From Perkinsus olseni (taxonomy: Eukaryota), in NCBI GenBank assembly GCA_013115125.1, contig JABANN010000147.1, positions 1 to 61,724 on the forward strand: a DNA stretch of 61,724 bases. Direction: 5' to 3'. The notes under the pieces are model-generated. The model did not search any database and had not been told where the DNA came from. It saw only the letters and a program-made list of their open reading frames with translations. Below are positions 1-61,724 of this stretch, piece after piece (position 1 is the stretch's first letter; every line of letters begins with the position of its first letter). The translations under genes were made by a program, and so were the position numbers.

Positions 1-333
1 GGAGGATCCTGAGTCAGACGGTCTGACTTCCAAGGGCAATGCGCGCAGTTCATGCAACTGCACGCAGGATGATTGGCCATAGTTCCTCGCTGATCCGATT
101 TAGTGACGGGATAATCCGCAGCCGCATGATACCGATGTTGGTGCTGGTTCTACCATGCTAGTTGAGTTGACGGCGCACTTACAGTAAGCTGGAAGAGGTC
201 CTCGGTTGACTTTACTTGGAACTTCTCATGAAAGGCGGGGGAAATTTTTGGGGACAGCGTTGGAGAATCCAAGGTCGAATAAGGTATCGTATAGTAGTAG
301 TAGTTCGTTATTACCTGTTGTTGATTGTTTAAC

Positions 334-1494
334 ATGACGCCAACCAAAATGCTGTCTAGTGGTCACTGTATCCCTATGGTGGGGTCCGGTACCTACAGAG
401 TTGGCATTACGCCTAGGTCGGCCTTTCAGGGGGTCCCTGCTGGTCGGGACGGTAAGGCTGTCATAAAGGACGCCATACAAGCCGGATACAGGTAAAGGGG
501 GTGAGCACTCCTTCCTACTTTCAGCAGATCTTTGTAGGCTGTTCGACTGTGCTCAATTCTACTTAAATGAAGCCATAGTCGGCGATGCAATCGCGGAAAG
601 CGGCATACCTCGACAAGAGTTTTTCATCGTCAGCAAGGTGTGGCCCGATAAGATCTACCAAGGCCGTCAGGCTGTCATTGAGCAGTGCAAGCAGTCTTTG
701 AAAGACCTGTGAGTAGTCCCTGCGTAGTGCTGTTGATAGAGCCCTCCTGTTTTAGTCGGACTTCCTATCTCGACCTGTACCTGATCCATTGGCCTGTACC
801 GGGCAAGCATGTAGAAGCTTACCATGCTTTGGAGGAACTGTAGGGGCGCTCAGCACTTGGACGCCGTAGTAACGTGGTGGTGGTTCTTGTAGGTACAAGG
901 AGGGTTTATGCCACTCTATTGGTCTGAGTAACTACACTATAGAGGACTACGAGGAGCTCGTTAATGCGGGAATAGCGATACCTCCGGCATGCAACGAAAT
1001 AGAAGTCAACCCCTTGCTTTACAGTGAGTCCTTTCCAATGCTCATATCCCATCCGAATTTTACGATATCTTCTCAGGGAAGAAAACAATTCAGTTTTTCC
1101 AGTCTAAGGACATCACCATCATGTCATGGCGGGGCCTTGGTAATGGTAAAGCTGAGTTGCTTGAACACCCTGTCCTTGCCAAAATCGCCGCCGATAAGAA
1201 GGTCACCACAGCACAGGTAAGGAGACGAAACCTCTTCGATGCCACCATGCATGCGTCTTTCAGGTCATTGGCCGCTGGTTGGTGCAGCACTCGATCGTCC
1301 ACATCCCGAAGAGTGAAAACCCAGAGAGAATGAGAACGAATATGGATATATTCTCATTCGAGCTCACCTCTGCTCAAATGGCTGAGATTGACGCTATCGG
1401 ACTGTCCAAGGAAGCTGTGGATACCTTCCGTCAGCATTACATGTACTATGCCGTTAAACTGGAAGGGGGCATAGGCCGTGAAAATGTGGCCTAG
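334..1494 (+). CDS. Aldo-keto reductase (AKR superfamily), multi-exon
   Basis: Manual splicing over GT-AG introns gives MTPTKMLSSGHCIPMVGSGTY...AGYRLFDCAQFYLNE...FIVSKVW...YLDLYLIHWP...IPKSENPERM; AKR catalytic D, Y, K, H residues are in the expected motifs. Confidence 0.92.
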
Positions 1495-1890
1495 TAGTCT
1501 CACGTTTGTTGACCGTAATATGTAGCTAGCGGGGTCGTGCAACTCTCGAAAGCTAGAACCTGATTGATCGACTCATCCAAGCTGAATTATTTTCGTGGGT
1601 CCCCGGGACTTAGTGTCTTTCTGGTGGCATGTTGGGCTGGTGGTACCTAGGAGCCTTAGTGCTTACGTAGCGTTGGAGTCGGCTAAATGGTGTTGATCGT
1701 TCAGGGCCAACAGTACCAGAGACTGCGCGTTGACCGTGGCTGATGCAAGACAGCAGTTTACCTGTGATTAGCTTCCCAGTTTTACTGTGTTGTTTTCTTT
1801 TATTAGCCTCCCGCATGTTGTGTTCAGTCGCATAGGATATGATAGGTGTACTTACTCCGCTCGGGTCAGATTTTTATCCGAAGCCGTTTC

Positions 1891-3763
1891 ATGCCCGGCC
1901 ATCAACTGGTCAGCCCGCCTTCACCCGCCTCGACGGCGTCCACCGAGAGGGCGGGCAGCCCACTGCAGAAATTCAAAGTGGAAACTATTCGTGTCGACGA
2001 CATCGCTGAGTTCACTATGGAGGAAGTGCGCCGACATGGTTTTGTTGTAATTGATAACACAGTATATAACGTGAGGGAGTGGGTGATGGATGGAAGGCAT
2101 CCAGGTAGTATTGGGTAGGTGCAAGCGCTGTGGTCCACAAGCGCGTCCGTAGGTGGCGAAGTGCTCCTCAGCTGCCTCGGTCGTGACGTAACGTCTCTCT
2201 TCCGGGGTATCCATCACCCCAGGGTGGCCAAGCATTTCCTCCTTCCGCTGGCTATTGGCCGACTGAAGCAGTCTTCGGTCGAAGATGAGGCTGAGGCTGA
2301 TTTCATTGCACTAGAACGCCGTGTCAGGGAGTTGGGATATTATCAACAGAAGTAGAACCATGTGGGTAGAAGGACTCTGGTCGGAAAGATATTACGATGA
2401 TTCAGGAACTCCTATTATATTGGACGCATCGCCATAGTCCTTTCCTTTCTCTTTCTGGCACTAGCTAGCCTCTATCGCGGCTGGGTCTTGCTGGGAGCAA
2501 TCAGCCTGGGTTTATTTTGGCAACAGGTAATAGTAGTAGGGATGGTGGTCTCCTGACAGAAGGACTTCCCTTCAGGGTGCATTCCTCGCCCACGACGCAT
2601 GCCACAGAGGCTACGGCGATGGTGATGGAAGATCCCCTTCGTGGGTTGGATGGTTGATTGGCTCTGTTCTATTTGGTATATCGTCTAGTATGTGGAGCGA
2701 GGAGCACGCGGTAAGATACGATTTCTCTGCCACGCGCACACGTGGACCGTTGATGCTCATCATCATCATCATCAACAACAGGCGCATCATTGCTTCCCTC
2801 GTCGTCCCCGTGAGGACCCCCAGTTCAGCTACTTGCCGACTTTCTTAATAAGTCGCAAGGAGTTGCCGTATTCCAGCAAGTTGGAGATGATAATAGCGAG
2901 AGTTATGGTACCAGTACAGCATTTCGTACTGGCCCCTCTCGCTATGACTATTGGACGGTTCAATTTTTATCTCATCAGTGTCATATTTGTAAGTCATTGC
3001 CATTTGCTGATTCCGAGTCCATTCTCCTCCTCCCTCCTATCAGTCGTGTAAGCGTACCTTACAGTACCACGTAAAGGCGCGGCCGATCCCTCTGCACTGT
3101 GTTCCCCTAGCGGACCTTTCTGGCATGTGTCTCTTTTGGATATGGTAATGATAACAGTAGCGTCTCCGACCGTGCTTCTATCAGCGCTGGCCCTATCCCG
3201 CTCAGGTACTCCCAGCTCACCTACCATCTAGTACCCCCCGAAAGTCGATTAGTCTTTGTTCTCCTGTCGAACTGCACAGCTGGAATACTACACGTAGCCG
3301 GTTTCGTTCCCCTACTTCAACGTCCCCAAACTTGGTCGTGTCAGGTCCAGCTGCTGGTATCTCATCTGGCTGTTGACTGTTTCCACTCGAACGAGGAGCC
3401 GAGATGGTTCAGATTGCAGTGCCACACTAGTCGGAATGTCGACACTCGGGCGCACTGGTTTTGGGGAGGTAGTACGCATGTCTTCCTTTGGCCCCCCTGA
3501 GGTTCGCTCTTGACAGGACTGGAGTACCAAATAGAGCACCACCTCTTCCCTCGTCTTCCACGGCACTCCCTGCCTGCAGTACAGCCGTTAGTGATGGAGC
3601 TGTGTCGAAAGCATGGAGTACCATATCGTTGTGAGGGCGAGATCAAAACGCTGACATTGGTACTGAATGGGTTGGGTATGATTGCTGGGCTCCACCCTCT
3701 CTCTGGTTGTAGATTTTCGAAGATCTTCGTAACTTGGCTGCGGTTGCAGCCGAGCCCGTCTAA
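1891..3763 (+). CDS. Cytochrome b5-fused front-end desaturase (delta-8 sphingolipid / delta-6 type), multi-exon
   Basis: HPG|G haem motif split by an intron; His boxes HDACH, HA|AHH and QIEHHLFP; AGILHVQLLVSH and WFWGGLEYQ segments resemble sphingolipid delta-8 desaturases. 3' end approximate. Confidence 0.9.
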
Positions 3764-4028
3764 CGTCAGCAGCCAGCAGTAAAGTGAAGCTACAGTGCAT
3801 GGACCCTCACTAGGCGACTCTACTACTACTACAACATAGCCTCTGTGGTTATAGTAGTAGTCGTCGTAATAATCAATGCGACTCTCTCAACTATCTTTTA
3901 CCACTAAAAAATCGTTCTCCTCCTGCAGTGTCATGATTTCGCTTCTTTGAGAGTCGAGTTGAAGTGCATGGCCGCTCTGCTGCTTTTGGTTGTCTTGTAG
4001 TTTGTGTTCAAGACGTCATCGATCTCTC

Positions 4029-7000
4029 ATGGGCGATCTGGCCACACTCCAGACAGCCTTACAGACCCTCTTCTCGTCACAGAACCAAGAGGAGCGCAGC
4101 CGTGCCGACGAGTGGCTTCGCAAGTGGCAGCAGACGTCCACAGCATGGCAGGTCGCCAATCTGGTCCTCGACAATGAAAGCAACAATGAGAATATGCTCT
4201 TCTTTGCGGCGCAGACTTTGCGGACTAAAATACAGTTCGACTTCTATGAGTTACAGGAGACCGATTGGGCGGGCCTTCGAGAGTCTATCATCAGCAAGTT
4301 GATTAACTTCAGCGGCTCCAACAAGTCCAGCGCAGTACGGATGCAGTTGGCTATTGCTCTAGCGGACTTAGCCATCCAAATGGATGACAAGTGGGAGACG
4401 GCGATCGAGGATATTATTAAGCAGTTCAGTTCCAGCCCAGCATACACAGGTCTACTGCTGATAGTACTCAAGCTCCTGCCAGAGGAAGCTAGCAACTACC
4501 GACTCATGACCGATACATCGAAGCGAAACAACGCCTTCCGAAGGTTGGCAAAGTACTCCCCAGATGTGGTACAGTTTCTCATGGCGGAGGCTATGAAGGG
4601 CGACAAAAACCTGAGCCTTGAGGCACTCGTTGAGTGGCTCCGACTCGGTACCGTACCGGCTAGCGTGCTCATCAAATCCGACCTCATGGACGCTGTTTTC
4701 AGCGGCTTAGGGGATGCCAGGATTTCCTCGGCTTGCACTGACATTGTGGTTGAGGTATTAGGGCTTCTGGGGAAAGAGTCGAACTCCCCGGAAGCAGGGA
4801 GCCTCTACGAGCGCATGTTCAGCAAGGTTGGCGGCCTACTGCCGGCCCTCGAGGCATCCCTAAGGGAGGACGACAGCGATGTAGCTATGATGTTGTCTCG
4901 GGTCTGCGTCGAGTGTGCGGAGGCCATGTGCACTTTCCTGGTCGCCAACGCCACAACCAGCGTGGAGATGCAGCGGATGCTCGCAGTACTGATCGAGATA
5001 GTAGAGTACCGAGGAGAGTACGAGGTGTCTGAGCTGCCCTTGAACTTCTGGGAGCAGTTCGCCCATGAGGTTAACATTCGCCCCCAGCTCCACGAGTCCA
5101 TGAAACCTGTCCTGTGCAAGCTTCTAGTGGCTCTCACCCAGAGGTGCTCGTTTGATGGCCAGAGCAAAGCGACTCTGGCAGCGGACATTCCACCGCCTGT
5201 GAAGGTCAGTACGATGGGTACTGAGGAGCTGTATGATCTGTGCACGACTTACTTCGACATCGACGATGACTACCTCAGATTTCGGCGATATCTGGGTGAG
5301 ACGGTACTGCAGGTCCTCGGCCCGGTCGGCCCGACAGTAGGGTTTGAGTGCCTCCTTCAAGCCTTCGGTGCTCAGCCTCGCGACGCTATCTACCACCAGG
5401 AAGCCTACTATTACATACTCGCTTGGGTGGTCCGACGAGTCACCCCCAATGAAGCGCTCCTCGCTGACAACTCCCTCGTTTGGAAGTTGCTCGACTTCAT
5501 ACCGGCCCTCTTCAACACTCCTGCTACCCTCGCCAAGGACGTCCTCTGCCAGCGCTCGGCCCTCTCCCTCGTCGGTGCTTGCGCTCACTTCCTCGAGAAG
5601 CGACCCGACAAGCTCCGGGCTATGACGGAGTTCCTCAGCGCTCAGTTGGTAGCCGATCCAGCAACACGTCATCCTTCAGTGACCTACGCGGCTGCTTCTG
5701 CCTTCCGATTGATCTGCCTGAGGTGCCGTGACGAGCTGGCGTTGATATCGGGCATGTCTACTGCTCTCTGCAACGTGTATAAGTGTACCGCAGCGAGCCT
5801 GCCCGCCAAGACCCACATGAAGGTAGTGGAGGGCACCAGCGCTGTCGTGTCAGCCGGTACGGATGACGAGTCCTTCAAGGCCAATCTTGAAGTCGTCCTC
5901 GAGCCGTTAATAGCAGGTGAGCCTCTGAGTACCTTCACTGTCCTCTCGACTTCCCTCTGTCTTAGGTCTCCGACAGCATGCCAACGACCACAATATGCTG
6001 TGCGACATCCTGGACCGCCTCAGCACTTGCCTGCTGTCCTCGAGGGTCCCTCGAGAATCAGCACGAGAGGTCGCCTTGGGTCGGTTCGTCGAGCAGTCCC
6101 TCTGGCCGACAGTATCCCAAATACTGGAGCATTGCGTCAATGACGCCCGTCTAGTAGAGAAGTGCTGCCGAGTCCTCAAGCATAGCGTTCGTACTGTCCC
6201 TGACGCGTTCAAGCCTCTCGTGCCGCGACTGGTGGAACGCTTGGTAACAGACTTTAACAAGCAGCATCACAGTAGCTACCTTTACATGGCGGAAGTCCTT
6301 GCGGGCACCTACGGCTCTGACCCGGAGGTGGAGCCCTTGCTAGGGCAGCTCTTTGTGTCCCTCTCTGGTACGGCATTGCAGGCTTTGGTGCAGTTCAGGG
6401 CGAGCCACCCGGGAAAGTTGGATGAAGCTTGTGATCTTATCGAGGATTTCTACGGCATGTGTCTGCGATACTTACGGCACTGTCCCCACATCGTGGTCTC
6501 CCGCTGCCCAGAGGTAGCGTTGAAAGCATCGTTAGTATCATATCAACTGTTGCCCCACAGGTCACCTCAGCCGCCCTCAACTTCGCTGCCGAGTCTGCTG
6601 TGTTCGTCCAGCAGAAGGACGCCGCTGATGCTGTTTTCGCCTTCATAGACGCTTGCTACACCTCCTCGGAGAAGGCCGACGCCTGGGGCTTCTCTCCGGC
6701 TGATGCGGAAACATCCCGGAAAATAGTCCAAGCGAGTTCAGGTCTCATGGTGAAGCAGATGTTTGCAATGATGCTGTCTGTTCCGCCACGGTGAGGCGTC
6801 TCACAGCCCTCGTCTGTTCTCACGCGTCTCAGCGTAGGTACTTGAGGGAGTACATCCCAGAAGTCCTGGAGGCAGTCTTCCGCTTCAATCCTGAACAGTA
6901 CCAGAAGGACTGGCTGCCTCAGGCTCTCGAGTTGGTACCTCGCAGTGTCTTGTCCGATCGCGAAAAGATCGAAGCCAAGCAGGACCTGGTAACTCGGTCG

Positions 7001-7131
7001 TCGGTTTTGGTACGAAACTCACCGAATGTTGTCAGGCGTGCGAGGGCAGCAAGAGCGACCTGTATAACAGAGTTGCTGATGTCACGTACCGTTGTGAGCA
7101 AGTTGCCTTGAGAAGTAGTCAGAAGTTGTAA
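4029..7131 (+). CDS. TNPO3: Importin-beta family karyopherin, transportin-SR/Mtr10-like
   Basis: N-terminal ADEWLRKWQQTSTAWQVA...FFAAQTLRTKIQFDF...LAIALADLAIQM...LLPEE; C-terminal VEKCCRVLKHSVR, HHSSYLY, DLIEDFY. Long first exon, then short introns; spliced end ...ALRSSQKL*. Confidence 0.85.
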
Positions 7132-7295
7132 CCGTTCCTGCTGCTGCTGCTACCGTTGTGACCGCTACACTGTTATCATCGTAGAGGATTGATTGCTATA
7201 TACCATAACAGTTGAAGAATCGCTATCTTATGTTCGTAACAAAGGGTGCTTTGTGGGTCACCTAATCGGGCTTGAGTTGCACAGTTCAGGAGGAT

Positions 7296-10200
7296 ATGTC
7301 CCGGCAGGGACACATGCCTGATGGTACGTGGCAGCGTAATAACTCCCCGAGAAGATGCAAAGCTGATGAGAGTGGTGGAGAAAGGAGGGCGTCTAGCTCG
7401 TCATGAGCTACAGCACGACGTGGAGTGCATCACAGAGATGTGACCAGGAGGAGCCCTACCGCACACTCGACGGCTTCTCCCAGATACGAGATGCTGTGGC
7501 GACGGGGTCGCATTCAACGAGGGCAGCGGCATTTCTTTGACGAGTTCGGCTTCGTCCTGCCTCAGTAGACGAAGGGCTAGACTGTACAGAGCCGGAGGCC
7601 GCCTCTGACGGCAGGTCCGTGCTGTTCCGGCGGGGAGCGATCTACGCCTGGTACTTCACGTCGGTCGAGGGGAGCCTACTGAGGAAGAGGACCGAGAATC
7701 TGAAGGTGGGGACGAGGTCCTGGCGAGACCAGGGTCAGACCTCGTTGTTTCAGATCGAGGAAGTTGAGAAAGAATTCTGCAAGAAAAGGATGCCTTGCGA
7801 CTCGTCGTCGGAGGAGGAGTCGATTGAGGTAAGGAGGCAGCGTCCCGGATCAGCGGATGCTTCGTCTGAGGGGCTCACAGCGTCTCTTCGAAGCTGCTGT
7901 CAAGCTGCATCTGGGAGCTGCGGGATCAGGTGGCAGCAGTTTGGATACCGATGGCGAGTCAGTTCCCCGAGGACAGAGCCAAGAGACCTCGAGTAGAGTT
8001 CATGACAGCAGCCCAGCTGAGGTCGGTAGCCTCGGTAGCCGTCACTCCATGCTGCCCACCTCCCCTCATCAGGCGCTTCCTCAGCGACGGGCTGGCTGGG
8101 CTGGACAACCCCTCCGGCCTGTTGCAGCAGTTCGTGTATCCCCTCGGGGTCTCCAACTTCCTCATAAGAGCGGTGAAGTATGCCGGCTGCACAGCCCTTG
8201 CCGTCCGAACCAACCGGTATCATCTAACTTGGACTCACTGCCGTGTACGTGATTGGCCCTCCTGTTAAGGTACGTCCTCCTCCCGGCCCTATCCCAATCT
8301 CAACCACACGGTGCTCACCCTTCTGGCCGGGGATCAATCCCATGCCAGGGCGAAGGCCGTGGTGCACCACGTTCTTCGGCGGCAGGGCTCTTCAAACGAT
8401 GCGCCACCTTCGAGGGTTGGGAGGGTACCCTGCTGTTGCCTGCTGTCTGCCCTCCGTCACCACCGGGGCTCAGGACTCTCCTCTCTCAAGTCACACTACT
8501 CCCATCATAACGTGCCCGGCATCAACTCGGAGATCCTTGCTGCAGCGGAGAAGCTCTTGCGTCTCATAGATGAGGAGCAGATTGGTGAAATGCTCTTCTT
8601 GGGGCCCGACCAGTAGGCCACTGCCGGACCACCCGCCTTCGTCCCGCTCTGAGGTACATCGCAGCCCACTTCAAAGTCGACTACTTCACCAAGAAGCTTC
8701 ACTTCATTTACGCATCAGTCGTGGACAGGGCCGAAGTAGTCCAGCAGTGCGAGGGAGAGATGGCCATGCTTGATACGGCCGTCACTGGCCCCATCCCAGG
8801 CCTCCAGCTGCTACCAGGTAGCCCCACCGTACCGCACCGGCAGGTCTCTCGAAGAACTTCAGGTTGCCCACAGCGGGCCACAGGAGCTCCCAGGCTCCTC
8901 AGCTCACGCCGGGCGGAGCGCCGGAAACCTCTCCGGCAGCAGAACCCCCCTCGAAAAATGGATTCGGTGAGCAGCTTCTATGCCTGGTAAGCACCGCTAT
9001 GATGGGCGTGAACTCAGGGGGCGCCTTCGTCGAGCTCGGGTCCCAGACTGGGGGTAAGGGGCAATCCAGTGAGGCCAGCGCGACCAATGGCCCCAACGCG
9101 GATCTGGCTCCCGCAGGGCAGGTCTTCGGTCCGATCTAAGGAGCTGCTCGAATGGGTAGCACGTTCCGTGATGCGCGCGGATGGATTTTTCGAGCGGAAA
9201 TTATTTTTGGGCGCGCGCGCAAGGCGCCGTGTCGGACGGTCGCACGGATCATGAATCGTCACTTCGTTGCTATTGGTGACGTGGCCATTGACCACATCTC
9301 GGCTCAGACGGACGTGATGCCGGATCATCTGTTTGTACGTTGGACTGGTATTGAAGAGGGACCGCTACCCTCGGAGGACCAGGACGGTGAGGAGGGGCCA
9401 CCGACCCCCGATACCCCACCAGCGTCAGAGGTCGGCTCCGACGATAAGGACGACGAGGAAGGAGATGGAGGCAGCACTTGTGAGGAGAGGGGCATCATCC
9501 CCGAGGGCGCTGAGGATGTGCCAACTGACGAACCCGAATCGGACAGTGATGAGGAAGACGAAGCAACCTTGAAGGCCATCGAAGAACAGCTGGAGGCTGT
9601 GAGGTCAGCTTCTGTGCAGCTTCATCTCCGTCGGAGCGCTCAGCCTCGAGCAACAAGGTAGGAGGAGCAGGTTCGGTCCTCTCCAGGGCCATGCTGCCAT
9701 ATGCTTCAGGGCTACTGCTCGCTGCCGATCAATCAGCTGGGGCCCACCGGAGATCATCCAGGGTGAGGACGGTCAGATGATGACCACTGGAGGGGTTGTG
9801 CTAAGCTCGAAGTTGATGGAACAGGTGAGAGTGCAGGAGACTCGGTCTCACATTCCTAGGCCGCGTGGCGTAGGTCGGCTCGTGCCCTCCACCGGTCACG
9901 CCCACTGCGACCAGTGCTGAGGTTGCCACTGACGGCCGCCGTCGTAACGCTCCCACGGAAGAGAACTTCGACGTGGGTGAGGCTGCCTTGGCTAACAGAG
10001 TCGACAACGGCGTCCAAAGTATCCTCAAGTGAGCAGAGAGAGGACGGACGCCTTCCATCAATTTCTTTATTGCTAGCCCGGCCGCTCCGTTGCCTTCCCC
10101 CGTTGCTGACGACGCTGACCTCGGCGATCTTCTCGCGGAGAGACATGTGAGCCACTCGTCCCAAGTAGCCATCTAGCTCACACCTCTCCGCAGGTCACGC

Positions 10201-10559
10201 AGCAAGACTTACTCAACAGACTCGGCACCCGCAGCATGTTACAGTCAACAGCTGCGACCACTCCCGGCACTGCTGCCGACACTCCCGAAGAATACGAACC
10301 GCTGTTCGGCCCTCCCAATGGAGTCATTCACGGCCTATACCGCAACGGGATGCTCCACGAAACTCCTGGGAGAACTCCGGACCTCCTGTCGGGCGCCATC
10401 ACCCCGGAGGACCTCGATCTGCTTCAAGACCATGAGCCCAGGGGCGTACTGCCCGACCTTAGTGAGCTGTTCAGAGACAGCGTACCCTCGCCCAGAGGGC
10501 TGGAGGACCCTCCACCGGAGGTCAATAACGGTGGAGTTGTGCATGACGGTGTTACGTAG
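7296..10559 (+). CDS. Hypothetical multi-exon protein with acidic low-complexity C-terminal half
   Basis: Consistent exon chain with GT-AG introns: IYEMLWRR...GAIYAWYFTSVEGSLLRKR...GLLQQFVYPLGVSNFLIRAV. No family recognised with confidence; ends approximate and could be two genes. Confidence 0.55.
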
Positions 10560-10670
10560 CCCAATTGACGATGTGTCTAGATGAGCGCTTGAGTATCTTG
10601 CGTTAAGTTCGGGAAAAGGACAGAAATTCTACGCGACAGCTTCACGTGGGTATTGACCTCCTGTGTGAGA

Positions 10671-12972
10671 ATGTCGGACGGCCGGGAGGCGACAAGCGAT
10701 AGTATGATCCTCGAGATTACGGCCGCGACCGATCGACTGAGCTCAGCCCTGACCAGAAAGATACTGGCATACTGTGAAGAGCACCCTAGTGAATCGAGGG
10801 GGCTGTTGGATGCTCTGGTGATGCGGTCTCCGGTCCACCTGCCCGTCGATCATTGCTGTATGGTCAGGTATCTCACCACCATTACACCGTCATAGACCGC
10901 TTGTGCACTCGAGGCGGCGCAAGCGAGGTAGCTGAAGCCTGCGCTGGTACGGGCGCCATTCTGCGCTTGTCTCCTCACAATACACGAAAATGCATCGAGA
11001 ACTACCTACTGGGCGACTCAGATCACAAACCTCTTCTGTCCCTAGTGGGAGTACCATTTGTGGACCTAGCTAAGGCGCAGCCCTCTACCGCCGACTACTT
11101 CCTCGGGTCTGTTTGGCAGCAGCACCCGTTGACACCAGAGCAAGCCGTGGCCCTGGTAGGCTACGGCGGTCCGGATGTTTTTCTGGCCCCTCTAGGAAGG
11201 CTGTGGGCGGGCCCTCTACTCCCGGTCACGAACACTATGGCCATCGCTGTTGCGGTGGTGACGTTGCTCCGCTACCGCCCAGGGTCGTTGGATCATGAGA
11301 TCTCACAGTCGCTGCTGGACGGCGTCCATAACCGTCTCGGTAATGTCGATCCTGATCAGAGGGCGATGGCCATGGCGCTGATGGAAGTGGTAGCACGCAA
11401 GGTCTGGGCTTCTGACGCTCGAGTATTCCCCCAAGGCCCAGACTCGGACGAAGGGGCCGAATCCTGGAGGCTGGTGTGGAGAGCGGGGATGGGCGAAGAG
11501 CCGACAACGGCGCGGGCCTCGGGCGTGAAGCAACCCGTCAAAACTCCACCTGGCCCTTCGATGCAAAGAGAGGATGCGGAAGTCCGGAAAGCACATCTGA
11601 AGAGCCGGCTGGTTGAAGCCTTGTCGACTTTCCAGCCCCTACCGGCTCTCGAGTCCGCCACTAGATCGAGCGTGGCTAGAGGCGATGGTCAAGGAGCTTG
11701 GTTGGCATCCTGTGACGCCAAGCTGGCAGCCCCACCGACAAGTAGGAATAACGAAAAGTCGCGTCCGATAGCTTCTCTGTTCAGACGAGCCCCCGGCTGC
11801 GGTGGACGGTGAATTACCGAGTAACGTGACCCTGGGAAACCTAGTGATAGCTCGAGCTTCGAATCATGAAGGACCTCTCGAGGAGCGTCTCCGAATCGAG
11901 TAGGCCACGCGTTCGTAGCGGGAGTCAAACCGTGGACTTATAACCCGTCAGATCCGCTGTGGCCGGCCTCCCAGAGGCGATCAGAAACGCCAGTGCAGCC
12001 GAGCTATGTAGAGTCGGGCCAACGACAATCTACAACCTGATCATGCACTCTCGGGGAGACGATGCCGACACCCTGCAAGCTACTACCGCGAGGCATTTGG
12101 CCGGTCAGATCGTCGCCAAGGACTGTCTGAGGAATGCGGACGAGAGTAGGTGTTTACGCTACGTGCTGCAGTGCATCGAGAAGGCCGACTGGGCAGTAGG
12201 TAAGCTGAGATGTTCTACGTACCGAGTGCACGGAGTACCCATCTGCGTCCCTCGGAAGGTACCCGCGCTGAAGCTCTCAAAGTATTGGTGGAGGCTTCTG
12301 CGATCCTGGCTGGACGAGAGCCAAAGGATGGTGTTGATCAAGGTCCCCAGCGGATCGCCAGGCCGGCTACACGGACCCGCCGGAGACTGGGCCTTAGAGA
12401 GCTTCAGGAGTCCGGTCACAAGTCCAACCGGTGGAGCCAGGGCCGTGGGGGCCTCGATAGCGCCTCGACGACTGAGAACCACTTCGTAGCCCAGTGGATG
12501 CCTCTCTTCCTGCATCCAGTCCTCGCCTACACGCAGTCCAAGCGATGCAGGGATCAACCCGTCCTGTTGGCCGAATGCCTCAGGGCATCTGGTCAGCTCC
12601 TCCAGGCTGCCGGAGTATCGGCCCGGAGTGCGCCTCAGCGATCACAAGTGGTCGACGAGGTGAGTCAAAGTGCCCTACGAGTAGAAGAAGCTGCTTCCCG
12701 CTTGTTCAAGGTACTCGACGTTGTTGCGAACAGCTGTTCCCACAAGGACGCCACCGTAAGGAAAGCATGCATGATGCTGTGCACTTGCGTGCTGCCACTA
12801 ATCGGTACGCTGGGCGATCAACCATCCAGCCTGATCAGATGTGTCAGATCCGTCGGAGCTCAGCGACGAGCACTCGAGCTTCTTGAAGAGTTACATGAAC
12901 AGGACGTGCCTTGTCGAACCCGACGATCGAACACGAGAACAGGCGGCACGCCTTCGAGACTTGGTTCAGTGA
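10671..12972 (+). CDS. TELO2: TELO2/Tel2-like HEAT-repeat protein (TTT complex subunit)
   Basis: LLDGVHNRLGNVDPDQRAMAMALMEVVARK, LPEAIRNASAAELCRVG, ENHFVAQWMPLFLHPVL, VLLAECLRASG, HKDATVRKA and terminal EPDDRTREQA* match the order of conserved Tel2 blocks as I recall them. Confidence 0.6.
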
Positions 12973-13185
12973 TTGCCTTCAGTTTCACAAGTTTGTTATC
13001 CAATCCGGCGCTGATGTTGAGTTTCCGAGTAGAGTGGCTTCCCACGGGGACTGCAACGCGACAGTGCCGTCGAGTTTGGCTACGAGGTCCACATGACGTG
13101 AAACGAAGTAAAGGACGAGAGAACGTTCACGGTTGAATTCAACCAAGACGGAAGAACCATTGAAAGAGAAATAGAAATAAGAGAC

Positions 13186-16100
13186 TCAGCTTCGCACAGA
13201 GGAAGCAGCACTCTTCGACGTAGCGGCAGAGGAGGACTGTGAGGAAGGCAACTGGGTCGGGGAGGGGGCAGCGCGCTTTCTCTTAGCAGACCCACGAGTG
13301 AGGACATTCGCAGCAGCCTCCCACGCGTCTCTGAGAATAGCAACAGACTGATCGAACAACAGCGCTCCCCGAACCCACTTGGGTGTATCCGGGAAACGAT
13401 CTCTGACGTCAGCACGAAGCATCCACTCGGCCAGAGACACTTTCTCTCCGCGCAAGAGCAACCCTCGTGATAACCACGGCTGCAGTGCACTCAGGAATCG
13501 TTCGTCTCCCTCCGAAGCAGAAATCGTATCCTGCGGGAGGACTGGCTGTGTATCAAAATTGAAGCTCTACGTACCTTTATGGAGGCCGCGAGTTCCTCAT
13601 GGCCGCCCTTCTGGAGTTGAACTCCAACACCTTTGCATAGAGTGGAGCTGAGCTTGAGGGCATCCTTGGCTCCATTCTTGGACACAGCGTGTCGCCATAC
13701 CTTGAACGTACACGAGGTTCCCTCCGCTGCCATATCGAGACGCTACCGCTTTCAACAACATGTCCCAGTGAGTCTTCCACTGCTCCGACCCTTGAAGATG
13801 CTGTCGACGGAATTTGAGAGCGGCCATGACCTCGCTCGCCAGTTCCGAGGATCCGTCTACGACTTGCCGTGTTAACCAGGACCCCACACTGCCGCAGAGA
13901 ATCAGATCAGATCGGGAACAGTAGAGCCCGACAGAGCACGCCAGGATAGCCGCCTGAGATTTCACATGAGAGATCATTCCCAAGGAGAGTAGTGGTGTGA
14001 CCTTCCTTCTTTCGAAGGACGCATCGCTGTTGTTCTTGGTCATGACCTGGGAGACGGCCTCGTTGAAGGCAGGGCCCCAACGCTGCTGCAGCTTCACTGG
14101 TCCTGGCATCAGTAGAGGTGAGGATCAATCGATACTGACAGCAGTGTTCTCTCACCTGGAAGGGATGCGTCAAGCAGTAGTTCCCGGACATAATCGCCCA
14201 GGATCTGGTCGACACGGGTGGGGCTCCTCCCACCTACTCCATGGCTTCTCGGTTAGGCCAGGAGCCGAGGAAATGACTCACCTCTCAGCGGCTCCGAGCC
14301 GCCTATCAGATCAAGTACGAACAGCTGAATTATGAAGGCGATGAAACGCAGCCCCGCGGCCTCTTCCGTAACGTCGTGCTCGACAGTCCCCAGGCACAGC
14401 ATGGAGAGGTCGGCCATACACAACTTGTGCTCCTCAGCAGCAGTCCCGTCTGAACAATCCATCGTAGTCTGAAATTACGATAGGTCCCCTACCCTGAAGC
14501 CTCCGCAAAGAAGTGAGCGTCAAAATGAGGAGCACTAGAGAGACCAGCTCCGGGCTGGGAGCATCCTCAAGAGAGGAAGTCGCTTCCAGGGCCGTAACCC
14601 GGCGATCTACTAGCTCGAGCAGGTTGGCGAGGAGACTGTAGTCGTCATGGAGCACATCCCAGTGCTTCGAGAGTGCGAAGATGCGCTTTAGGTCATCAGT
14701 TAGAGGCCTGGAAGAGACTAATGAAAAGGCGACCGCAGCTCTCGCAACGATGGGGACGAGGCCGGCTGCTTACCCCCTGCTGCCGGGAAGCTGAACGAGT
14801 TCGCTGCATCTCTGTCGCAGCGATGCTACGACAGCTGGGGCATCCTCTCCCGCATAGCGGTTGCTCAGCAGGTCCGCTGTGAGTGACAGAAGGGTCTCGT
14901 CAGTAGTCTCTGTCAATAGAGATTCAAAAGCATCAGCACAGCTCTCATCGATAACATCGTAGTCTCCTCCCTTGTGGACGAGCGCGCGGATAACCTCCGC
15001 AACCATCACCTACCCAGTTGGGAATAACGGAGCGGAACTGCGCCCGTGAGAGGAAGAGGCCCACCAGATCCTTTGTGCTGTCTCGGAATCGATCGAGGAC
15101 CAGTTTGACCCACGACTCGTCAAGAGACTTGTTAAGGCCTTCCAGAATAGCCTTGGACGAATACTCGCTTCCGCATAGACGAACGGTCGCTGATAGAAGG
15201 GCCAGCAACACGCTCTTCTCCGCAGATGATGTCGTCGGCTGGGAGGGCTAAAGTGAAGGAGCATTGCACTGTCGTAGATGCGGCCGCACCACCTGCTGAG
15301 GAGAGTCCAACCCTCCCAACAGGAGATCCGTGTAAGTCGTAAAGCAGCACAGGTGACAGCGGCGGCTGGGGCTGAGCTTGTAGATCGCCTCAGCAATTCT
15401 GTAGGTCAGCTCAGGAACCTCCTGGTCGTCGCCGTATCTGGTGAGCCGCATCTGATGGGGACTCTCCTCTGATAACTCACTGAATGATGAACTCCACAAT
15501 CATCAGCAGGGCAGTCGCGGACTCGGCTGACGAGGCGTCACCACCATCGCGGGCCGGCACTCCACGGAGGACCCCTACAAGGGATAATCTCCAACCCTAG
15601 AAAGGCGGAACGGAGCTGACCAGGATCGCCAAAGACGTGGGCGTCTACGAAGTTCATGGCCTCCATCCGCAAGGCCAAGTCTGGGTGCCAGACCAGATTC
15701 GACACCAGCTGGCAATCCTCGTCACTCAGAACCTGGGGGTGGCTGATCTGGACTCAGGTAGCAGTCGGGCAGGCCACCTGCTCCTCCTCATCATCATCGC
15801 TACGATCATCATCCAGGGTATCAGCTGCTCCCACGATTGCGTGGAGGCACCTCACAGCCCACAGCCTACAGTGACGGAGTGGCCGTCTTCCGCTGTCAAC
15901 GAGGACCCCACCTCACAGTGGTATCCTGGTCGAAGCATCGACGCAGAACATGCGGCGCCAGAGTAACCAGTTGGGGTCGCTTGAGTGACAGTGTGCGCGC
16001 ACCCACTCTCAAGGTCCGGTGTATTTGCTCTAGAATCTGGGTGGGGTACATGCTATGGGATTGACGCCAGGAGGAGGCTTACCATTCCTCGAACGACTGT

Positions 16101-17597
16101 GCTGCGATCCGCCAAGCCGGGGACTAACTTAGCGACGACAGCCGCTGAGAAATGCTCATCCTCCAGGGAGCATAGCCAGGAGGCAAAGCCGGCCTGAAGG
16201 AGGGGCAGACATCTGACCTGGGTCTGGCCTCGGCCAGTAACGACGGTAACTAACTCACATTAGAAAGCACCATCGTCCTGATGGCCTCTGATGAGTCGCG
16301 GCAACGCTCAAGGCCAAGGATACTGGTCATGCCTTTCAGGACGTCCATCATTCCCTCGAGACGTTGTTTCATTTGCTCAGCTGCGGACCGGCTCGGGACT
16401 CGACCACCGAGCGGGGCTGATAGGGAGCGGCTGAATCACCTAGGCACCCCTCAAGCCCTACTCGTCATCTGCATGTGCTTTACATCTGCCTCTTGCGAGT
16501 GAATGACCTCGATGAGCCCGGCACACCCGGCGCAAGCTGCCACTGCGACCACCGTTCGGACATCAAGTATCGCGACGGAGGCCAGGGACGGGTCCTGCAA
16601 GGCCGAGTCTAGAGAGACCTCGCTAACCCGAGCTCACTCACAACAGGCTGGCTGCCGGGGACGCCGAGCAGGAACGAGTTGAGTCTTGATAGGAGCTGCA
16701 CGCCGTCCATGCCATCGCCAGCCAAGGTGGAGTACAGTGTACGGAAGAAACATTCGAAGTTACGAAGATGCCGCAGGCGGCTCGTCGCGGACTTTTCCCC
16801 GCCCTCTGAAGTCACCACAGTGGGACAAATACGTAGTTGACGAGGAGACTTGCTTTTGCTGATGGAAGAAAGAGCAAGCTTCTGCTTGAGAGTCACCAGG
16901 CGAGGCAGGGGGCTGTCTCCTTCGACTGCTTCATAGCCCCCTACCACTATCTGCATCAGGGTGAAACATGGCCGATGATCTCAGATCCCAGCCACCCTCT
17001 CCTACCTGGGCAAGGTCTTCTACCGCGGCGGACGAGACTCCCTGAGAACTAGCCGAAGCATCGACATCTCCGGGCCGGACTAGTTCCTTGCTCCCAGCTC
17101 CTGCTAGGATGACGTTAATGACCTGTAGAAGAGAAGGCGGGATCGCAAAATCGCCACGGCATGACGGTACCGTCGATAGAATGCTCGATCCGTCATTTTT
17201 CCGTCTATCGACTAGCTTGGACACTAGCTGCCTCATGTGGTACTCCCCGCGGCTTCCCAGTATGGTGGTAAGCTCGATGAGCTTGGCATTGGCCGGGAGA
17301 GGACCCGTTGCTGAGACATACAGCACCGGTCCGGCTCCTACACAGTCAGCTATCCTCCCTACAGCTCCGATTGGAGTTCGATGAGGAGGTGGAGGAGTTG
17401 GTAGCAACTCTACTGGTCCTCCTGACCCGCTTTCGAGGCGGGGTCTGCACCCGCTCTTGGGTTTCGGCGATGGCACTGGTGAGCCTGCCAAGAAAACCAA
17501 GGGTTATACTATAGGTACTGTATCAGATTTCCCACATTCTCTCGCCTCCTCGACTGCTGGGTGCTGCACTGCGTTGTGAAGCGCCATTGGAGGCCAT
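13186..17597 (-). CDS. Large multi-exon hypothetical protein, probably an alpha-solenoid
   Basis: Chain of Leu-rich helical minus-strand ORF pieces separated by short GT-AG introns; basic C-terminal KRKR. Start approximate (ATG at 17597 or 17587). Confidence 0.55.
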
Positions 17598-17761
17598 ACT
17601 GCTACGACTTGACGACGATAGGGGCGCCATAGTCAAGATACACAACTTGCGTACAAGGAGAAATGCGCAAAGGAGTTCGATGCCGAGAGACTTGAGGGCA
17701 CTTCACGACTGTTGACAAGAAGAACCAACTTCTCTCCAGAAACAGCCTATCACAGCGCGTG

Positions 17762-18902
17762 TCATTTCGCTTTGGGAGATTCTCGCCGTTGAAGGACCTG
17801 AGCCCACGGAGTTGAACCAACTTCAAGCTCAGTCCATGCGGACTCACGTAGAGCTTGGAGTACGCCTCCCGACCACCAAGCTGAGGGCCGAGGCCCATTG
17901 TTTTGACAACTCTCCAGTGGAGGAAGAGGTCCTCGAAAAAACGTGGATCGGCACAGAAACCCCCCGGGCCTTCACCAACGTAGATAAGCCGCTGCCCAGG
18001 AAATGCCTTCAAAATCTGAGCGGCGGCATTGCCATACCGATAGGAGCACATCGTCTGATGAGAGCAACGTACTTCGAAGGCCTCCGAGTCGTTCCTAGGG
18101 TACACCATTAGGAGGGTTACGTCCTCTCTCGGACCCCCGTCGTCGTGTTTGAGATCGTCCAGAGAGGATACGCAAGTCAAATCGCACTTTCGGGAGAGGA
18201 GCTCTCGAGACCACTTGGCTGTGGCCGATGTCGGAGGATGATTAGCAACAGCCAGTAGAGGGGACAGCCGAATACACTCCCCAAGCGCCTGAGAAGGCCG
18301 ACGATGACGAGCTGTGATGGAACGCGTGCCCACTTCCTCCGTCCACTTGACCGGCCCGTACCGCTCGAAAAACTCTCTTGCATCATCCGCCGTGACCGTA
18401 GCGGTAACTGTAGAGTCGCTGAGAGAGAGCGAAGGACTACGCAGCAGCAGCAGGAGGATACCTCGGCCATACATGATGTTGGTCACGTCGTCCGGAGTAG
18501 CCATTGTCATGTCGAGCCCTCTTAGCTGACGATCCTGAGCGATGCTTAGTAAGTATGGACTGGTAGAAGGCCTCACCTTCTCCCATCGCTCCAGTGTAGC
18601 CTCCGTAGGCAAAGGGTCGATGAACTCCGGCGTCTCCTGAGGCCGCGTCATCAGGCGGTACCCCTCTGCGATCATCGGAATCTGAGAGGCGCAACTTGCA
18701 AGGCCTTCGTCTACGCCGGGCTGATTACTCCTTCACGAGTCAGTACGAATCCCATCGACATGTAGCCGAGCACAGCAACAGCACTACGAGCAGGGCCGGG
18801 GAGTCGGTCATGATACTGCCCTCTCAGCCAAGCCGTGAAGGCTCGGTAGCCAGCCCGGAACCCCATGCAAGAACGCGACTGCGGCAACCACCGACTGACC
18901 AT
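17762..18902 (-). CDS. Class I SAM-methyltransferase-like fold protein with putative mitochondrial presequence
   Basis: Spliced protein has TLLMVYP...AAAQILKAFPGQRLIYVGEGPGGFCADPRFFEDLFLHW...KLY|VLQR, the C-terminal pattern of a widespread uncharacterised MTase-like family. N-terminus MVSRWLPQSRSCMGFRAGYRAF is Arg-rich and lacks acidic residues. Confidence 0.55.
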
Positions 18903-18983
18903 TGACAGGAAGGACACAACAATATGGGGATCAACAGCACGAGGAAGAGTAAGTGTTCAATGACAGTTGACAGAGGAACGACA

Positions 18984-20550
18984 CTATTTAGACTTCTTGC
19001 CACCGTGATGGGCGCCAGGGTCGATGGCCCCCTCGTCCTCGAGGATCTGCCGGGCTACTCGGTTGATGAGCTTGAACCGTAACGGCCCTAGGTGGATGCC
19101 ACCGTACCACCTGAAATCTAGTCTGTCACCCTTGGCAGTCCCATGAGAATACGTACCGAGAAACGACTACCAAGACTCCCTCAGCGCCAGTGAGCGTGAG
19201 GAGCTCTTGAAGCTTCGTCCCCGCTCCGCCCTCCCCATCGGAGTCATGGTCCTGATGGTAGCCTGAGGGAGTGAGCTGGTGTCAGCACAAAACCAAGTAG
19301 AGGCAACAGCCCTACCAAGATCGGCCGACTTCGAGTCCTTCCCGCCCCCCTCCTCCTTCATCTTGAACCGATACGCGTACATGTTGTGCGTGGCCCGCAG
19401 GATCTTGTGGCTCTGCTTCAAAGTATTCAGAGCGATATCTACATCATCCTCGCTCTCAACAAACGCTAGGTGGGCCTGGAACTTGGACTGAGAGAGCAAC
19501 CCATTCTGCACGATGACAACAGCAGCACTGGCGCTACTTTCTTCTCCGTTATCGGCTCCCCTTCCTTCAAGTCAGATGGATCCGCCGTCTTGGGTGCCTT
19601 AGTCGCCCTCCCTTTCCCCTTAAACGCGCTCTTGGAATTGCCTTTTCGGAATTCTTCCTTGCGGCCCTAAAGACTATGCGTTACAACCTCCTTCATTTGC
19701 CAAGACTCCCACCTGCATGGCGGCCATCTGGCTAGCCCAGTCGTTGTATTCCTTCTCGGCCTCTTCTTGCATCTCCTCAGCTTGCTCAGCCTCGGCCTTC
19801 TCTCGCTCAAGGGCTTTCTCACGCTCACTGACCTTCTTTTGTGCCCGGGCTTCGGCTTCCCGCTTCGCCTTCTCTTCCTCCTCCGCCTCCCAAGCCATTC
19901 CGAACTGATCAAGCGAAAGAGACAAGAATAAGAGAATGTAAGGGGAGGGAATATTCTCCACCTCAACTCTATCAACAACGATAGAGACCCACCTTGGTGA
20001 GTAGGTCCTTGACAGGTGCGAGGGCAGCGAGTATAGGGAATTCATAGCCGCCCTTCAGCTGAGTCCATATATTCCCCACTATCAGTTCTTGCAACTTCTC
20101 TAACCAAAGGCAGGGGTACCAACGAGAGATGTAAACCCCCAGTCGTACTTAATTTACTGCACACCGCCTCCGACCCTTCGGCTGCTATAACCTCGGGTAT
20201 GGCGTCGAGGTCGAGTGGATATCCTTTAGGGAGGGTGAACATGAAGGTGGCGTCTGCCTCGACGTCAGTCTCGCCATGGATAGTGATCGCGTAACTGAAA
20301 CCAATACCACACTGAAGCGACGCCCATCACACGAACAAGCGCTCCGGACAGTTGCTGACAAGTACGAAGCAGTGCCGCTTTAACCACTCCGTCCCCCGCA
20401 GTATTATTACGCTACATCCCCATCGTCCGGGCCCGCTGGTCGGTGCAGCCACATAAAACCAACCTCGGGGTCATAGGCTGATCGGAGGGCATCTGCTTCC
20501 TCCAACTGGATTGCTAGACAATCTCGGGTAGCATGCCGCCTGTTTAACAT
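18984..20550 (-). CDS. IMPACT: IMPACT family protein (RWD + UPF0029 domain), copy A
   Basis: RWD start QLEEADALRSAY and FTLPKGYP; C-terminal GEPITEKK|SKFQAH, ATHNMYAYR, DSDGEGGAG, VVVSR|WYGGIHLGPLRFKLIN. Confidence 0.9.
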
Positions 20551-21022
20551 AAGAAAGGGTACTTCTAAACTTCAGGCCACGAAGCATTCACGACGCTCCC
20601 ACCTCTCCCTACCACCCCTCCGGCGTACAACTCGAACCCCTCCCCTCTCACTGTACTATCCAACACACGAACTGACTGGAAACGGACGCTTGAAGTGTCG
20701 AGTGGTACGTGATCCACGACGAGACTCCTCGTCAAGCAGCCGGCGAGCTTACACATTAGTGGTTGTCTGTGCAACGGTCGCCGTTTCGATCTACCCTCTT
20801 TGAAGGCATGGTCCTATGAGAAGCCTCCCAAGCGCGATGGAAGAGTTCACCGCCTTCTCCAGTTGTGCCATGACTGCTACGAATGCCCAACGAAAGAATC
20901 TCTGAACGTTCCATTGGCGTACCATCCAGTCCGCTCATTGACTGGAGGACGCAACAGCCAGCTGATCATCAACAACAACATCACACGGGTAAAAACGCTC
21001 GAAAGTTGACCAAGGAACGATA

Positions 21023-22560
21023 CTATTGAGACTTTTTGCCACCGTGATGGGCACCAGGGACGATGACTCCCTCGTCCTCGAGGATCTGCCGGGCTGCTCG
21101 ATTAATAAGCTTGAATCGCAGGGGACCCATGTGTATGCCACCGTACCACCTACAACCGAGCCAGTCACGGTTGAGAGTCTGAACATACACGTACCGAGAA
21201 ACGACCACCAAGACTCCCTCAGCGCCAGTTAGCGTGAGAAGCTCTTGAAGCTTCGTCCCCGCTCCGCCTTCTCCATCAGAGTCATGGTCCTGGTGATAGC
21301 CTGAGGGAGCGAGCGCTCTAGTGCTAGCGAAACTCATGCAGGCGTCCCTACCGAGGTCGGCGGATTTGTCTCTACCGTTGCTCTCTCTTGTCTTGAACCG
21401 ATAGGCGTACATGTTGTAGGCCCGCAGGATCTTATGGCTCCGTTTTAGAGTGCTCAGCGCGATGTCTACATCTTCCTCGGTCTCGACGAATGCTAAGTGG
21501 GCTTGGAACTTGGACTGAACCAAACAGCTGTCTAAAAAACGGCGCAGACGTCTATGCACAAAAAGAGCGGCCACACCTTCATCTGCGTTATAGGCTCTCC
21601 CTCTTTCCAATCAGTGGGGTCCACCGCCCTAGGCGTCTTATTTCCTCGCTTCCCCTTAGAACCACTCTTAGCCCTTGCGGTCTCCTTGTCGAGCTCGTCC
21701 TTGCGTTCCTGGAAACTGACTCATACCGACAGCCTAGCAGTCCGTGCAGCAGTCCCCACTTGTATGGCAGCCATCTGATCAGCCCAGGCATTGTATTCTT
21801 TCTCTGCCTCCTTCCGCATCAGCTCAGCTCGGTGAGCCTCGGCCTTCTGTCGTTCGATGGCCTCTGCCTTCCGCTTTTCTCGTTCCTCTTCCTTCACCTC
21901 CCAGGCCTCGCCGCACTAAAGGGCACCAACGTGACGATCCCGTGTACTACTCACAACCCCGGCATGCCTGTGCACTTCGAAGAGACTCACCTTGGTCAGT
22001 AAGTCCTTAACAGGTGCGAGGGCAGCGAGTATAGGGAATTCATAGCCGCCCTTCAGCTGAGTCCATATATTCCCCACTATCAGCTCTTGCAACTTCTCTA
22101 ACCAAAGGCAGGGGTACCAACGAGAGGTTTAGGCCCCCAGTCGTACTTAATTTACTACACACCGCCTCAGACCCTTCGGCTGCTATAACCTCGGGTATGA
22201 CGCCGAGGTCGAGTGGATATCCTTTAGGGAGGGTAAACATGAAAGTGGCGTCAGCCTCGACGTCAGTCTCGCCATGGATAGTGATGGCGTAACTGAAACC
22301 AATACCACACTGAAGCGACGAAGTCAAGAGGACGTCCATTCCACCAAAGAGCGCTCCAGACAGCTGCTGACAAGAGCGGAATGCCATAGAAGTGCCGCTG
22401 TGACCACCTCCCCGTATTATTATTACGCTACATCCCCATCGTCCGGGCTCGCTGGTCGGTGCAGCCACATGAAGCCAACCTCGGGGTCATAGGCCGATCG
22501 GAGGGCGTCTGCTTCCTCCAACTGGATTGCTAGACAATCACGACGTGGCATACTGTACAT
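21023..22560 (-). CDS. IMPACT: IMPACT family protein, tandem copy B (ATHN motif altered)
   Basis: Same exon structure as copy A and open after splicing; ILRAYNMYAYR replaces ILRATHNMYAYR. Confidence 0.85.
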
Positions 22561-22576
22561 AAATTATAAAATTCAG

Positions 22577-25285
22577 CTACCCGCCCACAGTCGGCACCCT
22601 CGACCACTCATCGCCTCCCTGGACTCCTCCCGGGCTCACCCACTGGACTGGTGAACACAGGCCTTGCAAGTCAACGGAAACTGTTATCAATGGTAGAAAT
22701 GATGCGTCTAATGGTGTAACTAAGAGTTGGGCTGAGGCTGCACTCGTCGCATGAACTCCCTCTGATTGATGTAGCGGACAGTCTCCGAGTGTATCACTGC
22801 ACCCGTCCTTCTCCCGCCATGAGGTTGACTCGTGCCTAGCGGAGAGATGAGACGATCGAGCATGAGCCCGACCCTTCATACCTCCGATCCTCTGCCGCAT
22901 AGCCCTTAGAAGCTCATAATCGCCATCGTGTCGGACGAGGTCGAACGCATCCCTCAGCCTTCGCAGCTGCTGACCACCGAACTCCCTGACAGAAGGCCCG
23001 AGTACTAAACATAGGGCTTGGCCTCCACTAGTACCTCAGTCGCGGTAATATCGCCACTTGACCAATGAGATTATAAACCTGCTCATCGTAAATGTCCATC
23101 TGCGCCAGGTTGCACGTAATGTCGCACGTCTGTTGAGGGTTCAATCGATACCTGAGAGGCTCTGGGTGAGCGGAACCCCCATTGCCATGCGCCTTACTGC
23201 CCCGTCCGCTGCCACGCAGGCGGTGGTGTCTCGCCCGGTAGAGTAGGAGCTGCACCTAGGGCGTTCACAGCGTGAGGACGGTAGCTCAGCCGGTCTCGCA
23301 ACTGGAAAGCAGTGTGCTACAGCTCCATCGATACACGGAATCGCTTACCTGCGGCAGGACGCCTCTGGCCATGAGAACATAGGCTGGCGGGTCCTTTGCT
23401 TCGTCCGTCTCCATCGTACCGGGTCGCGACAAAGTGCTCTTCTCAGTCGATACCAGTCCCATCGATCGGGCGAGGGAGAAGCCCATACATATGTTGGTTA
23501 TGTCGGGAATGGTAAGACTGACGGAGGCGTCTCTAATGCGAGTGGGGGCCACTCGGAATACTACCTGTCCATGTCCGATTGATACAGCTTCTCGGCAATA
23601 GCACAATAGAAGCTGTCAAGGTCCTTCCGACTATGCCTAATCAACGACAGTAATCCCACCGAAAACAGTGGAAGCATAGGGCCTCACTGTATGAACTCTA
23701 AGGCGTTCTGGCGTTCATGAGGGCAGTTGCAACAACACTGCAACGCTTTGGCTATACCTAAACCACAGACGATGAGCGATCATCACCGTAAGTACGCTCA
23801 TCGCTCACCCCAACAGAGATCACAAAGCTGACCCAGCCCGGCCTGAAGAAAGGCATCCGGGCCTCGACGTCGAGCTTCCGCCGCTAGAGCCAGAACGACG
23901 TCCGCTCCGAAGAGGACGGGGACATCCGTCTGTGTCTTCGGGTTTGCCGGTGTACCCGAGGCATTTGCCGACCTGCTCCAGTGCATGTGGACCGAATAAC
24001 CGGCGGTGCGTCACTCACAGCCCTTGCTTCTGGGAGCTCATGGCCATGGCATTGTTAGCATTGCTGAGCCTATCACAGTGAACTCCCAGCTTGGCCACTG
24101 ATATGACGATCGTCGTTAAGTCCATGTCCGATATCTGAGTCGATATGTGAGAGAACCTGACAAGAATACGTCAAACACAGTATGGTGCACAGTAGGCATC
24201 ACCGTTTGATGCCTGTCTCCACCGCATCAGTGAGCTTCTTCAGACTCCGACTTTTTGCAAGCGATAACATCTCGTGCGGAGTGTGATAGTATTGATACAC
24301 GAAGCCGGTGAGTCGATGGACAGCAGCCGCCATAGCTGAGCCGGGCAACGGCCCTCCTTGGTACATGGGCACCTTGGGGTCCAACTCCTCCAGAAACTGA
24401 GGCGAGCTGTGAAGGGAGAGAGCCTCGACCTCCTCTTCTACCTGCCAGAACTCATCTTGGTTGCGAACAACGTTGATTCGAGAGGCGAGCTTCCGCCCTT
24501 CCTCCAATGCCTTAGCAACCGCCGCCGGCCGAAGCTGAGGGAATGTAAAGTGATTCGAGAGTCAGAGAATCCCGCCAAAGGGAAGTCGTAAAACTAGGTC
24601 GCGATGGACATGGTAGGGCTACGATGATACCTGAGCTTACCTCAGCGGTAGTAGAAGATAAAGATGCCGACCGATGGTACTCGCCTCTTTGGTCGTCCTC
24701 ACTGGACGACGAGCTCTCGTCAGAGGAATTACTACTCTCTGTGACGCTACTCTCATCAGAGTCCATCCACGCATACCTTCAGCACTTCCCAGGTTCCCCC
24801 ACTCACAAAAAAACTCCGCTCCGCTCAAGGAACGTATCCGATCGCCCCTAGCTACTCACCTCTTGCGCCTCTTTGGCTTAGAACGCGCCGAACTGCTAGC
24901 TGCCTTTCGCTTGACGTCTTTCTGCTTACTCGAGCCCCCCTTTCCCCGGCTCTAGATACGAACAACTATCCCTCACTCCGCATGATAGCGGCAGGCCCGC
25001 CATTACTAAGACCGGACTTACATCTTTTTTAGGAGTCCGCTCCTCCCTCCTGGCGGACTTCGGCGCCTCGCTCGTAATTTCCATGTCTTCGGTATCGCTC
25101 ATGATACGCATGTCGCTCGACTCGGAGCTGCCAGCATCGATCTCGACGCCCCTTGATCTCTTGCTTATCACTCACCTTGTGTCGTCGTCATACTGGGACG
25201 CCCGTTTGACCGTGGTTTCCCTCTTTCTGGCGTCGTCGACAGCGGAGGCCAGGTCCCCTATATCAGAGTCCTCGGACTCGGACAT
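22577..25285 (-). CDS. Hypothetical protein: Ser/acidic/basic N-terminus followed by helical repeats (HPR/RAP-associated-like)
   Basis: Exons MSESEDSDIGDL..., MDLTTIVISVAKLG, LTIPDITNICMGFS, LNPQQTCDITCNLAQMDIYD resemble helical-repeat units; ends approximate. Confidence 0.45.
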
Positions 25286-25312
25286 GGTCTCCTTCCAGCT
25301 CTTATGAGCACT

Positions 25313-26414
25313 CTAAAGCGTCACACCGTGGGGCCCTTCGCTTTGAATCCTAGTGAGCCTACACTGCTGTTCCTCGGGGACCTTCTAGCTGTCCCTGTGG
25401 GGCCTCTACGACGACCAAGCATGACGAAAGACCACCACTACGAAGAAAATCTTTCAGTCTCCCAGTAGGTACTCCAACGCAACACTGACACTGGAGCTTC
25501 CACAATAGCATGATGCATATGGCACGCCTGTCAAAAGTATCTAGTCCTATGGAGTTAGGCATGACCCTCATGCCCCTTCGGTTCCAGCTTGGCGTGAACA
25601 GTGACGCACTTGCCTGGAACACATCCCACCGATCGACTCACTTACCATCAACAACCACACGACTCACCGTCCTTGCACTTAACAGCCGCAGCGTCTCCCG
25701 AGAGATGCTTCGGGTCATCGCCGTGGAGCTCCTCGCTGCTGCCAACCATAGTGGCCGTGTGGAGTGGCTGGAAATGGCAGCGCATCCTTCCACCCAATAC
25801 CCAGCAGTCGAAACCTCACCTTATGTTTCCCATCATTGACGTAGGTCTCATGACTTTCGACCGAGCTTGAGCTCTCGGATATCTGCGAGGGCTCACCCCC
25901 GGCTCCAAGGCGGTCCAGGCCAAAGAGGCCGCCTCCTAAAGCACATCAACTGCCCCTCCCTTCGGTGGTAGACTTGACTCCTACTGGCGAAGCCCGGGTC
26001 ATGGATCATCCCAAACCCTCTTTCCATGTCGCCGAACTCTCTTGCCATGTCGTCGAAAATCCTATTACGTCGGACTGGCTCGAAAAAGTCATCATCGCCA
26101 AATATTCCATCTGACGACTCGGGGTCGATCGGTTGTGGAGGAGCACCTAGCAGCGAGCTGCCCGGCCAGCGAGGGTGAAGGTCGACTCACGCTCGGGCTG
26201 GAGTGCGTCCAGTGGGATGGGCTCTCCTCTCAGCTGCCTGTTGCTCTTGCGGTGCTGCAGCATCCGAAGCATCATGTCATCTGAGATTTACACGGGGCTG
26301 CTGCTGATCATCACCATCATCGTCGTGGGCAGGCCTACCTGGGACCTTGAGCCAGAAATATCCAGCAGACAGAGGAAGATAGGTGAGGAAGAGAACGAGG
26401 AGATGTGTGGTCAT
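25313..26414 (-). CDS. Hypothetical secreted protein, multi-exon
   Basis: ATG at 26414 gives a signal-peptide-like MTTHLLVLFLTYLPLSAG; later exons splice in frame via GT-AG introns; 3' end approximate. Confidence 0.5.
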
Positions 26415-26593
26415 TTGAAGAGAATCGATAGCTATTACGAGATCTTCTCACCCCTGAATGGCCAACTCATAAGCCAATAGTAAGACAAGTAATCAGTAGT
26501 AGTCTACGAGGAATGGTAGTTGACAACAACAACACGCCTCCGCCGCCGCTGCCGTCTTCACAATTTTACATATCCATCAGCATAATCGCCTTC

Positions 26594-28554
26594 TCATCGT
26601 CGATTAGGATCATACACGACCTGACCTCGAATCATGCAGAGTGGTCGTCTGTTGCCCACAGGACGGAGACCAGGAGGCCAGATATTCGCCGAGGCCCGCA
26701 TCCTCCTCTCCTGCGCCGCTGCAATGACGTCTTCATCGGAAACGGCTGGGCTGCCATCATCATCCACCTCAGAATCGTTAACTTCAGACTCCACAGTACG
26801 CCGCCTCACCGTCGACGTTTTTAAGCCATCATGACCAGCTCCGCTCCGCCCGACTAATTTACGATTTTTACTCGTTGGAGTTCCTCTCCGGGAGGCCCTC
26901 ACAGAGCGTCTAGTAGGGCCTTGATCCAGGTCAGACGTGTAATCGCTGACCGTCTCATCGTCAATGCCAAGCCGCTTCGGGGGTCTTCTCGACCGTCGCT
27001 TGGGCAAGTTTCTCGGGGTGACCGAGGCAGTGCCCGCTGGCTTACCGACGTAATCTGACGTGTCACTCTCAGGATCCCACTCGTCCTCATCGGTCCCCGT
27101 CCGCTTAGACGGCGATCGTCGCCGCTTCCTCGACTTCACAGTGGCCGGGGCGGCCTCCTTCTCATCTTGCTGAGCCTTGGTCTTCTTATCAGATCCGTCA
27201 CCCAGTGTCATGACTATCTCGCCAAGATGGCACGGATTCTCCCGACACACCATCGCGAGCAGGAGCCGCAGCTCCTTGGAACGCAGAAGGAGCTCATCAG
27301 CCTCAGCAAACAGCGGTAGGCATTCGACGCTCCGAGGCCCCACCAGGCCCATCGGTTGGGGATGCGGTTCCACATCAGCAGAGACGTAGAGGATCCTATC
27401 GTCACCAAACAGCTTGTTCGTCAGCTCCACGCACAGGCGGTTGTCAACGAAGGTCCACCGAGCTGACACCTCGTCCGGCCTGATCGATCGTCGTATCGAC
27501 TTGGGAACGACCTTCTCGACGTATGTCAACTCCGGTGGCTTCTTCTTCGCCCGGCATATCAACAGCTCGAAGGACTCGGGCTCTTCAGGCGGCTCCGGCG
27601 GCATGTCATCGATGGTCGGAAGCTCAGCGGCTTGCTCTGCTTGTGGCTGCTGCGGTGGCTGGGGCTGGTCCTCCATGAACTGGTCAAGCATCGTGAGCCA
27701 CGGTGCATGATCTCCCTGCTGATGCTGCTCAAGACCGTCCATCAGAGCCGACCCGAAGGCCAGGGCCTTGGCCATCTCGAATGAGGGGGAGTTCAATTGC
27801 GTCACCGTCGACCCCGACGAGAATGACATTGTAAAAAATGAGGAGTGAACCGCTGAACCGACAACTCCGTCACCCTTCGGAGAGCGCAACGGCTGCACAG
27901 AGGCCATGGAGAAAACAGCATGTCCTGAGGTCTCAATAGCACGTCCCTCCAGAGCTGCTGCTATTGCTACTTGTCGTAGTGGACGCCTGAGCCGGCTGTA
28001 TTGTACTGGCGCATTCTGCACACACGGTCCTGAAGGGAGTAAGGTCTAGAGGATGGGATGAGGGCTCCACGCTGGCCTACCCGAGGTTAGACCCTAATTC
28101 ACTGAGGTAGTTGGAGCACATGTTACAGACGGAATCGCCGCATGCACTGCACTGCGTGAAGGTAAGCACACACTGATCGGTGACCGATACCCGCAGGCAG
28201 CCGCAATACTTGCATCTGCCATCAGTGTCTAGTCGACTTCTCACAAGAGATGCTACTGACTTTGGCTCTGGCGGAGGTGCCGCAGCGGGGGCCTGCACCA
28301 CGGTCCTCCCCTTAGCAGCGGTGGATGAGGGGAGGGCCTGCGCGGCCTGCATCAGCTTGTGGAAAGTACTCTCTGCAACTGCTGCTTTGTCGATCCGTAC
28401 GTGCTTCACGGCCTACCGCAGGCAAACCCTCAGTCCTCGAGCGTTGCTATAGTTAACCCACCTCAGCCTGGAAAGAGGTACGGCCGCTGAGACCACGCTC
28501 CGGAGTGCCGCCCGTGAGGTCGATGACGTCCTCGATAGTCCTTTTCCGAGTCAT
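26594..28554 (-). CDS. Hypothetical nuclear protein with Cys-rich zinc finger
   Basis: MTRKRTIEDVIDLTG start; CKYCGC...C...CSACGDSVCNMC cluster; long final exon with basic NLS-like KSRKRRRSPSKR. Confidence 0.6.
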
Positions 28555-28826
28555 AATGAAAATAACAAGCAACTGAGCACGGCAAGGCCACACTCAGGTC
28601 CTATCAAAGGAGGACTATCGCTGTTAATGGCACCTGTTGAAGTCACACACGTTTACACTCTGGAGTCGACACCATAAGTGAGCCTCATTAAAGGCGCCCT
28701 CGAATGGAGGGTGCACCACAACACTGTACTGAAGAAAGCGAGAAACGTAGACGATGGAATGGTAGGCGATGATCAGTAAATATAGCGTATTAGGGTTCAG
28801 TGTTTATCAGGAAATACAGGAAATTC

Positions 28827-31793
28827 TCATGCGGGTTGATCGGCCTCCTTCAACTGCTGCATCGCCTTCGGGATGGCGTTTCCCAACCTCTCCTTGACCT
28901 CGGCCGGGCACTCTGCCAACCATGGGTGGTTCTGAGCTTCCCATCTTCGGAAGGCGTCCAAGATGGTCATCTTCAACACCACACCATCCAGCAACGGATC
29001 ATGAACCTCCTCTTCCTCAGAGTCCCCATCCGAGTCGCTGTCTTCAGCATACTCCTCTAGCTGACCAAGGATCTCATTATAAGCATCCTCCTCGCTGAGC
29101 TCCTCCTCATCATCGTCGTCGCTACCATCGATATCACCGCTGGTATCAATCAAGTCATTCAACAGTGTAGCTCCCCTGACATGCGACCTTTGGCGGTCAC
29201 GCTTGACCTCATACTCCAGGCCACTGGTGAGGACTTCGATGAGCCTCACAGGAAGCGGGGTCCTGGTCCTGACGTTGAGGAGGGCCGGCGCACGGCTGTC
29301 GATAAGCTTGATCAGAGCCGTGAGGAGTATCGTCCTCGAGTCCCTAGCCGCCACTTTAGACGCAGTAACACACCACATGGCCATCAACGCCTCCAGTCCC
29401 GTAGCCGCCTTGCCTTCGAGAGGGATAGTAAAGCTGGCCATAGCATCCACGACCTCGACAGGATTAGCATGGACGAGTCGAGCGAAGACGACCAAGAGAG
29501 ACTGGACCAAGTGCTGGGCCCTGGCCGCCAGCAGCCTCTGCAGCATGGCCTGCATGAACTGTGGTCCTAGGGCAGATCCCATGCGCTCCACTACCGCGGT
29601 GATGAGCGGTCCGGCGAACATAGCGGCTGAGTCGTCCAGCTCGTCAGCATTGAGCAGTCTCTCCAAAGTAGAGAGTATCATCGCCTTGGACTGCTCCAGC
29701 TGCTCCATAGGGGCTCTACGGACCACGTAAAGCAGAGTGTCGCAAGCGTTCTGGATGAGAGGGGCATCAGTGGTGTGCAAGCATAGGCTCAGCAGGGGCT
29801 TCACACAGGACCACATGTCCTCAGGGTAGGGCACCGTGGACCGCTTCAGCAGGATGGACAGCAACTCGATGGAGCTTCCGACGGTGTGGCTCTCGTACTC
29901 ATCAGGGTTGGACAGACACTGGCGGATCTTCGGCGTCACCGTCGAGGAGACCTTACCGAGGAGGCTCGGGTCAACAGCACAGGCGCAAGACAGAAGGTCC
30001 AACACTTGCAAGTGGACCAACGGGTCCATGGCCGCCCGGTCCCACAGACTCATAGTCAGGGCAAGGAAGTCGTCACTGACAGCCACTATGCTTTCAGGCG
30101 AGTAACGAGTGATGGATGTCAATGCCTCGATGCAGAGGTGCATAGACTCGTCGGCGAGGCCTTCGCCGGACCAACTCATCAGACTGCCAATGGACTGGAA
30201 GCCGCCACCACTGAGGAGGAGCTGATTGCACTCATCAGGTCGTTGAGCGGCGCATATACGAAGATACTGGCAGAAGGCCCGGGTAGCGATAAGACGGAGG
30301 CAAATGTGGTTCTTTGGCTGCATCGCCTGGAGGCTGTGCTGCAGGACGCTGTAGCAATCAGCAGTAAAACACGACTTCATGTAGTCTGATATCTTAGCAA
30401 GCAAAGCGAGGCCGCGCAGCCGCAAGAATGGCGGGGAATCTTCCTGACCAACAATCCCAGCCGCAACCTTCACGAGGTTGTCAACCTGTGCAATGGGCTT
30501 CCTCTTCTCGCCATGGTGGTTGATGGCCTCACACGCCCAACCAGTCATCAGCAGGCCCACCTCCGTCTTCTTCCATGCATAAGGGTTGGCGCTAGCAGCC
30601 GTGCCATCTCTGACCAGGGCAGTGGCCACCTCGATGATGGCTTTGAAGGCCTCACTGCTGAAAGCTTCGAGCATTTCCGCAGCCATGCCCTCCGCAGACA
30701 GCCGAACCGTGAGGGCAGCAAAATCGTCGTCCTCATTAGCGAGGAACGTGGCCGGATCATCGGACCACTCGGCCATCTGGCTCTCCGTTATCTGACAGTA
30801 GGACGCCAGCAGCTCCAAGACGACAGCAGTCTTCCCCTTCACGATCGAGCGCAGCTTCGACTTCGACACCACCGACGACAGCAACTCACAGAACTGCACG
30901 AGCAGGGTGGTCGGGCCACCGTCCTCCTCCTCGTCAATGCCGCCCTCCTCTGAGTTCACCACCAAATTCACGTACTGGGCCTGGGCGTTTCGGATGAACT
31001 CACATACGGGGTCCATGTCGGCGTCGAGGATCGGCTTCATCGATGAACCAAGCCTCTGCAGGAGCCTGCTGACCGCCCGGACTGCAGCAAGGACCGTCAG
31101 GACATCTCCACTACGAGCCATTTGCTCTACCACCGGAAGCCAACCCTTCAGAACCCCCGCCGCCAGTTCACTGCGCTGGGCTTTGGACACCGCCTGCTCA
31201 GCCACAATGGCGGCTGAGCTACTGAAGAGATCGAGGGCCTTCCACCTTGCCACCAGATCAACGTTGGTGTCTACTGCGAGGCTTCTCAGGGAGCCTTCAA
31301 GATTCAGCAGATGACCGGCGACCTCTGGGCCGGCCTCGTCCTGAAAGACTTGGAGCAAGTCAAAGCAGACGGCACGACGATCTCGTTGGGCCGCCGGGTT
31401 TTGCATCGTCTGCACTACACTATCCAGGACATGCTCCCAACCCTGCAGCGCCGTCTGGGCAGCGCACTGAGCCGCACAGGCATGGACAAGCTTCCGCACG
31501 GTACTGTTGGGCTCGAAGATATCCTTCGCCAGAATCTCTCTGATGCCATTCTGTTCGTCCGCCGCTAGGTCGCCCCAACGGTTCTTCACATTGCGCTTGA
31601 CAATGGTCAGTGCCAACTGCCTCATGGGGATAGATTGCGACGGATCTACGGCGAGGCGGCAGAGCGTCGTCTGGAAGCCCGGCAGAGCCTCCTGCTTCGC
31701 CAGGGCTCCCTCAGCGGACCTTCGGATGTCCGCGTTGGGAGAGGTCAAACCCTCTAGAAGAGAGAGTAGCGTCGTGCCGCAGTCGGAAGACAT
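28827..31793 (-). CDS. IPO9: Importin-9 / Kap114-like karyopherin, uninterrupted coding region
   Basis: IBN_N-like N-terminus (TSPNADIRRSAE...MRQLALTIVKRNVKNRW), QITESQMAEWSDDPATFLANEDDD...TVRLSA, acidic loop near the C-terminus. Start probably ATG 31793; a GT-AG intron-like segment lies at 31814-31852. Confidence 0.85.
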   Translation of the reverse strand: MSSDCGTTLLSLLEGLTSPNADIRRSAEGALAKQEALPGFQTTLCRLAVDPSQSIPMRQLALTIVKRNVKNRWGDLAADEQNGIREILAKDIFEPNSTVRKLVHACAAQCAAQTALQGWEHVLDSVVQTMQNPAAQRDRRAVCFDLLQVFQDEAGPEVAGHLLNLEGSLRSLAVDTNVDLVARWKALDLFSSSAAIVAEQAVSKAQRSELAAGVLKGWLPVVEQMARSGDVLTVLAAVRAVSRLLQRLGSSMKPILDADMDPVCEFIRNAQAQYVNLVVNSEEGGIDEEEDGGPTTLLVQFCELLSSVVSKSKLRSIVKGKTAVVLELLASYCQITESQMAEWSDDPATFLANEDDDFAALTVRLSAEGMAAEMLEAFSSEAFKAIIEVATALVRDGTAASANPYAWKKTEVGLLMTGWACEAINHHGEKRKPIAQVDNLVKVAAGIVGQEDSPPFLRLRGLALLAKISDYMKSCFTADCYSVLQHSLQAMQPKNHICLRLIATRAFCQYLRICAAQRPDECNQLLLSGGGFQSIGSLMSWSGEGLADESMHLCIEALTSITRYSPESIVAVSDDFLALTMSLWDRAAMDPLVHLQVLDLLSCACAVDPSLLGKVSSTVTPKIRQCLSNPDEYESHTVGSSIELLSILLKRSTVPYPEDMWSCVKPLLSLCLHTTDAPLIQNACDTLLYVVRRAPMEQLEQSKAMILSTLERLLNADELDDSAAMFAGPLITAVVERMGSALGPQFMQAMLQRLLAARAQHLVQSLLVVFARLVHANPVEVVDAMASFTIPLEGKAATGLEALMAMWCVTASKVAARDSRTILLTALIKLIDSRAPALLNVRTRTPLPVRLIEVLTSGLEYEVKRDRQRSHVRGATLLNDLIDTSGDIDGSDDDDEEELSEEDAYNEILGQLEEYAEDSDSDGDSEEEEVHDPLLDGVVLKMTILDAFRRWEAQNHPWLAECPAEVKERLGNAIPKAMQQLKEADQPA

Positions 31794-32570
31794 CGAACTG
31801 CAGAAGGCAGCTGCTGGGGGAGGAGAAGAAATACAATCCTGAGAGAACTCACCATCAGAGCCCAACGAGAGGTCGGGGGATCTAGCAAGAGAATCTTTCA
31901 TACGCCAACTCTTATCGGAGTACCCCTCGGTAAATCGGCGTCTAAGAGAAGAGCTCGAGAGCTGAATACTTCCTGAAGCTGCCTGGGCCTGTGATACACT
32001 GCCAAAAGTATGTAAAAAGCCTCGGCGGAGTGACCGAGATCCACGACGTCACCTAGACGCCAGCGCGTAAGTTGCTTCGATCGTTTCGAACGCTGGAGAC
32101 CTGGGACGAGCGAAATTCGAGGAAAATAAAAGGCTGCTGGTCACCAGGGCGAGAAGAGCGTAGCAGGCGTTACATTGAGACGGACAGTGGATCCTGCAAG
32201 CAAGGAAGGAGCACTTGTTCAATCGGGCGACCAAAACACGAGAAAGACGAATCGATTAAAGTGGCGTAGCGAGATATCACCACGCCGACTTGCGTTGTCA
32301 AGACTCTCCATCCTTACGTGTTCGAGGCCGCGTGATAGTGCCCAAACGACGTTCAGGTAGCTCGCTGAGGAACGTTGATTTCAACACAGATATACTCGCC
32401 GATTTCAGCTCAAAAAATACGTCCGAATTTTTATTTTTCGTGACAGAACAGGGCACCGCTATCAGGCTCCATCTCTGCCCACCACAACATCTCTCCGCTA
32501 GCAACGCAGCATGAGTCTGCTTGAGTGAATAGGGGTCGTTGGTCTCAGGCGTTTTGCGTATTTTATCATA

Positions 32571-33955
32571 ATGCTGCTCGGTTTGGACACTCCCTTCAAG
32601 TTTGCCTTATTCATAGGGTACATCGTCGTGTGGACGTCCCAGAGCATTCTGGTCCATCTAGCGGCCAAGAGGGGCATCGAGTATAACTACACTACTGTGG
32701 TCTTCTTGCAGGACTGCTGCAAGATGCTCATCACTGTCTTCTTATTTGTTCGTTCTGAGGGTAGTCTCGGTGACCTCTGGCGCCAAATGGTGGTCCATAA
32801 GAAGTTGGCCGTCCTTTACCTGGTCCCTGCTGGCCTCTATGCGATTTACAACAACCTCACGTTCATATCGATGGCGACCTTCGACCCAGCCACCTACTAT
32901 GTCCTGCTGCAGGCTAAGCTCGTCGTTACCGCCATCCTCTGTGTCACCGTCTTGCACAAGCCTGTGAGCAAAGTACAGTGGCTGGGCCTTTTCATCATAA
33001 CAATAGGCGCCATGATGAAAGAGTAAGCTCTTCCCGTCTTGTCTCATGGTCGACCTTGGATACCATCATCAGATACAAAGTGTTTATCCATGGTTTTGAA
33101 GGAGGGCATTCCATTTGGGATTATCTCCTCGTCCTCTTGCTTGTGTTACTCTCTAGTTTTGCCGGTGTCTACAACGAGAAGCTTCTGAAGGGCCAAGACA
33201 CGGCCAGTCCCAACGTGCAAAATATGTTTATGTAAGCGCTAGGGACAGCCGCGATGGAGGAAGTATGGCTACCTTGTCAGGTACATAGTGTCTATGGCGT
33301 GTAATGCTCTGGGCCTGATGGTGCGGGGTTCTGGCTGGGGCCTCATCACTGCATTTTCGCCCGAGAATCTCAAACCCATTCTCTCATGGAACGTTTTGGC
33401 GATAATATTCAATGCCGCCATCACAGGAGTGATGACTGGTACTATGGCGGGATTTTGAGGGGCTTAGCGGGGCATTCAGAAGCTAGGCTCGAATGATCGA
33501 CTTGGACGCATCGTACTTCAGGCTTCTTCTTAAAGCACTTGAACTCGATTCTCAAGTCCATTGCGGCGGCTATCCAGGTTTGGACAGTGGCAATAACCTC
33601 TTCCATCGTTTTCGGGTACCCCATCGACCTAGGGGTATTCCTGTCCCTCGTACTGGTAATAACTTGGGAACTTTCGCTTGAGGAATTCTGTGCGAAGTCG
33701 AGAATCACTCTTCAACGTGCTTAGGTCACAGCAGGCGTCTGGGTCTACAGTCGATATCCGGAGACGCCCGCTCCCGCTGCGAAACCTGTTCCTACACGTG
33801 AGCCGGGTGATGAGGGTGATGTCGAATTGGGGGCTCTCGACACTAGTAGCGGGTCCGAGTACAACAAGCAGCAGAGTGGCGCTAGCTCGGATGAGCCCTC
33901 CCCAAAGTACGCGAGGAACCGTCCGGGATCGATGTCCGTGACGGGAAAGGAGTAG
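32571..33955 (+). CDS. Nucleotide-sugar transporter, SLC35A family
   Basis: YLVPAGLYAIYNNL, DPATYYVLLQAKLVVTA, SSFAGVYNEKLLK, VQNMFM|Y, FFLKHLNSILKSIA; multiple hydrophobic segments. Confidence 0.9.
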
Positions 33956-34102
33956 CTGTGTGGCTGTTCGGTATTATACGATAGTTCCTCCCAGGTTTAC
34001 AGTTGTAACATCCATCGCACCAATTGAATAAAGAATACTTTTCGGAACTCAAAAGCTGCGTTGAAGAGTCGGGCTGGGGCATTTGGATTGGGCGTTCTCA
34101 GG

Positions 34103-37100
34103 ATGAGTTTTTCCTCTTTGCCATGGCTTGCTGTTTTTCTGCTCGGCACTATCCTGGTGGTAGGGGAGCCGAGCATGAGGTGGGATGGGGGCTCCAGTGG
34201 TTCGGGAGGGATGTAATAAAGGGAAGAGATGGAGTAGTCTGGGGGGGCTGCCCCCGTTCGCTGCCACTATGTTTTCGGGTTGTATTGAGCGCTGACTCAG
34301 TCAACCCGTTCGTGGTCAGTAACTCTGTGCCGGCTGAGGCGCCTTTCGCCGCAGTCCGACCTTGAGTATCCTCTGGGTAGCACCATTCTTCACAGAGTAC
34401 TACTTGAGAGTGCTACCATTACCGTGCTTACGTGTGGGGCTTCGTGGAGGAAATGTAAAGGTTCGACTCACGCGAACATATCAAGTTTTCTCAGGGACCT
34501 CGTCGAACGGATGCATGAACACGCCTTCGGAGGCTACATGAGGTGCCCTCGGCTCTAGTACCGGTGGCTAGCTTTTGGCGCATCCCTCGTTGTAAGATAC
34601 GCGTTCCCGTATGACGAGCTTCGGCCTCTCTCCTGCGATGGACGTATCCTTCGTGAACGAGGGGACCTCGACTTCAACATCGCCAATGTCTCCATGACGT
34701 AGCTGGGAGTGTGAGGTCGAGTGACGGCAGAGTCCATTGGCAGGTACATAGACGCGTTAGATTCGCTAGTGCTTTTCGACAGACTGGAAGACTTTGGAGA
34801 GGCGGTCGATTATATATCACATAATGTGACTTTTGACCGTGATGTGGTGAGCAGGGAAAATGTATGATGCTGGGATAGAACCTGCGACCCATGGTAGGTA
34901 GTCTCGGCCTTTGAACTCAACATCCGCGTTCTTGGGGGACTCCTGTCGGGCCACCTTCATGCCAAACGAATGGGCATACCTTCCGGCTACCAGGACGGCC
35001 TCCTCCAGAAAGCGATCGATCTAGGAGACAGGTGATAGTGCTGTGGACTGCGGTCCTGCCCTGCGGTCCTGCCCTCCCATCTCGGTACCCCGCTCAGGCT
35101 CTACAGAGCCTTCGATACCCCTACAGATCTTCCGGCGGCTCGGGTTAATCTAGCTGGGGGAGTTGATGATGGTGAGGACGTGCCTGACAGTACTTCTGTC
35201 GCGGAGGCTGGTAGTTGGATCTTGGGTGAGGCTATGCGTCGAATTGGAAGATATTACGAAACTTGTGTGCTGCTCAGAGTTCGGAACCCTCAGCTTGCTC
35301 ACAGGCGATTGGAAATATTATAACGCGGCTAGGAAGGCACTCGATCGTTTATGGTAATTTCCCGCCATAATCTCTCTCCGATAGTAGCCGTTTGCCTCTT
35401 TCTTCTTAGGGGTATGAGGATGGGTGCCGCGGCTTTGCTGCCAACCACCATCTCCGTCTCAGCAGGGTTGTGGCAAGACAGTCTCTCGTCGGGAGCCGGG
35501 CCTGGGCATGACTCCTACTATGAGTACAACCCTTCCCTTTCCTAGAGAGAAACCTTGACAGGTCTCTCCAGGTACTTACTCAAGGCTTATGTGCTCTTCG
35601 GTGATGTCGAGCTTTTTGAACGCTTCATGGAGCACTATGAGGGCATCAGTACGATAGTCGGGCTCTCCATTCTGACACCTCTAGCTGTCCAGGTTCTTAT
35701 CAAGCCGGCGGGCAGCTAACGTTTGATATAGCGTTTGACTCACCCGTGCACAGCCAAGTGTCACCCCTTCAGAGCTTCTGGGGTGGAGGTGAGCTCTTGT
35801 GGTGCTCAGGCGTCGTGTATTGGTGCGGGCTTGTCAGTGATAAACTCGATACGAGGGCCCTCAGCCTACGCTACTGCGGTCTCGCGAATGTGGTCTCGAC
35901 TGTGGAATTCCATGCGTGGCCTCCCAGAAGTCGTGGACATAAAAGGTCGAGGTGTGAACTTGATAGCCTACGGACGAGATTTCAATCTCCGGTAAAACTG
36001 GTCGGGAGCGCGGTACTCATGGCGATGGGTACCCTCCTAGGCCCGAGTTGGCGGAGACTCTGGCACAGCTGGGTGCAGCGACGAGTGGCGGTGTCGAGGA
36101 CGAGTCGTACAAGTGGAAGCTAGAGGCAATGGCTCATGACTTGGAGAATAGAACTAAGGTCATAGCCGGGTAGCTCGACGAGAGCTTTCGATTGGTGTGC
36201 GGTACAACTCTCAACTCGTTCGCTTCAAAAATTTATGGGGGATGGGCCTTCTCAAGTCGGCGCCGTGTAGTTGGTCCGTGCATCTTGCATAGCAGGAGGC
36301 TCTTGCTTCGAGCAGCATATTCGGAGATCTAATATTTTAAGAGTGTACCGCTTCCAAGTTTGACTTCCTCAGGTCGTGTGCGGTTACGCATCCATAGCGG
36401 ACGTCCTGGGCCATCGTAACGATGATCGGATGGACAGCTTTTTCCTCAGCGAGACTCTGCCTTACCTGTACTGCTAACCTACTAGTAGATGCGTCTTTCA
36501 GCTGGTCTCCTTGTCAGGTACATGGGGGTGAGCGGCCATTCTGATGTCGTAGCCAGCCGGTTTGGTAGTGGTAGTATGGGCAGAGTGCTCACTACGGAGG
36601 CCCACGTCCTGCCGCTGAAGGGGTTGACTCCCCTCGTTCAACGAGGCCCCGATCGTGCCCATCGTGAGCGGAGTAATAGTAGAGCCCTTCGAGCCCAGTG
36701 AGTGCTATGCCTGGCTCTCAGGTGCAGCAGCCCCTCTCATCTGCCCCAAGGGTCCCTCCCCCCTCTTAAAACTAGCGGATATGGTCGATTGGCACGTATC
36801 CCACGGTGCTTGGAGCGTCTGGCCTCTCTTACCTGCTGCCCTCAGAGTGGCCATTCCGACGGAAGTCACCATGCCTAAGGGGAAAGCACGGTTGGTTATT
36901 CGAGGGGACGGAATGATGGGCGATCGGCCTCTATTCAACCTGAGCGTGGGGACGGCTGTATTCGGTGGTAGGATTCGTGAAAGGAGTGGTATGGAACAAA
37001 CTAAGTGGGATTTGAGCAGAGTCAAGCGAACGAGGTTCGCTGCGATGATACACTCGGGGCCTTCTCTCCGAGCCGCCCTGAAAGAACGAAGAAGCTGCAC

Positions 37101-37557
37101 CCTCGATGGCAACATCTATCGCAACGCTACAGAGACTGCTGGCCACGATTCCTCCTACGGGCTCCAGTGGCGCGAGTCCCCGGCCCCGCTGAGGCCCTCA
37201 GGCTTCCGACTAGTAATGGCGGCCGAAGGCTCCGACTTCGCCTGTAGTCACCCCGACCAGAGAGAATACGACGAGGCGGACAATGTCATGCTGGTTACTC
37301 GTAGAGGAGGTAATTGCTCATTCGCCGATAAAGCCCTGAATGCTCAGCTCATGGGAGCAAGCGGCGTCCTGGTGATCGACGAGGCGAGCTCAGGTGGGAG
37401 AAAGAATCTCGTGATGACGTGCGAGAGCGGAAAGAATTGGCTCTGCCGCCACATACACATCCCTGCCGTCTCGGTACCGGCGGGAGACTTCAGCCCTGTT
37501 TTATCCGTTTTGCAGGCTGGCAAGAGAATCTTCGCGGAGCTCCGAGAGGGCTCATAG
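34103..37557 (+). CDS. EDEM-type GH47 alpha-1,2-mannosidase-like protein with C-terminal PA domain (EDEM3-like)
   Basis: Signal peptide MSFSSLPWLAVFLLGTILVVG; YAFPYDELRPLSC, FELNIRVLGGLLSGH, GHDSYYEY, LRPELAET, DRMDSFFLSET; PA domain RRGGNCSFADKALNAQLMGASGVLVID. Confidence 0.9.
34180..34494 (+). other. 315-nt structured first intron of the EDEM gene; candidate intronic ncRNA
   Basis: Stems cgggttg/caacccg (34276-82/34302-08), ggtagcac/gtgctacc (34376-83/34410-17), cgtgtggg/ctcacgcg (34431-38/34467-74), the last followed by ACA at 34476-78. Confidence 0.5.
36199..36351. repeat. Terminal inverted repeat enclosing about 150 nt inside a 214-nt EDEM intron (36159-36372)
   Basis: gcggtacaactct (36199-36211) pairs with agagtgtaccgc (36340-36351) with one bulged A. 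Confidence 0.65.
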
Positions 37558-37780
37558 TTTTGATAGAGATCTCAGTTTTGGTACACTTGCAATTTTTATA
37601 CCATTCTCTAGGCCCGCCGCCGGAGGCACTTAATGTTTTTGCCACCGAGAGCTCTCGTCTTCTGGCGACTTCTCATATCCCTTCGCTGCCATCGTGTGAC
37701 CGCTCTGCCGAGTCGTGTTGAGTTTAGTCGGTGAGAATGGCAGCTTCGCCGTCACAGGTTTCACCTCAGCCTTCTCGACC

Positions 37781-38530
37781 ATGCGACAATTGAAGCCCCA
37801 TGAGCAGAAGCTCCTTCGGAAGGTCAACCTTTATCAGTGGAAGAGAGATGATAACAATGTCCGTGAGGCGAAGATAATCCGGAAATATGGTATACAGGAC
37901 AGAGAGGATTACACCAGGTGAGTCTCGACCGTGCCGTTGTCGTGTGAGGACGGTGTCTGGACGAAGGTACAACAAGCTGTCTGGTCTGGTGACGAAGGTT
38001 GTAGCGCAGCTGAGAAAGCTGCCAGCGAGTGATGAGGAACGTATCAAAATGACTGAGGTCCTCCTTGATAAATTGTAAGGTGCCGCTGGCCGTGGACGTA
38101 GAGGTCGATGAGCACGTGCTAGGTACACTATGGGAGTCATCCCGACTGCTTCGTCACTGGACAAGTGCGTTGAGCTCTCAGCCTCGTCCTTTGCCCGGAG
38201 GCGACTCTCGGTTGTGGTGACACGCAATCACTTCACTGAGCAGGTAGGGTGAGGTAGGGATCTCCATGGCATCATCTGCTCGCTGGTTAGGTATCCCAGG
38301 CTAACCGATACATCGAACAGGGCCACATTTCCATCGGACCTGATGTCGTCACCGACCCAGCCATGCATGTCACTCGAGAGATGGAAGACTGCCTCCAGTG
38401 GAGCCAAGGCTCTAAGGTACCACCTCCACAGGTCCAACGGCTTCAATGCCGGCATCTTGTCGTATCTTAGGTTAAGCGTAACGTCATGGAGTTCAACGAG
38501 GAGCTGGATGACTTCGAGCTTATGGGTTAA
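37781..38530 (+). CDS. IMP3: U3 snoRNP protein IMP3 (S4 domain)
   Basis: MRQLKPHEQKLLRKVNLYQWK...IQDREDYTR|YNKLSG...SSFARRRLSVV...IEQGHISIGPDVVTDPAMHVTREMED...DDFELMG*. Confidence 0.95.
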
Positions 38531-38662
38531 TAGACCATTACGTTCCTTCACACTGCTTTGCCAGCTAAGCCTTGTGTTGAGTGTCTTCAAGGCCCGCTCT
38601 GGCTCTACCTTGGCTTGGCACCAGCTCTCCGAGCTAGAGAGTTCCGTTGCAGGGTTTGTTGC

Positions 38663-40713
38663 ATGCGAGGTGCAGCAGCAGCATCGCCTCGGTTTGTAAT
38701 TGGTAGTCGTTCTACAGCTCGACTAAGTCCCTATCAACGTCCCTCGTCGTCTCTATCATCATCAGCACAGTCAGCACGTAAAATGGTGAATCCTATCGAC
38801 GCTCTCGGGCAGGGCACCAGACTGATGGTGAAGGAGCCCGCTATCGTCCTTACTGAGAAGGAGACAGCTGTGTTCAAAGTCATCATGGACACCATCCATC
38901 ACTTCCAGCTCAGTAAGCCAATACCTCAACCAGACCACTGTTGATTCGCTTTGCCTCAGATACGGTTCCCCGAGCTGCGGGCGGTTGGGTTCGGGACAAG
39001 CTCCTGGGCAAGGAGAGCGATGACATAGACATAGCCGTTGATGACATGTCCGGTGAGTTGCCCTTCGCTCCGCTGCTGAGGTGTGATGGTCTCCTGCTTT
39101 TATCAGGTGAGACCTTTGCTTACAAGGTGAAGGACTTCCTCGCCACCACCTCTCCTAATGCCTCCTGTAGTTCGGTTGGAGTGGTACGCGCCAACCCCGA
39201 CCAGAGCAAGCATCTCGAAACCGCGACATTGAGGGTGCTGGATATCAGCCTCGATGTCAATAACCTGCGTACCGAAACATACACGCAGGTGAGTGAGGAG
39301 GTTCTCTCTTATACTACTATCTATGGAAGGCCAACTGCCACTCGGGGGAGTGATTGCAGAGTTCATTGCTTTGAGCTCCTATGATCGCCGGGAGATGATC
39401 CATGCCCTCAGGATTCGCGTATACCAGTGGTTGCACTGGGCACTCCCCAGGAAGATGCCAGTCGACGGGACTTCACTATCAACGCGTTGTTCTACAACTT
39501 GCGGACAGCGAGCGTCGAGGACTTCACTGGCAAGGGTCTCGATGATCTGAGAGTAGCGGTGTCTGTGTCGGAGTTCGGTAACAGGGAGTCCATCCTTTTA
39601 GGCCGGTATCATTCGGACGCCTTTGGAGCCTACTATTACCTTCCAGGATGACCCCTTGCGGATTCTCCGAGCTGTGAGATTCTCCACAAGATTGGGGTTC
39701 CGGTTGGACGATGGAATAGTGAAAGTACGGACGACCCCGGCAGCTCGTCACGTCGCTCTATAACAACATATTTTTCCAGGCAGCGTCAGACCCCAACATA
39801 TACGGTCTTCTTCTCACTAAAGTGTCTCGAGAGCGCTGGGGTGTGGAGGTGCACAAGATGCTGGTCCGCCGACCCACTAGCCTGGAGTACGTCTCTGGCG
39901 TCTCGTTACTCCTGGCCTCTTCATGAATGTGTTTTTCTCAGCTCCTTGGAGATGCTCGCCTCCCTTGGAATCATCAACGTCCTCACGACGGTGGGAGACT
40001 CGGCTAGGTTCGACGAACCGGACGAAGTCCCGAAGGATCAAGGCCCTATAGTGCAAGCTCTGGTCCATCGGCTCCGCGAGGTCGAGTCGGACCACCCCCT
40101 CACCGACGATCAGCATTTCGCCCTCACTCTTGCTATTCTTACTTCGGGTGTCTACGGTCTGCATGTGAGGGAAAAGCCAACCAAGCCCCCTCGCTGTGCT
40201 TGCTACGGCGTTCTGAGACACGGGCTCAAACTCCCCAACGCTGAAGCAGAGAGAGCGTCGGCTATTAGTGAGGTCGCATCTAGACTGTCGAAGGCCTCAC
40301 AGGATGAGCTAGACAACCCGGTCTTCGTGGGGCACTTCATGCGTTATCTCAAGGATGATTGGGTGGTTGCCGTCTGTCTTGCTGAGTGCCTTGCACCCGT
40401 TTCCGAGCGGCAGCGGTTCGTTGATTGCCGACAGAAAGCGCTGCAGAGCGGACTTGTTGGGTGTTGGAATTGGCGGGCCCCAGTCAATGGCGCGTCACTA
40501 GCGAAAGATTTCGGCATGCCTCGGGGAGAGGGTCTGAGCGTCCTCCTCGAGAAGCAAGTCGACAGGCTGCTTAGCAACTGCAGCATGGTTGTGAAGGATG
40601 AGCAGGAGTTCCGGTCATGGCTCCAGACAGAGGTCGATGAGTGGGTTGCTGCCAACCCAGAAGCTGTGGCAAGGGCGAATAAGGGCGGCAAGGCGAAAAA
40701 GGCCAAAAAATGA
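38663..40713 (+). CDS. CCA1: CCA-adding tRNA nucleotidyltransferase (class II)
   Basis: [70 protein letters not shown]. Confidence 0.93.
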
Positions 40714-41543
40714 TTCTCTGTCATATTTAGTGTTTCACCAATAAGTTGATGCTACTTCCATCAACTCTTGAGTGGGGTCAATCCCGGGAGGGTGCGCTGT
40801 ACTGTCGTTTGGCAAATCTCATTTGCAGAGCTTCCTGCGAGTGCTGGAGGATGTCGTTGATTTTTGATAAACAATATGGCGCTCATGGAACGAGCAAGAT
40901 CTGCACCGTGGATGAGGCTGCAACTTGTCTGAGATATCGATGATGGGGCTACCGCCGATGTTGGTACCGGCGTATACACGAAGATCTCGGATATCGCGCA
41001 AACCTTCGCGAGTAACTGTTAATTTATCCTGGTTCAGGTCATCTGATTGAATATTCTCTGGCTACGGCGTATCCAGCGTAGATGGCGTAGATGGACGAAA
41101 TCAACGACACTTCTGATCGTCCGCAGCAGGTGAGGTCCTGAGATGGCGCCGACGATTCCCCGCCTCTTGGATTCATGAGTACCACGGGGAGTAGAATTTC
41201 AATTCATGAGCCCGAACCTCAAACCGATAGTGGAGCAGGTGAACCTCCCGGGAGGATAACCACTGCCTTCTATTCTCAACTGCCTGCTCCTTGGGCTTTT
41301 TCACTAAGGGCCTAGGGAAGCTTTTTACGGCACGATGCCTCGCCCGCTACTGTCGGACCGGTGCTATTGACGGAAGCAGCTACCGCTGATCCGCCCACTG
41401 GCAACCAAACGGACTCTCGTCGTAGTAAAGTAGTGTAAGCCCTACGAGGTATAATGAAAGTTACCCTCGCTGGAACTTGACGTTCCGAACTTCCCAACGA
41501 CCCTACCAATGATCGCATTCTCCTTCGGTCATACTCATATGTT

Positions 41544-41565
41544 CTCCACATTGTGGAGTCCACAA
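41544..41565. repeat. Perfect 22-nt scar X[1-7]+rc(X)+X[2-8], X=ctccacaa
   Basis: ctccaca ttgtggag tccacaa read directly. Confidence 0.9.
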
Positions 41566-41922
41566 GGGACCCGAGTGAGTATAATAACGATAGAAGGTTA
41601 ACTACTCATCTCATGGAGAATCTCTGAATGGTACTAGAATAAAATCGGTACACTGATGTGCCCATGAACCAAGAGAGACACGATACGTGCTCGTAGCCGG
41701 CTGATTTCTCTCGCATAGAGCCGACGAGGTGATAACCGATGAGTATGTCAGCACTGGTGACTGGTGACTCACCAGTCCGAGGATGACACGATAGAAGATT
41801 CTTCAAGATTAAAGATCAGCTATTGGATTTAGTAGCACAAACCTTGATGGCCATGAGCCATGGTTGAGTCGAGAAGGAGAGGCCCAAATATACCACATAT
41901 CTGAAACGAGCGCAGATAGGTG

Positions 41923-42744
41923 TCAGACCCAGCCATTGAAGATGGAGAAGATCGCGTAGTGACTTTGGTTTCTCCCAGCTGATATGTTGACAGTAATGTC
42001 GGCGCTGTAATTCCAATGATCCAGGGCCGTGAAGTTGGTTCTGATGAATGGGAAGAACATAACCCTGGAGCTCAGGGAGCCAGCTGTCCCTTCCGCAGAG
42101 ACAATTGCCATGAGCTCATTCAGTCCCTTTTTGTTACTGACTATAGCATGGGCAGTACCATTGCCTTCCGCTCGCACCGTGCCGGCACCGGGAACGGTCG
42201 CTCTGGTTTTCAGGAATATGGGGAAATCGAGCCTTTTCGTACCTAGCCAATCATATCCGCCTACCTTCAGAAAAGTAGGAATAGAGAGATCTACGCCGAC
42301 CGAGATTCCAGCTGGTAGATTGAAGAGCCAGATAGTTCTACCATCCGCCCAAACACCAACATCGACTGGGCTTGAGTTAGACGCCAGCATGACCGCCAAT
42401 TCCAGAGTAGCGAACCCAGTGTACCCAGAGTTATTCGACGCGAAGAGCGCACCACCGTTATATTGGTGAGGGCCCTTCAGAACGTACCAGCAATGATTCT
42501 CTCCCTGGAAACCTTTTCCTGGAGGCAAACAGCCTGGGGGGCTTTCAGTAACAACCGGCAGGCGTAGAGAACGAACTTCAGGGTCCTGGATAGGATTGTC
42601 AACGGCGCCATCCATCACGAGAGCATCGGCCCAGAACGGGTTGACCATTTCGATCAGGAGAATGTTGACAGCGATTCCCCATTTCCAGCTGTTCGACTTT
42701 GAGTCAGTCGCGCAGTCCATCTCTATTCCGTGAGTTGCAGGCAT
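41923..42744 (-). CDS. Intronless secreted/membrane protein of a lineage-specific multigene family, copy 1 (intact)
   Basis: 273-aa ORF; hydrophobic N-terminal segment then MDGAVDNPIQDP...GCLPPG...ASNNSGYTGFATLELAVMLASNSSPVDVGVWADG; paralogues at 44.5 and 53.4 kb. Confidence 0.8.
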   Translation of the reverse strand: MPATHGIEMDCATDSKSNSWKWGIAVNILLIEMVNPFWADALVMDGAVDNPIQDPEVRSLRLPVVTESPPGCLPPGKGFQGENHCWYVLKGPHQYNGGALFASNNSGYTGFATLELAVMLASNSSPVDVGVWADGRTIWLFNLPAGISVGVDLSIPTFLKVGGYDWLGTKRLDFPIFLKTRATVPGAGTVRAEGNGTAHAIVSNKKGLNELMAIVSAEGTAGSLSSRVMFFPFIRTNFTALDHWNYSADITVNISAGRNQSHYAIFSIFNGWV

Positions 42745-43422
42745 TCACGCAGGAAAGGTGGAAGCTCGACGAGAAAACAATTTTGACTTGTTTCTCATGA
42801 CGATAGAGTCCCTGCCGGGCAAGGTGTCCAAGGAGTTGTGGTGGGTGGAGCCCGCACAACCGTTGTGCAACAACGGTGTCACCGTGACTTCAGGGCCAAA
42901 CGGCTTAACCCGAGTAACGCCGGATGGCAGATCCGGGATCTTCCGAGATCAGGTCCGGCCGGCATTTACTGGAGTTCACTGTGAACTGTTCCCATCAATC
43001 TCGAATGACGATTCAAGCGCTGTCAGGTCCACATCGCAAAATGTGCGGACCGCAGAAATCTCCCCGGAGCCGCCTGTCTCGGTCGCATCAGCGTGACCGC
43101 GCAAATTGTGCGACACAGTGGTCGGCGACCACTGGTCGTAGCCTGCGAGACCAGTCACTGGCCATCAGCGGCAGTACCTGGAAACTAGCTGATCTTAGTG
43201 GAATGCACCGCATGTATGCCTCGAGAGAAGTTACTCTCCTATGTAAGGCGCGGATCCTAAAGGTAACACGGGAGCGACCGAAGGTACATATTGGGTCGTT
43301 AATGCAACCGATGGCTCGTGCGCACAACGGAAGATGCTGCAGTGCAACTCCAGGACCGCTTTGGGGATATTGTTATCAGACCTTGGCCCTGGCACGCCTT
43401 CGAGGTAAAGTTCACACAGGCA

Positions 43423-43444
43423 CACCAGCAGCTGGTGACCAGCT
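43423..43444. repeat. Perfect 22-nt scar, X=caccagct
   Basis: caccagc agctggtg accagct read directly. Confidence 0.9.
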
Positions 43445-43753
43445 GATGATTCAAACCGACAACCCCCCCACAGAGGCTTCTTCTGTAGCATCTACACGTT
43501 GAGAGAGAAGTGGGTCTCCTCTGGTAGACTTGCAAATTCTGGGAACCCGCAAGTAGTTGAGATGGTATCCGGTGGCTTGTCACCGATGGTGATGATGCGT
43601 CGCATCCGATGCGGACTACTGTACTTGTGTCATCGGTTTACTGCGTTCGTGAATGACTCCATGAGGGATGGCTGGGTAGTCTGATCGCCAGACTGTGGTG
43701 AATCACCACTGGTGGTGGTCTCCGTCTCGCAGAAATTCCGCGCGACATCCCGT

Positions 43754-43784
43754 CGCGAGACATTCCGCAGCGGAATGTCTCGCG
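43754..43784. repeat. Perfect 15-bp inverted repeat with 1-nt axis
   Basis: cgcgagacattccgc a gcggaatgtctcgcg. Confidence 0.95.
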
Positions 43785-44009
43785 CGTGCTTCTGGCAGAC
43801 AGCGATCCATTGACGGCCCCCCCCCGGCAAGATCTCGGGTGTAATCATCGATCCCACGGGGCGGGGAATAATCGAACGATCATACAACGCGATGTTGATG
43901 CCCTCGAGGGAACCCGCGACTCCATTGAGATAATGTAGCTCTGAGGAATCTATCGCACCGAAAAAGTCGAGAGCCGCTCTTTTTACTCTATGCTGTAGTC
44001 GTCTCTTCT

Positions 44010-44031
44010 CAGTTGTTACAACTGAGTTGTA
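44010..44031. repeat. Perfect 22-nt scar, X=cagttgta
   Basis: cagttgt tacaactg agttgta read directly. Confidence 0.9.
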
Positions 44032-44450
44032 ACTTCGGAACGCAACCTGGGGTGTCGGGAGGCCAAGGAAATAGTCGCCGCGCCCTGACTTGGCGCGAAT
44101 GCGGGCCGCTCACTAATATAGCTTATATGTCTATTCCATCTTCTGCGCACAACGTCGCAAACCCACTTCACAATTTCCGATCGGGTCCTTTCCGCATGCG
44201 GACTCATCGCCTGCCAATGCTACTGCAAGCGCCTGAAGCGTTACGCAAACTTGCAACTCAAAACCCTTCTGCATCTATTCAATAGACCAATAGATTTTAT
44301 TGGTCCTAGCGCTGAGGTAATAATGTATACCGAAGAACAGAATTCCACCACGTTAGTGATCATCGCAAAGCACTATAGGATTAGCGGTACTGTAACTCTA
44401 AGTTCCAATCCTCGTAGCGACATAGCCGATCACAGCAGGCATGATGATGC

Positions 44451-44876
44451 TCAAACGAATGGGAAAGGATTGGCCGGGCTGGTCGCAACCGGGACGAACC
44501 CCCGGAAATAATCATATCCGCCGGTCTTCGAGGAGGTTGGAATAGAGAGGTCTACGCCGACCGATATCCCATACGCTAAATCGAAGAGCCAGAGAGTTCG
44601 ACCATCCGCCCAAACACCAACATCGACTGGACTTGAGTTGGGCGCCAGGATGACCGCCATTTCCAGAGTAGCGAAGCCAGTGTACCCAGAATTATTCGAG
44701 GCCATAAGTACACCTCCGTTAACTTGGCTGGGGCCCTTCAGAACGTACCCACAATAGCTCTTTTCCTGAAAACCCGCACCCGGTGGCAAACAACCCGGGG
44801 GCTTTTCATTCACAACGGGCAGACGCAGAGAACGAAGATCAGGGTCTTGCATAGGGTTGGCAACGGGACCATCCAT
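44451..44876 (-). pseudogene. Multigene family copy 2, truncated
   Basis: Homologous to copy 1 up to GGYD, then an early stop; the hydrophobic segment after aaaggtataatcgtt seen in copy 3 is largely missing. Confidence 0.7.
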
Positions 44877-46167
44877 TTTGAGGGCATCAGCGTTGGTAAC
44901 GATTATACCTTTTTAATGCTTTGTCTTCGAGACGGCCTCACAATTGACCCTGGTTGCATAAGCAGCACACATCAATGCGAGAGAAGTACGACAACTGTAT
45001 TAACAAAGAATTGTGACGCTCCAACATGCCATCGCAAGTTACAAATGCTCTGGCACAGTTGCCGTGGCCCGATGGACCAACTGAAATTAAGGATGCTGGA
45101 GCAATCCGCTGCATACTGAATGATTTGAGACTAAATATTGGTGTGTATACTAATCTCATATGGAGGGTGCATATGTCCGTGCTTATATGCAAGTCAGCGA
45201 AGATCACACGCGTCAAGTGGGACCAACCAAACCGTGAGCTTCAGCACGTTCACAATCCGGTCGTGACAGGGTGCAAGGGCCCGGAAAATGCGACCCTGCG
45301 TTCATCGCTCTGATTTGCTTGCTCATGAGTGCAAAAATGCCACCTTGGAAATCCATTCTTTGACGAATGCCGGTGCAGACTGGAACGGAGGAACGACCAA
45401 TGGTGGGAACCGCACGGTAGATTATGACCGGCGTATGCGGGCAACTGGTTGTGCGCATATGCGGAAATCATTTCTCGGAATTGCACGGATCGAGGGCTTG
45501 GTTACTAACGGGTCTTTGACCAGAGCGCGTTGGGAATAAGAGGAGACTTAAGAAAGCCAGGTTACCATCTCTGGGTGGTTGCTGCGTTGCACTTTCGGAG
45601 TCACTCTCCGACAGCATCGGAAGTGTTAACCAGGTTAGCTTAACCTCAATTGAACTTCACCTAAACTCCAGGCCCTAGAGAAGCGCTTGCTGCGATTGAC
45701 GATTCAAGATAAGACGTTCTGCAACGTCTGTAAGGAGCGGGGTAGAAGGTTCTCTTACTGTGGACTCAACCATCTGAATAGAAAAACGGTATTTTGCTAT
45801 CTCCCTTTGTGCTACTCCCTACAGTGAAGGCTCCTTTATGAAAGTCACGGGCGGCAGATGCTCGCAGCGAATACTGTGCAGGAGAAGTCCAAAAGTGATA
45901 TTCTCGCGGCCTGAAGTCCCAGTTCTCGAGAATCTCGAGCATCTATATCGTGGCCTTATGTGATTCGGAAGTGCGTGGCTACTTGACTTTTTCCGGCATC
46001 TGTTCAACACCATTGTGGATCATTTTTCGGAGAGCTGGTAGTGTTGAGCTAAGCACCCTATGATCTTACCGCGGAGCTGTTCTGGCCTAATCCTGTTGGT
46101 GAATATTGGGCGCATATCCCTAGTTTTTTGAGACCTAGTTCATTTTCGTTGAAAATTTGTGGCTTTT

Positions 46168-49100
46168 ATGGATATCGGTTCATTCGGACTGAAGGAGTCG
46201 TTAGTATTGGTCTACCGGACGAGAGGTGTGAACCAGCTCTACGAGTGGCAGAGTGAGTGCCTCTCCCTCCCTGGTGTCCTCGAGGGTAACCGAAACCTCA
46301 TCTACTGTGCCCCAACCAGTGGCGGTAAAACACTGGTGTCCGAGATCGTCATGCTCCGCCGACTTGCTGGTGATGGCCGTCGTGCTTTATTCGTGTTACC
46401 GTATATCAGTGTGGTCTCGGAGAAAGAGGCCTACCTCCAGAGTCTTTGCCGCCCTGCTCAGTACAAGGTGCAGGCTTTTTACGGAGGTTCTTCTGGCAAC
46501 TTCCTTGCGATGGAGCGGTACGACATAGCAGTATGCACCATCGAGAAGGCTAACAGCTTGGTCAATGCCCTTCTGGAACAGCCGGGGGTTGATCCTGGGT
46601 CAGAACTCTCACGACTGCTAGGTTGCCTGGTATTGGACGAACTCCATCTCCTCGGCGATAGTCAGCGGGGGTACCTCCTGGAAGTCCTAGTAGCTAAGGT
46701 ACGGTACTTTGCCCCGACATGCCAGATAGTCGGCATGTCTGCAACGCTTCCGAACGTCTCTGAAGTAGCAGCTTGGCTTGACGCCAGCCTTTACGTCACG
46801 GACTTCCGCCCCGTCCCCCTGCACGAGTACGTAGTGTGCACGCGAACTGTCTTCACCTGTGATGGAGATCGTAGACCAGTTCGTGCCCTTGAGGACTCCA
46901 ACAAGCTGATGCCCGCGACAGATACCGACGGGTTCATGCTCGCCGTGTGGGAGGCCGTATCAGTTGGCAATTCAGTACTCGTGTTCTGCCCCTCTAAAAT
47001 GAAGTGTGAGGTAGCATGCGGTCTTCTAACTAAATCGTTGCCTTGGGCGTCCGCCCCTCTTGCGCCCCAGGATACCCATAACCACCGCCTTCAACTGCGT
47101 GCTGAGCTCGAACTGTGCAGCTGCAACACGGGCGCCGGGCTGGACAAGAACTTGGCCGATGGCATCTTGGTCGGGGTGGCCTTCCACCACAGCGGCCTTA
47201 CTACTGAGGAGCGGGATATTGTGGAGCGGGGATATAGGAGTGGAGCTATTACGTGCCTTACTTGTACCAGTACTCTCGCAGCTGGAGTGAACCTTCCTGC
47301 CCAGCGAGTCGTCTTTAGAACTCCATTCATCGCCACAGAGTTCCTCGACACGACAAGGTACCGACAAATGTCTGGCAGAGCTGGCCGGTCGGGTCATTCC
47401 AGTGCCTCGGGTGAAAGCTACGTCATTTGCTCCAGCGAAGTTGAGAAGAAACGTGTAACGTCGATGGCCGTGGCTGCGTTGCCGCCTCTTAGAAGCGCTC
47501 TTGGCCAGAACTGTGTAGGCTTACAGCGTCTCTTATTAGAGGTTATGGCGACGGCCGGCCAGATGAAGGACGATCAGATCATGCGTTTGGCGAGAGCCAC
47601 CTTCCTGGATCGCCAGCTCGACGCGCCAAGCGACCAGAAGAAGAGGCGCAACAGCGTAGCTGAGGATTTTCCTGCGGTCCACGCCGGTATGAAGTACCTG
47701 TTATCGACAGAGATGGTCCGCTTTAACCGTGACAACCAGCTGTACATGGCTACTCCTCTCGGACGAGCTGTGTGTGCTAGCGGCCTCAGCTGTGAAGCGG
47801 GTATCGTGCTTTGGGAGGAGCTGAAGCGCCTTCGGAATCAGACCGGTCTGTGCCTGGAGGGAGAGCTTCACTTAATCTACCTGGCGACGCCATGGGAAGC
47901 GTCAGTTTCCGAGTCGTTGATCGACTGGAATGTCTATGCTGCCGTTGTTGAAGGCGACCTCAGCAAACAGCAGCAAGCGTCTCTGGATGTCATTGGCATC
48001 AGTATGGCGAAGATACAACAAGCTTCGATACAAGGGAGGCTCAGTCAGGCTGCCAAAGAACGCGATCCTGAAGGATGTCGCCGGGTCGTGAAGTTCTACA
48101 GTACTCTCCTAATTTGGGCCCTAATGTGTGAGATACCGATAGAACAGGTTATCCATCGTTTTGGATCCAAGATAGGCCGAGGCTTGCTGCAGTCCCTCAT
48201 ATCCTCTGCCAGTGCGTTCACTTCGTGCATTGCGGTTTTCTGCGGCAAACTCCGCTGGAGAGTCCTAGAATCCGTCTTCGACACCTTTGCTGGCCGTCTG
48301 TCCAGCATGTGCCATCGTCGGCCTGAGCTGCTCGCTTTGTCTGAGATACCCAAGCTGTCGCCAGCCTGGGCACGCCAGTTGTATGATGCGGGCTTTGTGA
48401 GTCCGAAGATGGTGGCTGGTGCTACTCCTCAAGAATTACAGTCGGTCCTGCGGCGTGTTCTACCGCGACAGATTCCTGATGTACCGGAAGACGCTCTTGA
48501 GAGGCTCATCAAGGACGCTGCCCTCACAGCCAAAGAGCAGCGGAAACAGAAGCTGAGAGAGGCTAGGGAGGTTCAAGTCACGGTCTCCCACCGGCCTATA
48601 CCGGAGGCTCCTCCTGTTGTGCTGAGTACGCCATTTGTTTCTGACGAGAATGACCCCACAGTGCAGCCGCGCAGTCCTGTCAGATCTACTCGGCTGTCGT
48701 CTGCCAGTATGTTCACTCCTGGTGGTGGCTGTGGGGACCCATCCCAGGTGGGGTTCACGCCTGCGACGGGCTATAACGACGTATTGGATCCGACAGAGTT
48801 CCTGTGGGCATCTCAACGCAACCGATGTGATGTGACCGTCGAGGTGGACCCTGAGCGGCTGTCAGCTGGTTTGAGTAGACTCGGCCGTAGGAGTCTCACG
48901 CTGAAAGACAGGTTGTCGAGGTCCTCAGCTCAAGGGCAAGCGCTCTCCTCGATGCATCCAGCCAAGCGAAGGCGTCTCACAGCAGCCTCCGTCCGCACCT
49001 CGGGAGAGGCTGCCACTCCAGACACCTCCCTCCTCGAGCAGGACGTTGAGCCGATGGAGCGACGTCGTAGCTCGGTTGCCAACCCCCGAGACTTGCAGCA

Positions 49101-51617
49101 GCGCTACTGGATGGTGCGGTTCCTCGCCGCTATGCCTCCCCTCGCCAGTGCAGGGGGTCTCTTCGACCTCACCGACGTCATCCGCGAGGGAATCAATGTT
49201 CTGGTATGCCAACCGGGAGTCCGGGACAGCATGACCGTAATGTGGCTTTACGGCAATGCTGTGGAATACGCTATAGTGAACGAGTCTATGGATGAACTGA
49301 GGTGCATCCTCGAGGGCACGGCTCAATATAAACTCATCATCACAGAATCAGCGGCTGACTTCTGGAGGTTGTTGAAGCGAAAGAACCCCGTCATGCGGTG
49401 CTCAGCGTGCACGTCTACGGTCGTCGTAGACCCGCAGCTTATGTCCTGGCTCCGCGACCCGGAGGACTCAACTGGCCCGTCGCTGGAGAAGTATGTCAAG
49501 CGACTGTCAGCTCCTCATTATCTCGACCGAGACTTGAAGCAGTGTCTTGCTCTTTACACTCTCTGCGCGGAACTTGGTCGTGGCTTGGTGCAGCACCCAG
49601 GCCTCCTCGAGCTCCTTGTTACGTTGGAGGCACCCACTGCTGCTCTCCTTGTCGACATGGAGACGACAGGGCTGATGGTCACTCCGTCTTACTGGTTTCA
49701 CTGGCAGGGCAAACATGCGAGGTATAAAATACAGGCTCTCGAAGTAGCCGTTCGAGAGGCTGTTGGCCGCTATGTAGCCCTAGGGAACGCCGAGGATGTT
49801 AGCAAGGCCATATTCGATGACCTTGCTGTACCGGTACCCGAAGGACTGAGGCCGCGTAAGGTGAAGAAGAACGGTCACAAAATCTACGCCGTGGACCAGA
49901 AGATGCTCATGCAGCTGGAACCTCCCGAGCGCTGCCGTGATCTCTTCGACTGGATCATAGAGCACCGGCGTCTCAGTCACGCCCTGAGCAAATACGCTAT
50001 CATCGACCGTCACGTGATACATGATGGACTGAGAGTTCACACTGTCTTCTCCCAGACGGGTGAGCTCTTGCGTATATCATTCATGCTGCTCCCTGAACGG
50101 CCCTCCTGTTTTCCGGCAGGCACTGCTACGGGGCGGCTGAAGTCAACGGACCCGAATTTGCTGACGGTGGAGAATGCTTTCGAAATATCAGATGTGTGCC
50201 GGCCCTCTGTGGCGACTGACTTCCATGGAGGACACCTCAATCTGCTACAAGAAGGTGATTCTTCGGTCGTACGATGGTCCCCTTCAGGATGTTTAGGTAC
50301 CGACGTATTCGCGTCCCTCATAACTGCGCCTCCGCCCTCGCATCGGGCCCTCATCGAAGCAAGACTGGTCTCCGTGTCGGGTAGCCTTACTGCAGCCGAC
50401 GAAATCGTTCCCGGTGCGATCTCGGCTGCTGTGAGGGGGCGCCCTCTCGGCGAGTAGGACTACATTTCAATCCATAAGCACTGAAGCCATAGTGTTCAGG
50501 TACTGGTCCACATATGGTTGGCCGGGTTACAACAACGCGGATGCAGCTCGTCGTGTCCCTCAATGTACAGTGCAGCTCGCGACGGGGCAGAAACTCGTGT
50601 GGGCCTTCAGGAGGGACCCGTGCGACTCAAAAAACAGGCTGACACTCAGGTTCCCTGCGGACCAAGTCTTCCGTCAGAATGCCGCCGTCACACTCACTGG
50701 TGTTGATGCCAATGCTCGGAAACGCATTATAGCCTTACGGTATGCCTTCGTTGCTCCCAAGGGGCGATTGCTTCTCAGTGTTGACTACTGCCAGCTTGAG
50801 GTGATCTATTCCGTTGCGGCAAAGAATCCACCATCACGTATGGTTAGGCCCGGCTCTTGGCACACTTCTGCGGAGATCCGAGGCTCATCGCACTCTTCAA
50901 CCAGCCAGTTGCAGAACGTTCAGTAGAGCCGACCTACGACATCTTCATCCACATAGCGTCAACGTGGCTGTCTAAGCCGCTGAGTGAGGTCACTGACGTA
51001 GAGCGCAATGGTATCAAGCAGCTAGTTTATGGGGTCATTTACGGTATGGGCGCTCGCAGCTTATCTCGAGAAATGGGTGTCACACTAGCGGAGGGTGAAG
51101 CTCTGATGAACAAATTCGACAGCGAGTTTCCACGAGTGCGTGAGTGGACGAGGTCAGTCATCCAGGATGCCACTAGGGAGGGCGCTTCTGTACCGAGCAT
51201 ACTTGGCCGACCTCGGCATTTGGCTGGGCTCGGTGGCACTCCACAGGAGCGAGCAAGAGCGCAGAGGCAAGCCGTGAACACCACGTGCCAAGCTAGTGCG
51301 GCAGACATCATGAAAGCCGCTACGCTAAAGGTCGCTGCGAGGCTGATGACGATGCGGGACGAGAACGGGTAGCCCATCGCTGGTCAGTGGGAGAACTCCA
51401 TCGAGGATGTTCTCCTTTCAGTCGTCCCCCAGCTGAAATACTCCTGCAAATTCACGACGAGCTGCTCCTCGAGGTCGATGAAGATCGGGTCGGGGATATT
51501 GCAGACATTGTCGTCGAGGCTATGGTGAAGGCTGTTCCATTGACCGTTAAACTGCAGGTGAAGTGGGGGACAGGCCGGACCTGGGGATCTATACAAACAG
51601 CATGTATCGGTGCATAG
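46168..51617 (+). CDS. POLQ: DNA polymerase theta (SF2 helicase + A-family polymerase)
   Basis: Helicase motifs APTSGGKT, DELH, GMSAT, STLAAGVNLPA, QMSGRAGR; polymerase motifs GTATGRL, SVDYCQLE|ARLLAHF, KQLVYGVIYGMG, RQAVNTTCQASAADIMK, LQIHDELLLE. About 3.9-kb first exon, then short introns. Confidence 0.95.
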
Positions 51618-52842
51618 TTTCTCATATCCTATTTGCATGAGTTTTATAGGGCCGTTCTCGGGCGGAGTTTCCATGGTTAAAGCACTCTGGGCTGATGAGT
51701 CTTGGGGGAGCCGTTTCGCGAGAACATCGAGGCAGCGACAAGCGTCGCTCCTCCATTGAAAACCGCTGTTTTGTTCCCCGTCAACAGGCTGGAAGCTCTC
51801 GCCGACTTCTCCGGCTATCGACGGCTCGATGGTAAGGGTTCTCTCCACTACCCACCAGCTCATCGCGTCACCTGGGGTCAGTCACCGAGAGTTGTGAGTG
51901 ATGGCTTAGCATACAACGCGATGAGCGTAACTGTTACGGTGATTGTTGTGCTATAAGTATATCGGAGGTCCTCGTTGTTCGTTGTTTAATACATCCGAAC
52001 CGCCCTTCTCTAATGCTGTGCTTGTTGCCGAGTAGCGACGCGGTTTCACGTTCGGACATGGGCAATCGAGGCTTCTTCAACTCCGTCAAGCCAGCAAGAC
52101 CGGTGCTCCTTCCATCCTGGAAGTTCCATGCCTTGCATTCATACAGTGTTTTCCTCTATTAGAGAGCATTTTAGAGACGGCCGGCAATTTGAGAAAGATT
52201 TACATACGTGTGGACCGCTGAGACCTCCGAAGCATACGATTCTATAGTGCACGCCAGCCAAGGGGGAAACTCTCATGAACAAATACGATAGCTCCGACGA
52301 GCGGGCGAGTCGCCTACAAGATCGGTAATCCAAGGCGCCACCACGCAGGATGCATCTGTACGAGCATACTTGGCCAACCTCGATATTTGTTCGATGCCAC
52401 TTCGCTGAGGTAAGCTTGAGCGCAGGAGCCGGCGGTGATCACTACGGCGCGGTAACCTGTCGTTAATCGCGATCTGACGATGTGGCAGCTGAGTTCGGAC
52501 TACGATTACACCATCAATTAAACTCGAGAGAGGATGCAGCAATGGGCGGTGCAATAGTCCCCATAGAACACTGTAGAGCACTGGTAGTGCTGAGTGGCTA
52601 CGAGAGCTAAGTGGTGTTGACTCTCCATTTCGGAGCCCTAGGGTTAAGTCCTGATGTTTTTGAAGATTCTGCAATTTACTTCGAAACGTTCATCTAAGGT
52701 GTTCACCCCCTTTCTCGGTTTGTCACTTCACTTGGATGCTCTGAGCATCATGCGCATATACTGCTGATCTGCGAATTTCCTATGTATGCGACGCATACTA
52801 CGCGTGCGCGAAGGGTCGCATGATTAATCATTGTAATCGGAA

Positions 52843-52864
52843 TAGTGGCAGCCACTAAGTGGCT
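52843..52864. repeat. Perfect 22-nt scar, X=tagtggct
   Basis: tagtggc agccacta agtggct read directly. Confidence 0.9.
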
Positions 52865-53366
52865 CTGCTATTCTGGTTGCACCGTCTATCAGTAGGCTAT
52901 CTACGTATTCTTCTCTATCTCTGAATGAATATTATTCCCTCGATGTAAATCTTCATGACTTTTTCTCTGCAAGTACATTCTATTGGATCTGTTATTTCAT
53001 TTCTTTTTTTCTTCGATCATTCTAGTACTGTTACTAGCGCTATTCCTATTACATTCTATTTCTATCACTCGCAACACGTCTAACGATGGGTATACAAATG
53101 GAAAAGGGTTGGCCACGCAATGGTGGTTGTTCTCATCAAGACATCATTGAAAGACTATGAGTCGTATACGACAATAATTGCACTACGGAGCCGGCAGAAT
53201 CACACTGAATAACTGGTGACGACAGAAATAAAGACTTCAAGAATCGAACTATGTATGATTACGACAATTACGGTGGTTGAGCAAAACTAGCCGATAGTTC
53301 AAAGAAGGACGGGCTCGATTCGACATAGATCATGTGAAAAATAACAAAAACTAATGTGGATCCATA

Positions 53367-54196
53367 TCAGACTGTGAACTCGAAAACGGGAAAGCGGTTG
53401 TTGTAGGCGATGCGCAAAGCGTCCATTCTACCATGGGTACCAATATCCACGTACCCGGTACAATGCCAAGGCTGGAACGCTTTGGTACTACGCACGAGAT
53501 CTCCGGTGAACACTATGCCAGATTCCCAGGCACCAATTGTTCCTTCTGCAAAGACAGTTACCACGAGCGAATGCCATCCATCCGTCGTATCCACAGAAGC
53601 ATAGGCAGTGCCATTGGACTCCGCCCTCACGGTGCCGAAGAAAGGGACTGTCACTCTGGTTTTCAGGAATACTAGGAATGTGATCTCCTTCCCATGATTG
53701 AAATCGTACCCGTCGGTCTTCGAGAAAGTCGGAATGGAGAGCTCTACGCCGACCGAGATCCCAGCTGGCAGATTGAAGAGCCAGATAGTTTTGCCATCCG
53801 CCCAAACACCAACATCGACTGGGCTTGAGTTAGACGCCAGCATGACCGCCAATTCCAGAGTAGCGAACCCAGTGTACCCAGAATTATTCGAGGCCATAAG
53901 TACACCCGCGTTAACTTAGTGAGGGCCCTTCAAAACATACCCGCAATAGCTCTTTCCCTGGAAACCCGCGCCTGGGGACAAACAACCTGGGGGTTTTCAG
54001 CCACAACTGGCAAATGTAGAGAACGGAGTTCAGGGTCCTGGATAGGGTTGGCAATGGTACCATCCATCTCGAGGGCAGCAACGCAGACCGAAATAACCAC
54101 TTGGATCAAGACAATGTAGAGAACGATTATACCTTTCCAACCCTTTGTGTTCGAGGCGCCCTCGCAAGTGAACCTGGCTCCGATAGCAGTAGTCAT
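53367..54196 (-). pseudogene. Multigene family copy 3 with frameshift and nonsense codon
   Basis: Full-length homology to copy 1; 1-nt deletion around 53989-53997 (GAAAACCCCCAGGT, one base short) and in-frame TAA at 53916-53918 where paralogues have CAA. Confidence 0.8.
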
Positions 54197-55488
54197 CAGT
54201 CCAGTATGGTAAAGTATGGGAGCTCGCCCATCGAATGGCTATGGCTATGAATGGTGGTTTTGACCCCGTCAGACTTACGCACAAGCCGTTCAGGATTGTA
54301 CAACCCCCACAACGGTAACCAGAATATCACAATGACCACGAAGCAGGCCAGCCGGGAACTGGGCAGTTGGAGACGCTTTTACACCCGAGTGATACTTCAG
54401 GGGCACACACCTATAACTCATAGTGATTGCGAATGACTGTCGGACTGCTTCTGAGAGGAGCCTCACGTGAGACGAGCATTGTGAGTGTGACACAATTTTT
54501 GGGACAACGCACAGGAGGGAAGCAAGTAGGGGTTTTCGGAATGGGTTCGAAGAGACGAAGCTTGGTGAAAGGAGTCTCCTCTGAGGAGGGTCCTCAGAAA
54601 AAAAGTGTGAAAAAAACTGCCACGGGAGCAAAATCGACTCCTCTGCATGAGGGAGGAGGGTTGAGCTGCACATGATTATTGCGTCGATGCGCCCGGTGAG
54701 TACGTGCGCACTGTAGTGGCAACTACCTTCATTGCTGCTACGTACCCACCTTGCTCTTCGTGCGCCTTTGCACGTTATACGTATCGTTATTCGTGCCCTC
54801 GTTCGTCCCAGTGAACACGTGCATTTCTCGTCAAGCTATGGAACATACGTTCACCCTAGATCCAACAACTAGATCAGTTTTCCCGAACTCCTCTCGAGTC
54901 CGGTTCCACCTTTCTTTGAGCCCCGTCTCAAATAGCCACACTGTACTGAGTTATATAGTGCACGTGCATGCGGGCTCATCAACGAGCGCCGACTCATTCT
55001 GTCTCATCTTCGCGCCGACTTCGACTTCGCTCTTGCGACTGAGAACTTGAACTATTCCCACTATCGTGAAATGAACCCGGGAGGACGTGGCATGCTCAGT
55101 GGTCTCAAAACAGAGAGTCTTCATCAGACTATGATAATGTGATCGAGGAGTCGTCGCCAGAAGATCTTTCGCTATCCGTTGGAGTGCGTGTCGGGCAGGT
55201 CCAAGCCCCAACTCTGCCATAGGAGTGACAAAAGACATGGCACGTCACGTCGCATTTGTTGAACCACCGCAAGTCGATTTCAGTCCCAGCCCACTAAAGT
55301 TTTCGTCTAGATGGTGAAGGCTTGGAGCCCTAGGCTTCACCGTGAAGCTGCTGATTCGACGTTAAAATTTCGGGCGGAGTGAGGGAAGAGAATGTAACGT
55401 TGCGGTTCATTCAATTCTCCGAAAATAAAAGTAGTCTGAAGTCCCTTACTGAAAAACAAGAATACTAACAGTGAGAAACATCGTACAA

Positions 55489-57412
55489 TTATTGAACACC
55501 AATGTTATCTTCGCTATGCTGGACCTCCGACATTTCCACATCAACAGACTCGGGGCTCGGACTGATCTCTCCTGCTCTTGCTGGCTCCGTAGCTGCAGTC
55601 CTCTCAGAGGGAGGCTTCACCGCCCACCACCCCATTGCGGCACTTGCAGTGACTACCATACGCGATCTGAAAATGTGGCAGCTGAGCTTGGGCCCCCATT
55701 GGACCATCAAACCAACCTGGGAGAAAAAGCAGCGATCGGCGGTGCAGCCTGTCCCAGTAGGGCCCGGTCGAGCACCGCAGAAGTCTCACCCTTGGCCATG
55801 TCAAGGAACCTGCTCACGACCTCAGTTGCGGACCGTGAGTGCTAAGTTGGGTCTCTACTCCTACCGAACCTCATTCTTTTCGCTAGATCGAAATCGCTTC
55901 ATGAGGGGCTCCCCAAAGACGACATATCTTCCACAGGGACTGTAGCTGGGTTTCAACGTTGGCACGAACACCTGACTCCGCTCTGACGGTATCTGATGGG
56001 CAATCTCAGCCACGAAGGGGAAGCTAGGAGCTCACATGCCGAGCGGAGCTGGCGAGGGCGTGGCCTAGATTATCGGGCGGAATGTAAAGGTTCCTGTCAC
56101 GATCTCTGGCGTGCATGCCCGGCGGCTGTTTCACGTTGCACACGAAGGCGGTGACCTGAGCCGACTCGGGTGCCCTCAAGCTCGACGCTCAGAGACCCAC
56201 CGTCGGCCTCCCTGTGAATGTGTCAACAGCAGTAAGCTCCATCTCCGCTCCGCCGGATACTGTTGTTACTAGAACGTGCTTTCCATCTGGGGCATACGTG
56301 AGCTCCTAAGACGAATGACGATGGACTCTAAAGGTCATCCTGAGGCCTCTCACAGTAGGGTACAACACTTCTGTCCGACCAGCGTTATGCTCACTGCCGG
56401 CTGTAAGCGACATGAACGGTTGGAACGTCCGAAGGTCGTACAGGTGAACCTGGCAGGTTGACTCAGGCGGATCTTAGGCAGTGATCAATTACGACGCCAT
56501 TGCCGAGTGCACTAGCTGCGGCGAAGACCACTGACCCAGGTGAGCTCGGGTCAAACGCTACACTCGCTACAGTACGGTGGCCGCCGTCATCGGGGGCCTC
56601 GCCAGGGACGCTTGTTAGTCTCTGAAGTGCGAGAGGCTCCTCGAAGAGCAGCGAGGGTTTGCCCTACTGCGCTGTCCTTCATAGCTTCAGGCATTCGAGT
56701 GTCCCACAGGTTTAGGTGGCCGTCGACCGTAGTGAAGATGGCCTGTAGAAGGCGCAAGTGCGCGCCTGCGAGAGCAGTCCACGTAGCCTAGTACCAGGTC
56801 TGTGCTTGGATGGACGTCCAGTGTGTGCACCGGTGATTTCCGTCCCTTGAAAACTCTTGTGAATTTATTCTCAGTAAAGTCCCACAGCCTCACAGAACCT
56901 AGAATGAGAGTGAACGCGACTCCCACCTCCCACTGCCTACAGTCCCAGTTGACGTCCCCGCAGGCTATGCCAGTCTCCCACTTATACGAGTGCATGAACT
57001 TCACATGTCGGACGCCGTACTTGTGCGAGTGGAGGATCCGCACCGACTGAGAGCGAGGAAAACTCAAGCACGTTTGCCACCCCGGAAGGTCCATCCAACT
57101 CCCAATTTGGCGTGCAGCAGAGCTACGCTGGTCGGAGTAGACTACTACTACTGCTGCTGATGATGCTTACGTTGTTTAATGTGTCAGTATCATAAATTCG
57201 CACCGTTTGATCCGATGAGCATGTCGCCAAGTAGCGGCCTGAGGTAGTATGAGGAAGGGTGCCAGTCGGGCCATTGCCGGCCTACCAGACGCTGAGAAGC
57301 TCATGGAGGTGATTGGTCGGTCATTGTCTTTGTACACATGAGCAAGGTCGAGGTTGCTGATGTCTTGTTCCGTCCATGATACGCTGGTGCTGGCGTCCGG
57401 ATCGGAGGGCAT
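55489..57412 (-). CDS. WDR82: WD40 protein WDR82/Swd2-like
   Basis: YKDNDRPITSMSFSASG|RYLATCSSDQTVRIYD...ILHSHKYGV...VRLWDFTENKFTRVFKG matches the Swd2/WDR82 N-terminal pattern. Confidence 0.8.
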
Positions 57413-57661
57413 GGGGGACAACCTAAGGCTCCTGCAATTCCCACTCTCAATACCTACTCCCTTCCTGGTGAAGGCCCTCGGCTTCGAGGTCCTGCCAGGG
57501 TCCGGCTGCCAACTCCAGTTCGGCGTGAGTCGTCCTAGTTAAATGGCTCTTGCTGGATGAAACCCCAGAAGGACTCCCGCCAGGCCTCAAACTCAACATG
57601 CATCTTGCAATGTCCAAGATATCATGAATTCAGTACAGTCAATTTGAGTATGCCGTTTTAC

Positions 57662-60600
57662 TCAGAATGCCCAAATATCCGACCCGTCAGAAGCATCGCC
57701 TTCTGGGGCGGCAGCGGGCCCACCAACAATCTTCCCATCACAGTCTTCCTTTGGACTACCGCGTGCTCCGACGAGCCCCTCGAGCTTCATCCCGCTCTCA
57801 GACCGCTGAGTGGAGGGCACCTTGTGAACGCTGGAGATGTCGTCGGAGTTAGTGTCCGCTGCATCAGCTGTGGCAGCCGCTCCTGAATGCCACGAGGCAG
57901 CAGTCGAAAATTTTAACAAGGAAGAAATCCTAGCATCACCTCTCTCCACGGCAGGACGGTCATCAGGCCCTTCATGCAACGTTACGGACTGGCCGTGTGT
58001 CTCTTCTTCCTCGAAGTCGTCAGCGTCGTAGTCCTCTTCTTCACACTCTCGACCCTTGCTTCTCCCCAGGAGATCGCGAAGCTCGGCCATTTCCAGAATA
58101 TTGAGCTCCTCGGTTTGGAAGTAGCTCTGCCAGTTTGTGACCTTCTTGGCGATGAGTTCCTTCTTGATCCTGAAGGGATATCGAGGCAGCGGCGGCACTG
58201 CGGTCTCATCTCACTTCACAAGAGCCCTCTCCCTAGCTCTCTCCTTGGAAGCATCCAGCGTTACTCGGTCCATGAGAAGGGGCTGTCGACTAACCCTCTC
58301 CAGCATACGTTTGACCTCCCGTCGCCAGTCAGCCGCCGCCCTGATCCCCACCACAGCTTCCTCGTTGCCAACCCCACCTCCACTACCGAGCCTGCTGCTT
58401 CTTCCGCCTGTTGAGCTCCTCGGACCCTACCGGCTTGGCAGGCGGGCCGACTGCGTGATGGACCCTCGTCTAAGCGTGCAGCTCCATCTCAATGTAGTGC
58501 CAGGTTTTCACTCACATGCAGAGGCGACTTTGGCCGCACCGTCTGCCCCTTCTCTGCCGCTTCTCGAGCTTCCTTCTCGGCCTTTAGCTTCTCCTGCCGT
58601 TCTATCTCCCTCTTCCGGTCTCGTTCAACGAAGCTCGGTGGACCAGTCACCCTGAGGGAGCCCACTCGACGCATCCTCAACAGTAAATTACTTCTTCCGT
58701 GCAGGCCCCTTGGGAACTTCCTCGTTCTCGCTGTGAGTTTTAGCTTCATCCCTAGAAACGGTGAATGAGAATGGCACGGGCTTTGTGGCCTTCCGAGCCA
58801 GCGCCTGTTTTGCGAGGAAGCGTTCGCTACCCATCCCGATCGGCGCCGCTATTACCTGCTTTCTTCGGCTGAGCTCCTCCTGGTCCTTCTTGTGAAGAGC
58901 CTTGAAGTTCGGTACGGTACAACTCAGTCGAGGATACGACGCCGAGTACTCAGTAATGGGACTGGGAGGTCGTCTCTCTGACCCACTCCGGCTGGTCTTC
59001 AGGGCCTTAGTGAGCACTCTGAGTGTCTGGCTGTCGCCGCTGCAGGCAGTCCTCGAGCTCAGTAGCCTGGGCGGTTGGTACAGCGGAGGTCTCCGCCCCT
59101 CAGGCCCCCTACACCTCCCTTCCATCTGTGGCATCTCCTCGCCTAGAGGCGTCCTGTCTAGCCTGCAGACGGGGAGGCAGTGAAGATGTCCGATGGAACT
59201 CGGCCTGAAGGAGGTGAGGCCTGGCACTCCCTTCAAGCATCCCACACCACTACTTCCCTGTCCGCCCGTTTCTTGTCCCTCGTCCTAGCCTTGGTTGACA
59301 TCATCGACTTATACATGTGGGCCGACACTATCCAGGGCACTGGGCGGGCAGTGAACGGCCTAAGGTCACCAGTGGAAGGCGGATGAACCGAGTTAACGAG
59401 AACGACTGATATTAGAAATCTACATAAGTAAGGGACGAAGGATGACCACTTACCTCGGGGGGTCGCTTCGCCTCTCCAAAAGAGGACCCCGAGTGCTCCT
59501 ATCGAAGCTTGCCGACATGGAAGCAGCCAAGGTAGTGTCTGGCCTCCGAGGCCTCGTCTTAGTGTTCCCCAGCCTATGACGGACCTCCTGCTCCGCCACG
59601 TGCGTCTGACCGGGACGTACAGAGGGAGAGCCTCCACTGCGACCTACCTGATGGCTGCCTACTACTATCGGAGCGAAGGTACCCGGTGGGCCACCCGAGG
59701 TAACTGTTCTAACTCTCGGCAACTTTCTGGCTTTGAAAGACGCACTAAAGCCATCATCGAGTAAGCTAGCCGTCCCGGTGTGTGGACTCACCTGTTAGAG
59801 TGCTCCGCCGAAGATGGCTCCCGGTCGCTCTCGAGGCTGGCCAGCAACTTCTTATGCGATTTCCTCGTCTCTCGCTGTATCATCGACGGTCCCACTGGCA
59901 CGGCAGTCTCCGCTGTACTCGTAGCAGAATGCGACCTCAGGTGGGGGGCTCGCACTGTCTTCGGGCGGATCCGGGCTGAAGCTGTCTTCTCTGGCGGCCT
60001 TGGGGTCTGACTCCTCGTCCGGGGAAGGTCGCCCTTGTGGCCTTCAAGAAGGAGCTCGTAGACGTCCCGCTTCGGCTCTTCTTCAACCGCCATCTCAGGC
60101 GGTGTCGTCCACTCACTCCGACTGGAGGCTACAAAATGCCGAGGAGGCATATCAATCGGCGGCACGTATCCCTCTCCTCCATCAACCTGATTGAGCCCCC
60201 TTGACAACATTCAGTGGATGCTCGTCGTCACTTGTCGTGCTCCATCAATCGCCAGCGAGGCACTCGAGGCAGCGGCAAAGGCGCTGGCTACCGCCGGCTC
60301 TATGGTGTCCCGGAGGAAGGGGTGGACGGCAGAGACTGACTCCGAATGAGCTGGGCCTGCGAGTATCGAGGTCCCAGCGAGTAAAGTGCAATAACCCTAC
60401 TGGGTCCGCGCACTGCCGAGGGACTGTCATCTTCCCTGGTAGGCCCCAGTGATTCATATTGCTTTACGTCATAGGCTAAGGCTGGGGGAGGAGACTCAAC
60501 CCGCTGCTGGGGACCTGCGGTTGGGAGCTGTGGAGCGCCGGTCGGTGCCTACCCCGTAGCAGCACCTGGGTACTCAATACCAGTAGGAGCAGTAGAGGAG

Positions 60601-60689
60601 GGAAGTGGTTTGGATATCCGGTTCCAGACCGCTTTGAGGACATCAGCCCAGGTGATCGTCTCACCCAATATAGCTGCTAGCTCGGGCAT
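57662..60689 (-). CDS. FAM161/UPF0564-like centriolar/ciliary protein
   Basis: FKARKLP, PFTARPVPWIVSAHMY, VPNFKALHKK...LSRRK, TKPVPFSF motifs with charged coiled-coil segments. 5' end uncertain. Confidence 0.65.
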
Positions 60690-61002
60690 GACATACCTTA
60701 ACAGGGTAGACACTTGTTAATGGCCATAGCCTGATGAAGGTGTGCGAGGAGACCGACGATGGACCGGTAGAGGGGGGGGGGCGAAAAAGTCTACAAACCC
60801 CGACCAGATTCTGGTTACCGGGAATCACTGCAGCGGCAGATTCTCAAGTGCGAATTTTCGATGATTCTGTCGAATTCGAACCTCAATAGGAAATAGATTG
60901 GGTGGCGTTGCCGAACCCCGACCCGCGACTCCCTATTTCCAATACACGAGGCAACGCCATGAAAGAGTCCCTCGAGCCAGCAGACGAGCTTTCCTCCCAA
61001 TA

Positions 61003-61359
61003 CTACGCCCAAGGGTCCGAGTCGCCCCCTGGTTGCCCATCCCTCGCCCTCCTCTTCATCATGGGGTTCGTGTGCAGGGCCTTGGACAGGGACGGCTTGG
61101 CGTGGAGATGCCGAATGAATTCAGTCTTTCGGACAGCTCCTCGACTCTGCGGTTGGACGGTCGCCGAGTCCCTCTATGCGTCTCAGCTTACTGAGTTGTA
61201 GCAGTGATAATAAACGTCCAGTATGTGCTTAAGCGTGTCCATGTCGAGCTTCGGCGCTAGGGGATCCAAATGGCTCAGTGAGGACTGCAATTCTCCCCTT
61301 TCCGCTGCGGTAATGGCCGCTGAGAAGCAGCCCTCCGGGTCAGCCTGCTGGTCGGACAT
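61003..61359 (-). CDS. Small two-exon hypothetical protein (about 100 aa)
   Basis: MSDQQADPEG...YHCYNS|SRGAVRKTEF...DPWA* joined by one gtaagc...cag intron of typical length. Confidence 0.5.
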
Positions 61360-61724
61360 GAAGCTATAGAACGCTTTCCCCCTCTCTCATTATTAACTGA
61401 AACACAACCGAAGGAGATGCCTCCAGCATTGGAAGTACTAGCATGAGGTCCAGTTGGTAAGAGGAGAATACGAGTTCACCAAGTCTCAAGGTTAATTGCC
61501 AAGAGAGGCAGTGTGGCTGGGTGATGAAGATCATGAACTTTGTAGTGAACTAATGGACGGCTGTGTAAGGCGAGTCGGATGCCCAAGCCAGGGCTGACAG
61601 CTCGAAACCGAACCGGAGCGATGGCAGTGCTGTGCAGTGGGGATCGCACGCTGACAGTGGGTACCCTTCTTGGACTTAGGATCCACTGTGTGGTCACCCT
61701 CGTACTCGCTAACACTACTCTTCG

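Follow-up and report, generated by a model that had tools for sequence, protein, structure and literature searches.

Stereotyped 22-nt scars in two gene-poor stretches of Perkinsus olseni DNA resemble transposon excision footprints

Within two gene-poor regions, a Perkinsus olseni contig bears about seventeen 22-nt scars, each carrying an 8-base site X as forward, inverted, and forward copies in the arrangement X[1-7]+rc(X)+X[2-8]. The pattern is confirmed as real and lies far beyond chance in the 61,724-nt stretch analyzed (the window). We propose, with a probability of roughly 0.6, that the scars are excision footprints of a cut-and-paste transposon that duplicated 8 bp and formed hairpins on its flanks, the breaks being repaired uniformly by annealing of the inverted duplication copies. 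If this is true, some seventeen earlier transposon hops can still be read from 8.5 kb of a protist parasite genome, in a window free of the element, and alveolate repair of hairpin-capped breaks yields one long-microhomology product, not the mixed joints of plants, yeasts, and animals. The repeat class would be recognizable by geometry alone, and a search for it in any genome could reveal extinct hAT-type activity. In a literature search that left out Yu et al. 2004, Weil and Kunze 2000, Lazarow et al. 2012, and supplementary files, we came across no account of this exact product as a recurring feature of genomes; it may already be on record among footprints from yeast experiments.

Geometry and distribution of the scars

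The scars, related palindromes, and neighboring genes are as follows.

41472..41493, unstranded: scar, 22 nt, one substitution in the middle arm
41544..41565, unstranded: scar, 22 nt, perfect
41759..41777, unstranded: solitary odd palindrome, stem 9, adjoining a 7-nt direct repeat
41923..42744, minus strand: member of a Perkinsus-specific gene family, without a Pfam family
42854..42875, unstranded: scar, 22 nt, one substitution in the third arm; the diverged X7/X8 contig has no 14-nt gap here
42921..42942, unstranded: possible older scar, 3 substitutions
42973..42994, unstranded: scar, 22 nt, one substitution in the third arm
43098-43119: possible older scar, 3 substitutions
43118..43139, unstranded: scar, 22 nt, one substitution in the position 8/22 pair
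43423..43444, unstranded: scar, 22 nt, perfect
43593..43614, unstranded: scar with all 12 inner pairs intact; both axis letters deviate and both axis rules fail
43695..43716, unstranded: scar, 22 nt, one substitution in the third arm
43754..43784, unstranded: perfect odd palindrome, 31 nt, stem 15, single-base axis
44010..44031, unstranded: scar, 22 nt, perfect; about 17 nt inside a multi-copy repeat of about 200 nt
45625..45646, unstranded: scar, 22 nt, one substitution in the middle arm
46153..51617, plus strand: DNA polymerase theta gene (helicase and family A polymerase) between the two scar fields
52109..52130, unstranded: scar, 22 nt, one substitution in the middle arm
52735..52756, unstranded: scar, 22 nt, one substitution in the third arm
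52784..52805, unstranded: scar, 22 nt, one substitution in the third arm
52843..52864, unstranded: scar, 22 nt, perfect
54568..54596, unstranded: degenerate four-arm chain, three axes 7 nt apart
55313..55348, unstranded: nested double scar, 8+14+14 = 36 nt

Four perfect units (41544-41565, 43423-43444, 44010-44031, and 52843-52864) and seven one-mismatch units (starting at 42854, 42973, 43118, 43695, 45625, 52735, and 52784) are exactly as a preliminary description of this DNA gave them, and two one-substitution units absent from its list, 41472-41493 and 52109-52130, are added here. The unit at 43593-43614, which had been called degenerate, in fact consists of two perfect palindromes of stem 6, with deviation confined to the axis letters, and 54568-54596, placed in the same class, is a four-arm chain for which no reduction to simple events was found. 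The field had been given an end at 55348, which is the close of the nested double unit. Within that unit, the inner scar at 55317-55338 carries two middle-arm substitutions, and once its 14 nt are deleted the outer scar is perfect; two events of one type in succession account exactly for 55313-55348, a scar inside a scar.

Every scar with at most two substitutions falls inside 41472-45646 or 52109-55348 (the islands), and the remaining ~53 kb of the window contains 0 such units; other low-GC, ORF-poor parts, at 1-3900 and 32000-35600, are without scars. Paralogous fragments of the 41923..42744 gene lie at 44510-44886 and 53598-54128, and the scars occur between and around these gene-family copies, none inside them. 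The islands also hold odd palindromes of non-canonical form, at 43754-43784 and 41759-41777.

A window scan across values of k, with 100 first-order Markov simulations of the window as the chance baseline, returned 4, 10, and 16 units at k=8 with zero, at most one, and at most two broken pairs (simulated means 0, 0.04, and 0.26), and 0/0/0 at k=9, 10, and 11. Counts at k=5 and k=6 are at chance level; k=7 gave 0/0/10, the last figure against a simulated mean of 3.0 (maximum 9), and this excess is taken to be sub-patterns of k=8 units. The expected enrichment specifically at k=8 is thereby borne out within the window. Sorted by substitutions from a perfect k=8 unit, the classes with 0, 1, 2, and 3 changes number 4, 9, 4, and 21, against 0, 0, 0.5, and 6.75 in 20 simulations; with 21 versus 6.75 expected, single members of the three-substitution class are uncertain.

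The same spacing emerges from a broader scan, covering axis distances of 1-18, for neighboring pairs of odd palindromes with an offset direct repeat as flanks. Axis distance 7 gave 13 matches with at most one mismatch versus 0 simulated, and distances 3-6 and 8-18 were at chance level. All 13 of 13 detectable footprints share axis distance 7; very uniform repair had been inferred in the preliminary description. When units were found by their 12 inner pairs alone, with axis letters left out of detection, 28 of 34 tests within the islands, and 3 of 10 outside them, showed those letters to be the complement of X's end base (chance expectation 25%). The 8.5 kb of islands contain 18 perfect odd palindromes with stems of at least 7, and the other 53 kb contain 5; for perfect even palindromes of that stem length the counts are 0 and 2. 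For the even-axis form X+rc(X)+X at k=6-11, there were 0 matches with at most one mismatch and one k=6 match at two mismatches; the k=5 counts, 0/2/20, are raw and without a simulated baseline.

Other copies, isolates, and age

Contigs from runs of two studies equal the window with 0 differences over 42400-44706 and 44685-53823; these are short-read contigs, and both identical run sets may be the source of the assembly. An isolate diverged by about 3% covers 42629-43781 with 13-14 gap letters (net +11/+12), and the six scars there are present. Eight scars lie in stretches where this isolate has no 14-nt gap, which indicates that they are not assembly artefacts and are older than the split. Chimeric reads are known to yield palindromes, and a fold-back or assembly artefact had been an initial worry; given the agreement of the two studies, the substitutions carried by many units, and diverged isolates that differ by substitutions but show no 14-nt gaps, we regard this explanation as extremely improbable.

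Individual sites add further detail. A paralogous 10-kb contig is colinear without gaps at 41472-41493, so this scar predates the paralogue duplication. The X7/X8 contigs have 0 gaps over 52098-52607, which spans scar 52109-52130, and carry 8 letters in place of about 154 reference nt after the palindrome at 43754-43784. Across 41416-41700 they lack 15 letters, a figure available as a total only that could be compatible with absence of scar 41544-41565 in X7/X8; within 45425-46023 the X7 allele has 17 letters fewer, likewise as a total only, which could be compatible with absence of scar 45625-45646.

An allele with a single X, sought as an empty site, is apparent for one scar, 44010-44031, in paralogous copies of the surrounding repeat (depth is ~5x in the bin 43735-44201 that holds it). 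Four contigs of run X2, from other repeat copies, align with the reference to the right of 44025 inclusive, and the consensus built from their upstream parts, which do not align, agrees with the reference sequence immediately before 44010. These other copies appear to join the upstream flank to the third arm, leaving a single X, as read from a 30-letter consensus of the four paralogous contigs with an agreement of 0.73.

Decay of the scars amounts to 9 substitutions in 13x22 positions, about 3%, and the diverged isolate differs from the window at 34 of 1153 positions; scar decay similar to isolate divergence fits an old burst. It also bears on the idea that the units are selected structural elements, either alternative RNA or DNA hairpins or protein-binding palindromes. 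Each unit forms two mutually exclusive hairpins, and the units cluster in intergenic DNA, as such elements might. Against this, arm decay runs at roughly the neutral rate, no sequence is common to the units, the geometry, axis letters included, is a signature of mutation, and the insertion is apparently absent from other copies of one repeat. Rfam gave 0 matches in the window, and neither Rfam nor ARAGORN found RNA genes there. We consider selection for structure very improbable.

Proposed excision footprints and the alternatives

Under the excision-footprint reading, a target 8-mer X would be duplicated on insertion. Excision would nick each flank one base inside the duplication, and a covalent hairpin would close each end, so that the left flank would run x1..x7, then the complement of x8, then back, and the right flank would mirror this around the complement of x1. 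Hairpins opened far from the tip, or re-extended by snap-back synthesis, would leave two 3' tails that are mutually complementary only over the inverted copy of X. Annealing over this 8-nt microhomology, followed by trimming of flaps and filling of gaps, would always give X[1-7]+rc(X)+X[2-8], a gain of 14 nt. If one or a few elements hopped locally through two tolerant intergenic stretches flanking an essential gene, this could account for the clustering, and the element would since have been lost from the window. hAT elements are known to hop locally (PMC2753552). From the scars we infer, and do not directly observe, the transposon, its superfamily, the opening of hairpins, the involvement of microhomology or polymerase theta, and the local hopping.

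Several features expected of hAT footprints are found here: k=8, an odd axis, axis letters that complement the end base, one apparent empty site, and one nested pair. A symmetric target preference and heterogeneous repair products, also expected of them, are not. We find the original hAT interpretation partly supported; it sits less well with the uniformity of repair, which is unlike published hAT footprints, and with the strand asymmetry described below. None of the 28 ORFs scanned, which include all island ORFs of ~100 aa or more, contains a transposase domain, as the preliminary description had stated for the window. No element-filled site was found in the window by a search for 8-bp direct repeats flanking terminal inverted repeats matching at 10 or more of 12 positions, 30-6000 nt apart; the sole candidate combining such termini with an 8-bp repeat, 8604-10458, is at chance level, lies outside the islands, and was rejected. 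Longer inverted repeats in the islands include nothing element-like. Our literature search found no report of hAT elements in Perkinsus; the Perkinsus elements it turned up are Dada, with a 6-7 bp duplication, and remnants of Merlin, with one of 8-9 bp.

On the plus strand, the 13 detectable units show a skewed context: A/T at position -1 in 9/13, G/C at x1 in 11/13, A/T at x8 in 10/13, and G/C at +1 in 9/13 (x1 versus x8, Fisher p=0.015, computed with 9/13 A/T at x8, where the count is 10/13). Single-arm substitutions fall in the third arm five times and in the first arm never, a borderline bias ((2/3)^8 = 0.04 by hand; binomial test 0.03) to which we give no weight, because more degenerate units do carry first-arm changes. 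Neither asymmetry is predicted by a symmetric transposase inserting in random orientation. The target consensus of Hermes and hobo is nTnnnnAn, and the 8-mers here do not follow it, with T at position 2 in 6/13 and A at position 7 in 2/13. Tol2 has no strict target specificity (PMC2753552), so a symmetric preference is not universal among hAT elements.

The plus-strand asymmetry of flanking letters and substitutions would fit a fork-oriented process, and a transposon-free origin can be framed around it: strand-oriented repair or replication, by polymerase theta end joining or nascent-strand template switching, would copy 8 nt backwards and then forwards at spontaneous breaks in the islands. 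Each scar is a fixed insert of 14 nt, and the site itself supplies the template for all 14 letters; the two fields flank a complete polymerase theta gene, and the empty site and nested unit are equally compatible with such copying. Polymerase-made templated insertions vary in length, but here length is fixed, with k=8 in 13/13 units. We reason that snap-back by self-priming requires several unpaired bases in a loop, and the palindromes here are perfect to a single axis base; that base follows the hairpin rule, which points to covalent hairpins. In addition, X must be duplicated beforehand for two interlocked hairpins to arise. We judge templated insertion without a transposon to be unlikely.

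The mechanism could also be as proposed and the agent another: a non-hAT superfamily (Merlin, P, Zisupton, or Novosib) or a domesticated hairpin-forming transposase comparable to Kat1 or RAG. P, Zisupton, and Novosib make 8-bp duplications. PMC8101967 describes Merlin-related ORFs and remnants in Perkinsus marinus and duplications of 8-9 bp for that superfamily. All scars lie in the neighborhood of one Perkinsus-specific gene family, and the target asymmetry might arise from an asymmetric complex or from an orientation that is fixed. Set against these points, k=9 units are absent, no description of the excision chemistry of these superfamilies was found in the literature searched, and the 28 ORFs scanned in the window include no such gene. 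The scars are also fixed, decayed, and common to a diverged isolate, which indicates germline events rather than ongoing programmed cuts. We hold a different agent to be a doubtful, if conceivable, alternative to hAT-type excision. Equally tentative is a stronger form of the excision reading, in which a deterministic hairpin-and-anneal repair in Perkinsus, possibly dependent on polymerase theta, would turn every excision of an 8-bp element into one 22-nt scar, and the plus-strand asymmetry would mark oriented events, such as excision tied to replication direction or a domesticated asymmetric recombinase acting beside the gene family. On that view, should the scars occur genome-wide, they would form a sequence-independent fossil record of transposon hops, invisible to ordinary repeat finders.

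Comparison with known systems

Footprints of hAT elements (Ac/Ds, Hermes, Tol2, and Tam3) resemble the scars in their 8-bp duplication unit and in palindromic arms centred on the complement of the element-bordering base (rule: PMC5873905). Their repair proceeds through flank hairpins and microhomology, with palindromic arms of up to 20 nt in yeast (PMC5873905; PMC1978519), and the resulting footprints are heterogeneous and mostly short, with 28 types among 128 events in Candida and arms of at least 3 nt in only 47% in yeast (PMC5873905). In contrast, every detectable event here left a single full-length product, with both arms of 7 nt joined over the whole inverted 8-mer, in a window without an element and with strand-asymmetric target letters.

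P nucleotides at V(D)J coding joints and the flank hairpins of Transib and MULE elements share with our proposal covalent flank hairpins whose off-centre opening gives palindromic additions. Duplications made by MULE, Transib, or RAG are of 8-10 or 5 bp, and their hairpins are even. For the MULE Muta1, PMC5499845 describes an even flank hairpin of 43+43 nt. The scars differ in having a single-base axis and a k of strictly 8, and the islands contain no perfect even palindrome with a stem of at least 7.

Insertions made by polymerase theta and short template switches likewise place inverted adjacent sequence at a repaired break, with microhomology junctions, and templating from the site itself is seen here as well. 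Those insertions vary in length and position, whereas the scars have a fixed length and pairing that is perfect to the single-base axis.

Scar geometry and its specificity

All eleven 22-nt units of the form X[1-7]+rc(X)+X[2-8], with X an 8-mer (k=8), that the preliminary description had listed as perfect or one-mismatch are confirmed exactly. In the window, a Perkinsus olseni contig of 61,724 nt, 4 units are perfect, 10 have no more than one broken pair and 16 no more than two, against means of 0, 0.04 and 0.26 in 100 first-order Markov simulations of the window. The same scan returned zero units at k=9-11 and chance levels at k=5-6, and k=7 showed a weak excess only at two broken pairs (10 versus a simulated mean of 3.0), presumably sub-patterns of the k=8 units. 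Counted as substitutions from the perfect unit, 4 units have none, 9 have one and 4 have two, versus 0, 0 and 0.5 in 20 simulations. Every unit with at most two substitutions falls in one of two gene-poor islands, with none in the remaining ~53 kb of the window and no scars in its other ORF-poor parts:

41472-45646, first scar field
52109-55348, second scar field

We also scanned with a generalised model, an adjacent pair of odd palindromes with axes D apart and an offset direct repeat flanking them, allowing any left/right split of the palindromic letters. D=7 was the sole enriched distance (13 matches with at most one mismatch versus 0 simulated), and D=3-6 and D=8-18 remained at chance level. 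The axis letters were scored separately, on units selected without them by the twelve inner pairs. The model then demands a left axis complementary to the final base of X and a right axis complementary to its first base; 28 of 34 tests inside the islands agreed with this, versus 3 of 10 outside. Even-axis units, X+rc(X)+X at k=6-11, are absent at one mismatch or fewer, with a single k=6 match at two mismatches. The islands (8.5 kb) contain 18 perfect odd palindromes with stems of at least 7, versus 5 elsewhere; for even palindromes the counts are 0 and 2.

Such scars might instead have been made by templated insertion that involves no transposon. By our reasoning, however, snap-back by a polymerase alone cannot produce a palindrome whose pairing runs right up to a one-base axis, and interlocking two hairpins requires that X was already duplicated; for both reasons we rank this account below transposon excision.

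Authenticity, nesting and a predicted empty site

Contigs assembled from public runs of two studies, both of which may underlie the assembly, show no difference from the window over 42400-44706 and 44685-53823. In two more runs from this organism only about a quarter of sampled words are present. Their contig over 42629-43781 has 34 substitutions relative to the window, plus 13-14 gap letters for a net +11/+12, and it lacks none of the six scars in this interval as a 14-nt block. In the same diverged runs, contigs span 52098-52607 with no gap and 53871-54749 with 6 gap letters. Contigs of independent and diverged runs thus carry the scars without 14-nt gaps, which disposes of the library or assembly fold-back artefact considered in the preliminary description and places most scars before the split between these isolates. 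The scars have themselves accumulated 9 substitutions in 286 positions, a level close to the divergence between isolates (34 in 1153).

The 36-nt structure at 55313-55348 contains an inner unit (55317-55338, two substitutions), and once the 14 letters inserted there are deleted, what is left is a perfect outer unit. The structure thus records two rounds of one operation, with the product of the first as the substrate of the second. The preliminary description had anticipated alleles with a single X or with an element in place. A single X is apparent for the scar at 44010-44031, located ~17 nt within a repeat of ~200 nt that is present several times in the genome (bin depth ~5x single copy). 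Four contigs from other repeat copies begin to align at the third arm and continue rightwards; before that point, a consensus of their unaligned letters matches the reference directly upstream of the scar, so these copies appear to hold the predicted empty site, as judged from a 30-letter consensus with agreement 0.73. No element or filled site was found within the window, nor any transposase domain in the 28 ORFs scanned.

The islands also contain non-canonical odd palindromes, which may be one-sided or compound footprints:

43754-43784, perfect 31-nt palindrome; the next ~154 nt (43782-43935) are 8 letters in the diverged runs X7/X8; bin depth ~5x
41759-41777, odd palindrome with a stem of 9
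54568-54596, four-arm chain

Separately, the 133-nt reference segment 45008-45140 corresponds to 4 letters in X7/X8. The interval 54476-54955 is a high-copy repeat (summed contig depth ~45-70x the single-copy level in all four runs) at which many contigs break, at ~54708, 54800, 54913 and 54952-54955; Pfam, Rfam and tRNA searches gave no match to it.

Genes around the scar fields

A DNA polymerase theta gene lies exactly between the two fields, and a Perkinsus-specific gene family has three members that the fields surround:

46153-51617, + strand, full-length DNA polymerase theta gene with DEAD, Helicase_C and POLQ helical domains and a family A polymerase
41923-42744, 44510-44886 and 53598-54128, copies of the Perkinsus family

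The polymerase part spans several frames, which could reflect short introns or frame errors. The family copies match only Perkinsus olseni records (hypothetical proteins) and have no Pfam domain; the copy at 53367-53915 covers just part of the full-length copy. Elsewhere, 18962-20523 and 21001-22539 form a tandem segmental duplication (80-89% identity), one copy of which encodes a UPF0029 (IMPACT-like) domain.

New insertions of hAT elements fall near the donor site (PMC2753552). A lone element moving about in DNA that tolerates it would deposit a scar at each hop, and insertions into the polymerase theta gene between the fields would be subject to negative selection. Local hops around this gene and the Perkinsus family may thus account for the clustering.

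Proposed excision footprints and known transposons

We propose, at a probability of about 0.6, that the scars are excision footprints of an 8-bp-duplicating, flank-hairpin-forming cut-and-paste transposon, repaired uniformly. Zhou et al. 2004 reportedly found that in Hermes excision a nick one base into the flank precedes flank hairpin formation, giving an odd palindrome. Excision from X-element-X would then leave two hairpins, the left one x1..x7, x8', x7'..x1' and the right one with x8'..x2', x1', x2..x8 as its top strand. Provided that both were opened 8 nt or more away from the tip, or were extended again by snap-back synthesis along a self-complementary tail, the two 3' tails would be complementary to each other over the inverted 8-mer alone. 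Annealing, flap removal and fill-in would yield X[1-7]+rc(X)+X[2-8] regardless of the opening point. This route, which we infer, would account for the geometry and both axis letters as well as for the uniform products and their +14 length.

Some features fit less well. The 8-mers lack an nTnnnnAn consensus, and our literature search turned up Dada and Merlin remnants for Perkinsus but no report of hAT there. Post hoc, across 13 sites on the + strand, both borders of X show the same skew, A/T followed by G/C: at the left border A/T precedes X in 9/13 and G/C is its first base in 11/13, and at the right border A/T is its last base in 10/13 and G/C follows X in 9/13 (first versus last base, Fisher test, p=0.015, computed with 9, not 10, A/T at the last base). 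No such skew is expected of a two-fold-symmetric transposase that inserts in either orientation. Single-arm substitutions number 5 in the third arm and 0 in the first, and together with the border skew they hint at an oriented step.

The hAT-scar interpretation of the preliminary description is consistent with every test run and is the best available, with a putative transposon as the agent. The scars work like hAT excision footprints, and hAT membership is likewise putative. According to PMC5873905 (see also PMC1978519), footprint arms in yeast reach 20 nt and most joints use microhomology; the sets of hAT footprints consulted are far less uniform than the product here. The flank hairpin of the MULE Muta1 is even (43+43 nt, PMC5499845), unlike the odd palindromes of these islands. 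Relative to hAT excision footprints, the new features here are a single deterministic product and a dense field of scars.
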